NCBI GenBank assembly: GCA_046563655.1
Contig: CM102290.1
Location: forward strand, 930,001-994,000
Source: Yuukianura sp. NJ FZ-2021
Taxonomy: Eukaryota
DNA length: 64,000 nt
Direction: 5' to 3'
Under the pieces are notes generated by a model. It worked only from the letters and a program-made list of their open reading frames with translations, did not search any database and had not been told where the DNA came from. Below are positions 1 to 64,000 of this stretch, piece by piece. How positions within the stretch are numbered: position 1 is the stretch's first letter; the number at the start of each line of letters is the position of its first letter. The position numbers were made by a program, and so were the translations under genes.

Positions 1-669
1 GATGCCACTTCTGCCCTTGAGACCACTGGAAGCATGACCAGCAACTCCACTAGCAGCGCAACGTCCAGCACGGTAATTTTGTCCAAAAAATGCTTTGCTA
101 CTAGCGTTGGAGCAACGTTCGACGCCAGCGCTGCTGGGGCGGGTTGGTCCAGCTCAATTGTTGGAAAAGGCAAGGGCGGAGTTTACACTCACGTTCTGTT
201 TGCTACTGAAAATGGAACTTCTGTCGCATGGAACTTTGCTAAGATCATATTGAAGACGCATCTGGAGATTCATGCTGGCAATACAACCATTGGTGGAACT
301 CAGTACATTACGGTCAAGAGCTTTACTGAAACCATTACGCGTCCGGAAACATCTTCTGGCTCAAATGCTGACACTAAGCTGGATATATCCAATGAAATCA
401 AAATCCGCGTCGGCGCCGAAACGGTATTGGACAACGGAGTCAAGATCTACTCCACTGGGGGCCAGTTGCTTTTCAGAAGTTCGAAGGTAACCGTTCCTTC
501 AGCAGTGCCGTTGAGCGGTGACGATGAGGCTATCACTGACATGGATGGAGACGAGACTGAGGCTGCGCATGTCATGGTTGCAAATGTCTTAAGGAAGCAA
601 GCTCAGGCTGATGACCTCCTCCTCAACCCCGTCTTTGTCAACTCTGTTGTCGCAGCGGCTTTCAACTAA
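1..669 (+). CDS. 3' part of an unidentified protein (Ser/Thr/Gly-rich, beta-strand-like), open from the window edge
   Basis: Frame open from base 1 to TAA at 667-669. Noticeably more GC-rich than the flanks. Followed by an AT-rich tail with AATAAA near 831. No motif recognised. Confidence 0.6.
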   Translation, partial: DATSALETTGSMTSNSTSSATSSTVILSKKCFATSVGATFDASAAGAGWSSSIVGKGKGGVYTHVLFATENGTSVAWNFAKIILKTHLEIHAGNTTIGGTQYITVKSFTETITRPETSSGSNADTKLDISNEIKIRVGAETVLDNGVKIYSTGGQLLFRSSKVTVPSAVPLSGDDEAITDMDGDETEAAHVMVANVLRKQAQADDLLLNPVFVNSVVAAAFN

Positions 670-977
670 ACGTTTCAACCAAAATCAGTCATGTCTTTTA
701 AAATTAGTTTTCAGCCTTAAAATTTGTTTTACGGTGTTGTTCTGGACTAATTTTGATCTACAGTTTCTTTCTGTTTCTTTTGAAAATCTTTTTAAATTGA
801 AAGATTAGGTATTCCTACTGATTCATTCAAAATAAACCTTTGTGCGAAATCTAATTCAATGTGAATTTAAAAGGAGAATAAGGCACTGAACTTTAATTAT
901 AGCTGATATTTCAATACAAAACGATTATCTCGATTAAAAAGCCGGAGATGATTTACCTAGAGTTATAGCGGTCAGTA

Positions 978-2168
978 CTAGAATTTATCCGGCCGCTTTC
1001 GGCCAGTAAACTTGTTGTCCTGGCGTGTCTCTTTGCCTTGACGTCGACGTCTCTCCTTCTTACCGATAATCCATTCTCTTACGGACTTAACTTGTGACCG
1101 GGACTTCTTGCTGGAATCATTCTTAGATTTTCTGTCTGTCATAGTAATTGTATCCGTTTGTTGATGAGTCAAAGGTTGTGGTAAAACTGGATTCCCTGTA
1201 GTACCAGCCATGAGAACGAGGTAGTATTTTTTAGCTTTGGTTGACTCAGGATAATCGATCACTACTCCGCCATCAAATCCGGCTCTTCGTGCTTGTGATG
1301 TAATAAGGTTCAGCTGTCCCTCGTCTGATGGATAGAATTGAAACACTGCCCGGCTTCCAGTTTTCTATAAATAATTATTCAAATACAGAAAATTATTTCG
1401 GATACATTCATTTGCGAAGTGTAGATCTTAGCAAGTATGATGCTTACCAGTACGGCGTACATAGTTGTAAAAAACTGATACAACCTTTTAACAGGATTGT
1501 GGGAAGACTTGTCTGCATTACAAAGCCATTGCAGTGCACTGATGCTGATGGCGCCATCGAAACTTCCAGGCCGAAATGGGAGACCCTTCCCCATGTCACC
1601 CAAAATGAGGTCTCCACTTACTTCACGCTCCTTTGCAATTTCTAAAAAACAACCACAGTTTATCAAATATGCGGACTATGATTTGCAAAGAATCGACAAC
1701 TTACCCAACATGGCACTGGATATATCAATCCCAATCCAGTGATGCCCTGCTTCATCCAATGCCTCGCCAGACAATCCTGACCCACATCCTATATCAAGAA
1801 GAAGTTGTGGTTCGTCATCCGCTAGTTCAAGAAGTTCAATTGCTCTTTCCGACATTTCCCCTTGGATTTCCATGATCCTCGAGCTGTGAACGTAAAGTTT
1901 GAAAGTTACATTGCCGTATTAATCTCTCTAAGAATATACTGTAATGATTCTTTTATAGATGGTGCTTTAGATTTGGGAATTCTTACTTCTGAGAGTACTT
2001 CCTTGCCTCATCACTGTTGTAGAACTGAAATTACACAAAATATTCAGATTTATTTATCGATGTAAAATTCAGACACTGGAACTTGGAACATCGGATCGCT
2101 TATTTTTGCTCGGGTCTTACGATTTCAGGAGGCGCAGTTAACTCCGGTCGTTTACCGTGTGAGGACAT
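978..2168 (-). CDS. BUD23: 18S rRNA (guanine-N7) methyltransferase BUD23/WBSCR22, 5 exons
   Basis: Exons 2121-2168 ([16 protein letters not shown]), 1987-2024 ([13 protein letters not shown]), 1705-1883 ([16 protein letters not shown] motif), 1448-1641 ([29 protein letters not shown]), 978-1364 (AVFQFYP...[11 protein letters not shown]...TGRKR). All introns GT-AG. Confidence 0.96.
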
Positions 2169-2943
2169 TGTTGTCGCTTTCTTAATGCAAATCAGATTCC
2201 AAAGAATAAATTACGTCAATTAACGAACAATTAAACTTACAAAAGACTGCGATGCCTTCAAATAGCTAAAGCACGTGTAGCCTCTGTCGCTCTCGCTGCT
2301 GTAATAACATGTGGACTAGTGGAATAAAAAATTCTGAATCGAGTACTGCAAAACCCTCACCGTTCCCTCTCCAGATTAGTATTTTTCCACAGATTCCGTA
2401 ATTTTTAACACTTTTTAACTTATAGTAAACTAAAATTAATTGTGAATTAACTGTAGCTACAATATTGTTTATGCCACATATTTTGGATTTGTTTGAAGCA
2501 GTAAAAAACGGACAGTTAATTTAATTGACATCAAATGTCCAATTCTGTTGCACTCACGAGTTTGGGTGTGACGAGATAGACGAGGGTGCGTCAGAATGAC
2601 ATGCAAAAAATAGTAAGTTCAATAATACGGGAAACGGGAATACACTATAAACAAGTCATTCCTCATTCTAATCTTTCATTTTGGTTTCATTTTGCTCGAG
2701 TAGTTAACAACGTTCTTAATTAGTTTACGTAAGTGTCACTGTCTCAATTCGGAAGAAATTGGAACGGATCTTCTCCTCCTTGTAAGTAAATGAGATAGAC
2801 TGCTTCTCACAAATTGAGATTGAAAATTTTTGAAGCAATTTTGCTTTTGATTTTGACTCAATTCGATTTAAAAAAATTCATAATAAACCCATTTGTATTA
2901 TTACACAGTTTGGTCCAGGGGCTTTAACTGGAAGGAAGGAATC

Positions 2944-4218
2944 ATGGTAAGTCCTTTTTCGTAGCTGTCAATTGACTTCTATTTTAGTATGATGTACTAA
3001 ATTTTTGTTTTAAATTATTTTTTTTTGTATAGTTTCCCTTTGGAATGTTTATGCCTGATGCCAGTATGGCAACCCCGTTCAACGTTTCATATCAAGCATA
3101 TTCAATCTCAATGATGCCTAACGCCGAAGACAAACTGCGACGGGGAGACGTGGATAATGGAGGCAAAAGTGAGGACGCAGATTCATTCAGCATTTGTAAA
3201 AACCTTTCTAGATGGGACAGACATTTCTAAACTCTGGGCATTCTCTGTTTCAGTATTTCTGCCTGCATCGGCTCTTCAACATCTAACTCGCCTCAACACA
3301 GTATATCCTATGCTGTTCAAATTGACGAATCAAAGGACAGGCAGAGAAACTCACTGTGGTGTTCTGGAGTTCGAAGCTGATGAGGGGAATTGCTATCTTC
3401 CATATTGGGTACGTATAGACATTCATTTCTTCATACTAATACTAAACAAGATTTGTCCATTGAATCTACAAGACGTGCTGATTAATAAGTGTACTTTTCT
3501 AGATGATGCGAAACCTGCTGGCTGAAGAAGGAACGCCAATACAAGTTGAAAGTGCGTCCCTTCCAGTTGCAACGTTTGCACTGTTTCAGCCTCAAACATC
3601 TGAATTTCAAGAAATCACAGATCAGAGAGCAATGTTGGAACAAGCCCTACGGAACTTTGCATGCTTAACCGTCGGTGACATGATCGGGATTCGATACAAT
3701 GAAAAGCTTTACGAACTTCTTGTTATGGAGACTAGGCCAGCTCCTGCTGTCACTGTAATTGAGTGTGACTTGCACGTATGTGGTCATCTTAACTTTTCAA
3801 CATTGTTTATAACATTCAAATATTCTAAAACTATATATCTCCAATGTCATTATTAGACTGACTTTGCTCCACCAGCCGACTATGTTCCACCGGTACCAAA
3901 GGCAGAAGAAGACGGTGTACTGAACGGCTCTCACGATGGCGCAGTGGACGTCAATGTTTTTGTCCCTTTTGTTGGGATAGGCAATCGGTAATTTTAATTT
4001 TAGTAAACACAGTGCAATTTTGTCATTTTGCTACAAAAGTAATGCAATTTTTTTTTAGTTTGGACGGTAAAACCGTTTCGTACACTCCGATGTTACAACC
4101 AGACTCGACCGCTACAGGAACCGTTCGCCGAGGGATTCCTGACTATGAGTACGAACCTGGAACGCTGACTTTTGCACGTAACTTTAGAGCCGCTAACTTG
4201 ACTGAGGTAACCAAGTAG
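2944..4218 (+). CDS. UFD1: Ubiquitin fusion degradation protein 1 (p97/Cdc48 cofactor), apparently with a short C-terminus
   Basis: ATG-only first coding exon 2944-2946, then exons ~3033-3168 (GGK), 3254-3408 (YPMLFKL..THCGVLEFEADEG.CYLPYW), 3503-3775 (LRNFACLTVGD), 3857-3987 (FVPFVGIGNR), 4059-4218 (LDGK..GIPDYEYEPGTLTFARN). Confidence 0.93.
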
Positions 4219-4323
4219 ACAACGCATTTTAGGTTGTAGGGAATGCATAGTTATATTTGTTTGTTTTACACGCACTGTAAACCTTTTTGTATAACATTTG
4301 ACTTTAAATAATAATCAATCACT

Positions 4324-7300
4324 CTAGTAAGAATCATAGTAGGATGACGTGGGGCATGATGAGTAGTATTCAACAGTACGCTGACATGCTTGCTTACGGT
4401 CTTCTGCCAAGTCAAGCAGAATCTCGACAACATCTTGCAGGGACTGAGGTTGACCTTCGAACGACGGAGAAGGTGGCGCCGGTCGACCTTGTCTGCCTTC
4501 TTCGTTGTATGAGACGAGCGCTTGAATTTCCTGATGAAACTTTCTGTCGAGCATGAATTTCTGAAAAAAAATGAATATTCCGATTGTGAACCACATTTTT
4601 TTTCTGGCTAAAAACTTCTTTCCATATTCTTTTTTTACGATGAAGCGTCGAAACAGAATCGCTTTGAAGAGGGGTATGTCCTCCTGCTTTAATCCAAAAA
4701 CGTCAATCAGAGTATCCGATTGTGTCCATTTCTCCATAGAACGTTTCTTTTTTCGAAGTACCTGCACAACAGAACACTTGAAAATATTAGACTCTATTAT
4801 GTTTTTATTCGATTGTGAACATTCCACCTCCGCCTCTCACAAGCACAGTTTAAACAAACGGTTTTTGTGTTTAGTAAGCTTTAGGATTCGATTGATTTAA
4901 TTGTCGACGATGAGAGTGGAATTACCCAGGAATGACGCGCTTGTAGAACAATCGGACTGATCTTCGTAGATCCGCACATTTTGAACGGAAATAAATATTC
5001 ACGAAGCGCTTTCCCCTCAAGGCGACTCCACTGATGTTCGGCAGTACAGTGTAGTCCGTTATAAGCTTTGTGAAAAAGAGACAAAGGATTAATACAGGTT
5101 CAATAAAGGATCAATACCGATTTGGAAGTTTTAAAACAGTGAGTTGGAGTTACTAATTCCTCGAACACTGTCCCATTGAGAAACAACTGGGCTCATCTTG
5201 GTCAACCACATGTCCATTCTAAGGCGTGGATAGCATGACGTATAAGGCCCGAAGAAGAGCTGCGAACTACCAATACCAGCGATGATGGGATCACAGGCCG
5301 TGTGAACTTGAAATGTGGACAAGACCGTTTCACTAAAAGCAAACAGAAACTAATTAGTACGTCGCCATAGAAATTTTTTGACTTTTTAAAGAATTTTTGG
5401 GAATTTTTTAAGTATAAATTAGTTTTTAATGTTACTTCATTATTATTTGTCGTGCAAGACCAGTCAACCGTATTCCTTTGCATCCAGTGAGACGAAGAAC
5501 TCCGGCAACACAACCCAGATATATCGTACAATTTCTGCACCATTCGATGGCCACACATGAGAAGGATCCACACAAGTAGATGAACGAAGACTGGCACTTG
5601 GACACTAGAATGTCAGCATGAATTTGAATGTCATCCAGCATCAACACTTGGTTAGTCACCCCACGAATCGTGTACCACCTTCTCAAAGGAGATTATAATC
5701 AATTTTTCAGCAGTATATCATAAGTTCTACTTAACTTAGGGAATTTATTCTTGGACTTACAAACTTGGACTGTTGTTGTAGTTGCGCATGATCCGGTTCT
5801 CACGCCTTATATGAATATCGCACTCGTCATCTATAATCCCGGTTACCAACGGTGAAATGGGTTTCTTGAGAAATCCATAGTTTACTCCCCAAGGATTCAG
5901 ACGAAGCGAACGTTTGATCCAGCGAATGAAGAGCTGACGATCCACCGAGTGAGACAACCTGTCATAACCAGCGATCCCCCACTTCATCAGCACTTCCTTG
6001 AGAGGGATAGTTTCTTGCCTGAAAGATAGTCAGGATTAAACACACCCGAGAATTCAAAATACATTTTCAATTAGTTAAATTAGTTACAATTTAGAACTTC
6101 TGGCAACGGAAAGAATCAAGTCAAAGGTATCCACAATTTCCAACTTAAGTCTCGGACTACCACGATCAGGATCATACTAACAATACAAATGAAACTGAAA
6201 GTTAGGCGAATCACGACATTCCGAATCTGGATATGAATCCAATCGCTTACACTCTCTAAAATATTCAGCATGAACGCAATATGTCTGGAGACGAATTTGA
6301 GTTGTAGCTGCTCGTCAATAATCTTTTTTTCTTCTCGTTCTATTCCAGCAACATCAAACCTAACGAATAAAAAATCAGAAATTCATAGTTTTATAAAAAA
6401 AAAAATACATTCAAAAAACAACTAAAGAATGATGAAAAGTTGAGTGAATGTTGCTCAAAGCTTACTCGTCGTCGCTGCTCTCGGAATCTCTTTCAGCCAA
6501 AAGTTGGCGAAGTAGTGACGACGCAGTATCTTGCAGAAGCGGCATGTTAGGTCCGTACTTGCACATAAGGCGATAAGCATGTTGCAGGAACAGAAACAAG
6601 ACGAATTTCATTGTTGGCACTTTAAACTCATCTCTGTGGTCATCTGAAGAGAAATATCGATATCGTTCTCCGTTAACTCTCGAAAACGAACTTCTTATGG
6701 TTATGTAGTAGTTTAATCGTAAGGTTGATCCAGTTCAGATTTACATTTCTTTGATTTGAGCTTATTGCAGCGCGTATCCCATTCTCCATTTTCGCTTGAA
6801 TCCCCTTCGATGCGATCCATTTGTTGGAAGAGAATGTTGTACAGTCGAATGTAAGTCCAACCAACATGGTAGCTGAGACGAAGCTTGCACTTGCAAATGT
6901 GATACCATGCTGCAAGCGGTAATGTGTCGAGCCATCCCTTTCTGCGACAGTAACCCAAAACCTTGACAAGTATCTACATACAAAATACGGCCAAACATAC
7001 TTCACTTAAACAAAATATTCTATTCGTAAAATGTTCTTACAGGCACCGAAATTTGGTCGGAAGGATAAATCGGCAGAGTTCCAAATTCAAATGGTTTGTC
7101 GATAACCCAAACGATGATGGGGTCCGCGGCATCTATAAACCAGAGTGAACATGTTTTAAACGGATGGAAAGTAAATTGTTTAAACGACCTTAGTGACATA
7201 ACACTTACTAACCCTCACTATCCGTGTCCGTGTCCTCAGCTGTAGTACTCCAAAAGTTCTCTCCGAACGACGTGTCGCCTGAAGCATAACAAGCTGTTTC

Positions 7301-7417
7301 GGAAAATGATTCTTCGCTTGAAGATGGCTTCGGCAGATAGACACGGCGGGTTGGCCGCGGAAGACGAGCAGGGTTCCCCATCATCTCGGCTGTTTTCGCG
7401 GATCGTCGTCTGTCCAT
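4324..7417 (-). CDS. TBCCD1: TBCC domain-containing protein 1 (centrosome/cilia), multi-exon
   Basis: Spliced segments IIVWVIDKPFEFGTLP, AWYHICKCKLRL, VPTMKFVLFLFLQ and the TBCC beta-helix CQSSFIYLCGSFSCVAIEWCRNCTIYLG..FFGPYTSCYPRL resemble recalled TBCCD1 motifs (LLWVKAEPF..WRHIACGKLQL..DTLQFLLFLYIQ..CNESFIYL). Some internal boundaries are approximate. Confidence 0.85.
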
Positions 7418-7856
7418 TGTCTTTTTTTTTAAGTTTTCGGTAAGTTATATTACAGACTTAACGATACTTGAGTAATCCTACTTTTATTATTAACTAAGAC
7501 TAACGAAATCAGTGCGCTGAAAACCGTTGCCGCTGCTATGCTGTATGAATATGTCTAAACTTCCAATATTAAACAAAGCTAGAATGCAAACAATAAGCTG
7601 AAGGAGAGTATTCCTTTGTTCCCTTAGCAAATGGAAGTATCTCGCAGTTTACTTTCAATGGCTTCATGATAGATAATATGCTCAATTTACACTATGTTTA
7701 CAATAGTAATTGTAAAAATATATTTTAGAATAATTCTAATTATTATTAAAAATGTTGATGCGAACTGTGTTAGTCCCATAGACGCAAATGCCGGTGTCCT
7801 GTTGGCAATTTTAAGCCAGAAAATTTAAAAATGTGTTGCTTACATTTCATTTGTTT

Positions 7857-10519
7857 TCATAATTGCAATGGTTTCCATTTAGTCTTCCCTTTGCGAGGCT
7901 TCTGCGCAGCCTTGGAAGCGGTTTCTGGAGTGAATAATGATGCTTCATTCGGTATCCGACGCTGAGACTCCGTGCCAGCGTTGGTATTTCTAGCTTGCGA
8001 CGACCACGAAGTCGAAGTTGAGAAATTTCCATCCTTATCTTCTTTGAATTGATAAAGTTGTTGCGATTCCGATGATCGCATAAAATTCTTGGCAGCATAA
8101 GATGAGAGAAGCGGCAAGGTGAAGTTGGAGGGAATTCCCGAGTATCCCGAGTTTCCTGTCGAATGTGAAGAACCAGCGACAAACACAGTTGAAGGAATCT
8201 GACATTCCTTACTGCTGTTCCCAGGATATGTTCCCTTGCCAATTGGAGTAATGAGATTATTTGACTGATTGAAAACCCAACTAAGATATTCCATTGGTGA
8301 TCTTCCTTCAGTATTCGTGTTAGTTGGTGACATTATATTTGACCTTGACGGACAGCAAGACGTATGTGTCAGAAGGTTGCTAACCGCTCGTACTTCATTC
8401 TCCGGAATTATATTAAGCAAGTCTGTATTCCTGGGAAATGGGTTCCAGCCTATTCCCATTCCGTTGGATATAAGTTCCTTTGATAAGTTAACGTAGTGTC
8501 CATCTACGCATACGTTCAGCTCAACCACGTTAGGTACAGTCTCAAATACTCCGTCATCTGGGTATGACCTAAAATTATAATAAATCTTAATTGCTTTAAG
8601 GCGTTAATAGTTCAACGCTTGAAAACGAATTCTCAGACTACATACTTCAAAGCATAAATTAAAAGCAATGCAACCAAAAACTTCCTTACGGCTTGATTAA
8701 TTGAAAGATGCAAACCTTTCCATAAACGAAATCGGAAAAAAGACTTTGCGCTCTTCGACTCCATCGATGGGAAACAGGGCTAACTCCATTCAAACTGCAA
8801 CGATATCCCTGCAAGTTTTTAGACGTTTTTCAGGGTTCACAGTTAACGCTACTAGGAAAAAAACAAACTTGAAATAAAATTTTACCAGCGGTGGATAGCG
8901 CAAAAGCTTTCGTGGAAGCAGTGAAAGTTGATTGAAGTCAGCTTCAATTGACGTTCCGAAATCGACAAGAGAGAGGGATACAGTATTGGACTCTCCAAGA
9001 ACTTCGTCGTCATGGACAACAGCTCGAAACCATTCCTTTCTACTTTTCTCGCCAATAGTAGGCAAATGTACAGCAACCACTTGATTAGTATTCACACATG
9101 CGACATTTTTAGGTAAACTTCGAATCCGATCAAATTGACGGAAGTCTTCAAACAGTCGAAGCAGGTTAGCCACTCCGGCATTTGGGACTAAACCAGAAAT
9201 ATTTTTTGTAGAAATGGCTGCTTCGTTAACATTTCATAAAGCTTACTCCTTTCGCCACATTCTTGTCCGTTTCTAAGTTCCCATCCATAGGTTTCTGCAA
9301 TATTAACAATATCACCTTACGCATTGAGTTTCGAGTTTTAATGAAAGGACCTGCCCGGCATGGTTATCTTATTTTGACGTCGTCAAACGCTCAGACTTTG
9401 ATGTGTTAATGATACCTTCCCGCTCTTCTCCAGCGTATTTAAGCTGACACAAACAGATCCAATCCGAAAATGGAACGATGCAAAAGTCCCATGGGTCAGT
9501 AATGGCCACGACAACCCCAATATTAATCAGACCCGGATCTGCACTTGTTTTGCTTTGTAGTTCGTAAGAAAGAATTATCTCTTCTTGAATCAGTGGTTCG
9601 ACGTACTTTGTACGAGCTAAAATAAAAACCAAGGGCCTCACTCAGATTCTAGTATTCAAAATTCAATACGAAATTGTCGTACAACTGTTTAAACTTAGAT
9701 GTTATTACCATGCAAGTATCTGCACCCCGCACGTCCACACGTATCAAATTTGGAATCATACTTGTAGAATTTACAAGGAGTTTGTTCCCTTGGTAGTCGA
9801 TGACTTCCTGGAATTCCTCCAGAAATGATACCGTATGGGTCACCCTGTCCTCCAAAATTGGTCAATGCATTCAACTCCTTGCTTACATCACCCATAGGAT
9901 CCCAATTGTCATACGGTGTACATTCTGCCGTCGTCGTTTGTTTTGTTCCACTTCCAGCGGCAATTCCTTCTCCAACTGAGGCCGAGGCCGAGGTTTCGGT
10001 TTCTTCCATTGTCGCGTCTTCTTCGCCTATACTAAACAAAAACAAAGCATAGAATTTTATATTTGACTCATTTATCGTTATCGATTTCAACAAACAATAT
10101 GATGACCTTTTTTGACCATCGCATTGCTTGTTGGTTTGTTACTGTACCTCTGACAGAAGATGCGGTCCAATGGTCCAATGTCACATCGGTCAATGTTCCG
10201 TGATTTTGTCTCCGCGAGCTGTAAATTCCGCGGACTTAAAAAATTACCTAAGTCAATCGTTGATAGAATATTCCGTACAATATGCCAATAAATCACAATT
10301 AAAAAACTAATTAAATTAGTTAATTAAATTACCTGATTCCAATGTTTCAATTTTTGTCTTGTTTTTTTTAAGAACTTTTCCCCGCCACCACCGGAAAACA
10401 CATGAAAGACCAAAGACTTTACTTTCCGCTCTTTCGTTGGTGTAAGGTTTAACGGTAGTCGTTGTAACCTGGTAGGCGTGGTCACCTGGTATAAAACGGT
10501 TGACCTCTTGTTGCCACAA
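7857..10519 (-). CDS. CCCH zinc finger + extended Tudor domain protein (Krimper-like); 5' end unresolved
   Basis: CKFYKYDSKFDTCGRAGCRYLH zinc finger (~9709-9775). Extended Tudor: GVVVAITDPWDF..KEWFRAVV..LSLVDFGTS..LLPRKLLRYPPL-GYRCSLNGVSP..WSRRAQSLF. Low-complexity C-terminal exon 7857-8569. Exon phases join consistently. No in-frame ATG found for the upstream exons. Confidence 0.7.
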
Positions 10520-10773
10520 GTATCAACATATGTATATTTTCAGAATCAGGGCATGGGGACCTTTCCAACTATATGTCAGTGGTTTGACCTTTGGGGTCAA
10601 GCGGCGGGCCACACGAATGAAAGGCACGCCTATTCCGTTTCAAGAATCCAAGCCTTTTCGAACGATGCATTACTTGTCGTAGGTACGAGTATTATTCTAT
10701 AATGAGTTGACCTTTGGTTACCCCTGGGGGTCACCGTGTTGGATGCCGCAGCTTAACCTCGAGGGAAAACTTG

Positions 10774-10944
10774 GGTTGGAGAGTAGATCCGCAGTCTGTT
10801 TTTCTTTTAGTTCTTTAAGTTAGGATATCAAATCAGGACACAGTGCACGGGACACTCACCTTCAACACCGTGCACTGTGTCCTGTTTTGATAACCTAACT
10901 CGCTCTAATAAAAGAAAAGCAGACTGCGGATCTACTCTCCAACC
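10774..10944. repeat. 171-bp fold-back (long inverted repeat), MITE-like
   Basis: Outer 25 bp are perfect inverted repeats (GGTTGGAGAGTAGATCCGCAGTCTG). Inner 17 bp are perfect (CAGGACACAGTGCACGG 10834-10850 / 10868-10884). Loop is 17 nt. Confidence 0.85.
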
Positions 10945-12402
10945 GTAAAATTCTTTGTTTCCCCGACGTCGTCTTATGAAAAACAGATTCTTTAACTTTG
11001 ACCCGATTAGAACAGAGTTGACCTAAAATTCTGACTTTTTTTCAGAAATCTTTAATTATATGGAACAACTGCTTAGGTTGGGAGCACCTATTTTCATAAG
11101 AAAACATTTTCCCATGTGTACTAGCTTCAGCCTATTGTTGCAATACAAGGACAACGGTTAGTCCTTACGTCAACCAACCTCTGTTCGTTAAAAATTCAGA
11201 GGAAACTCAGCTGATATGGCCACCTAACGTTAATGTTGACATCCAGGAGCCGAGAGCTGTGCCTCCTGGTTAGATTAGGCAATAGCTTAATCTACTCCTA
11301 AGCAAAAGAAAAACCGGGTTTCATTTGGAGATCATACTCCAAAAAGAGTTTAGATTAAGCTAATTTTTAGTTTAGCTTTAATCCCATTTTCGGTTCAAAT
11401 ACGGAGCGCGGCGGACAGTGTTCCCAATGGGAACTTGCTCCTAAGGGAGACGGCTGTGAGTTCAAAACCTGCAGCAGATATAATTTTTTTTTATTTTGTC
11501 AGAACGTGCCTACTCATATAATATTGCCTTTCAGGGATGGCAAGTGACCCCAACATGTTCAAGTAAGGTCAAAGGTCAAGCCAAATTCGGTTGACCCCTC
11601 CTGACCTCAAATATCAACTGCACAAATGGGTTTCCTTAAGAAAACACTCACAATATGCATACAACAAGACCATGCGGCTGAGGTCAACATGTCATTTTTA
11701 GTTTGAAGTGACATGACCTTTGACCTTAGAGGAATGCCATTAGATCTTACATTGAATTGAACAACGAATTAAAGCTAGCAAGCATTAAAACATTCACTCT
11801 AGATGTCAAGAAGGGTCATTTACAGTTGGCCTGACCTTTGACCTTGCCGAGGTCAAAGGTCAGGTCGCGGGAATATGTATCGGACATGAGAGAGATTGTT
11901 TAGTTAATCGAAACAAGTTTGTTAGATGTCATTTTTCAGGTCAAGGCCATCAAATTTGAAGTAAAACTAACTTTTTTGCATTAACCCAAAAGATAAAACT
12001 GCTCCGGAGTAGTTTTTGTTTCAGCATCAAAATCTGATTAGATTAGGAAGGTGTGATCTCTGAAACTCTTAATCCGTATTAACTTTCTGGGTGATCACGC
12101 CCTAACCAGATTTTTTTGGGTTAGCTGACGATTATCTCAAGATTAGCGATAATCGGAAAAATTCCGATTAGTGGTTTCGGTGTGCTCGTCGTTTTTTCTT
12201 AATCGGGAACTAAATTCCGATTATCTAGGCACAGCTCGCGGCTCCAGCAGAAAGTGAAACCGTCGTCCTCACCTCCAGTTCCAGTTATCAGCTTTAAATT
12301 CTAGTTCTACATAGTGATTAATAGTTTGTCTTTAAACAAAGGCAGTGGGTTGTGATATCCAGAACCAGATACCGTTATTAATTAAAGCTTGGTAATTCTC
12401 AT

Positions 12403-14158
12403 ATGACTAGATATGGTAAGTACGAAACTGGGAACCTCTTGGCCCAAGAGTCTTGGGGCAAGGTTCCTATGGAGAGGTTTTCAAGGCACGTAACGTGGAG
12501 ACCGGAGAAATTGTAGCTCTGAAGTTAATACGAAAGGTAACAACAAGAATTTTGACATCTCTCGAACTCGATTAATAGTTAAGACTGATAAAGTGGTTTG
12601 AGTTAGAGTGAAATTAATTTTTGCTTTGAATTCGGTTTAGGTAGCACATAATTTAGGTAAATAATCCTAAAAACCTCCAAGATCTTCGTTCGGAACTTGC
12701 AATTCACAACAAACTTCAGCATCGAAACATTATCAAGCTTATTGATTACTACGAATTACTATCGGAAAAAGAGGTAAATCATAAGTTTGACCGAATATAG
12801 TAGTAAATACAGTTGTATATTCTTTCTTTCTGCTCTTTTTTTAGTTGGTACTTATAACAGAATGTGCCAAATGTTCATTGGCCGAACTAATCCCTCCCGA
12901 TATCAGAAACCGCATTATCAGCGTATTCAGAAAATTGATTGTGAAATCACGTCAGCTTTATATTATTTGCACAATCGACGAATTTTGCACCGTGATTTAA
13001 AGGTAATTAATTTTCTCCAACTTTACCAGTCACCCACGGTTCACATTCAACCATTTCAGAAATGATTTTTTCCTGGTACATCCAAGCAACATATGCCATA
13101 AAGCCTCTTTCACACTGGATACGCCGCAACAACTGCCGACGGCAGTTGTGCCGGCGTAACAAACTGCCGTAGATAGTTGTTGAAGGGTTTCACACTGCAC
13201 CACCGGTTCTTTTTACGCCGTAAATTTTTTCTACGGAAAGTTATACGCCGGTCTCGGTGTGATACAGCTTCATTTGGTCACAATTCTTGAAAGGCGCCTT
13301 TCAGTTTCATATGGGAAGACAAATGAAGTAAATGAATTGAAAACAACCAAATGATTACAAGTATTCATGTGTAATTGCTCTATTACCATGCTTTGAGAAG
13401 AGTAGCCAACGTATTTCCCTATAGGGTGATGTATTAACACAAATTAATAGCTAATTAGCACAATTAGCTATTAATTAACACTTAAACAATGTTATACTTT
13501 TGTTTTTCCTACTTCGGTACTGCTGATTACGTAGAAAGAAGGAGGGAAGGATGATCAGCTGGGATGAGATGGGAACTGTCCGTCCGGAGTTGGTCCAAAA
13601 GTTGAAACTTTTCAACTTTTGGGGGTCCCATCTCCTCCTGTAGGAAGAGTTGACGGCGTAAAATGTGACGGCGGCAGCCGTGAGGCAATGTGAACACCTC
13701 ACCCGTCTTCCGCCGTCAACTTTGTCTTCCGTCGTCCAACTCACCGGCGGTGAGTTGGTTTGGTGTGAATGGATACGCCGTCACAACTGCCGTCGGCAGT
13801 TGTTACGACGTATCCGGTGTGAAAGAGGCTTAAGTAATTAACACTGTTTACTCAATTGTAGCCTCATAACGTCCTTGTCGGATTTGATGATGTTAAGAAT
13901 TCTGCTAAGCTGTGGACAATTCTACGTAATGCTATTAGTCAGTGCGTGCCGAGGATTGCATCTGTAAGTTTAGACGTGCGTGATATTTATTTTAAGAGTA
14001 AGTAAAAATTGCCTTGCACTATGGTGCAATAAAAGTAGTTATGTGTTTTTTTCTAGGCAGTCGAATTTGTAGCTGAGACAGTACGCCATCTCGAATCCCC
14101 ACTTCCGTCCAGTATTCCGAAACAACTTCAGCAATCAAGCCTGCCGCTCAAATTCTGA
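12403..14158 (+). pseudogene. STK36: fused/STK36-like Ser/Thr kinase pseudogene
   Basis: LGQGSYGEVFKAR..IVALKLIRK, HRNIIKL, SALYYLHNRRILHRDLK, PHNVLV. The ATG (12403) is out of frame with the Gly-rich loop. There is a frame change within exon 12845-13002, and homology stops at AKL-W (13904-13915) where CDFG is expected. Confidence 0.82.
13102..13830. mobile_element. PIF/Harbinger (Tourist-like) MITE, 729 bp, in an intron of the kinase pseudogene
   Basis: ~55-bp near-perfect TIRs AGCCTCTTTCACAC(T/C)GGATACG..., flanked by a TAA target duplication (13099-13101, 13831-13833). No transposase ORF. Confidence 0.88.
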
Positions 14159-17100
14159 ATATCGCTAACTCTGCATCACAAATTTTGTACCTCCCTTTCT
14201 ACCTTTTTATAATAGTTACCTATGTGTCCATCACGTACAATGATCAAACTTGTGGACTGAAATAAGAATGAGATATAATTTGCTGTTAATCAGGGAGTGT
14301 TAGTGTCATTTCAAAGAACAGGGTTTTAAGTGACCTTGGGTGACGACATTCTTTACGTGAAATGTAGCGCGTGTGCGCTGCCTTGTGGGCGTTTGAACAA
14401 TTTTTTTTTCAGACCGGTCGCTTGATGTCAAAATACAACGTAGAAGAGATTGGCTGGGGCGGGGGAAGTTGATCAGTAGACAGCAACGAGAACGAGCTAT
14501 TAGGAGAAGCTTGTTTTACAGGAAATTTTTCCATTGACTGGAGACAAGGGCGTTGACGAATTAATGGAGAAATATGTACATGTCCACTGCCTTGAAATTA
14601 TTCGATTGTTTTTGAATTTCCAGTTGAACAACTTACTCCTCCGCCGTTTGTCAACATTTTCGACGCTGTGTTTGGTCATAATGGATTCTTTCTGTATCTA
14701 AATATATGTCTACGACTAGGACATATTTATTTTATCATTATACTACCAGAATGCTTCGCATTCTCACTGGGGCTTTGCCCCAGACCCGCTCAACCGTCCT
14801 AATCACAATTCAGACATTTCGGAAGGCTACTTGTTAAGATCAAAGCACCGAACCTAACCTTTGACCACAACCCATGAAATGCAGGACTGGGTCCCCGCAA
14901 AAATTTTCCCGGAAAACGATTGGATGTGGCTGAGAAACGTCGTAAAAAGGTCCACGTTTCATAATGTGAGAATGAGTGGTTATTTTTTTGAACTATTTTG
15001 TCTTGAACTAATTTACGTTGAACCAACGGCATGGAGCCTTCCAGAAGGACGAGAATGATCTTAGGTATGGCGTCCACTACGAATCTGTAGAAATCTGAGC
15101 TCCAGTAAACAATGATTGTGATGAAAGAATGTTTTTTTCCTGTTTCTTCTTTTGCGAATTACAGTGATGCAGAAGATGAGGAAAAAATATTTGCACGTGT
15201 AGAGGCGTTGTAAATGCGCGAATTAATTGGCAATTGTAAGGAAGGGCAAGGCTAACTAAGTAAATGCTGAAGTGATTGACGGATCGCCTCTTCCAACATT
15301 GTTTCTTGTTAGTTTCAAATTGCAAATATTCCAACGAATACAAAGGATTTTACTGAATCATAAATCATAAGAGCCACTTCCCACCACTTTAATTTAAGTG
15401 AAGATTACCTTTGGAATTAGCAGTAGGGAAGGGATGTGAATGGAGGAATTGTTTTGTCAATTTTGCCAAGGTCTTTTGCCAGATTTCAATCTTTTCCGCC
15501 AAAGGATTTTGAACTAAACACCTTGAATTTTTTTTATGTCACTATAACTTATTTGGTGTCCTTCATTTTACCAGTTCTATCGTCCTGTAATTAATTTAAA
15601 TAACATTTGGGAGAAGAACCATAGTTTACGGTTCAACGCAGGAAGGCGACCAACCTCCAAAACTACTTTTGGCGTCAACTAAATTAAGATTGGGGTTTGG
15701 TTTGGATCGTAAAGAATCCCATTAGAGCTATAAATAAAAACATAACACTAAAAAAGTACGGATATTTTTTTGATGTTGTTTTGAAGAAGTATTTTGATAT
15801 TCATTCGACGAAAATTTTTTAAATTATTTTTACTAAATTTTTTTCATATTATGGTGAAACTGTAACACGGAAATTCATCGATACTTTCGACTTCAGTGAA
15901 ATTTTCTGAAATGAGAATTTCTTTGTAAGTCGTGTTTGCAAGGAATTAGACCTTTACATTTAGCTCAGAATAATTTTAGAATTTTTTTTCCAAATTTCCT
16001 TCAATTTTTTAAGTTTCTCTAGAGTCGTTTGTACTTTGTCCTATGCATTGTAGTGATTCTTTAAACGGTATTGAAGCATCAACTGACAGAACTTCCGTGG
16101 CGGTGATGGGATTGACAGATTGACAGTTTGACTTTGGCAGAATTCAATGTCGACTTCATGGTCAACAGAGATGGATTGGACATAGTGGCTGTCAGAAAAT
16201 AATTGGCAAAAATACAAACTGGCTTTAATTATTCAGTTACAACTTTTGAAGTTTCTGCAGCGTCGGTTGGAACTGCGTCGTAGAAAAAATGCGCAATCAA
16301 GATCAAACGTTTACTTTACTTTTTCAGGAAAGTTCTCGTTGTTGCAACTAGCATACTATAAGTGTGGATTTCCGATGTTTCAGGATCGATGGCTTGAGAC
16401 TAAAAATAACCTACGACTTATATATTATATGTCGATTTTCTTTCTTAGAAATTAGGCAATGGGTTTTGAAATTTTGAAGTTAGCTAATAGAATCTTAGTA
16501 GTGGAAATGCAAAACTTGCAACGCTCAATATTTTGTGCAACTCCAGGACCAAAAATAATTCTTAATTAACGAATCGGCCAAGCTGTTCTTAATGTCTATT
16601 TGATGTGCTGGATTTCGCAGGTTTTAGAAGTTGTTCCTCATCAATTTTCAATCAATTTTTGTTTTTAAAAGGTGCCAATTTTGTCAAAGTTCTTTTTGTA
16701 TTTCCAACGGTTAAGAAGTCCATTAGCTCCCTTGGCATCTATTAACAGTCAGTAGCTTTTTTAACTGAAGGTTGACTAAAAAACCATCATGATTCCAAAT
16801 CCGGAAAACCTAGTAATACCACTATAGGCCTTTTTTTTTTGAAGGGTTTGATTTTAAACCAAAGTCATTACGCCTCCGTAGAGAATCGCCAGTGTCATCA
16901 TAAGGTACTTAAGGCATCGTAATCTGCACAATTTGACTCCTCGACTTTTCCAAAATTTTAGCTTTAAAAAAATTATTTTTACATTTAATGTGAATCAGTC
17001 AATGAAAAAGCAGAATTCTATAAGAGACACAAGATTAAAGAATCCTCAATAAAAAGATAATTTTCAACCTAGGTAACTTCAAACAAATTTTATCCTAACT

Positions 17101-18096
17101 TCCCAAATTAGAACTTTAATTTACTCTATTGCACAGAACTGGTAACCAAACAATAAGCAATCAAAATTTACGTTACATTTTCTTTGTCTATTTGGCTGGA
17201 AAAGTTGTGCTACTTCCAACTAATCCTAACCTGACAATTACGAATGAAAAAAATGACAAGAATAAAATTGCAAGAATAAAAAAAAATAAAAAATAAAAAA
17301 ATCCTGATAGTAATCCTTAATTCTTTTAAGGATTACTTAATTCTTTCTAATCCTTAATTATTTATATTTTTGTTGCGTAGATTATGGCGGGCTTCGGATT
17401 TTGAATGTCCACTTGAAGGAAATTATAAAATGAATTTTCAATTAAATAAAATTGGCTATTGCTTCGTTATGATTTTCAGCCGCTGTTAGGTTCTTTCTAC
17501 AATTTTTGTTGAAAAATCTTATTTGAATTGTTTTAAACTTGCAGAGTGAAGGAAGCAGACTTTATAGGCCGTTGCTATGAATTTTAAACCCAGTGACATT
17601 CTAAGAATCACTTCCGTGTTGCGTAACACGTTTCCTTCTTAATTTGGAGTCATTCCAAACCATTCATCTTCACAAGATGAATGCTAACCTGAGCCGCAGG
17701 ATAGACTGAAAATGAGTTGACTCTGAATGATTGAACTCAGAGTTAGGCATTTGTTAACCTCTGCCCTTTGTGCAATTGAGCGCACGCTAATTTGAATTAC
17801 AAAAACTACTTCAAATTTTGTCGTTTTGTCACCATGATGCAGGAAGCGAAAAAATAGATAAGTCGCATTAAAATCAATTTAACGAGTAGGACAAAATTTG
17901 TCGCGGGCCCATGCTACTAGATGGGAAAAACTCATTGGCGTATGTTATTTGCATCCTTTACGAAAATCAATGCCACAGTAAAAGCAACTGTTGCTCTAAA
18001 ATAAATAATGTTACAGTTATTTAATTAAGACCGTTAATAGTTGCTCTTGAAGGATTTTTATAATTTTCTCTGATATGTTAGAAAGTATTTTCAAGA

Positions 18097-18342
18097 CGAA
18101 GCACGCCATTAGGCCCTATGAATTAGACCCTAAGCACTTTAGGCCCTAAATTATTAGGCCCTAACTCATTGTTTTGACGTAATTTTGAATTTTTTTTTGA
18201 AATTTTTTTTTTGATTCTAATTAAAGTTAGGTTAGGTTGAATAGTTTTCGTTGTTTCAAGAACGAAAACATGACGTTTCTGAACGATTTTTAGGGCCTAA
18301 TTATTTAGGGCCTAAAGGTTTAGGGCCTAATGGCATGGAACC
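18097..18342. mobile_element. Mutator-like non-autonomous element, 246 bp
   Basis: 9-bp direct repeat TTTTCAAGA at 18088-18096 and 18343-18351. Inverted arrays of TTAGGCCCTA (left) and TAGGGCCTAA (right). Internal GTTAGGTTAGGTT. Confidence 0.75.
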
Positions 18343-21300
18343 TTTTCAAGAAGCATTTTCTGACAGAAGAATTTCTCACATATCCTCCTCCACACTTCTT
18401 GCGCTTTCACTGGGTGAAAGTTTTTCAAATATAAAACCTGGAAAAGGTGTACTAATTGACAATTCGTTTTGCCTAAATCGCTTTACAAGTTGAAAAATTA
18501 GAACATGTTCAAATCCAGCTACAAGGAATGACATAAAACTTTTCAGCTTCCATCTAAATCGTCTGTCTTTCTCAACTTTTTTGACTTGTGCTTGGTGAAA
18601 GTTTATTGACTTAAGAACGAATTTGGGGACATTCTTAGCAAGATTTTATCTAGTTTTAAGTTAAACCAAACGGAAGTCTTAACTTCTTATTTTTAACAAA
18701 AGTAACACATTCTAGAATTCCCGGATTGTTTCATGTAATATTAATTCAAATTTTACGAGTAATTGCCAAAATAAACTCAATTAAAAATTAATAATTATAT
18801 ACCTTGTTTAATCATATCAAATTAAAAATTCTTTGATGAAGCGAAGAGGAAAGATTTTTCAAAATCTTTGTTACATTTTTAAGACTGGGGAATGCGCAGG
18901 ATTATCTGAAATTCCACACCTTACAAATGACGCCAAAAACCCTTTTTCCATAAATATATACAAAATTCAGGTTTGGTACAAGTGACGTATTCACAAACTT
19001 TTTTTTAGGAGTTTGGGGCGCTGCCAAATCTACATTTCCTTTTGTATTCCCAACTTCCAATTTATTCTTTGCAAATTTAAAAGCAGTAAGCCTTGACTTT
19101 TTTTTTGGTTATTTTCATTTCTCCATAGCAGTATTGGGGTGACATCCCACTACTGCCAAAATTATAGGTACTTAAAACTCCCTTTCACTATTTGCATGAT
19201 TGAAAAAATATACTCACTCCAAGCAGAACAAAATTTGAATTTGGGAAATTTTGAAAGAATTAGGTTAAATAAATGGTCGAAATGTCAAGTGCTATTGTAG
19301 AATTTTTCTTTGAAGTCGCAAGTTAAAACTAAGTCGGTTTTCAGTATTTTCAGAAAATCACTTTTTGATACAAATGTTAATTTGCAGTGGCGTTTGTGGA
19401 TAGCTTTAAACGCAAACACTTTCACAGTCCAGATTTATTTGGTTTTCAGAATAAATTTTTCAACATTTTTTTTTAAATAGTTCCTTCCAGTTTGGCATTA
19501 AAAGTTTGAGCTTGGGCACAGCGACCTCCCATAGCCTGAACCTGCCTAAAAGTGATCTGGTACATAGACCACTTTTTGGACTCCATCAATCAACCTGAGC
19601 AGGTCGATTGGTGATGTCAACTGCTGAGGTTAACGCTTCTCAGTAGAGGACAGAGGTCAACCTCTTTTCGTCCAATGTAGCTCTTAGACCTTCAACTGGC
19701 TCGATGCCCTTGTTGAGTTCAGTAGTCTCAGCGCAAGTCATTTACAAGCGATCCGATTCAGCACCAATCTCAGGCCCCACTTATCCAATACCAAAACAGA
19801 TTTAAAGAAATTAAAACTTTAAAACTAATTTCGAGAATGTCCTTGGTCAAATTCTTCAATCTATAACTAGAGTCTATTACTAGAAACAACTAGAATCAAA
19901 GATTTTGATTTTATTTGCAGTCTACGAGGATTTAATTAGAGTGCAAAGTCATTTAGATTAATCTAACAATGAGGAACTACAATCTATGTTGGCTGACCTT
20001 TAAATTTACATTCTCACAAATTCTCGGCCAACTCGATTGAATTATAAGATGGAGAGAATCTGGTTATGGAAGTGCTAAGAATAATTTTAATTTTCACGAT
20101 TCGCACAGTTAGGCATTAAGATTAAGCTAAAGAAGAAACCATATTATTCTTTGTAGAAACTGAAGTTGTTTGTGTTTTTTAACGACTCGGATAAAATGAT
20201 TCTCATGACATACGATTGACGAAGAGGTCAAGACCAATTCAAGATGTAGACGCTGAATCGTCATTAATATAAACCTCTTTTATGTAACGTTGCGCAATAG
20301 AAGTGTCTCTGCTAAAGAAGAGCAAGATGGTAGATGGTTGCTAGGTTTTTGAAAGGAAACGATTACTGTTGAATAACGTTATGTTTATTGTCCTAGGTGA
20401 GGGTGAAGATGCGAACAATTTGTTCTGCAACTCTTATAATTTTAAAGTTAATTGACGCAGTTAACAAGTATATAATCATCTTCTACCTTCACTTAATAAT
20501 TATCAAGAATCCAATACGTAACGTGTAATTCCAAAATATAAGTCTGTTGTCAAACAATGGATTATTTATTGCTCATCTTTACTTGCTTCACCGTCTACGC
20601 ATTGCTACATTTTATACGGAAAAACGTAATGATTTTTAATGAAGTTACAAAAAGATTTACTTGGAACAAGACGTCACTCTTTAGTTAATTGGAATCAAAG
20701 ATCGTGTCAAGGAATGTTCAAAAAGAAGAGGCAAAACTTGTCAAAGAAACGAAACTTTGTGAACATTTTGCGAAGGAGACGCTTGGAGGTCGCTAGAGGG
20801 CGCAGCATACGTTACACCAAAATATAGCAAGTTGCGTTTTATCAAGTACGTAGCGTTACCACGACTTTAGTTGTGTTTTGTATTCAAGTTTGATGTGCTG
20901 AAAGGAGAAATTATTGTTGACTGAAGTGTCTAAATTTGTGAGTCTAAATATGACTAAAAGTGGAAGGTCTGATGACAAGGCCATTGGTCCGAAGGGAAGA
21001 AGTCAATTGTGTCATTGTGTCAGGGCCAAGAAGATGTTATTTACAAGAAGTAGAGTTCATGGAGTAAGGAATGTAACTGACTAATTCCTAAAGCGGAACG
21101 TTATTAATGGAGACTAAGCAGATGACATAGAGGATGCGAGGATGCCGAGACAACGACGCATGCGTACAGCAAGTCCCATGGTTTCAAGGTCCCCTGCTTA
21201 CCTAATTATAAATTTATAGGTCACGTCCCATTTTCAACTCCACTTTGAAGTGGTTAGAAGGTAAAGGTCAGTTACAATGAAGATGGAAGTGAAGAACTTG

Positions 21301-24300
21301 AGTCCACAAATCATATCAAAAATCTAACAACCAAAAATGTTCAGCTTTTTTTCAGAAAATTTCAAAGTGTAATTTAGGATTTCGTCATTTTTTAAAATAA
21401 AAAGTCAGTAGTCTCAAAAATTTTGAAGTCGGAGTCTTTGCATACTCCAACGTTTCCAGAATGTCTGAAAATCCAAAGGACTTTTCCATATGAGTCACCA
21501 TCTATAATGTTCATCATTTGAAATTTCGTTGTTGCACATAATGTTTCTTCAAAGTGGAATTTGATTTACTTGTGATCAGGCAAAGCCTGGAGTCAATAAA
21601 CTTCATCAGTAGTCTGACGAAACGCTAATTTGCGAAAACGAATAACATGACACCGTTGAAAAACAAATCAAAGCCTCACAAATTCTAATTCAAAAAAAAT
21701 TCTTAAAAGAAAGGCTGTTGACACTCACTCATCTTGTGGGTTTGGTTTGAAAATAAACAAATTTTCAACCACCAACTCTTGTTTGTTCCAATGAATTTTA
21801 TGCATCCATTAAATGCATCCCGGTGCCGGTCTACTTTAAAGTTTTTAAAGGAAAATTAATTCCATTTCGGGTTTTGGAAAACTTGTAATAACTTAAACAA
21901 AATTAAAAATTAAATAAAACTTAAATAACTTATATTTAGAACCGAAACACGGAAATTGCTTATACGTCATAAAATCAATTTTCGTTATACATATTTTCAA
22001 AAATTCAAATACTCAAGCCTATTCTAAATTCATAGACCTTGAAATTTGGAAAATCCTGTTTCCAAATCAGAGCAGCTTTCCATTTAGATAACTGAAATTA
22101 GCTTCCATTGGTTTCTAGTCCAGATGACCAGGAGTTATAATCATGTGCAAGTAGCATTTGAGAAATTGACCTCGTCGTGTCATGTGTCACATTTCCCAGC
22201 ATCCCTTCAATGTCACCAAGTTCGTAATAGAAATGAATTTAATTCTGCCCATGTCCTTTCGCTTTCAGTTCAAGGTTGCTCCAAAGTACAAGGCTTATTC
22301 ACTTTCCAATGAGCAGGGAGCGCCCATCGGCCTGCCGGTTTTCTGTATTTTTTTAATGCAAAAAAAAAAATTAAAGTCAAGTTTTCGTGGAATTTTATTG
22401 AGGAATTGTAGCGTGAAGTCAAACATTGTGAAAATAATTGACTTGTACAAGTTACATTAAGCAATTAAATTGGAAACGACCTTCTCAAGACAATCGACTT
22501 GAATGGTGCTGAGGTTACGGGTCCAAAGCCATAATGCTGGACACACACGTTTCAAATTTCTGATCCCTGCAATAGTAGAATCTTGATTCTAACATAAGAA
22601 AAAAGCAAGTGGAGGCATCATCCTAGTTCATGGTCAGATCAAGATCTAGTATTTAAAAAAGTTCTAAAGATCAACTTCTATTGTCTTTTGGAGCTTGTGT
22701 GTATATACAAATGAAGTAAAAGAATCTTTCTTTCTTTTTTTTTCTTATTGCTTCTTAATGTCCCACCTTCCTCGTCTAACAAGATTCTTTTAAAATGTTC
22801 TTTTCCGAGAGTTCAATTTTCTGTCTAGCCTAAAATCAGAAGCTACTTCTTTTGTTGTAGGCTTCAAAATAATGCCGCCTGGAACCATTTCTCTTTAAAC
22901 ATAAATTTTTGACAAATTTAGGTCAAGCACCTCCCTGTGCCTTCTGACTCTCCGTTGCCTTTTTTATATAAACAATTTTCAAGTTATTAAGTTGAACAAA
23001 TTTTGGATTCACTTGAAATAGACTGTATGGCTGTAAAAAAACGTTATCTAATAAAAAAAAATTATGGACACTGATGTTATTTATGAGAAACGGACAATGA
23101 CTACAGGATTTGTATTGCTAAAATTTAAAAAATTGTATGAAAATTAAGCATGCATGGTTCAGCTATTGAAAGAAATGAAAATTTTTGTTCAATTTTTTTG
23201 ATTGCAAAACATTGAGGCTCAGCCACTTTTCCTAGAGAGAGAAAGTGCGTGAGAAACAAAAGGAAGAAGGCGACTCACTTTCATTCCTGAACTTAACCTG
23301 CGATTTTTTGCATTCCTTTTGATCAAAATCCTTGAAATTATACATTGACGTGTAGAATGTATTTAGTGCGCATGTACAATCTCAACTTGATGGTGCCTTT
23401 TAGTATTCCTTCTGCGCAGAACCCAATGGTAACCTAGCGACGCACCTCAGAAGTCAATAACCGTGTCACTGTTCTATTTCCACACGATGGTTCATTCACT
23501 TCTTCAAAAAACAACTTTGTTAACTTGGCAAATGCCTCAATTAATTACTGGTACTTTGGAAGATTTAAGGATTGTGAAGAAGGACAATCAAAGTTCTTAA
23601 TTATTCAACAATTTGTTAATTTGAATTTGTTAATTGCAATACTATCAATTTATTTATTTTTAAAATAAACACAGAAATTAGAACGCTGGATTTAAAAAAG
23701 CTCCTTTGCGTCAGTTTTCATCAAATTCAATGTTTGACAAACAAGAAAGTCTTAAAAAAACATTCCGAAATCTCTGACGTGTTCCTGGACAATGAACTGG
23801 TGTTTACACCATTTTTAAAAAGTGACGTAGTCAAAAAGTTTGTTTTGTTTAAGAAAATGCGTCATTCAAAAAAGTGACGCTTTCAAAATTTTGAAGGAAA
23901 CAAAAAACAAAGAAAGGAAAATAAATATGCACATCTCAGGACTGGTTAACAATTCCATGATTGTTTCCAAAATTGCATGGAACAAGTTTTCTCAAAGTTG
24001 CAGAAATTATTCAAAGGAAGACGTAACATGAGCAGAAACTTTCCACGTACTTGTTTACTACTTAAGTTTTGTCAATTAATCACGTTTGAAGGGTTTTGTG
24101 GAAATTGAAATTCACTCCGGAGAGTCTGCTTGTCCCTGTTCAATATTAAACTGCTTGCGCAATCCTCGTTGAATTTATGGTTAAACAAAATTTTAAATGT
24201 GTGCAAAACGTTTTTTTTATCTTACAAAACATGCTTTACGAAAGTGTGTTTCTTTTGGAACGTTGGAGAACCACACCTATCTCCTTACTTTCCAAACTGA

Positions 24301-25272
24301 AATCGAGTTTGGCAAGATTTTTTATCCGAATCTTTACCAAATTCAAATTTTAATTTTGACCCTGAACTATCCCCCACGTTTTGCTGGAAAAATGATAATA
24401 GGTAGTCGTACGTGACATTTGCAAAGTTTTTTTTAGTAGTGTACGACTTTAGTCTATTCTTCAGGAAAACGTGGGCACAACCACGTCTGATAACCTTCAG
24501 CTCTTATCACAATTTGTTTACTTTCTGTCACTTGACCTTAAAATCTCTTCACGTTTCACTAACTTGTTAGACAAAAAATTGAGTAGTAATTTTTTTAAAA
24601 ATCGTTTTGTTAAAACTGTATTAGCTTCAAACGAATTTGAAATGTACTACAAAATTTTTTATTTTTTATTTTTTGTCATGCTTTGAATTTTTTAAATAAA
24701 AAATGAAATCAAAAGACCGTTTATAAAATGTGTTCTTTCTTAGGTGAAACGATTTATTGTAAAATAAAAATACAATGAAAAAAGAAAAGAAAAATCTAAC
24801 GGAACTTCTTCCATATCCCAGATTTTTTCAAATAAATTTTTTTAGAAAAGAAAACTTTTGATTCATGGAGCCAAATTCTTAATTTTTGAATAGGAATAAA
24901 TTCAAAGCTTAGTTTAAAGCGTTACATTTCCTTTAGAAAAAATGAGGGCAATCTCTTCTTTTCCTTTATTCTTAATTCCATTTTGAACCTTTTTAAACAA
25001 ATTTTTGAAAGTTCCAGAGCGGGATTTTTGAAAAATGAAGGTGGGCTTTAAACGACTGTTGGTTCCCGTTAGTCGACATCTTTCATATTTCACCTTCTAG
25101 CTCATATTTCTTCTTTTGTCAAAGTGAAAAGAGGCTTCTGATGGGTGCTTCCCCCCAAATGAAAGTCTTCGGCGCATCCCAATTCAATTTCAGAGGACAG
25201 GAACGCCTCAGATTAAAGTAAAATTTGGGAAACTTGGAAAGTGGAGTTCTCAAGGTGTTGACCTGTGGGAAA

Positions 25273-25285
25273 AGGTCATTGGCCT
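25273..25285. promoter_or_regulatory. Near-perfect IR1 ecdysone response element candidate
   Basis: AGGTCA-T-TGGCCT, one mismatch from the palindrome, upstream of CYP18A1. Confidence 0.45.
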
Positions 25286-25927
25286 CTTACTAGGCAGAAA
25301 TTTCTTTTATTAGGATTCACAAATTGAACAATGTCTAAAATTTCCGTCCAGTATTGAAAATGATTGAAGTCATACCGTTTCCAACGGTATCTTCCGCTTG
25401 GTGTAAGTCCTTAACATTTTGCCTTTCACAATTCTGTTACACCCGACCTGAACTTAGAAAGCAGCTAAAACGAACTACTTTTCAAAATGTTAGTTTTTCT
25501 CAAAAATCAAATTTTTTGAACTTTTTTTTTGTGTTCATGTTACTTAAGCTCTATGTATTGGCATTAGATGAAATGAGGAATGAAACTTTATGACAGAATC
25601 TTTCTGATCGTAAAACGTTTTTTCTTACTAAATTCAACTTTGGAGGAATTGTTTTTATTAATTTTTGGCTAATTTACGCTTCAAATTGCAACATGCTGTG
25701 TGCAGAAGAAGTAAATTTGGCAATAATCGTCAGCAAAAGAAGTTTAGTGTTTAGGGAGTCGCGGAAAGAGGCATGGGGTGTGTGGTCGTTGGGTGTAAAA
25801 CATTTGAGCAATTATTTAATTTTGGCCAAAGAGGGGATGTTTGATGTTTGCAAAATTAGGTATTGGACTGTAGGGTGCTGAAGGGTCCTGGGGATTGAGG
25901 GCACCCTAGCCTAGCCTATACACTCAG

Positions 25928-25940
25928 AGGTCAATGACCT
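25928..25940. promoter_or_regulatory. Perfect IR1 EcR/USP element candidate
   Basis: AGGTCA-A-TGACCT, 4.6 kb upstream of the CYP18A1 start. Confidence 0.65.
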
Positions 25941-28447
25941 CCCATCATCAATTAATCTCTGCGACACTTGATTATTCCATTTCCCTAGTTTCCATCACCT
26001 ACTGCTCATCGTACACCCTCTGAGCCACCCTGTACTTTTCCTTCGACTCCACCTCCTATTCTAAGTCAAAGTGTACTGCGGTTACCTCAATGTTCGTATA
26101 CACAATGGGCACTACCAGTTTCATATCAGACTTAACTTTGGAATTAATCGTAGGAACAAGGGGGAGAGGGGGAAGGGATGGCTAAATCATTGTGATTATT
26201 AACACGAAAACAACAATTAAAGTCAAGAGTAAGTTAATTAATTGCAACTACACACTTTGCTTTACATCTGTTCAGATCATAATCTCTCCATCTTTAAGTG
26301 TCCATCATTAAGAAGTTGATGGACACTTTGTACATTAGTCACCAACACCTATGCCAACCATTGCTTTCGACAAAGAGGGAATCATGGAAAAATATGCCTC
26401 CAAAAACAATTAAAAACATTGTTGTAACTTCATATTTTCCGGTGGAAAGACGGTACTTGCGTCGTGTGATGCTTAAGACAGAGATGCTTGTTGGTGGTTA
26501 CCATAGCTATGGTCAGTCAAGTGGCAAATGAGGCAGTGTGTATTTCGTCATCTGAGCTTGGATGTGGCTCTGATTGTTGATGCTCGAGACAATGGTGGTG
26601 TAGTGCCAATTAGCAAGACAATGAATGGGTAAGTGGCCGTGTCTTTCTGCAATGCAGAGCACAAGTGCCCCATATCCAGTCCAGGGCAATAACCTTTCTC
26701 AGCACCAAATCCCATACTAAACCTTCTAGTCCACCTACCGAGGACAAACTAACCTCAAAATTAACAAACAACTTACCACAATTAATTATTCTTTCATCTA
26801 CAAATCATAACAACTCAAATCAACTTTTTTTTTGTTACTGATTTCCACAAAAATAACAATTTTCGCAAATGATTTCCGATCTTTTGTCAAAAACATCTTG
26901 CAAAACATGAGAATTTATTAACCTGTAAATAAAGCATTCCTTATTGCTCAAAACGAAAACGATTATTTTTGAAATTCTTGGTTCATATTTCTTTTTCAAA
27001 ATCTGAACCAAGATTTTCTGAAAAAAAATCCCTTTGATCTTCTGATATCTTGGTATTTACAAAAATGTGGCTTGTACTTTCTCTGTTGGAGATCAATTGA
27101 ATTTGGTTTGAGAGGAGAAGTTGATTTAATTGATGGATTAATTACAAGTATTGTGACTATGTGTGAGGAAGGAATATAGGGAAGTCATTCCGGTCCATAT
27201 CATTGTTCCGAGTACAGGTTTTGTTGTTTGTGTGTCTCGATTGAAACCGTGGGCTCGATTAAGATGTGTCTGTAAAACGAGGTTTGAGTAAGAGAAGAAG
27301 AAAGGCGCTTTCTCTTCCTCTATTAAAATGGATGGCGAAGGTCAACCAACCTGGTGGACTTGCCTTCATTCCAAACCAACACTCGTCATGCGTCTTCAGC
27401 AAACAAAGTGGACAATTACCTTAACATTTTTCAGTGTAAATTACAAATATAAATAGAGTGAAAAAAATTCAAAAAAAATACTGCAAAGTCAGTCTCATTT
27501 TTTACTGTTTGTAAGAATACCCGATGTTTCTATGACGTAGGTAAAGTTGACGTTAAAAATATTAGTTATGATAAATTTGACTTCAAAGTGACGCTAGGCG
27601 TGGGAATTGTTAATTTTGGGCCGTATTCCGGACATGGTGTACCCTTAAGAAATTTTCAAAGTGGAACAGAAGCGATGCAGTGTGAAGCTATTATGTTTTT
27701 GTTAAGGTTAGCATAATTGGGTCAAAAGATAGTGATCTTGTTTACAGTTGGGTGAGGACAAAGGGCCCTCAAGTACCCTCAAGATGACAAAAGAATCAAA
27801 GTCTCCGGTCCCTTCATAAACAAACTCATCCTTCTGTTCCGTTCAATTGCATTTTCTATACGCGATACACAAAGACTCTGTAGAGCAGTTACTACAAGTT
27901 CCGTTGGAACGGAAAGCCGTCCACGCTATAACCGTACACTACCCTTAGACTCTAAAAGAATACTATGATTTATATAACTTATTTATATAAATATGTTTTA
28001 AATTTTGAACTTATTTTGTATGTAGTAGGTATTAATCAACTTATTATGCTTAGATCTTGAAAATAGAAATGCTCTGTGCTATTTCCATTATTACTCGCAT
28101 CTTCCATGGTTCAAATGGAAAAGTGGATGGTAGTGGTGAAAGTGGAGAAAGCAGTGGCTGAGGGTATTCCTTTAGCCTTAAAATGGTTAAAATGATAAGT
28201 TAATGAAGATGTTAGGTTTATTAGGTGAGAAACTGTTGTAGAGAGGGTGTAATTTTTGACACTTGTTTGGTTTGGGTGGGGAGTACTACTACTTTAGTTA
28301 GAAGTGAATGTTGTTGATGGTAAGAGGCAGAATGAGTTGTTGTAATTTTGAAGGTGTTTGTTCGGTTGGATTGTTGAGACTTGCTATACCTGTATGATTG
28401 GTAACAAAGCGTTAGTGATTGTGTACATTTTTTCACACCAAGCCAAG

Positions 28448-28460
28448 GGGTCATTGACCC
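28448..28460. promoter_or_regulatory. Perfect IR1 EcR/USP element candidate
   Basis: GGGTCA-T-TGACCC, 2.1 kb upstream of the CYP18A1 start. Confidence 0.6.
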
Positions 28461-30257
28461 TTCATTTGGCTTCTGATGCACAAGTCCAGGGTGCCCGATT
28501 TGCCGACTGCCCTCCTTTACCAAGAGAGGTACTTCCACACCCACTTAATCAACACTTCAGATCCTCAATTACTAATCTGTCTCACATACAACTACCCTAT
28601 TACTTATCCAATTCACATTCAATTGCAGAATTCGGAATTACAAATTGCGTCTTAAACAAGTTTGACGAATCTAACCTAACTCAGCAAAACTTATATTGTT
28701 TGCATAAAAAGTATAGTTAGTCAAAGTGAAATTAAAGTTTTTACTCAAAAAACTAAAGTTAATAAAAAATTAATAACAAATTTTACTATTTTACTAAATG
28801 CTAATTTTACTAAAACCGAACCATTATTAGTGGACAACATGTGAAAAATGAGAAGAAAAGAAAGCAACTACAAATTCCGATGAAATCAAAGTTGTTGGCG
28901 AATTTCAGATTTTGAAATACCTTTCGTGTACTTTAAGAAACAATAAATTTATCAACACAATTTGTCAAAATATTAAAAAAAAGCGTGTCTCAAGTAGCAC
29001 AAAAATGATTTGAAGTAAACTGCATGCAACATCCTAGGTTACCTCTGTCCAATGCTTTCGGAATCATGTATAATTCAGTTTCAAAACCGACATTTTTCAA
29101 AATTACCGGGATATCATTTCTCCTGAAAATTCTCTTGTTTTTAGAAGTTCTTTGTTTGAAAGCTGTGATTGTATGTGAAGCAGCATCCTCTCCTCGTGTC
29201 CAGTTGAAAAGATGGTAAGAACAATTGGGCCTGATGGTAAGTGGCGGTCAACCACCGCACGCCGTCTGTTTACTGTAAGACAATTAGGTAACTCCTTGTT
29301 CTATTTCTGACTCTCGTTTTTTAAAACAGTGGTTAAGCTGCAGCAAAGGTGGACTGACCTAATAAACCCAAACAAGTTTTTTAAAAAGGTTTTTGTTCAA
29401 AATGGACGAAGGTAGCCCGTGCAGCTTAGAGCTAAGAATAGCTTACAGCCAAATGATGATTGATGACTGATGACCGCAGTAAGTGAATTTCAATAATTAA
29501 GTTCACAATTATCATGCCCTATTTTCAGGAGTGTAGGGCCCATTGTCAAAATCCGTAAAAAAAAAAGAGAGTTATTCCCTGACTGTTAGGAATCAAAATC
29601 ATGAAGCTGAAATTTCCAAATTTCAGAGATTGTAAATTGCTCGAAAAGAAACTAAGATTTTTATAGTGGAGCTCTCTGTGAATATCCATTATCAAACATT
29701 AAAGAATTTTAAAGAAAGAACATTAAACATTAAAGAATATTAAAGAAACAAAGTTTTTTAAGGTTTTTGTTAATTTAGAATCAAAAACTTGCTGTATTGT
29801 CACAATTATTGTGTTTGGAAGTCCAGAGGCAAAGACATAGAGTAAAATTGCCTGAAAAAATATTTTGTGTTGTGGTGCAATCATGTAATTGACACCTCTG
29901 CCAAAGTGATCAGTTTGACTACTGCTGTGGGAGGTCCTGTGATCATCACCTATTGTATCGATTAGTGTTATTTTGTCTAATTCTATTGCCATTCCCATTT
30001 GGAGCTGCCCGTTGTACCTGGCAAAGTACGTTTCTTCCAAGCTGAGCTGCAGAAGCCGAATGCACCCCTCTCTCCTGATTTTATTTTTTGAGTTTTGGGT
30101 ATTTCTGTGTGTATTGTTCCAGCCCCAGTGTCTTTTTTTTTTCAAATAGTTTGGTGTGGAGGGAAGATTTGACTTGGAGGATTGCTGAAATAGTAAGGAA
30201 CTGCCCCCCAAAAGCATGAGGGGGAGACTTGGGCTCTCGATTCAAGTAATTCCCTCC

Positions 30258-30264
30258 TATAAAA
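30258..30264 (+). promoter_or_regulatory. TATA box of CYP18A1 (putative)
   Basis: TATAAAA ~300 nt before the ATG, with Inr-like GCAGTAGT about 22-28 nt downstream. Confidence 0.55.
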
Positions 30265-30563
30265 GACATGGACGCTCCGCAGTAGTCCAAGTATTTCTAA
30301 TCCAACTCTGAGACCACTTTCAACTGACCATCTACCTCCAAGTGCCCTCTTAGGCTTTCTCCGAACCACTTTCTCCACCTTTCTCCAACGACCAATCACA
30401 GACTTCCAGCAACGACCAATCACAACCTCCAGTAGTCCAAACTTTTCAGCCGAATTCTACCCCTACACAAGCCACAACTTGTAGACTTTTTGAGCTGTTT
30501 TGGAACCAAGCTAAAAGTCTTTTTCATATTTGGGAAATTTTTCAGTACGAACTTTTCTCCAAA

Positions 30564-33500
30564 ATGGTTTTGGTGTCAGGTCTTCTCGGCTGGGTTCTGT
30601 CGTCTACTGATGTTTTCTGGACCCTCGTGTTCTTTACCGGTGTTTTAGTGACAATTCATATTGGACAAGTAATTCAAAAAGTGCGGGAACTTCCGCCTGG
30701 ACCATGGGGCCTCCCATTCCTTGGCTTCCTACCCTACTTAACCGGAATTCCACATGAGCAGTTTTACGAAATGAGTCGCAAGTATGGATCAGTGTTTTCG
30801 GCTCGACTGGGTTCCCAGCTCGTCGTCGTCCTTGCGGACTACAAGTCAATTCGAAATGCTTTTAGAAAAGAAAGCTTCTCTGCTCGTCCCGATAACGAAA
30901 TTACAGCTTTAATGGAAGGATTCGGTAAGTTATTTTCATTTTTCCAAAATGTTGATATCATTTTCAAAATTGGAGTGCTTTAGAACTGAAACGCATAAAG
31001 TCGAGGTCGAATTTACGTAACGTCGGTGCTATTGTTACAACAATTTAGTGCCGCCAAAATAGAATCATCCACCACAGCCTGTACTGATTAGAGTTAGTAT
31101 CTCTTCAATTTCATGTCCTTCTAACCCCGCAACGTGTTGACCATCAACATTAAAATTAGACATGGTCAGATAATATTTTCAAGTGGATAGCTTTCCAACC
31201 TTTTAATAGCTTCTATTTCACCTAACCCAAGCCAATTGGACAAATTTCCACAATTTTACAATCTGTTGTAGTTTGGAGTCACAAATTTAGTATTTTACGC
31301 TGATGCATTTCGAGTATTAGAAAAGTTGAGGTAAAAATCAGCGGGTTTTACAAAAAAATGAAATTTTTGACAAAAGTGGAAATGGTTGGCTTCTGTCCAG
31401 GAGAGCACGAGGTTTTAGCAGAGTCAATTCACAAAAGGAGTGAATAAGAAAGGAAGCTTCCTTCACCTACATTTGAAAAAGTGCGCGCAAAAAAAATTGA
31501 AGGAATGATGAGGAGAGGTCAGTGTTCTCTGGCTTGGAGATGCGAAGGACTTCAGAGAGCATTGAATACGCAATGCCCAATGTTTATAACTTTAAATGCA
31601 TCCACTTTTAATATGTTTAAATTTATTCCAAAAGTGATCTAATTTATGAATACTTTTTCTACTTATACGCATCCACCCACCATTAAGGAGATTTAATACG
31701 TTTGATACTCATGCGCTCCTTATAAATTTTTTATATTTTGTAGAGAGCCTTGTACTTTTCACCTTTTCATTTCCTTTATACCATAAATCAGTGACACAAA
31801 GGCTTGAAGGCACGGAAATGCTGTAACAACTAACAACTAAAAGTGGAGGCAACATTTGAGTCATCCAAAATTAACGTCTGCAGCATCGAGTGTCTCTTTT
31901 GATAACTTCAAAAAAATCAGAATTCAAAGCATTTCGAAATTATAATTTCAAGTTATCTTCGATTTTAATTAAGAATTACCGAATGCCAGGAATACTAGAA
32001 GAAGCAGGTCCTCTTTTCATTAGAAATTATTTAAAAAAAAAAACGTGATCATTCCAGGCTACTTTTCCATGAAATAATTTTTTTGGAATATGTTTTTTTG
32101 GAATTTTTATAACCTTTTGAAACTAATTTTTTGGAACATTTGAATGTTTGTGCGTTAGTGATGAGTTTTAGCTGAACTTTTGCTGTTTGACGGCATTGGG
32201 CAGATGGATAGGCTTGTTGCATCGGGAAGTGCATTTGAAAATTTCACACCTATACTAACCATGACATAATCCTTGGAGCTGCATTGGTGAAGTAGTCAGA
32301 GGGTTGTAGGTTGTGGGTTTGTAGTTCCAATGGACATAATTTATATTACATCTCTCCATTGTTCTAACCTGGCAAGGTCATTACCAGGTCGAAGCTCTGA
32401 CGCCTAATTGTGCTTGACCCATAGACTAGCCCTTCGCACAGGTCAACGCCCCATCTCCCTCTTAGGAACGTGTCTAAGGGCTCAGGAGCTACAAAAAAAC
32501 GAGGGCAAAGACCCTTGTTTTTTGTGGCATCTCGAGAGGAGCCCTTGGAAGGGCCTCCCTATTCTTCCACAGGCGTTTGGTTCAGTTGTGCTGGCATTTA
32601 ACGTGATGAATGATTGCACAGGGCGGTTGGACTTGAATCCCAAGCCATCTAAAGTTTCCTCGGCCTTCACCTTTTCCCTGTCCATTGTTGACTTGAACTC
32701 ATTAAGCATCTCCCCCTAGGATCTTCCCGCTGAGATTTGAATTTAGGATAAGACAAGACGAGACTTCCGAAGGAGTAGACAGACGCAAACCTGGAACTGG
32801 GGTCATCGAATCCCACACAGTTCATTCCCCTCTCCATTTGAAAGTAGGCGCGTTAGGCCACAACGACCAAAATTCCTCGGGAAGTTGTCTGCTCTCTCTG
32901 ATGCAACTTTGTAAAGCGCTCGAGAACCTTCCTAAGCCTTGTTTTTTTTTAAATGAAACATTCAACTTAAAAAAAAAACTTCAATGTTTTCAGGTGTAGT
33001 CAATGTGGATGGATCCATGTGGAAAGGCCAGAGACGCTTCTTACACGAACGTATGCGTCACTTTGGAATGAAACATGCTGGCCAGGGAAAGGAACAACTC
33101 GAAGCAAGAATCATGGTAAAGTAACAACACTTACCAAAAAAAATGGAGATGAAAGGGAATTACACTGAGGACTGAGGTGAAAGTAATCGGAGAAAGTAAT
33201 CGTACTGTTTGATTCCCTTTACAGACAGAAGTGGAGTCATTTCTTAAGAATTTGGCCAAAGACAAAGGAAAGCCAAGCAGTTTGAATCAAAATTTGACAC
33301 TGGCTATTGGAAATGTGATCTGCTCAATGCTTATGAGCGTACGCTTTACACCGAATGATCCTACTTTTAATCGATTCATGTACCTTATTGAAGAGGGATT
33401 CAAACTAGTTTGTGCCACGGGAGCAGCTAACTTCATTCCCTGCCTTCGAAATTTACCGCGTATCCAGGAGCTCAATGTCAAAATCCAATCGGTAAGCAGA

Positions 33501-34715
33501 ATTTTAATTTTTCTGGACCGTGTTTACAAATAAGTGAATTAAGAAACTAATTGTTTTGATTGTTCAAACTCAGAATTTGGGAGAAATGCGTGAATTTTGC
33601 AAAGAAATTGTTCAAAGTCACAAAGAAACTTTTGATTCGGAAAACATTCGGGACTTGGTAGATGCCTACTTGCATGAAATTGAACTGGCCAAACAGGCGG
33701 GTCGTATTGATCAATTGTTCGAAGGGAAGGATCCGGATCGTCAAATTTATCAAATCATTGGTGACCTGTACAGCGCAGGAACGGAAACGGTCAAAACTAC
33801 ACTCCAATGGTCCATCGTCTACATGCTCCATCATCCTGAAGTTATGAAGAGTGTCCAAGATGAACTTGACCAGGTAAGAATTTCTTGACATTTTCTAACT
33901 TCCAGGAAATCTTAAAATTTTTGCTAAAATTGTGTGATTACTTTTCAGGTTGTTGGAAGAAATAGGCTTCCAGCGCTCGATGACATGCAATATCTACCGT
34001 ACACTGAGGCGACAATTTTGGAAGTTTTGCGACGCTCTACTGTCGTCCCAATGGGAACTACACATGCCACTAACCAGTAAGAACTTACACAAATATGCTT
34101 CACTTTCGTTATAAAATAACTGAATTTTTAGTTCAAGTCGAGAAATTTTTTTTTTGGAAATGAAAAATTTTGTTTGGTTTTTTTAGAGACGTAATTCTGG
34201 AGGGCTTCACGATTCCAAAACATACTCAAGTGATTCCACTGATCCATGCTGTTCATATGGACCCAGAATTGTGGGACGAACCAGAAAAATTCAATCCGTA
34301 TCGGTTTCTTAATCCTGAAGGTTCAGTTACAAAACCGGAACACTTTATGCCATTTGGCGTCGGACGGCGCATGTGCCTCGGAGACGTTTTGGCTCGTATG
34401 GAGTTGTTCCTGTTCTTTTCTTCTTTGCTCCATGTTTACAACTTAGAACTTCCACTGGGTGAAAACTTGCCCAGCATGCAAGGGCAGACGACAGGCGTCA
34501 GCACTACGCCTGACCAATGCAAGGTATGCTTAAAACAAATTTTCAATCGGTTTTCACTTTTTTTTTCATCTGAGTTTAAAGATGTTTGAAATGAATTTCA
34601 AATTTTTGAAATTTGGTTTTAGGTTTGCGTGATTCCACGGCAGAGTGAACTTTTTGCCAGATTTGAAACCCTGGCTCCAGTCAATGACCATTTAGGCTCA
34701 AGGAATGTGGCCTAA
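30564..34715 (+). CDS. CYP18A1: Cytochrome P450 CYP18A1 (ecdysteroid 26-hydroxylase), 7 exons
   Basis: Exons ~30564-30925, 32994-33115, 33224-33491, 33573-33873, 33949-34076, 34187-34522, 34623-34715. Motifs PPGPWGLP, WKGQRR, DLYSAGTET, EVLR, PEHFMPFGVGRRMCLGDVLARMELFLFF; C-terminus RNVA. Adjacent to a CYP306-like gene. Confidence 0.93.
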
Positions 34716-36962
34716 ATGGGAAGCTCTGGCTCAAAATGCCCGCCACCGCGTCACTACAACTCGTGACGTCAGCCGTCACCACACCCACAACGTTGTTGTC
34801 AATATATTTATTTGTGACGTGGCACGCCTTACTGGACTGTCGACATGTCGCTCCGTGTCCTCTTTTCATCTGCTCCCTGTTTGTGTTCGATTCTCTAGTG
34901 ATTTGACACGCTTCATCAAATGGAATTTCCATTTCAATTTTTAAAATGGAAACTCTTCAAACCATCCGCTGGAGTATTTTTTATTTATGATACGGTGAAT
35001 GAATTACTCATTTTTGTTAGTTTTTAAACTGTAGTTTAGCCTTAGGCAGTTAGGTTTAGATTCTGAGATTGTTCATTGCCATGTCACAAGAGACTTGACA
35101 TTCCCTGTCCCTCAGCAGTACTTTTTGGAGAGTACTTGTGGTCTCCGAGCTCAGCTCAAGTACTTCCTTCAGTAGACCTTATCTTTTTCAAGTACTTTTT
35201 GTCACCTTGTGCCATAAACTGCGCAGTTGTTGTGTAACACGAGCATACTTCGTTCCAGCTCACCTCACGTATGCCCCGTTCAGTTATCAATAACTGGTTA
35301 GCTCTCGAAATACTTTTATCAGGCATAACCTTTGGAGATGAGTATCTTTTTAAACGTTCCCCTTCAACTTTCCCGCCAATTTTTTAAAAAGAAAATTTCA
35401 AAGTGCCAATAGCTAGTTAGCATATGATTCTGCTAAACGTCTCAAGAAGCAAAGCAACTGAGGATTGCTTAGCTTCCTAGTAACGTCATCGCTGAGGGAG
35501 GCGAAGAAAATGCTTCGATCTGAATTTTAAACGTTAAAAATTTGAAATTGGAACTTCGCGCCCAATTTCCGGCCATAATAAGGTTTTGAGTACAACAAAA
35601 TGTTGCGTTCAACTCCTCTGTTTTTATGAAAGTGGGTCCTAGTCAGTACCACTTCCTTATTCTAAACAATGTTATTTTACTCTCTCCTTCCCAAACAAAT
35701 ATTTTCAATTTGCAAGAGAAAGATCTGATTTGTATAATTGATTTGAAAGGAAAGCTCAAAGCTTAACCAACGTATATTTTGTTATTATTCATGTATAAAT
35801 TCTAGTCAGGAGGAGTAGATTAGTTAGTGTAGCTAACTGTAGTTTAATGAATTATTATTTAGTTTGTACATCTTGTTGTTGCGAATTTAAGTAAGAAAGG
35901 TTTTGAACAAAGAATTTTTCCTTCCTGAATGTTTAATAAACTTTTGAAAAAAGAAACTGCGTCTTCTACGACCATCCGAAATCTGGTTTTCATTTCATCC
36001 AAATCCAATCCGAATCAAAGAATGTTTTTAAATCCAAAGTAAACCTAATTTGAGCCAAGTTGATTTTGAACATTTTTGGTTTTTTCTAACCATTTGAGTT
36101 AATTTTTTTTATGCAACAAAAATCAGTCCTTTAAACTGACATTGTAATTTTAAGTGTCCAATTTTAATTTTAGTTTTTACTGATCTTTCATCACATGAGT
36201 GCTCAACGTTTACTGAAAATATTAACATTTATTGTTTTCAGAAGATTTGAATAAAAAAATATTTACAAACCAATTTCATTTAAAATAGTTGAAACCGGCA
36301 AACAACATCATCGATAAAAACGCTTTCAAAATATTTTCACATTTACTTTTACTAAACTTTCTGAATCAATACATAGTCTAGCCTTAAGTAGTACACTAAA
36401 AAATTAGGTAATATTTGAGGTAATATATATTTTCTAGCACTTATTTGATTAAAAACATTTTTTTCTTTCACTGTTTTCAAGATATTTTTCAAAGTTTAGA
36501 ATAAGCTTGTGAATGAAATTTCTGTTTCTGAAAAATCATAGAAAAAGTACCTTGATTACCACATTTTTAAAAAGTTTTTTTTACATGACGAATCTTAAAT
36601 TATCGAATTTCAGATGTACTTTACTCAAAAAAGGGCAAATGACCGTTGACCTGGAAGTTCTAACGTAAACTGTTGAGCATTTTGATTCACGCAGTATAGA
36701 GGGCGTATTTTGCGACAAATGGCAAACATATTTCTTACAGAGTATTTTACGGTACAGGGCATTTCTATTTTTTCAAAAATATGTTGTTGTTGTTTTTAAA
36801 CCTAAACTAAAATTACTTGTAAAAAAAATTAAGTATGGCTCGTATGGATTTTCTTAGTATCCTTGTTCATGTTTAGTAGTTGTGAGCAAACTTTAACGGA
36901 CATAAGTCTTCATTGTATCTGGCCCTCCAGACGCGGGAAGGTCAAGGTCTGGACAAAAGTGA

Positions 36963-39900
36963 TTACTGGAAGCGATTTTGCAGAAGAAGTTGAAATGGAT
37001 TTGGCACAAGTGTGGATCCAAGTTCCAAGTGCTCCTCTACGTCCAAAACGTAGTCCTGTGGAAACTGGATGTGAAATTGGTTCAAAGTATTGGCAAGGAA
37101 GAGGGAAGTGGTCGACCGACTCAGCGACTCCCCGAAAATTGCTTGGTTCCCTAAACAATTTTGGAAATTAGCTTTTTTTTTTTTATTGAAAATTTCAATT
37201 TCTGTGATGTTTGGTTACCGGTTTGAATGGGAATCAAATTTTCATTTCTAAATACACATCCATCTTCAAAGAGAAATCTTTCTGGGGAGAAAGTTTCCGG
37301 ATGTTCCCAGAGGCGGGAGTCGTGGTTGACAGCCCACAACAATGGAATCACCATTGTATCGCTTGGCACAGTGTAGTCTCCAATTTTGGTATGCTAGCAT
37401 TAAAATTTCAAAAGAATTAGAATTTTTAACTGATTTTGTTTTTGGAAAATTGAATTCCACAAAAATTGAAATTGTACTCTACAGGGTAAAATGTGGGAAC
37501 TGAAATTTAACAAAAACTGTGTAATGGTTCATGCCGCGTCGAATTATTTTTTTTTTTGGCCAGAATGCACATGAATGCAGGAATTTTCAAAAAAGTAGTA
37601 CAAGCACGTATCCCTATTGTTTGTTTTTTTTTTTCAAAAAGAGACAAGGTCAAGTGGATGAACCCGCTTCAAGTGGAAACAGACAATAGGTTCAAATGTT
37701 TCCTAGATGATTACACCCTGACCGTAGTCCAGTTTCTCACCTCTTTCACGGCGCGTGGCACACCGAAGGGCACGACTGTCCGATGTCGCCAAATCTCTAA
37801 AACCGTCGCTTCCGTGTATGGCAACTGCTTCAAATCTTCAATCTTCACTTCCCGCTTGGCTCCAACCACTTTCCGAACTTCTGCGGCCACATTTTCCTGA
37901 AAAAAAAAATGAAAACAATTCAAAGTTAGTAAGCAAAAAGAAAACTTTTTCTACACCAGGTTGTGCAATAACTCGAAGTTTTAAAATTTGTGTGAAAGTA
38001 ACAAATCTGCCTGTCTATTTTCGGTAATTTTTCCATTAATTTAAATGAGATAAGATTGGTGCTAAATTGGCGCTAAAAGTTATTTGAAGCAAGATTTTTG
38101 AAAATCTTGAGTTATTGGACAACCTGTTTTAGGAAATACTATTCGGTTGTCAAGGAACCGTGGAAACAATTTACTGAAGCCAAATTTTTCATGGTTATCT
38201 TAATTTACCTGAATCTCGGGATACAGAGCCATGTACAAATAAATCCATTGCAGCGTAGTCAGAATAATTTCCCATTCGCCAGTGATTATTTCGAGCAGAA
38301 CATCCTCTGTAGATTCACTTTCGACTTCACTGGCATCACTGTGCTGCGAACCAAACAATTTTTCAATTCTGAATTTTTATTTCAGGAAGATTTGAAATAC
38401 GGAAAAGTGTCTAACTTCGAAAATGGTCAAAATACAAAACAAATGGCAATTACACAGGCAGGGGTAGAAAATTTCCTTACTCAACCATTGTCATTGCAAA
38501 ATCCACGAAATTTGCGATTGGGTACATTTTGCAATGACAATAGGACCTGAGAGTAAGGAAATTTTGTAACCCCACTTTTACAATTGCAATTGTTTTGTAT
38601 TTTACCCATTTTCTAAGTGATACCTGCTCCAAATACGCGTCCAAGACAGACGCGGCAGAGTTAACTCCAGCGGCACTGAAATTTCGAATGCGACGCTCCA
38701 CGATGATTTTCAAAATGTCCTTAGATTTCTGTTTAGCAGCAATCAGGGACCGAATAGTTTTAGTATAGTTTGGAAGTTTCCTGAAATTAAGTTTTGAATG
38801 AATTAAGTTTTGGATTTTGAATTCCTATTAGTAGTATACCTTAGAATAGGGATGTAGTTCACAGCGTTTGTAACGCTAGCCACTTTCGAGGTTTCTTCAA
38901 AAGCTGATTCTAGAACGGACCAAGTTGAATTGTCTCCTTCGAAACGACTGCCCACCATAATCCCAGTAACAAGTTTGCCAACAGCAGTCCTCAGAGCAGG
39001 CGTAATATCGTGCTCGCTGGTCAATTGACTTCTGATATCCTGAAAAGTATTTAAGTCTAACAATTTGTGTTGATCTCTTGACCCACATGACTTTTCGAAG
39101 CATACTAGTACAGTAGTTTCTCCAACTTACGGCATTGTACAAAATACAAAACAATGGCAATTGTAATAAGCTGGGCTTAGAAAATTACATAAAGTGGAGG
39201 TCCAATTGTCATTGCAAAATGCTCCATTTGCCATTTCATGTTTTGTTTTGTCAGCTTACCGCCAAGCTAATGGTTCAAGTTTTGCATTTCTCAATTGCCA
39301 TTGTTTTGTATTTTATAAAATGCCGTTTGTACAATGCCTAAGTTGGAGAGGCTACTGTAATTTCAATTCATTAGGAGAAAATGTACCTGGAGAAAGTCAC
39401 GCAAACTGTGCTGAATTTGTGTCTCAGTTGTTTCAGCAATGGTTTGCCTCTCTGCTGCATTTTTCCAGCCCAAGGAAACAACCTTTTCCTGCTTCTGCTC
39501 CAAAGTATAAACTTCTGCAAATTGGAAACAATCAAAATTTTTAAAATCATAGCCTAACAGAACATTTTCCAGAGAATCCCCGATCTACGCTTCTCAATAT
39601 TTCCCTTTATTCATAATTTGTGATGATTCCCACCAAAATGGAGGTTAGGTGAGTCTGAGGTCAACCTGAATGGTGTAGTGTGTCAAGCAGATTCAGTGTT
39701 GAAACCTACACGATTGAGTACACGAGAAACGGCGGAAAATGTTTCTGCAATGTTTGAATTACATTGGGATTCAATGTTTCCTCACCTTAGGACCCACCTT
39801 ACATCCTTATGAAAACTAGAAATTCGTGTTTTTGACTCAAGACTAAAGTATACCGTCTGAATCGTTACTGGTGTACCGTTATGTTGCACACAATGAAATA

Positions 39901-41624
39901 CATCTTCCAAAAACTAGATCCCGATACCAGTGATCTACACTTAACCTCTCACAAAGTCTAAAAGGTTTTGTTCCCACGTTTAGCCCCATTCAAAATTTGG
40001 GACACTTGAAATGGACCAACATGTTGGTCCATATCAAATTAATTACGTTCAAACTTTCAACAGTAGTTGAACTGAATTACGCTTCGAAAACGGTTGAACG
40101 TGATTTTTTGAAAGCATCTTCTTTGCAGAAACCCTGAAAGATTTTTTTTAACTGTTTGGTCATGCTTCAATTAAATAAAATGAGTTTCCTAAAAAACGAC
40201 ATCTACAATGACTATTTGTAAAGAATGAAAAGTCGACGCCTTATCCAGTAAACTTATTAACACCAATTGGTATCAAAGGTAAAATCGTATGATTTGATTG
40301 CAAAAATAGATTCTTTTCTTGGTAGATAAGGTTCATTTGACGTTTAATTGCCAGTTAACTCCCAAATCAACTTGCAATTAAACGACATTAGCTTACTAGC
40401 AAAAGAAGAAATTTGGGGATTCATTTTTGAAAAAAAAAACTAAATTGTAATGAGAATGATAAATCGTTGGTCTTCTGCTTTCGGGAGAAGCCGCCTCCCG
40501 TTTTCTGTTGTTGGGGCCACTTTTTAAACTAAAATTTGCATTTACACTTCATTAAATAATAACTCTGTAGATGTTCATAGGAAACGGAGGTAATTTTTGA
40601 ACCTGCCACCCGGATTTTATTGCAGCTTCCAACCGCTTTGTAGTACACACACTAAGATTTTTTGGGAGTGTCATTAAAATTGAAATTTACAGTGTTACAG
40701 GTTACATAACCAAAATAAGAAAATATGACATACGGTTGTGCAGTGCTTAACAAAAAATTATAGAAGTTATGGTTGAGTAAAAAAATGGATTTTTTTATTC
40801 AACCGTATTCGTATGCTAAAAAAATTGTAATTTTTTAAAATGAAAATCTGCAACACTTTTAGACATAAGAGATAGGCTTAGGCTGTTCCACTTTGCGTCT
40901 GAAGAAACACAGAAAAAAAGTTGCAAAACTTTAAAAAAAATGTAAAACGTGAAATGAATTTGCAAAAAAGAAGACACTTGACCTTAGCAAGGTTCAGGTT
41001 AACCACAAATTTGAACTGAAAGGAGGCTACATCGCTTCTTGCGCACTCCATAGTGATTGACACAGCACTTTCTCTTATTTCATTCAAAGTGGTAGGTTTT
41101 GATGTCAATCAGCATTGCACTTTACAAGGAAACCGTTGGCACCCACGGCATTTATCACTCACGACTCCTCAAAGTAGAAAGGTATGAACGTAAACCATTT
41201 TAAAGATATTTTGATAAAAATAAAGTACAAAATGGGGCTACAAATGCAAACGCTTGATAAATAAGTATGAACTGCTACCTTTCTCCTCTTTGAATCCATT
41301 AGTTAAAAAAAGCGGTCCTCTGTCTCGGAACGCTGAACTTCCGAGCGTCTGTCGAATCAGTTTGACATCCGCAACTACGACTGCGTAGATTGACCCCAAC
41401 TGCAGCCCAAATACCCGTCCATACTGTTGAGTCAATGCCGTCAGTTTCTTGTACGGAAATTTCCTATCCAAAAGTGGCAAATAGCCTAAGAATGGAACTC
41501 CCATTGGCCCCGGTGGAACATTCCGATTCCTGATGTCCAAAATGGCAGCACTAACCACAATAGTTGTCACAATTGCAAAGAAAACTGAATGGTTGTTCAA
41601 AATAAGCTCCACAATGTCCCACAT
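36963..41624 (-). CDS. CYP306A1: CYP306A1/phantom-like P450 lacking heme-binding and catalytic residues (candidate pseudoenzyme), 8 exons, 494 aa
   Basis: Exons 41279-41624, 39387-39514, 38840-39039, 38624-38780, 38209-38343, 37741-37896, 37219-37393, 36963-37150 sum to 1485 nt with matching phases and no stop. Phantom-type segments RGPLFLTNG, TMVIPLLWAV, P.QTG. Syntenic with CYP18A1. Confidence 0.85.
38421..38610. repeat. Degenerate fold-back element in a phantom-like intron
   Basis: Inverted arms AAAATACAAAACA..GAAAATTTCCTTACTC..ATTGTCATTGCAAAAT and their complements. Shares blocks with the element at 39111-39357. Confidence 0.65.
39111..39357. mobile_element. Tc1/mariner-pogo type MITE, 247 bp
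   Basis: TA|CAGTAGTTTCTCCAACTTACGGCATTGTACAAA ... TTTGTACAATGCCTAAGTTGGAGAGGCTACTG|TA: CAGT termini with a TA target site. Confidence 0.8.
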
Positions 41625-41670
41625 TTTCTCTAAGAAGTAGCCTCAAATCTGGCTGGACAGATTCGATGTG

Positions 41671-41686
41671 AGGTCAACTGAGGTCA
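41671..41686. promoter_or_regulatory. Nuclear-receptor DR4 element just upstream of the phantom-like ATG
   Basis: AGGTCA-ACTG-AGGTCA, two perfect half-sites 47 nt from the start codon. Confidence 0.45.
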
Positions 41687-43799
41687 AATGGCGCGAGGAA
41701 TAACTTTACAGGGCACTGCATCTACTGAGGAACGGCTTGACCTCTTCCGCAGAGGTGTAGCTGGCTGTAGTCAATGAAAGAAACTGGATGGGCTTGGGTT
41801 TGGGTTTCTCTCTGCCAAATTGTTGGTGACCAGTTTAGGTAACTGGGGGCGAAGAGAATGTGCTGAAATGCTTTTGGATTTAAAATCTCGTGGTTTTCTT
41901 CAATCCTTGTTTCCTTGATCTCCCTCTTTGACTTCCGACCCCCTTAACATGTCGGCAAAATTCAAGGTTTCATCCCTGGCCTAAATGACGAGACACTACG
42001 GTTGATCCTGAACTTGACTTTGGGCCACTGTATATTACACATTTTCGATTAAACGAAATTCGCAACACAAGAATTTGGGTCAGTCGACTTAGTTTATGTT
42101 TGTAAAGGATGATTGATTCAACATTTTCTAAACTTTGATTCGAATCAATAGCTTTAGTCGTAGAATTAAAAATAAAATATCTTTATAAAAAAACGACTAT
42201 GAATCCTCATTTGAGTTCAAATATATTGGGCAATAACCTCAAATTTCAATTTAATTTTCTTGCTCAACACAGTTCGTAGATTTTAAAAAAATAGACGTGA
42301 ATTCGTTTCATTGATTTTAAAATAATTTAATATTTTAAAATTTTAAAAATAAGACAAATTAAAGTAGTAGAAAAAAAAATTTTTTTTTGAAATAATCATT
42401 CATTCGTGGAGGAGGAGAATACAAAGTTCAAGTTGAAGAGAAAGTGAGAACATTTACTGGTTGCAAAAAGTATTCAATTACTGAAATTTCCAATATTGCT
42501 TTCTTTTCGCAAATTTCCCCCAGTAATAGTTGTTGCCAAAAATCTTGACTCTGAAACACCCTCACTTTTGCTCTACAGAAGCAACAGAACGTTTGCTCCA
42601 TTGTGTTGCCGGGGGGAAGATGCCTTTTGACATAGTGAGGACATTACTAAATGCCAAATTTCACCCCTTTTGAACTGCAAATGGCAAACTCACCCCCTTC
42701 TGTCCTCCCCCCACCTAACAGACCCCCTAGTCTGGGAGATGTGTATAATAATAGACCCCTCCTATCATATCATTACCATATTATATTATGTACAACATAT
42801 TATAATATGTTGTTGACTCCTCATCAGTTGAACACGACCAACACAATTCAAATTTTAATTTAAGTTATACTTGTCTTCATCCCCCAACAACAGAGGAAAT
42901 TTGGAAATTATTGTAGGTTAGCTGTGTATGCATGGGGTGCTTAGATTTTTTACAAAAATTTTAAAAGAATTTTTATTACTACTTAAGCATGTTACTTTAG
43001 GTTAGGTAATGCTGATATTATAGTAAATGAAATATTATATACTACACTTATTGGAATTCTACAAGAGTAAGCATAACTTATTGGTATCAAGGCCTATTTT
43101 ATTATAAGTGAAAGCGTTTGTGCGCTTGTGCTGGGTTATACGAAATTGTACATACCTATGTTATTGTTAAAGCAAATTACTAAAAGTACAGCTCTGTTGA
43201 AAAAGCAGTTGGTTTACACGCAAGCGCTTTAGGGTCGAAGACACGCTTAATTTGTTGTCTCAAATTTGGCCAAGAAATACAACATTTTTGCGTTATCAAT
43301 TTCGCTAAATTGTACAATGTTGCAAAAATTTTTGCAAAATGGGTTACGCACTCGCATTAAGTAACAGCATCAATTCATCGCGACCGCGAACATTATGTAA
43401 TTTTTAACGTTACCTTTGGGGGTGTACCCATCGAGTGAAACAAATTTGTCGGAAAGCAAATAATGAATTGTATAACTTCATACTCAACGCAAACATTAAG
43501 GATGTTTTCAAAAAATTTTGACTCGCAAGAAGTGGAAGTAAAAATTTTAGCCGTCGAAAAACTTTTCTTTTGCTTTTTCCTCACTTCAATATCCTAGGAA
43601 ACATTCTTGAACGGATGAAAAAATCACACAAAAAAATCATCGAAAACCTACGCCTCTGATGAACCAAAAATAATGTTTGTTCACATAATAATTTTTGTTT
43701 TGTTTTTGGTATAGAATCTGTTTCCAACATAAAATAATAATAATATTAATCATAATAATAATAAAATAAAATTAATAATAAGTTTCCCCAAATGAAACT

Positions 43800-46380
43800 T
43801 TAGACTGCCTCTGCAGAACAGTCGCTATCAATAGTGTAGTCGCTTCGTGACGAAAAAGTGTTTACATTTTCTGAGTTAAATATTTCCAATCCCACTGCTC
43901 TCCTGTCTGGGGTTTCCAGAATCCTAGCGGAGGATTGAAGGTCACGAAGGTCATTGACCTTTTGAGTACTTGGGACAATATTACTTGAAGTATGAGCCAG
44001 AGACGGTGGCGTCGGCGACCTGGAAATTGATGTCGTAGTGATGAAAATGAGTTCAGGTCGAAATTCACGAGTAGAAGAAATGTGTGGAAAGTTTGGGCGT
44101 GGAAGTTGCGTCGTTCTGAAACTCGTTGTGCACACTGGCGACGATGGATTGTGTCTCCGCAGTACCAAATCCCGCCTTGTGAGCATTCCGTTGACTTCGA
44201 GACCTGGATGAACAATAGGGGAGCGCCTGGTTCGGAAACACCGTGACCACCGTGTAGCCTCCATTCGGAAATGTTCGTTTAGCCAACAGTAAATGTAAGG
44301 ATTGTAACAGGAACTGGACATTGCAATCATGTGACAAACAAGGATGGTAGATGAGTCAGGGCGAAATAGACCGAAGTGAGTAAGAAGATGATAGATGTTG
44401 ATTGGAGCCCAGGAAATACCGAAGCAAATGACGGTGAGTACGAGCATCTTTACTGTTCGGATTTTAGCGCGTGACTGAGCTTCCGCTTGTCGCGGAGTTG
44501 TCGAACCTAGTACAAATTGTTAAACAGTTTTGTGTCATTTCCAGTAAACTGCAAAAGATTTGCATGTGTCTGTTTCAATAAGTTGTGATTTGGAAACTTT
44601 TGAAACTTCAAGAAAATGAAAATGTCATTTCGGAAAACTTAATGTCACGTCGTTAGTTATCGAGTTTAACAGCTTTTGTTGTTGCCATTATACCTCTAAA
44701 TTAAGTTCTTTTCGGATTATTAAGTGTTTCACGGAAGATGACTTTCTCTGGAATCGGAAAATGGGCAAAGTTCTTATCGAGGGCAACAGCCAAAGTAAAA
44801 GTAAAAATGAAGAGTCAGCACTTAATCAAAACTTTCTTTTTCCATAGTTTAAGAACTAGGCTTGTGGGATTACGGAAAACTGGACCATCTTGGAAGGCTT
44901 AAATTAATTAAAACGCTTCCAAAGTTATCTCGAAGATTTTTTGGAAACATTAATTTTTTGTGCTTACCTAAAGCTGTTGAACTGTGAAGTCTTCGCATAA
45001 TGGCCACATAGGACAATGTCGTTAGACTAAGTGGAATCAAGTACTGTAGCAGAAATGTTCCCACGGTGAGAAATTGGCGAGACCTGATTGAATCGAATTC
45101 TGCTTGACAACGTTTCACTACAGCCAAAGTTAGCACATGGACGATCTAAAAATGAACAAAAAGTTTGAAACTAAAAAGAGGACCTTTGGGGCAGTTTCTT
45201 TTCTAACAAACTTTTACTTGAACAAACACATATAGTGTTTTTTCTTTACTTGATGATGGAGAGCATAGGGTAGAGAAAGTAGAAGCGCCAGTATCCAAAT
45301 CCCGATAACAATTGGTATTCCTTCGGAACTTTTCATTCGACGTCCCAATGGATTCATTATGACCTGGAGGAACACCGCCCAGTAAGTTAGAACAAGAATT
45401 TTTTTTTTTTAAATTTGATTTGGAATGCTAGAACTGGGTGAGAAAAGGAGCGTTTACCTGGTAGCGATCAAGCGCTATGACTGCCATTGTGTAAGAAATG
45501 ACGTAGACGGCAGTTACCTAACCAATTACGGAAGTGTTAATCATTTTAATAGTTATTACTTCCCCAATTTTGATTATAAATTTTGAAAATTTTAGCAATG
45601 TGTATCCAAAATTTACCTGGAGAAATGGAACAATGTGGCAGAGAAAGGGACCGAATGGCCATTCTTTTAAAATGACGCGAGCAGCGCTAAATGGTATGTT
45701 GATTGTAGCCATCATTAGATCAGCGACTGCTAGATTCGCCAACAGTACATGCGTCAACGTATGCAGTCTTCTGCTTTTGATCACAAGCTGAAGCATCAAA
45801 CAATTTTTCATAAACATTTTTGAAAAGAAGCTAAACATGGTCTAATTTTTCGAAATTAAACACCTTTTATTACCTGCACTACGAGCAAATTTCCAACAAT
45901 GGCGACTGCCGCAATGATAATATACGCGAATATAATGAAGATGTGTTTCACTGGCATCGTCGTCTCCGCACTGTCACTCATCATGTCATTCAAGTCAGCA
46001 ATATCTGCAGCGGACAAATTCAAATCAAAGTCAGAATTTAGCATTGTTACAGTAGGTGTCTGAATGTCGTCTCCTAACAACTTCCTCGACATCTTCCCAT
46101 CATCAGACTCTCTATTCAGCGACATTTTTAGGGCTTTGATGAACTCGTTTAAATTTTGAGCCAAAATGTCGTCGTCATGGTCAACGTCCGTATCATCCTT
46201 CCAGTCCTCACCTGTGTCTCCTGAGTACACGTTCACTTCATGGCCATAGACTGCTGTTGGAGTAGAATTGACCTCCACGACTGTTCCCATTTTGTTAGCA
46301 ACGCTCTTTCGTTGATTCGGGTACAAACTTCGCAGAATTTCTCTGAGCTTCTCTGCTAAGTGGGCGTCAGTTGATGTCAT
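43800..46380 (-). CDS. Class A neuropeptide GPCR, GPR83/RYamide/NPY-receptor-like
   Basis: GNLLVV (TM1), LANLAVADLM..PF (TM2), WPFG.FLC, DRY, YLIPL (TM5), SWAP (TM6), AMSSSCYNPYIYCWLNEHFR (TM7). About 6 exons. Confidence 0.88.
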
Positions 46381-48568
46381 GGCTCTTCCCTCAAGTCAAG
46401 TCCAGTTTCCCATTCCACAATTTTGTAAATTCGTTACGCAAGATATGTTTCAAAAGTTCTGAGCAAAATTACTTGAAAATCCAAACACGGAAACATACTA
46501 AGACAACTTGGAAGTTAGAACAAAATGTGAACGCTTCACTGGAAGTTTAGGAAGAAACTAAAAAGTTTCGAAAATAGACATTCATTTCTGCCTTGTTTCC
46601 TATTCCACAGCGCCGGTCTCTTTCCACTTGACTTGGAAACAAAGAAAAGCTGTAGATGAATAGAAAAAGTCGTTTTTTTGTTATTGTGCAGAAAGTGTTT
46701 TCCAAAAAAAAAGGCACGAAAATGAAATTAACATTGCTGAAATGAGTCCAAAAATTAATGTTACGGTTGTATTATTTTAATTTTTTTTTTTGGAAGAAAC
46801 GGACTTTTAGATGTTCCGTGATTAAATTCAATTTGAAACGTAAAATGGATCAATGGAGTTTGCACAGTTCCTTCTTGAATTTGGAAAATATAGTCGTTGC
46901 ATAGTAGTTTAAACTTCTTGGGATTCAAATCAGAATCCGCCTTTTCCTGATTCTTCAAACATGATCAGTTTTTTTTATATTTCGAAGAGATACGTCGAAT
47001 CACACCTTGGCTACGGTAAAATTTTCATTTTGAATTTTATTGGAATTCAAATGTAATGCGAACGTTCACGAACATCACGTTGAATCATCATGTGAACAAT
47101 TTCTCAGAAGTAGCGACATTCACGTCTATCCGCATTGAACTAATTTCACTTTTTAGGATTCATATTGTTTGGAAAAGTTACTCTTTTTCTGTACTCGGAC
47201 TCCAGCACTTTTGCGAAAATTAAATCAATGATGTTGCTTACTCTAGTTAATTTGTTCTTCCACTGCTGATTTCTATTAATTCAATTTCTTTAATACAACT
47301 TTCCTTGGAAATGGTGTCATGCCTATGTTGAAATCAATGAAATCTTTATCTAAACGGGCAACAACTCCATGAAAATGGTGGTTCTCGAAACCTCGCGTCA
47401 CATTGGTGGTCCGTGATACGAGTCTCACGAGCGGTCACAGGCCATTTGCTTGAAGAAGCATATGAAATCGTGGAGACTTGATACATGGCTGTGACGAAGC
47501 AGAAGAGGATAGGAAGTGAAAGTAGAGAAAGTCTTTGGCGAAGTTGATTTCGAACGAAGATTAGCAGGCTTATTCCGTGCTGTCGACTTCCCACACTGAC
47601 AACACCATATTTTTTCAGACGCTGCTATTTTCTTACTTTCTATCAGATTTGATTCACGGGAAGTCTCGGATAATTCTGGAAAAAAAGAAGGAAAAACACA
47701 AGAAACACTACGGAATACGCCATCACTGCCAACTCACGATATTCCAAGAACATAAGAAAATTGGCAAAAGGTTCTTCAAGCCTATAAATGCATATCGGTC
47801 CATGCGATCGATCGGCAAATTCATCCAGAACAAGAGCCAAACTTTGGTGCGTGGAAGGTTCTGATGACCCGAAATTCGTGATTCTGTGAAGTCCGTGACC
47901 TCCTGGGGTCCCCGGGCAAAATAACCAAAAATTCGATAACAACAAATAACAATCCAGTGTCAGATAAGATGAACTTTGCTCTGATCAGACATCGGCAAGA
48001 AAGAGCAATTAAGTTGTTCCATGTCCATGCCATTTGTTCGAATGAATTGGTTCCAACGTAAAAGTTTCGAAAGATTACATAACTTCTAAAAACCTAACAT
48101 TTTAGAAACAAAGTTTTTAGAGACAATTCTCCTTTAGAACCAACTCATTTGAGGATCTACGGCGTATTTGGAATTAAGTCTTATGTGTGAAGCGTATTAA
48201 TTAATTTGGGGTAAATAATAATCATTTATTAACATTTATGCTCTTAATTAATAAATTCTAATTAAAATAAACCAACAAATATATTTGATAGCCCTGAAAG
48301 GATCCAAAATGCCCAACATCGTTGAAATCGCGGGAACTTCAGTATTTTGAAATGGTGGAGCTTTTTGTTACACCAGAAAAAACGAAAACAGTGTTGAAAG
48401 TTAATTTTCATCAAAAACGATTTGAATTTTGCTTTCTACAACGATTTCCAAGAAGATTATACTTTTCGTTTTTCTAGTTTCGTCATCCCCTCATCCCTTG
48501 TTAAAACGTAAAAGTTTAGTGTTTGTAAGTATTTTGAACAGTGAAGGACAACTCCAACTTACTTTCTA

Positions 48569-49209
48569 ATGCCGAGGTAAGGTTTTTTTTTAAAAGTTAT
48601 ATCCTCATATTAAACTTAAGTGGTATCTGATTGTGATTATGGTTTTATTTTTGCAGGGACAGGATTCGCAGTCGTGAGCGTGAACGAGGAGACACACACC
48701 GAGACCGTGGAAGGAGAGATCGAAGTCGTGACCGTGAAAAGGATAGAAGCCGTAGCCGGGATAGAGATAGACTGACAAGAGATAGAAGGGCCCGAAGTCG
48801 CGATAACGATAGGAACCGAAGTCGTGACAGAGATAGAAGAGATCGCCGAAATAGGAGCCGAGATCAACTAAAAAGTCGTAGCAGGAGTCGCAGTAGAGGT
48901 AGAGGAGGTCGTGACAGAAGTCGGAGTCGAAGTCGAAGCAGGGACAGGACAAAAGATAGGAAGAATTCAGCGAAGGATGAATCTAAGGAAATTGCCGTGG
49001 TTGATCTCACGGAGGACGATCTAGTTGATAAGACAGACGATGAAATTTCGATGCTGAAAATGATGGGATTCTGTGGATTTGATACTACGAAGAACAAGAA
49101 AGTGCCTGGGAACACCGAAGGGGCTGTTCATCAAGTCGTTCAAAGAAAATACCGACAGTATATGAACCGGAAAGGCGGATTCAACCGGCCTTTAGATTAT
49201 GTTAACTAG
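48569..49209 (+). CDS. SNRNP27: U4/U6.U5 tri-snRNP 27 kDa protein
   Basis: Exon 48569-48576 plus exon 48657-49209. RS/RD-rich N-terminus, then [16 protein letters not shown]...[18 protein letters not shown]. Confidence 0.95.
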
Positions 49210-49836
49210 ATCTTTCATTTTTCTCAATTCTATTCAGTTTGAATTGTTCAAAGTTAAAACTTGAAAAAAACAAAAAATCCTTTTGGGTTGACAAAATACT
49301 TAGAAAAAGGCTTGATGGCCCCAACAAATACAATGTAACCACATTTTCAGCCACATAGATTGTAAGTATTAATACTTTTGATAATAAAAATAATTTACAC
49401 TTATTAGTGTATCAATTATCTGGAGATATTCTGGATTGAGCTATGATTTAAGCCATTAAAGTTCAACGTTGTTAAATATTTTGTCCAATAAATTTATACA
49501 GGTGAGGCTGTTAAAAGAATTTGCTATGTTTGAACCTACAAACCTTTATTTGTAACAAGTTCATTTGAAAATGAGTGAGAATTAATCGATTAATTTAACC
49601 TTATCGTTCCTGTAATGCAATGGTGTAGAATGAGGCGCCAGTTTTAGGTTTTTTTGAGGAACTTATTTTCCGGGTTTTGTGTCTCTTGTTTGCATATGAG
49701 ATGACCGACCATGTGTTTCCATTAACATGGTGTTAAATTAATGCAACAGGTTCTTTTAGTATTAATTCAATTTCTCTTCCTAAACTTTAATTAAGTTTAG
49801 ACTCCATTTGTCAACTTTGGCAATCAATTTTGAAGA

Positions 49837-50853
49837 ATGTCAGCCAATTTTGCAAGATTCACTGAGCTCGGAAGAAAAATTGTAGCAGTTGGCAGAAATT
49901 ACCGGTAAAAACCTGTCATTCCTTGTTCTAATTTAATTTTAGTTGTGAACTTGATGATTATTCAGTCATTTACTAAAATTTGTATCAATTCCTCTAATAA
50001 TCGGTTTGTAATTTCAGGGATCATGCATTAGAACTAGGAAATCCAATACCAAAAGAGCCTTTGCTGTTCATGAAACCACCATCAGCTTACGTTTTGGAAG
50101 GAGGAACAATCAAAGTAACGTCTCTTTTTAATTGTTGCAAATTTGTTGAAATTGATTATATTATTCCATAAAAGTGATCAGAAGTAATTGTATTTTTATA
50201 AGATTCCAAAAGGATGTGACAGTCTTCACCATGAAGTTGAACTTGGAATTGTCATCGGAAGCAGAGGAAGCGACATCAACGAGGCTGATGCCATGAACCA
50301 TGTTGCCGGATACGCTTTGGCTTTAGACATGACGAACAGAACATTACAAGTAAGGATCGTATGCCACTTTAACTATATAAAGTATAACATTATGTTCACG
50401 TTTTAGAATACTGCCAAAAAACAGGGACTTCCCTGGGAACTTGCAAAAGGGTGAGTTGTAGCCGGTTGGTGACTTTAAAGTATTCCATGGTTTCTGTCTG
50501 AATATACAATATCACTATAACACATCTTCCTATTCTTCATTTCCAGGTTTGACACCTCTTGTCCAGTGAGTGCCTTTGTACCAAAGACGATTATACCGAA
50601 TCCGCAGAATGTGGAACTGTGGTGCAAGGTCAACGGGGAATTGAAACAACAAGGAAATACAAAAGACATGATTTTCAGTATTCCTTACCTCATCTCCTAC
50701 ATTTCTCAGCACTTTACGCTGGAACCCTACGACGTGATTTTAACCGGTACCCCAGCTGGAGTTGGTCCAGTTGTGGCAGGAGATCGTATTGAAGCTGGGC
50801 TAACCTCTCGCAACGATGTAATTAATATTAGCTTCCAAGTACAGAATAAGTAA
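49837..50853 (+). CDS. FAHD1: Fumarylacetoacetate hydrolase domain-containing protein 1 (acylpyruvase/oxaloacetate decarboxylase)
   Basis: KIVAVGRNY-DHALELGN, PLLFMKP, LHHEVELG, GYALALDMT.R, GLPWELAKGFDTSCPVS, DVILTGTPAGVG across 5 exons. Confidence 0.95.
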
Positions 50854-51019
50854 AAGTGCAAAGTATTTTAGTTCATAGCTTTCAATTCCTTGACAATATT
50901 GTAACCCGTGGGCAACAACAATACAACAAATTGGACGGACACGGTTACGTAATATACTGTTCTGTCATTCGAATTTGCAGGTTTTTGTGAACTCTTGGTA
51001 ACATAACAGTACTAATTTT

Positions 51020-54000
51020 TCAAGGAACATATGAATAAGTAGAGAAATTGAAGAAAAATCCGCCGTAAATGTTAGTTGTCGCGAAGAGGACAAAGATACA
51101 AGCGAAGTTCATGAACAGCCCAGTCTTGATCATGTCGCTCACTTTCAAATCTCCCGCCGAATACACAATAGCATTTGGAGGCGTGGCCTATCATAACAAC
51201 ACCAATTAATTATTTGATAATCATTGATTATTTAATTTTTGCCAGGTACATACCACTGGTAGCATAAACGCGTATGAGCAGGTCGTTGTGGCTGGAAGCG
51301 TCAAGTAGAGCGGATGAATATTCAATTCTTGCGACTATTTTAAAATTTCAAGAAAACCTTTGGAAACCGTTTTGCAAGATTTTTTATACTGTCCAAAAAC
51401 ACATACATACCAGTTCCAGAAGAATAGGGATCACAATACTTGCGGTAGCTTAACATGAAATGTACAAATCGTTTTGTATTGCAAGTAATTTTATAACAAA
51501 AGCCTTCAATTAAAATATTATATAAAATAATAATATAATAATGATACCCGTGTTGGACGCAACTTCTGTTACAAATCCAATCAGGATCATGCAACAAAGT
51601 TGAATCAAACTTGGCGGCAGAAAATGGAGAGCAGACAAGGTTTGGCCAATGGCTGACGATAGTCCTGCAGCCTTTGCTCCTGCGAAATTATAATTAAATT
51701 TTACTTCAATTACCTAAATTACCTTGGTTAACAAAAGACTTATTAGGTTATGTACCATTTGACAGGGCGTATCCACCACCTAAAATTGCAACAACGTTGT
51801 TATTAGTGGCATTTGTGGGAAAATGTAAAAACATGCCGTTTTTACCCAAAAGCATAACAACGCCCCAGGGAAATCGCTTCACCGCAAACTCGTAGTCCAG
51901 CAATGGTAGGAATTTAACACCCGAAAAATCTGTTAAAAATTTATAATTTAACAAGGACATTCCAAAAGCACATTTTCTTACCTCGTCTTCTGAAGGCACT
52001 GTAGAATTCTGGATTTCTAGGAACGACAAAGAATAGAATCCCTACGAAAAGACTTGATGAGGACAACGTCACTTTCCTGGGGAACCATGACCCCCATCCT
52101 GGGACAATCTTGGGGTCATGCAGAACCCATGTTGTTACGACGAACAGGAACAGAATCAACACTCCAATTTCATGCACACTGAGTCTGCCCAGTGCTTCGT
52201 ATTTCTCAATCAGCATTCCCTTGATCTTGTCTTCTACGTCTTTGGTAAATATGGAATTAGATGCTTTCCGTTCCTCCGAACTCTTCCAGAACCTATACCG
52301 ATTGGGCAGACCAAGAAAAACGATCTGGAGGTAAATCCAGGCAATGAAGAGACATATGAGCATTGGGAAGATGTTGAAGCCCATCCATGTGGCAAAGGTC
52401 AAGGCGGCATAGTCGCCGTGATGGGCAGGATCTAAGTCTCCTAGGAATTCGATCGCGACTAGATTCGTTCCACTTCCAGTTATTACACCAGTTCTAGAAC
52501 ATGAATCAATTGAAACTTAAATTAGGTTTGTTAATTTTTGAAAATACAAAATGCAAAAGTTGGGAATTGGATTTTACCCTCCGAGGTTTGAAGAGTAGCA
52601 AGTAGCTGTTCACAGATTTTGAGGGAATTCAAGAAACAAAACGCATAGTGAACTCTTTAGTGATCTGTCAACATAGTTGGCAAGTCGAAATTGTAAATGT
52701 CATTAGAATGTACCTAAAAGAAGCATTGTCTTCATGTTTGATATGGACTTGTCCAGGACCCTAGGCACAAATTTTGACAAAATTTTTGACCAAAATGTAG
52801 AATTCAAAAATTTCGACTTACTCTGCTACTGGTTTTGATTTTCTCTGAGATTTTAAATCTGGCGACGACTCCGCTTTGTTGAAGGTGACAGTTCCGCGAC
52901 GTCCTGTTGGAACTTCTGGATCCAACACAAACGCTTCATTGATGACTCCAATGCAAATTTTAGATGCATCTTCTTTCTCGTCTTTGTGACCTTTGACCTC
53001 ATGTCCATTGGAATCAATCATTATGTCCTGGTTTCCATTGCACAGTTGCTTCATGCTCTAAAGAAACAAAAGTTCGTATAGTAAGAATCACTGAGCATGC
53101 GTCGATACATTTTCAATACAAAGTGTTGTTACTTTGCCCAATTCGTCCACAATTGAAATGATAATCGGAACCATCATTGCTGAAATTGAATTTTTAGAAC
53201 TTAATTTTAATTATTAATTTTATGGGCATTTTAATTCTTAGTACAAATATGTTAACCTGTTGTAGCAGTATTGAACATCCACATGGACAAAAACATTGTG
53301 GTGAGCATTATTCCTAGAAGTAGCCTTAGAAAATGTTAGAAATTATTAAAAACGCATCACACTAAATTTTAAAAAAACTTGAAATACAAAAAATTTGCGC
53401 TTCCTACATTCCAATGCTGGTTCCAGTAAAAAGCATGACGCGAAGTGCCACTCGTTTGTGAAGTCCGCAGTACTCGAATGCAAGTGCCACCAAAAGTCCA
53501 CCAACAAACAATTGTACAGAATCCTTCAAATACTGCTGCGTTAGACTTTCTGGAAGTCAATCACTCGGTTAAATATTATCTAATTAACTAATTATTTAAT
53601 CATTATTTAAAAGTATTTGACTTAACTAGCCGATTTCTCAAACAAATTTATTGTTAATGTTAAATACCTGTGTGCTGAATGCCAAAAAGTGGATAGAAAA
53701 CTACTGGCAAAAATGCAGTTACTGCAATCGGCACAACTTCGGTCACCCAGTAGGCCGCAATTATTAAAACAATGTACGCTGCATTTGAAATCTGGTAGTG
53801 CAAACAGTATTTTAAAAAATCCAATTTTGGTAAGAAACCAATGCATGATTTCAGATAAAAACGAATTTGAAAAATAATTAAATTTTTAATATAATTAAAT
53901 TTTTAATTAATAAATAACTTTGTCAGAGATACGTTACCGTAGATTTTCCAAGTATTGGAATTGGCAGTAGAATGATTGGTAAACCAATTGCAAAGAAGAA

Positions 54001-54048
54001 CTTCCACGCACGGAGCAGCGGGTACTTGCTTGCCAGTGACTGAGTCAT
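51020..54048 (-). CDS. SLC13/Indy-family di/tricarboxylate transporter, copy 1 (divergent motifs)
   Basis: [93 protein letters not shown]. Stop at 51020-51022. Confidence 0.9.
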
Positions 54049-54556
54049 GTCGTCTTCCGTAAACAACTGAACAACCGACTCAACTTCATCAACTTATTTT
54101 AGTCGTGCTCAAATTTTTTTTAAGATCTTCTACGCAACTGTAATTTGGGTTAATGTTGTTCCAAATCATAAATTCACAAGAAAGTTATGTGCAAAATTTG
54201 CAGAATTTCAGATTTTTTTTTATTGTCCATGAAGTTACAAGAATTAGCTGATTATAAGAATTAGTGGAAGAGCACGTCCAGTTATTAATAAGTTTATGTC
54301 AAAATTAAAAATTGCCTTGATTCTGTCCATAATTCTTGATTTTTAAGACCTGCCTCTTCATTTTGTTGAACTTAATTACTTTAGTTTGTTCGTACCTTAA
54401 AGTTTGACGGATTATTACAAAAAAAAACTACGTTTGACCTTATAAAGTTTTAATTAAAGCGGAAAACTAATAAGCTACTCGCAGAGACCATGAACGTCGT
54501 CGTTTCTTATAAATATGTATTTTTGTAAAATTTAAGTAAAAATTTTAGTTTTTCTA

Positions 54557-57500
54557 CTACATTGCAGGATGCTTCGTAGAATTGGCATAGACGTAATTGG
54601 AGTAGTCGAACAGATAATCACCGTATGTAATATTCAGTAGAAACAACACAATGACGCAAGAGAAGTTAAGGAAAATTCCGCTTCTGGCCATGTCTAAATT
54701 GAAAAAATAGAAAATTAATTTAAAAAAGGAAAGTTATTTTTAAGGAATAAAAAATTACCTAAAATCCTCATATTCTTGGACGCTCCAAATACAATTGCAT
54801 TGGGAGGTGTAGCCACTGAAAATTTTGAAAAAAAATGTTATGAAAATTCGTACAGATCTGTTGGAGATTAACACTGGTTGCCTTCGAGTAAATTTTAACC
54901 TGGTAACATGAAAGCATAAGAGCAAGTAACTGTTGCTGGTAACGTCAGGTACAAAGGATGAAGATTGAGATTTCTTGACTGCAAAAATTAAAATCAAAAT
55001 CATTGTTTAAAATTTCATTGCTTAAGACACTCTGAATCAAAAAAGTAGTTTTTAAGAGTGCGTTCAATTACCAGAGCCAGTAGAATGGGAATGATGATAT
55101 TTGCACATGCAGCATTCGATGCAATTTCTGTTACAAACGCTGTACAAATCATTACAATTAATAAAATTATGCGCTCGTCTAATGCTGCCAAGCCATTCAA
55201 CTGATCTCCAATCCATGGTCCAAGGCCAGATACTTCTGCGGCATCGGACAACGCAAAACCACCACCTATTCAAAACATATCATTAACGAGGATTAATAAA
55301 TATATTCATGTATAAATATATACTAAATATTAAATGTAATAATAGCAATACCCATTAGGAGAACTATTCCCCAAGGTAAATTGTCTTGGACATACTTCCA
55401 ATCCAGGAGAGCTCCAGACGAACCTACAAATCAAAGTTTTTCAATGGAAAACTTTTAGAGTTAATTTATTTAACTAGCCAATTTTACTTAATGGAACTCT
55501 AATTTGCGGTTTGTTTGTTTATATCTTTAAGTGTTAGTCTATTTTTGTTATTCCATGAGTCAACACTCCTTCCCTACCTTATGAAATTCTAATTGCACTT
55601 CAATACATAGAACCTATATTTAGGATTTACGTCGAACCCATTACATAGTATTTTGTTTTCCTTTTCAAAAGTAAATTTACACCTTACTTTGCTAATTACT
55701 TGCACAATTCTTAGAAGAATTTAGCTTAAATTATTCAAATGCGTCAGATTTTCGAAGAATTTGCTAAACTGACGTTAGATTTACAATTTTTGTTTAGGTT
55801 TACTCAAATTGCGACAGTGGAAATCAAGGTTTAATAAATGAGAAACTGGTTTTTTCTTCAACAGGTTACACAATAACTAACTTTTTAAATTTTGTTTAAA
55901 AAATGGAGAAAAAACTGGGGGGGGGGGAGGGGAGGATTAGCAGCCAGATTAAAAAAACGTACTTATTGCTCCTTATTTTAATTAACCTTGCTTATTGCCT
56001 AACCTGTTAAAGAAAAACTATTACGTCGCTGTTGGTACCTTGGTGGAGATTGCCAATTATTATAGCCAATTTCTGTGAACTCAAAGCAATTTGCTCACCT
56101 CCAGTGAAGAACGACAAGTTGCGTGGAATTATGAACAGAAAGAGAACGACCAGCATGGCTGCCGTGGAGTCTCCAATTTCAACGTACGGAACATACGCCG
56201 CCCAGCCCTTGATGAGTCCCGGATCTCTGAAGAGCCAGAGACAGACGACGAGGAAGAACAAAATAGCGACCCACGTTTCATGGAAAGTCATTGACCCCAG
56301 GTCTTTGTACTTCTGCTTCAGGATTCTGCCTACATTCCCTTCAGCTCTTTCTCTGGTGGCTCCTGACCTCTGACCTTTCCCACACCTCAGCCACTGCGGT
56401 CTACCGAAGAAGGAAATGGTCAAGTAGATCCAGGCGATGAATACGTTGATGAGCATCCCAGGAATGTTGAATGCCATCCATGTTGCAAATGTGAGATCAG
56501 TGTACTTCCCGTCTTGACCAATGTTTTCTCTATCACCCAATTCAAAATGTTATTCAAAAACCAACAGAAGTGTTTAGATAAATGAAGAACACGAGTTGAA
56601 ATGAAACAAGCGACAGACAAAGCAATAGCTTGCTAGTAAGTGTAGCTGGGATAAGAAATTGGAAATCTTGGCCAGCGCTGCGTACTTACGTTTTTAGAAG
56701 CTCAATCAGAATTAAGTTTGGAGCTGTACCGGTGATTGTGCCAGTCCTTTATTAGTTGGTTAACAAGCAACATTTGATTAGTTTTGGAGTGTGATTGGGT
56801 AATTAGTAAACTTGGTTAGTGTGTTAAGGCACTCACCCGCCAAGGTTAGAAGAATAAGCGAGTGATAGCAAATACATTTTCTCTAGAGCATTGTAAAATC
56901 CTTTCCTTTTTCTGAAAAGTTAATTTTCAAACAAGTCAGTTTCAACCCAAAAGCAAACGAAATGTGTTAGTGTTATTTGTACCATGCTAGCTTACACATA
57001 TTCATGCAAACCTTTTATGTTTAGTTGAATGGTTCATTAGTGTTTAGCAAAGTTTTAACAAGAAGCAAAGTTTTTGTTTCAACTTTTAAAAACTTTTGGA
57101 TTTTGTGAGTAACATGCAGCATTTTGAGTTTGCTTACTCATGGATTCTGGACCTAAGAACGAGGTTGGGAGCAGTTCCGGTCAGGAATCCTGTTCCGCCA
57201 ACATTGGAAGCATAAGCGATGGACAGGAGAATGACTTTGCCAAACCTTTGGTTGCAAAGTAGACAATTGAACATCAGAAGCACATTTAAATGCATTTGTT
57301 AAACCGTGATCAATGAACATGCATCGACAATAAGATTACAGGCGAAATGTTAACATTTTGGTACAGACAGGAAATGTAAAGATTTGTGACATTTTTATAA
57401 GTTCATTATAAAACAGAGTACAAAGTCATGCTACACAAAGGTGAAAACGTGCGTCAGTTAGTACTTTTGGTGTTCATGAATGAGCATTTTTGAGTTGCAT

Positions 57501-60080
57501 TTGAGAGTGCCAACTGCAGTCAAGGGCGAGCGAGCAACAACACAAAATAGTCGAAGACAAAGAAGAACAAGGTTTTTTGACTTTGATTTTCTTTAACAGG
57601 TTGGGTAGTACCTCATGTTTGTTTGATTTAAAAAGAAAGTGACTTTTCATTTCAGGGCATCGTAGTAACCATAACAATACAGCCTAATTTTTTAAATTTT
57701 GCATACGAATGTGCAGAAATTTTTTGGATTGGCACTAAAATTGGTACCAATTTTTTTTGTGTTTTGTTTTTTTGTTTTTCTGTCAACAAATGAGGTAGTA
57801 CCCAACCTGTTAAAGAAAATTAACTTTTCGTTGTCAAGGAACCTTGAAGAAGACAGACGTCCCAAGCATACCCTTTGGTCACACGGTAGAGCTCGATCGA
57901 AGTTATGGACGTATAAGGCCAAAACAGTCCACCAATATTTGCTGCACACGTAACTCCAAGGAACAACTGATTCCTAAGTGACATTTTGTCTATTGACCCT
58001 GCCAGGGTTACCGTGTCCTTCTCCTCTGCCAATGGCATTACTGATGACCCATCAGCATATCTTGAGTGGAACACCAATATGAATTTAGTACTTGAGAAAA
58101 CAAAACGGTGGAATCTGCGCAGTGACGTACTCAAAAAGGCGCGCAATTTTCAAAGTATCAGATTTTTCTGACGAAGGCGCCTTGCTCTGATTTGTCAGTA
58201 ACCCTACTCTAGTTGTCCTTGCTTGCTAAAAAATTTGTGTTTAGCGATGTCGCAATCATAACTTAGGTTAATCTTTTTTTGCACTTACTTGTCTCCATAT
58301 TCGTTCGACGCAGACGGAGACTCTGACGATCGAATGTACACTTCGTCATCTTGAAATGACCCGCCTTTTGTACTTGCGTTTGCCGATGGCAGAGAGGGGA
58401 GTCGAGATCGTCCATTCTCAATCCTCGGATTTTCAACATCCCCGTCCTAAACATACAATTTTTATGTAGTATAAAAATAAATTTTAAAAATATACAATAG
58501 AAACTATTAAATTTTATGACTAATAAACTGCTTACCCTGCACAATTCGCTTATGACAGCCAGGACAATAGGAACCTGCGAGTAAGTAGTTGTTTGAATTG
58601 TTGGGAAATCTTTGAGAAGTGAAATTTTGTAAAATGTTGAAATCTGACCATCATCGCTGTCGTAGCTGTATTGGAAATCCACATTGAAAGGAACATTGTG
58701 GTCATCATGACTCCCAGCATCAATCTAGGCGGTGAACAAAAAGTAAGGTCAAGGTCAAATGTGATAGGCGCTCGCATGGAAGCCTAACTTGTTCGAACCT
58801 GTTCATACCAATCACAGTTTTACTTATAAAACAAATTTTTGAGACAAATGCAAATTCCTCGGAAAATTTACACTGTAACCTATGTGTCTTTAAACATAAA
58901 TATTGCGATGACCTTTACCTTGCAGCTGAAGTGACAATTGTGACGGTCTAGGTCAAAGGAATTACGTATTCAACCATTACATATTAATACGATAATTGTA
59001 CCTACGGTGATTATCAATCACTCAAACTTGAAAACCTATCATTACAGAATGAAAAGAACTAAATAGTCAAAGCGGGAAGTTTAAAAGTTGGCGTTCCTGC
59101 TGAGGCCAAATTCCCAAACGTGTAAATCTAGTTGACATTGGGCGTGCATGGCCTCTAAATAGTTCAAGTGACATTTGATTTAGCCCTTAGCCAAAATGAC
59201 TGACACTAACAAGGTTAACTTTGGAAATCAGTTGTTAGTGTACTGACAGGTAGCAGAATTAAGTAGGGGTAGGCTTCTGCGCATTCTCATATATAATAAT
59301 TCACGTCTCCACTTCCTTTCGAATGTTCACACGCAACATTCAAACACTAAAGTAACACGTTAATGACTCTAAATACACTTTCACAATAATTATCAAATTC
59401 CAGGACGCAAAAAATACAATTAAAAAATATTTTTGAATAAAATCTTAATTTTAATTCGTAATTTTTTAGCAAAGTATTACCTGACCGGTGAAGTTCCAAA
59501 CCACGTCATAACACGAAGTGCAATTCTCTTGTGCAAATTGCAGTATTCAACAGACAGGGCAATAATTATACCTCCAAGGAACATCATATTGGTTTCCTTC
59601 ATATAATTGATTGATACTTTGCCTAAAATTTAAAAAAAATTTTTTTTTTAATTCTCAAAAAAGTAGTTTGTATTTTTTTTTTTTTGGATTTACCTGTATC
59701 CTGTACTCCCAAAAGTGGAAAAAGTACAATTGGAAGTAGAGCTGTAATTGCCAATGGCAGAGCTTCAATCATCCAGTACACTGCCATTAGGATTATGACA
59801 TAGGCACACTTGAATTTCTAAGTGTCAAGGTCAAATTTCAGACTTTTATTACAAAATTGCTAGCAATTTGCAAATTATAGCGCAAAGTGGGCGTGACCAT
59901 GCGCGTGTAGCATAAAACAATGGAACTTACGGTGGCTGGACGTTCTTCTGGCGTTCCAGGGAAGACGACATCCGTGTCTTCTATGAACAGTAATGGACAC
60001 AGGACAAATGGAAGTAGAATGACCACAAAGAATCTCCAGTTGATTAAAATTGGCCATCGTTCTTTCAGGGAAATTGCCAT
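54557..60080 (-). CDS. SLC13/Indy-family transporter, copy 2, with alternative TM5 exon cassettes
   Basis: [84 protein letters not shown]. Three homologous cassettes between 56690 and 58060. Confidence 0.9.
57586..57820. mobile_element. MITE-like inverted-repeat element between SLC13 alternative exons
   Basis: ~30-bp TIRs ATTTTCTTTAACAGGTTGGGTAGTACCTCAT / ATGAGGTAGTACCCAACCTGTTAAAGAAAAT. Target duplication not resolved. Confidence 0.7.
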
Positions 60081-63000
60081 TCTTCAGTGCAAAATCCAAA
60101 AAAGTAAAAAGTGTTGAGTAACAAAAAACTAAAATTTGGAAATTCAAAGAATTTCAAATTTATGAATTCCGCGAAGAGAACGTAAGAGCAACTGGGATGT
60201 ATTCAGTAGGAGTCGCAGATATTACATATAAGCTATTTAAACTGATGGGGAGGATTTAAATAGTAAATAGTTTGCAGATTAATTTGACAATAACTGTTTC
60301 GCGATAATCGATAAATAAGCGTCCCCGACACCCCGTGATTTAGCTAAAAGTCGGCTCATGTAATCAGGTACTAAAACGCGTGTTATAGGGTTAAGGGAAC
60401 TATCGGTGCATGCCAATTTAGTTAAGGTGTCAGTAGTGTCAAGATCATTTGAGAATCGTAAAACGTCAAATAAGAACATTACTATCCATAACTGTCAAAC
60501 TGTGGGATATGGGCTTCCCTAATGCATTTTTAATAATTTTTCAACACTTCAATAGCAAGTACTTTACAATTTATCAGGCGCAATCTCAAGTGTTATGAGT
60601 TCACATGCAAGAGGATTTGAAGTGTCAAATATTTTTTGGAATTTAACGAAAAAAAAAGTTTTTTTGAGTTAAAAAATTGAAAACTGAATTAAATTGTTAT
60701 TTCTTAGCAGCACGGTTATTCTATGGAAAGCACAAAAATTTTGTTTGCCTTTCGTGTTTGAACGAAGTTTTAATTCGTTTACCTTCTCGGAACGACGCTG
60801 GAAATTTTCTAGATTTCGTATGTAGATAAAGTGACACGATTTGGGGCACAGTGGTAAATTACAAGCACTTCAAAATAACAATGTGCAAAAAAATGGCAAA
60901 CTATTCAATTTTGGATCCATGACATGATTACGTACTGTTTGCTTATTGTTTAACAGAGTTATTCAATTTTCCTGGACAGATTCCCTGGAACACTCACTCC
61001 CCGATGCCTTTTAACATTTAAACTTGTGAACCACAAAGCGTTTTTCGCGAAAAGGGGATTTTGCACACAGACTTTTTTTTTGCACAGAACCTGACGTAAC
61101 ATGGAACATGCACATTGGGTTAGCAGAAATTGCAGAAATACGAGCATTTAGGTTTTTGCAAAATTAAAAAGTACAATGAACGAAACTTTAATTGCTAGCA
61201 GTTGTAACTACCAAAATCGAATGGCTCTTTTTTCAAGTATTTTGCAAAATTGTTACACAGAGCCTTATGTAATCAAATTACATCTCAACAACAAAAACAA
61301 CAACGATGTGTATCCACTTCAATTTAGTTGCCAAAATGATTGATTTCTGCAGACTTTAAGATCATTTGAGCGTCATGCAATGTCTTCTACACCAACTATC
61401 TAACTACTGTGTGAGACCTGCACATTGCACATAGACTTTTAAACTATGAAGTTTTGATTTGATCGCCATGTCAGTGATTCCGAAATGCTTGACTGATATC
61501 CAATTAATAACCGTTGTTAAATTCGCATAGCATTCAAGTAGGAAGTTATAAAATTCTGTGAGCAGTCGTATTTTAAAGGGCAATGACTCGTTGTAAGTCA
61601 AAAGTTATGCGCATTATGGCAAAAGCGAAAGAGTCAACTTAAATCCAGGAAAAATGAAAGTTAAGCACTCACAATTGTCAAGATTGCTCAATTTCAATCT
61701 GAGTTTAATTGTTGCTCATGCGTAGAAGTTACAATTAACATGAGATCATTTCAGATATAACCGTCTGAACGTTGAGAATCTTACCGTGTTCTGCCACGCG
61801 TACTTACTTTGGAATTGACAAATAAAATGGACATTGCGTAACTAAAAATATTTGTAAAGACACACACTTTGACACACGAAAAGAACAAGTTAATGTCACA
61901 TTAAAATTAAAGTGGAATACAATAGTCGAAGGCTCAGTCGACTAAATCCTTCTGCCTAACTATTACAAGTTACCACAAATTGAGCATAAACTCAATACTA
62001 ATCAGTTCCCCACCAATTCCTGCGGTGGTGGGGACTTTACAGAAATCGACTTCTGTTAAGAAATGTGCCAGACAGTGCACAATTGCATATCTCCTTTGGT
62101 GTCATGTCCCATTAGGTATCTTCTGCAATTGAAGTCATCGTCATCTTTGGAGTTACAAGAGGCAGAGTGAATTTGGGAGCGATAGCTGAATCTTCCATGT
62201 TGTACGACTCCTAAATCATTAGATCTCTGAACAAATTCAACTGACTACTACAGTTTTCATTTGATCAATTGGCCTTGAATGACTCTTTGTTCCCATTAAA
62301 AAGCGAACAGCGATTACGGTGCGGTTTTGGTTGGTTGCGGTTAGACGACCAGGACAATATGCGTCTAGTATTTACAATTCCCAGGAACACAGATTCTACT
62401 TAGAAGCAATCAAATCAAATGATGTTAATTCAACAATTGATGTCATAATTTTTTTTAACAAAGGTACAACATGAGTTAACAGGAAGTGTCCATTCAAACA
62501 GTTTTTGTCATATTTGTTATTCAGAATTTTGAACAGATTAAATATTCAAATGTGCTTTTTTTGTCTGTAGGTACTGTTTGTAAACATGACATATTCGTGT
62601 ACAACTACTAAAAACTTTGAAAAGTCATACAAATAACAACTGTAAAACTGGAACAGTACAGTTTTTGTTTACGATAACAAATCTAATACTTACTCCAACT
62701 TTTCAAGATTTCATTCATTCAATAAAAAATTAATTTTGACACTCATGAAGTCGTTTGGTGACGTCCAGCAACCGGAGGATGCGGATGTGGTCGGGGGTTG
62801 TCAAAATTCGTAGCAGTTCATAATGGCGAAACCAAAATGAGCTACTCCAATAAGAGCTAAAAAATATGGGCTACTCCAGAAAGGGCTACACTCCAACGAC
62901 TGTACGTCAGACCAGTAAAAAATGACACTCCCATGTCATTCAGTTTTGCAAGCGATGCAGATGACCTCGGTTAGTTTTTTTTTTCGTTGTATCAATGACC

Positions 63001-64000
63001 CCAATCCAACCCCAAATGTTATGAAAATTGTAAGTAAAGTGCCGCAATTTCAATTAAAGCGCTTTCCGATATCAGAGATTTGAAGTTCTAACTTTGCGGT
63101 TGCAGCGTCTGCTTCTGTCGCAAGTATAGCAAGTGTCACTCACAACATCACGACTTGAAGATGGTATTTGCAATGTAAAGGACTCGTGTCAAGTGATAAA
63201 ATAATACAAAGACCAATTGAGCAAAGTTAACAAGGTTAAAGTTTACTTTGTAGTAAGGTTCTTTGGAATAGTGTTCCTGGATGAAGCTTTATGACGCAGG
63301 TTGTCAAATAAGAATTTGACAAGCGGCGTCATTGTAATCTCATGTTTCAAAACGCCCGGCGTCTTTCCGTGTATAACCGTCTGAGAATTAAAGAACATTC
63401 ACGATTCACAGAAAAATAAGCGTCTCATGCGGAAAAGTGTTTCAATTTGGAAAAAAAAATCCTTTAATTTTAGAACATTTTCATCGACATTTGCAAAAAA
63501 AGAGTGAAATTGTAATCAGGATGAGTCCTAAAGTGTGTTCTAATTGTAAACTTTGACAATCTAATTTAAACTTTCCGTTTAAAGCATATCTTTCCTTGAA
63601 ATTTAGTAAAAAATCAATTCTAAGCGCGAACGCTCAAAAAATTGTTCGTGTAATAAATTCTAATGCAGGAAGTGAAAAGCCTCGAAAATGGACCAATACG
63701 ATAGAAATTGCGAAATAGGCGCGTGCTTTTTTTTTCTTTCGTTTTTGGTGTGTATTGTAAAGGAAGATGGCAATGAAGAAATCCATTTTCATCATTCTGC
63801 ATATTAAAAACCATGTTATATGTTTTTACTTGAAACATGATTCAACTACTAACAAGGTTATTACGATATACAATATACATAGTTGTACATTGCAAAGTTA
63901 ACTATTTTTTTTAACCATTAATAAACAATGCTTCTGTAATGCTTAATAGTTAGTTTCTATATTAAGTAAAAAAAAAAACTTTAAACACACTTAATTTGAA

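Follow-up and report, generated by a model that had tools for sequence, protein, structure and literature searches.

The window (the whole 64-kb stretch of DNA that was analysed) contains two P450 loci in tblastn searches, a canonical CYP18A1 orthologue and a phantom-type gene of the CYP306 clade. Their features are as follows:

30570..34589, plus strand: canonical CYP18A1 orthologue (tblastn with Orchesella cincta CYP18A1, P0019; 52-67% identity per exon)
36963..41624, minus strand: phantom-type (CYP306-clade) P450-fold gene (open spliced frame, Pfam p450, tree)
41279..41624, minus strand: exon 1, with a hydrophobic N-terminal anchor, the PPGP hinge and the beta-1 region (residues 1-115 + 1 nt)
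39387..39514, minus strand: exon 2, degenerate C-helix with W, R and F lost (LEQKQEK at 39503-39483)
38840..39039, minus strand: exon 3 (tblastn with P0002: 40% over 72 aa)
38624..38780, minus strand: exon 4 (spliced model)
38209..38343, minus strand: exon 5, I-helix, with GEWEI at 38280-38266 in place of A-G-x-(D/E)-T
37741..37896, minus strand: exon 6, K-helix ExxR kept (EIWR); His after PxGxP replaced by Arg (37755-37753)
37219..37393, minus strand: exon 7, PERF region kept; the Cys loop begins, with its F replaced by I
37140..37219, minus strand: intron 7 (68 nt), flanked by a 12-nt direct repeat (10 of 12 alike)
36963..37150, minus strand: exon 8, remaining Cys loop (G-N-Q-A-I-F-G), L-helix and stop codon

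The eight exons of the phantom-type gene, read from 41624 to 36963, splice to 1485 nt, which comprise 494 codons, uninterrupted by stops, and a final TAA. Each of the seven introns has GT..AG borders. The initial annotation had described an uninterrupted 494-aa P450 on eight GT-AG exons; splicing reproduced this model, and ATT (Ile), GEWEI and LEQKQEK were all found where it had placed them. By fold and homology the gene belongs to the P450 superfamily: exons 1, 6 and 7 score 35.5, 40.4 and 51.3 bits for Pfam p450 and thus exceed the PF00067 cut-off of 22.8 bits. Exon 8 (12.6 bits) is under this cut-off and exons 2-5, scanned singly against Pfam, gave no match. In tblastn searches exon 1 is 51-57% identical to P0001 and P0002, two springtail JGI proteins named CYP306A1.

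The neighbouring CYP18A1 gene has intact motifs (WKGQRRF, AGTET, FGVGRRMCLG), matches Pfam p450 and ends in a stop codon at 34587. By tblastn the phantom-type gene adjoins CYP18A1, in keeping with the CYP306A1/CYP18A1 synteny cited in the initial annotation. The two genes lie tail-to-tail with their 3' ends about 2.4 kb apart, whereas the CYP306A1/CYP18A1 cluster of insects and crustaceans is described as head-to-head (Grbic et al. 2011, as given in PMC4856440).

In a CYP2-clan tree of 32 rows, chosen by name from 120 listed, the phantom-type protein groups with springtail CYP306 proteins, and insect CYP306A1 forms the sister clade. The springtail clade (5 rows) and the whole CYP306 clade (13 rows) each have an SH-aLRT support of 100. 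The latter holds eight insect rows, five of them named CYP306A1 by their source, and the CYP18A1 clade is separate. The CYP306 (phantom) identity given in the initial annotation is therefore upheld. The springtail relatives are Allacma fusca CAG7827960.1 (P0121), Orchesella cincta ODN04935.1 (P0003), O. dallaii (P0004) and the two JGI proteins, and members of the springtail clade include O. cincta, O. dallaii and A. fusca. P0003 carries the source name 'P450 18a1', and the 458-kb contig that encodes it also holds a CYP18A1.

With these five springtail proteins of about 500 aa the phantom-type protein shares E(I/V)WRHR and an I-helix W, both common to the clade. Identity to them is 44-57% in the N-terminus and PPGP region and 35-41% overall. 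However, each of the five retains the axial Cys, the Thr of the I-helix, the His and one or more C-helix Arg residues, and the phantom-type protein has none of these. No close orthologue was found in the protein libraries searched, where the nearest protein was 40% identical. A profile search of 1.84 billion representatives added a single clade member, Allacma P0121, among its best 150 matches, and no Cys-less relative was found among those 150. Exon 8 compared with proteins of 45-146 aa gave no candidate with three shared words.

Thirty-one CYP2-clan proteins served as comparators. The phantom-type protein is collinear with its relatives and gap-free through the Cys loop, in which FxxGxRxCxG reads I-Q-T-G-N-Q-A-I-F-G. 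The axial Cys, present in 31/31 comparators and also, in a separate alignment, in Allacma P0121, is replaced by Ile (ATT, 37139-37137). This Cys is termed a defining feature of all P450s in PMC13411725. The Cys-loop F and R (31/31 each) became I and Q, the C-helix R (31/31) became E and the I-helix Thr (29/31) became I, while the C-helix W (28/31) is absent. The three motifs of a heme-thiolate P450 (Cys loop, I-helix (A/G)Gx(D/E)T and C-helix WxxxR) are all degenerate, and PPGP, ExxR (EIWR) and PERF are retained. The initial annotation had read both the losses and the retained motifs from the DNA; the losses from the heme signature, C-helix and I-helix hold in the 31-protein alignment, and the retention of the three motifs was likewise borne out.

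Its further claim that the losses cluster on heme and catalytic positions was examined over 53 conserved columns, defined as the same residue in at least 87% of the 31 comparators. The phantom-type protein departs at 14 of the 53, and the comparators, each tested likewise, depart at 0-9 among 45-51 columns. Clustering was evident: changes fell on 12 of the 15 columns that the author, after the data were seen, classed as heme-associated (C-helix, I-helix, the His and the Cys loop), versus 2 of the 38 others (Fisher P = 1.3e-7). All 15 conserved columns of exon 1 are retained.

In solved CYP2 enzymes we take the heme propionates to be bound by four residues that are missing here: Trp and Arg of the C-helix, the His that follows the K-helix and the Arg of the Cys loop. 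Oxygen activation needs the Ala-Gly and Thr of the I-helix, which are lost as well. Because the thiolate, heme-ligand and I-helix residues are lost, the phantom-type protein is predicted to be unable to bind heme as a P450 does or to hydroxylate. That it is still an enzyme, carrying out heme-independent chemistry on the P450 fold or holding heme through another ligand, is very improbable. Nothing direct speaks for it beyond a Cys in DGCVF, 14 residues upstream of the lost one, and the presumed propionate ligands (Trp, Arg, His, Arg) and the I-helix Thr are gone with the axial Cys. A natural P450 with this combination of losses is not known to us.

It is hardly credible that this pattern stems from an assembly or base-calling error in the key codons, or from an incorrect exon model masking a canonical exon. 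The losses affect twelve separate codons in four exons and not one base, and the alignment to relatives is collinear with no gaps through the Cys loop. Contigs from two sequencing runs (X1 and X2), both of one sample that is possibly the assembly's own source, match the assembly across the Ile codon and exons 6-8. The X1 contig spans 36900-37908 with one difference from the assembly, at 37011, and the X2 contig spans 37015-37911 with zero base differences. Within the limits of that one sample, the Ile codon ATT at 37137-37139 is upheld.

The exon junctions were predicted from DNA, which leaves some room for an alternative last exon carrying FxxGxRxC. Such an exon was sought by six-frame scan and tblastn, and none was found. 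The six-frame motif scan of the 64-kb window detected a canonical Cys loop only in CYP18A1, apart from a spurious match at 14904, and tblastn with five relatives did not find a second C-terminal exon. Nor did other I-helix or C-helix exons emerge from the six frames and tblastn; for example, when residues 96-190 from 12 relatives were compared with intron 1 and exon 2 by tblastn at low stringency, no canonical C-helix exon appeared. An in-frame alternative acceptor does exist at 39553, 39 nt upstream of exon 2; its use would add 13 codons and leave the motif unrestored. The +1 frame of exon 2 also holds a W..RK-like string (LWSRSRKRLF) and could be taken for a frameshift fossil. This reading was set aside, as it requires two compensating frameshifts and frame a is collinear with Blattella (7/15). 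The DNA here is purine-rich, and TTG followed by G yields TGG by shift.

To assess decay, neutral drift was simulated until 12 of the 15 heme positions had changed. By then the simulated genes had at least 7 stop codons, with a median of 18, and among the 38 other conserved positions the median number changed was 28. None of the 400 runs was stop-free. Neutral decay of the whole phantom-type gene is therefore excluded by simulation.

A second haplotype, about 5% divergent, is present at the locus. The haplotype counts that follow are a sample, since only the best-supported differences are listed; a further 177 base differences and 52 indels lie outside the list. In exons 3-5, 8 of 21 listed differences are non-synonymous versus 14.2 expected under neutrality (P = 0.005). 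When exon 2 is included (exons 2-5) the count is 13 of 27 versus 18.9 expected (P = 0.015). By exon, there are 1 synonymous and 5 non-synonymous differences in exon 2, which is indistinguishable from neutrality, 3 and 3 in exon 3, and 7 and 3 in exon 4. All 12 listed indels are intronic. The other haplotype may carry a frame-breaking variant.

These data bear on whether the gene is a relic on its way out, long heme-less or weakened and now unexpressed or recently dead, its frame open only through shortness of time. The neutral-looking exon 2, with 5 of 6 differences non-synonymous, and the four of eight exons without a Pfam match of their own would fit such a history. The end branch of the phantom-type protein (0.83), about twice those of P0001 (0.50) and P0002 (0.42), would fit it as well. 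The Cys-bearing Orchesella lineage, however, has 0.69 + 0.05, and by this comparison the branch does not suggest runaway decay. The relic explanation also sits poorly with the shortage of non-synonymous differences in exons 3-5, with 36 of 38 non-heme conserved columns retained, with 494 stop-free codons and intronic listed indels, and with the failure of whole-gene drift in the simulations to reach the same heme-site changes with an open frame. We consider it unlikely.

Because nearly all heme-holding residues are lost and the rest of the P450 scaffold is kept, the gene probably encodes a kept non-enzyme and is not dead. Our preferred reading, in which we have moderate confidence, is that the phantom counterpart, recognised by position and phylogeny, has turned into a maintained heme-free P450-fold protein in this springtail-like hexapod. 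As part of that joint reading, selection is judged, with the same degree of confidence, to be still acting on the remaining, non-heme part of the protein. The maintained non-catalytic protein suggested in the initial annotation is thus favoured, though not beyond this degree of confidence, by the family placement, the clustered losses, the simulation and the synonymous bias in exons 3-5.

In such a protein the membrane anchor at the N-terminus, the PPGP hinge and the ExxR-PERF core would persist, along with most other conserved parts of the scaffold. Missing would be the thiolate ligand (Cys→Ile) together with the C-helix, His, Cys-loop Arg and I-helix residues. The protein's present role would then be non-catalytic: anchored in the ER, it might bind a sterol or an intermediate of ecdysteroid synthesis, or it might act as partner to, or regulate, other microsomal P450s or the reductase that serves them. 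A binding or partner role of this kind would, by analogy, be the most likely one. The sterol carrier, sensor or scaffold put forward in the initial annotation is likewise a hypothetical role.

Cysteine-less P450 homologues with partner functions occur in bacteria, DesVIII being one that serves a glycosyltransferase. AknT, described in PMC10054333, lacks the Cys and activates a glycosyltransferase. Like AknT and EryCII of actinomycetes, as that source presents them, the phantom-type protein would have a P450 fold, lack the Cys that ligates heme and persist as a protein other than an oxygenase. However, AknT and EryCII are bacterial, soluble and encoded beside their glycosyltransferase, and the phantom-type protein is akin to them at the superfamily level. 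A Pfam scan of 18 long reading frames of the window, a non-exhaustive set, detected no glycosyltransferase family; eukaryotic partners need not be linked. The literature searched held no report of a heme-less phantom, and the P450 pseudoenzyme papers found there included none on animals. Nor did it yield anything about this gene in connection with CYP306A1 of springtails or of Folsomia candida.

CYP306A1 (phantom) is the ecdysteroid 25-hydroxylase, a core enzyme of moulting-hormone synthesis. The phantom-type protein resembles insect CYP306A1 in its sister clade, in its CYP18A1 neighbour and in the kept Q-x-G of the PFQxGKRxCxGE signature. Unlike the insect enzyme it is without the heme and catalytic residues, so 25-hydroxylase activity is not expected, and 25-hydroxylation by this protein is predicted from its sequence to be absent.

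A canonical, Cys-bearing CYP306A1 elsewhere could carry out 25-hydroxylation, the phantom-type gene being a neofunctionalised or relaxed duplicate. This is possible, if on balance doubtful. One report describes great expansion of the phantom/cyp18a1 family in the majority of arthropod orders, and an expansion excess for moulting-related families at the Collembola ancestor (MBE 2026, PMC13449613). On the other hand, the phantom-type gene sits beside CYP18A1, the place expected of phantom from the cluster in PMC4856440, and it and CYP18A1 are the only P450 loci in the window. One clade member per named species was recognised in the libraries searched, a search that was not designed as a copy-number test. 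A second copy would bear on the hormone and is compatible with a pseudoenzyme at this locus.

If the heme-free protein is instead the sole phantom orthologue, the springtail moulting hormone would have to be made without CYP306A1. The full proposal, a sole orthologue converted to a heme-free, ER-anchored sterol-binding or P450-partner protein together with a CYP306A1-free hormone, is tentative and rather unlikely as a whole. On the CYP306A1-free route the hormone would be a 25-deoxy ecdysteroid, ponasterone A for instance, with CYP18A1 kept, or another 25-hydroxylase would have been recruited; the initial annotation had suggested both options in case no other CYP306A1 exists. A parallel is the spider mite Tetranychus urticae, described as having lost CYP306A1 together with CYP18A1 and as using ponasterone A (PMC4856440). 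The animal studied here would likewise be an arthropod whose locus yields no working phantom enzyme, but in the mite both genes are absent, whereas here the phantom-type frame is open and CYP18A1 is canonical.

A maintained heme-less copy would show that an animal steroidogenic P450 can be re-used as a non-enzyme, and would make a natural heme-free P450 scaffold of known substrate class available for study. Under the full proposal it would, to our knowledge, be the first Halloween-gene pseudoenzyme. The only well-known departure we are aware of is the outright loss of phantom in spider mites, with a changed hormone. The locus turns the identity of the springtail ecdysteroid, and of the enzyme responsible for its 25-hydroxylation, into a concrete question. 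Surveys of Halloween-gene presence and absence can score a dead-site copy of this kind as a working enzyme.

Splicing of the window gene, on the minus strand, gives 1485 nt (494 codons followed by TAA) free of internal stops, and each of the seven introns is GT..AG. This reproduces the open eight-exon frame of the initial annotation, and the ATT, GEWEI and LEQKQEK codons it had singled out were located at 37139-37137, 38280-38266 and 39503-39483. Each exon was translated separately and compared with Pfam (p450 cut-off 22.8 bits); exons 2-5, each alone, gave no P450 match.

Exons of the window gene and their single-exon Pfam p450 matches
41624-41279, minus strand: exon 1, 35.5 bits
39514-39387, minus strand: exon 2, P450 match absent
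39039-38840, minus strand: exon 3, P450 match absent
38780-38624, minus strand: exon 4, P450 match absent
38343-38209, minus strand: exon 5, P450 match absent
37896-37741, minus strand: exon 6, 40.4 bits
37393-37219, minus strand: exon 7, 51.3 bits
37150-36963, minus strand: exon 8, 12.6 bits, below cut-off

With exon 1 as the query, two matches were found among 745 candidates, the JGI proteins P0001 and P0002, both named CYP306A1 in their source. Of 8000 candidates scored with a profile of these two and the window exons, 757 proteins reached E ≤ 1e-10; after P0001 and P0002 the best matches were proteins of Orchesella cincta (P0003, ODN04935.1) and O. dallaii (P0004), followed by insect proteins named CYP306A1. 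Identity to the spliced model is 40.0% for P0002, 39.6% for P0001, 36.4% for P0003 and 35.4% for P0004. A tree (LG+G4, quick search, SH-aLRT as the only support) was built from 32 rows, the model and 31 proteins chosen by name out of 120 listed profile matches. The model and P0001-P0004 form a five-row clade (support 100), which nests in a 13-row CYP306 clade (support 100); the insect rows of the latter number eight and include five that their source names CYP306A1. The CYP18A1 clade is separate. The phantom (CYP306A1) lineage first proposed for the gene is therefore upheld. In this tree the end branch of the model is 0.83, against 0.42 for P0002 and 0.50 for P0001, and is near the value of the Orchesella lineage (0.69 + 0.05), which kept the Cys. 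When 1.84 billion representatives were searched with a HMMER profile, 59,466 matched at E ≤ 0.001, and the best 150 of these contained one further clade member, P0121 (Allacma fusca, CAG7827960.1). The named members of the five-row clade and P0121 are all springtails, which makes a springtail or a near relative the most likely source of the window.

Residues were compared in a 32-row alignment of the window gene and 31 comparators.

Heme and catalytic residues, with comparators that carry them and the state in the window gene
Cys loop F: 31/31; I
Cys loop R: 31/31; Q
Cys loop C (axial ligand): 31/31; I
C-helix R: 31/31; E
C-helix W: 28/31; absent
I-helix T: 29/31; I
I-helix A: 28/31; G
I-helix G: 27/31; E
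His after PxGxP: 31/31; R

The losses described from the sequence alone (axial Cys, Cys-loop F and R, C-helix, I-helix Thr) are each seen against these comparators. In the Allacma protein, aligned separately, the Cys loop, I-helix Thr and His are all canonical. Among solved structures the closest are those of CYP2B4 and relatives, and when aligned the clade profile lines up with the corresponding CYP2B4 motifs at its C-helix, I-helix, GVPH and GKRxCLGE columns. The lost Trp, Arg, His and Arg are presumably the residues that anchor the heme propionates of CYP2 enzymes. Partial support for this role comes from a passage on CYP2C9 Arg433Trp, in which interactions with Trp120, His368 and heme are abolished and holoprotein stability may fall (PMC7912942).

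Columns were counted as conserved when 87% or more of the 31 comparators agreed (n=53). The window gene deviates at 14 of the 53; the comparators, each put through the same test, have 0-9 deviations of 45-51 columns. Fifteen columns were classed as heme-associated (C-helix W, R, F; I-helix D, A, G, T; the His after PxGxP; Cys loop P, F, G, R, C, G, A), and deviations fall on 12 of these 15 versus 2 of the 38 others (Fisher P = 1.3e-7, with classes set after the data were seen, though according to standard motifs). The two non-heme deviations are E→Q and I→V. The 15 conserved exon 1 columns are all kept, as are ExxR, the PERF region and the conserved Pro and Gly residues, so the initial annotation was right that loss is concentrated on the heme and catalytic residues while scaffold motifs remain.

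Neutral drift of the coding sequence was simulated in 400 runs (transition:transversion 1:1 by count) until changes had reached 12 of 15 codons marked at random. By then the sequence had accumulated 0.74 substitutions per site and 18 stop codons (medians; minimum 7 stops), with changes in 28 of 38 other marked codons (median). No run of the 400 lacked stops or had two or fewer other changes. Decay of the whole gene over as long a time as the heme-site changes imply is excluded.

Four DNA runs, as contigs, were compared with the window over 36900-41700. X1 has a single difference over 36900-37908, at 37011, and X2 none over 37015-37911; both agree with the window at the Ile codon (37139-37137), so ATT is not an error confined to a single assembly, although X1-X3 are one sample and possibly the assembly's own source. 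A second haplotype is about 5% divergent over exons 2-5 (38209-39514), and its depth together with that of the window form equals the local single-copy depth. The haplotype counts are a sample because they cover the best-supported differences only, beyond which lie a further 177 base differences and 52 indels (X3 has 15 differences over 36900-37981, mostly outside this set). They comprise 29 exonic differences (16 synonymous, 13 non-synonymous, no stops) and 12 indels, all intronic. Against expectations that take transitions and transversions into account, non-synonymous differences number 8 of 21 in exons 3-5 versus 14.2 expected (P = 0.005), and 13 of 27 in exons 2-5 versus 18.9 (P = 0.015). 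Constraint is not detectable in exon 2 alone (5 of 6 versus 4.8 expected); its apparent neutrality fits a C-helix with no heme to hold, though six differences prove nothing. Run X3 shows only the alternative haplotype over 38209-39514, and X4, labelled as a different organism, contains near-identical contigs.

The heme site is selectively lost while the remainder of the fold stays constrained, a pattern that marks a pseudoenzyme and not a young pseudogene. We infer that the protein is made and that it is heme-free. The maintained non-catalytic protein suggested earlier gains support from the heme-site-biased loss, the exclusion of whole-gene decay and the bias of exons 3-5 towards synonymous differences. 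It may be ER-anchored, binding a sterol or ecdysteroid intermediate or partnering other microsomal P450s or their reductase, a detail held with low confidence and by analogy with AknT and EryCII, which according to passages in PMC10054333 lack the Cys and activate a partner enzyme. P450-derived pseudoenzymes are already known; this probable one derives from an animal Halloween-gene orthologue. No report of a heme-less phantom was found in the literature searched, in which subscription papers are incompletely represented.

Searches with five relatives (tblastn) found only two P450 loci in the 64-kb window, the window gene and a CYP18A1, the gene that the initial annotation had named as syntenic with CYP306A1.

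Neighbours of the window gene
30570-34589, plus strand: CYP18A1 orthologue, per-exon identity to O. cincta CYP18A1 52-67%
981-1675, 3115-3853, 8793-9233, 43803-46395, 48637-49206, 50521-50850, 51944-52516, 56010-56549: other long-ORF Pfam neighbours, ordinary animal genes (WBS/Bud23-type methyltransferase, UFD1, Tudor-domain gene, rhodopsin-family GPCR, SNRNP27, FAA-hydrolase-domain gene, two Na/sulfate-symporter-like genes)

The CYP18A1 motifs WKGQRRF, AGTET and FGVGRRMCLG are all intact. The two genes lie tail-to-tail with about 2.4 kb between their 3' ends, whereas the cluster is described as head-to-head in insects and crustaceans in the relevant passage of Grbic et al. 2011 (PMC4856440); adjacency is therefore kept and orientation changed. 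The same passage reports that the spider mite lost both CYP306A1 and CYP18A1 and uses ponasterone A, a precedent that differs from the window, where CYP18A1 is intact. The moulting-hormone suggestion of the initial annotation depends on there being no canonical CYP306 copy elsewhere in the genome. According to passages of a recent survey (PMC13449613), most arthropod orders have a highly expanded phantom/cyp18a1 family, and moulting-related families show an expansion excess at the Collembola ancestor.

An alternative AG acceptor lies 39 nt upstream of exon 2 (39515-39553, minus strand), in frame and adding 13 codons that start G-Y-D. The +1 frame of exon 2 (39458-39505, minus strand) reads LWSRSRKRLF, similar to the lost C-helix W..RK motif; chance in purine-rich DNA is more likely than a frameshift fossil. 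Intron 7 (68 nt; 37140-37219, minus strand) has a 12-nt direct repeat on both sides, 10 of 12 positions alike and with a period equal to the intron length, and one of the two mismatched bases creates the GT donor. It looks as if this intron arose when an insertion or a duplication left a target-site repeat, at a time when the Cys-loop K-R had already turned N-Q. No intron interrupts the neighbouring CYP18A1 at the matching site. In intron 5 (~37866-38187) X1 contig depth is 47,000-63,000 versus ~200 on either side, and joints and loose ends are numerous, which points to a very high-copy short element. Weaker repeats lie at 38349-38509 (intron 4) and 39154-39314 (intron 2).

Follow-up and report, generated by a model that had tools for sequence, protein, structure and literature searches.

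In Yuukianura sp. NJ FZ-2021, a single gene of the SLC13/DASS family probably makes three transporters, one of which has a strongly non-standard binding loop. The gene lies on the minus strand of the 64,000-nucleotide stretch of DNA analysed here (the window), and three tandem cassettes, C, A and B, are placed between two of its constitutive exons. It is quite likely that this is a genuine, ancient tandem cluster, that each mRNA carries one of the three cassettes, and that three differing proteins are produced. Splicing would join the upstream constitutive exon to C, to A or to the two exons of B (B1 and B2) and then to the downstream constitutive exon. The products would differ only in the end of a cytoplasmic loop and in the discontinuous TM5a-L5ab-TM5b segment. 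A and B would give canonical Na1/substrate sites, and C would keep TM5a and the GG hinge; because its loop is replaced, the Na1/substrate contact should be altered or absent.

Gene structure and the three cassettes

As read from the sequence, the SLC13/DASS gene is complete and has its nearest relatives in Collembola (Table 1). Two constitutive exons, scored singly, pass the gathering cut-off (27 bits) of the Pfam family PF00939 (Na_sulph_symp). The first SNT motif, located at the HPin tip, and the PPNA loop of TM10 are both present, while the second motif (HPout) reads ASNAAC, i.e., S-N-A versus S-N-T/V in the family (ASNTAC in Folsomia). The models with a single cassette, built from 12 or 13 exons, hold an open frame that would be translated into proteins of about 603 aa (C), 576 aa (A) and 584 aa (B); the frame is also open without any cassette (540 aa) and with all three (683 aa).

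Cassettes C, A and B follow each other in this order, and each has an AG acceptor, a GT donor, entry phase 2 and a length that is a multiple of 3. The coordinates, lengths, splice dinucleotides, phases and peptides given by the first-pass annotation were all reproduced to the base from the sequence. Its structural claim, that the cassettes are swappable versions of TM5a-L5ab-TM5b, was upheld as well: they are tandem, homologous and frame-compatible, and they align to residues ~203-238 of NaCT. The peptide of C includes a loop tail and TM5a (13 residues) followed by a non-canonical part of 18 residues, and A carries a 15-residue segment together with the basic tail RSRIHE. Cassette A matches profile positions 173-205 of PF00939 at 18.2 bits (E 0.0013), which is under the cut-off, and C has no Pfam match at E <= 0.01. 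The introns of the window include an inverted repeat.

Table 1. Features of the SLC13/DASS gene, in window positions and in the order of transcription
Feature	Position	Strand	Remarks
SLC13/DASS gene (gene 1)	54557..60080	-	tblastn with Folsomia P0003 and splice sites read in the sequence
Constitutive exon 1	60080-59967	-	3' end possibly 59970
Constitutive exon	59817-59694	-	
Constitutive exon	59622-59481	-	PF00939, 27.1 bits
Constitutive exon with first SNT motif	58724-58649	-	11-residue motif at 58661-58675
Constitutive exon	58574-58536	-	
Upstream constitutive exon	58446-58289	-	158 nt; variable cytoplasmic loop; stops two bases into a codon (AA)
Cassette C	58060-57872	-	189 nt, 63 codons; loop tail and TM5a, then non-canonical part
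Cassette A	57245-57138	-	108 nt, 36 codons; canonical TM5a-loop-TM5b
Cassette B, first exon (B1)	56911-56837	-	75 nt; N-terminal extension and TM5a, ends in SSNLGG
Cassette B, second exon (B2)	56746-56690	-	57 nt; L5ab loop and TM5b (18 residues)
Downstream constitutive exon	56529-56099	-	431 nt; first base closes the split codon of any preceding cassette; PF00939, 43.6 bits
Constitutive exon	55423-55352	-	
Constitutive exon	55265-55072	-	
Constitutive exon	54978-54900	-	
Constitutive exon	54815-54759	-	PPNA loop of TM10 (10 residues) at 54793-54807
Last constitutive exon	54693-54557	-	stop included

Homology of the cassettes and their binding loops

Over a core of 30 residues, A and B share 63% identity. 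When a profile of six C cassettes was compared with 46 canonical TM5 cassettes, hhalign gave a probability of 95.2% (E 2.9e-8; reversed control, 0.1%), the match being limited to the first 19 columns (TM5a to GG+3). By these comparisons, the likeness among the cassettes exceeds chance. For the second half of C, a match to canonical TM5b was not found with Pfam or hhalign or among the solved PDB chains. The initial description of three homologous versions of one segment thus stands for A and B; for C, it is valid in the TM5a half only and fails for the rest.

The TM5 loop of the family, GG-TG-x-x-TG-[TS]-x-P-N, is kept by A and B, which differ from each other at the positions equivalent to NaCT 223-224 and at both ends of TM5. 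C retains only A-N-I-G-G; its loop is replaced by a conserved segment, x-[FM]-[WL]-P-[YF]-x-x-x-x-S-x-x-L-Y-[RK], and the conserved motif of the type is ANIGGxxWPYxSxxSxxLY. In the canonical cassettes (n = 46), G219, G220 and G226 are invariant, and G222 and N230 occur in 44/46 and 43/46, respectively. In the C cassettes, the equivalents of G222, G226 and N230 are replaced, with F, M or A at 222 and Ser at 230 (6/6), and all six have P224 and an aromatic residue at 225. The cassettes cluster by type and not by species: C cassettes share 40-53% identity with each other versus 13-27% with A or B, and B cassettes share 63-73%. In a 38-column tree, all seven rows of the C type fall into a single clade (SH-aLRT 99).

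The family and the fold are those of NaCT, NaDC1 and NaDC3 (SLC13A5/2/3), Drosophila INDY and VcINDY. The A isoform of the orthologue matches NaCT with E 7.5e-127, and the alignment of cassette A (NaCT 203-238) covers G219, G220, T227, G228, P229 and N230. According to PMC13370374, Thr227 and Gly228 of NaCT form hydrogen bonds with a substrate-like inhibitor. The Na1 clamshell of VcINDY is made by the L5ab loop together with the tip of HPin (PMC13394699), and the earlier statement that the TM5 loop and the first SNT hairpin form the Na1 site agrees with this. The solved SLC13/DASS chains contain no counterpart of the C-type loop.

The AlphaFold2 model of the A isoform has a helix (238-258), a loop and a second helix (267-279) with pLDDT 84-95. 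In the C isoform, only TM5a is confident (pLDDT about 90), and pLDDT is < 50 over residues 285-324; as 2/66 rows of the alignment were C-type, their scarcity may itself account for the low confidence. It is possible that the C isoform transports poorly or not at all. The three isoforms may differ in function, and the choice of cassette may tune substrate or Na+ coupling.

Distribution and conservation of the cluster

Orthologues had been proposed as a place to look for the same cassettes, and the search recovered them in springtail genomes and in two independent metagenomic loci, L001 and L002. The C-A-B cluster is present in Folsomia candida, Allacma fusca and both metagenomic loci, and C and A only were found in Orchesella cincta. 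In L001 and L002, the order C-A-B, the AG/GT ends and phase 2 are the same as in the window; C is 186-189 nt long, A is 108 nt in 3/3 genomic loci (the window included), and B is 132 or 117 nt, being split 75+57 in L001 as in the window and unsplit (117 nt) in L002. The Folsomia records named ‘solute carrier family 13 member 5’ (RefSeq isoforms X1, X2 and X3, XP_035708970.1, XP_021954054.1 and XP_021954055.1, respectively; GenBank model OXA52782.1) are automatic annotations with a downstream exon only 57% identical to that of the window (56529-56099). All three types of cassette recur in them, again in the order C-A-B (P0003). Cassette A of the Folsomia isoforms comprises 37 residues, as in the window species, while the Folsomia C cassette is longer (74 residues vs 64).

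The C-specific motif is found in 10/11 fetched matches of a profile search with the C cassette. When the Folsomia C cassette was used in a word-index search, Folsomia alone was returned (2 matches among 12 candidates); this search missed the Allacma C cassette and is therefore judged too insensitive. Among the Allacma proteins, P0024 is a divergent paralogue whose sole TM5 is C-like, and it reads ISGPTAAFVM at the usual place of the 11-residue first SNT motif.

Where synonymous sites are unsaturated, dN/dS is 0.11-0.43 across all cassettes, indicating purifying selection. The values per cassette are 0.37-0.43 (C), 0.19 (A, vs L001) and 0.14-0.17 (B); synonymous sites are near saturation overall, and the remaining pairs of A and of B are saturated. 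In the core of C, 23/30 residues are identical to those of L001 (dN/dS 0.11). Between the window and L001, blastn aligns the exons and, of the introns, only the short one that separates B1 from B2; the comparison of all three loci likewise yielded nothing beyond exons and this intron.

Comparable sets exist outside Collembola. Annotated SLC13 isoforms that differ in the TM5 cassette were found in the ten crustacean species compared (Daphnia pulex, D. pulicaria, Penaeus japonicus, P. indicus, Palaemon, two species of Macrobrachium, Homarus, Scylla and Cherax). Like those of springtails, these isoforms have identical flanks and a varying block that ends with TM5a-loop-TM5b, and the number of cassette types per gene ranges from two to four. 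The crustacean cassettes are longer (about 41-145 residues, with more of the loop included) and vary at positions 228-230, but all types keep the canonical GGTG...G[TS]x[PT][NQ] loop, and the C type was not seen among them. The insect INDY-type proteins among the search matches have one TM5 each, versus three cassettes here. As judged from these relatives, the window gene is not alone in having the cluster, which is old and occurs widely among Collembola and crustaceans. The entire TM5 cluster may go back to their shared ancestor; orthology of individual cassettes between the two groups is only hinted at, since 29/50 forks of the 38-column tree are open.

Probable use of one cassette per mRNA and alternative explanations

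In Folsomia, the RefSeq isoforms X1, X3 and X2, which are computed models, contain C, A and B alone, respectively; their first 241 and final 322 residues are the same in all three. Two TM5 segments in one transcript were found in 0/30 transcript-like contigs among the search matches. By analogy with the Folsomia orthologue, Yuukianura would also use its cassettes one at a time. The cluster has further properties of mutually exclusive exons: the exons are tandem and homologous, their phases match, the frame is kept with each cassette singly, and each type forms its own orthologue group. The first-pass annotation regarded the cassettes as probably mutually exclusive; the one-cassette isoforms of Folsomia speak for this, and nothing in the sequence enforces it. 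A recognisable enforcing mechanism (frame clash with NMD, too-short intron or competing RNA pairing) was not found. The inter-cassette introns of the window (226-626 nt) are long enough for splicing, and serial inclusion stays in frame, as every cassette is a multiple of 3. Enforcing mechanisms are common in mutually exclusive exon clusters and are not required for membership. Neither inter-intron pairing nor intron conservation common to the window, L001 and L002 was found by blastn and an exact-complement scan. The scan gave one 15-nt pair in the window (57815-57829 vs 56914-56928; reached in 0/200 shuffles), with top pairs of 10 nt in L001 (22/200) and 11 nt in L002 (37/200); as L001 and L002 lack a comparable pair, it was rejected as a docking/selector mechanism.

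It is unlikely that only A and B alternate and that C is spliced in series before either of them (C+A, C+B) as an additional exon, whether optional or constitutive. Serial combinations do occur among gene predictions: Allacma P0006 is C+B and P0005 is A+B, Orchesella cincta P0028 is C+A, and the ab initio Folsomia protein P0003 chains C, A and B. Crustacean RefSeq sets, unlike that of Folsomia, also include two-cassette models (Daphnia pulex X2, Homarus X2, Macrobrachium rosenbergii X9) and models without a cassette (D. pulex X7, Artemia X4). However, the serial springtail models are ab initio predictions, prone to take in any in-frame exon, Folsomia X1 has C without A or B, and C keeps a confident TM5a-like helix. 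Adding another membrane-crossing segment in series to a DASS carrier would flip all downstream topology, which argues against a serial C.

Rather unlikely, too, is a cluster of cassettes used singly but biochemically equivalent, serving tissue or stage regulation or kept by drift after subfunctionalisation. The canonical residues retained by both A and B would fit such equivalence; however, each type holds its own signature across genomes with saturated synonymous sites, the crustacean cassettes also differ at 228-230, and C departs radically from the others at the positions that, in solved relatives, touch substrate and Na1. The lack of Pfam or PDB alignment for the second half of C and its low model confidence could also suggest a decaying duplicate that is never productively used, open by chance or spliced as noise. 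This is very improbable given the low dN/dS of the C core, a frame that, in three genomes at dS > 1, stays open over 62-63 codons and is bounded by intact AG/GT, the recurrence of the C motif in the profile search, and the use of C by Folsomia X1.

Relation to known exon clusters

For tandem duplicated exon substitution, an enrichment in membrane ion transport and a frequently ancient origin are described (PMC9741552), and SCN exon 5a/5b is an example of mutually exclusive exons (PMC12772994). As in this class, homologous tandem exons exchange one structural segment in the window gene, but the window cluster differs in that C has diverged past recognisable homology over half its length. SLC13/Indy is not mentioned in the main text and one supplement of PMC9741552. 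In the literature searched, alternative TM5 exons of SLC13 or Indy were not described, nor were the Folsomia isoforms or the crustacean sets, and among the papers listed there was nothing on mutually exclusive exons in springtails.

Implications

A bolder reading, possible but rather doubtful, is that C serves throughout Collembola as a dedicated module for rebuilding the Na1 clamshell, the loop having become Trp-Pro-Tyr...Ser...Leu-Tyr-Arg. If true, one gene would provide a canonical Na+-coupled carboxylate/sulfate carrier (A, B) and a C carrier with a different ion, stoichiometry or substrate; alternatively, C would be a non-transporting partner heterodimerising with A or B. P0024 would then mean that a C-type loop can be fixed alongside loss of the canonical site.

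Springtail gene predictions often chain the cassettes, so that one protein (638-724 aa) has two or three TM5 segments, and such models need correcting. SLC13 carriers (NaCT, NaDC1/3, INDY) are investigated in connection with metabolism, lifespan and epilepsy, and their ion-substrate coupling is still debated. The cluster offers a natural swap of precisely the segment that forms Na1 and touches the substrate, long kept in springtails. The isoforms share all of their remaining sequence, and the canonical loop is missing from one of them; comparing them would be a direct way to show how much of the coupling and of the substrate choice is set by the TM5 loop.

Architecture of the transporter gene and its cassette cluster

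The window sequence is eukaryotic and carries, on the minus strand, an SLC13/DASS transporter gene with three alternative versions of the TM5a-loop-TM5b segment, cassettes C, A, and B. A search with the downstream exon returned 11 proteins at E ≤ 0.001 (421 candidates); of the seven top-ranking ones, six are SLC13 proteins from springtails (Folsomia candida, Allacma fusca, Orchesella dallaii), with 57% identity to that of F. candida, and the remaining one is the JGI protein P0004. Single exons of the gene pass the threshold of Pfam PF00939. The gene encodes a PPNA loop and the first SNT motif, and its second motif reads S-N-A.

Reading of positions 58600 to 56400 on the minus strand reproduced every element of the first-pass annotation, that is, the cassette coordinates, GT-AG ends, and phase; the peptides quoted there for C, A, and B are exact. 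All acceptors in the cluster are AG, all donors are GT, and the reading frame of every cassette starts one base in. The whole-gene model, built by tblastn with a Folsomia protein and from junctions read in the sequence, gives open frames of 603 aa with C, 576 aa with A, and 584 aa with B, each one residue shorter if exon 1 ends at 59970. The reading frame also stays open when every cassette is skipped (540 aa) or when all three are included (683 aa), and therefore it does not police cassette choice.

Features of the window discussed in the text
Feature	Position	Strand	Remarks
SLC13 gene model, ATG to stop	60080-54557	minus	
Constitutive upstream exon	58446-58289	minus	158 nt, end ...GAC AA/GTAAGT
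Cassette C	58060-57872	minus	189 nt
15-nt perfect complement	57815-57829 / 56914-56928		
34-nt inverted repeat, C-to-A intron	57583-57616 and 57790-57823		
Cassette A	57245-57138	minus	108 nt
Cassette B, exon B1	56911-56837	minus	75 nt
Cassette B, exon B2	56746-56690	minus	57 nt
Next constitutive exon after the cassettes	starts 56529	minus	from sequence reading
Second SLC13 gene	~54100-51000	minus	single TM5
Fumarylacetoacetate hydrolase-domain gene, exons	~50000-50853	plus	PF01557, 100.4 bits on 50524-50853
Arg/Ser-rich open frame	48637-49209	plus	SNRNP27 domain at end (PF08648, 97.5 bits)

A second SLC13 gene adjoins the first one downstream, in tandem. Its TM5 reads ATCYSSNLGG/TGVITGSGTNL, with an intron at the GG/TG point of cassette B, and in the region of its first SNT motif tblastn matches FNTATTG and SKNSIS. 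The same gene pair, a C-A-B cluster followed by a single-TM5 paralogue, is found in two metagenomic loci, L001 and L002. The Arg/Ser-rich open frame listed in the table encodes a U4/U6.U5 tri-snRNP 27K-like protein.

Conservation of the cluster and selection on the cassettes

The first-pass annotation had proposed a search of orthologues for the same cassettes, and these were recovered in Folsomia, Allacma, Orchesella cincta (C and A), L001, and L002. The ab initio Folsomia protein P0003 strings together segments resembling the three cassettes, in the order C-A-B; Allacma models combine A+B (P0005) and C+B (P0006), and the O. cincta model P0028 combines C+A. The two genomic loci, which came from a metagenome contig scan, show the layout of the window with AG/GT ends and phase 2 (L001: C 186 nt, A 108 nt, B 75+57 nt; L002: C 189 nt, A 108 nt, B 117 nt unsplit).

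A profile built from three C cassettes and searched against 1.84 billion representatives gave 13 matches at E ≤ 0.001, including the divergent Allacma paralogue P0024. Eleven were retrieved (P0021 and P0022 were left out), ten of which bear the motif A-N-x-G-G-x-x-[WLM]-P-[YH]. Among these ten, P0014 includes the very Folsomia C cassette that had been used in the query profile. The 30-residue cassette cores are closer to their counterparts in other species (identity 40-53% for C vs C, 50-67% for A vs A, 63-73% for B vs B) than to neighbouring cassettes (13-27% for C vs A or B). When 53 cassette cores were placed in a tree (38 columns), the C-type formed one clade of seven rows on a long branch (SH-aLRT 99); most forks outside this clade lack resolution. 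P0029, a single-TM5 Folsomia SLC13 protein, clusters there with the B cassettes.

The C-A-B cluster is genuine and ancient, and selection acts on it. Synonymous sites among the window, L001, and L002 are near or past saturation (pS 0.47-0.91), and despite this, frames, lengths, and splice sites are intact in all three. By the Nei-Gojobori method, dN/dS is 0.37-0.43 for the whole cassette C, 0.19 for A between the window and L001 (the remaining pairs are saturated), and 0.14-0.17 for B (one pair is saturated). For the C core, it is 0.11 between the window and L001, with 23/30 residues identical, and 0.49-0.55 against L002. Given these values and the blastn alignment of the window with L001, which covers nothing but exon sequence and the short intron between B1 and B2, cassette C is not a dead duplicate.

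What the swap changes in the TM5 loop

Cassette A of the orthologue's A isoform aligns opposite residues 203-238 of human NaCT, a stretch that includes G219, G220, T227, G228, P229, and N230. According to PMC13370374, the substrate-like inhibitor PF2 hydrogen-bonds NaCT Asn141, Thr142, Thr227, Gly228, Asn465, and Thr508, and PMC8537002 lists Gly228 as one of the citrate-pocket residues. Six C cassettes were compared with 46 canonical ones, taken from springtail A and B, crustaceans, insects, myriapods, chelicerates, a cnidarian, and a frog.

TM5 residues in canonical (46) and C (6) cassettes, NaCT numbering
Position	Canonical	C
G219, G220	invariant	kept
G222	44/46	F, M or A
224	L, I, V or F	Pro 6/6
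225	T (38/46), I, L or N	Tyr or Phe 6/6
G226	invariant	T, G, S or A
227	T or S, invariant	S, A or G
N230	43/46	Ser 6/6
234-235	K234 30/46, G235 23/46	Tyr (5/6) then Arg or Lys (6/6)

Homology of C to canonical cassettes is confined to TM5a in hhalign; in phmmer the C cassette lies outside all four PDB alignments among the matches listed, and Pfam coverage is continuous along the A isoform and broken around C. The three sequence comparisons agree that the canonical part of C is its first half only. AlphaFold2, given an identical set of 66 sequences for each isoform, models A as a helix (238-258), an eight-residue break, and a second helix (267-279), with 10-residue pLDDT means of 89, 95, 87, and 84. 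The C isoform is modelled as one helix, 252-285, confident only to about residue 280, with pLDDT < 50 over 285-324; because only 2/66 rows were C-type, these low values may be an effect of the alignment and not of disorder. A and B differ subtly, in positions 223-224, in the tail (basic in A, hydrophobic in B), and in the N-terminal extension of B. We infer that the cassette swap has a functional consequence.

The divergent SLC13 paralogue P0024 of Allacma fusca (695 aa) has as its sole TM5 the C-like segment YVAANIGGLLLPHTSPGVNLFYDY. It carries ISGPTAAFVM at the usual place of the first SNT motif and scores only 54 bits with PF00939.

Probable use of one cassette at a time

Use of one cassette at a time, as the first-pass annotation proposed, is very likely, and is seen only in the computed annotation of a relative, Folsomia, where RefSeq isoforms X1, X3, and X2 carry C, A, and B, respectively, and are identical over residues 1-241 and the last 322 residues. 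The transcript-like protein P0004 has one canonical cassette. Among the best 120 relatives of P0003, 30 lie on intron-free contigs of at most 6.5 kb, and a loose pattern counts one TM5 in 28 of them, none in 2, and two in 0. Against strict exclusivity stand the ab initio models that join two or three cassettes, the two-cassette RefSeq models of Daphnia pulex (X2), Homarus (X2), and Macrobrachium rosenbergii (X9), and the cassette-free ones of D. pulex (X7) and Artemia (X4). Deposited predictions in which two or three TM5 cassettes follow one another (P0003, P0005, P0006, P0028, P0070, and others, from springtails and an ostracod) probably mis-annotate a cluster of alternative exons. The TM5a-loop-TM5b segment is a single membrane crossing in the DASS topology, and a second copy placed behind the first would then reverse the orientation of the remaining protein; this may be the actual constraint.

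A device enforcing exclusivity was not found in cassette lengths, introns, or inter-intron complementarity. All cassette lengths are multiples of 3, the inter-cassette introns of the window measure 226-626 nt, and no inter-intron complementarity common to the window, L001, and L002 was found. The 15-nt perfect complement is present in the window and absent from both loci; its arms lie 43 nt downstream of cassette C and abutting the B1 acceptor, its length was reached in 0/200 shuffles, and, if paired, it would loop out cassette A. The two arms of the 34-nt inverted repeat are 94% complementary, lie 173 nt apart, and are the only ones in the window; the repeat probably stems from a foldback or MITE-like insertion. 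An unrelated perfect palindrome of 80 nt (10218-10378) lies in the C-to-A intron of L002; none occurs in L001.

Other taxa and significance

Annotated TM5 cassette isoforms also occur outside springtails, with long identical flanks and a differing block that ends in TM5; some sets additionally differ at the N-terminus. They were seen in D. pulex, D. pulicaria, Penaeus japonicus (four cassette types), P. indicus, Homarus americanus, Macrobrachium nipponense, M. rosenbergii, Scylla paramamosain, Cherax quadricarinatus, and, among the matches listed, Palaemon carinicauda, and an ostracod (Cyprideis) model has three cassettes in series. Insect INDY-type matches have one TM5 each. All crustacean cassettes keep the canonical loop. 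The only sources in which the C-type was observed are springtails and environmental sequences.

No published description of an SLC13 TM5 cassette cluster was found in the literature searched. Tandem duplicated exon substitution is a well-known class, enriched in ion transport (PMC9741552). The cluster would be a so far undescribed example of this class, and its unusual element is cassette C, half canonical and half novel.
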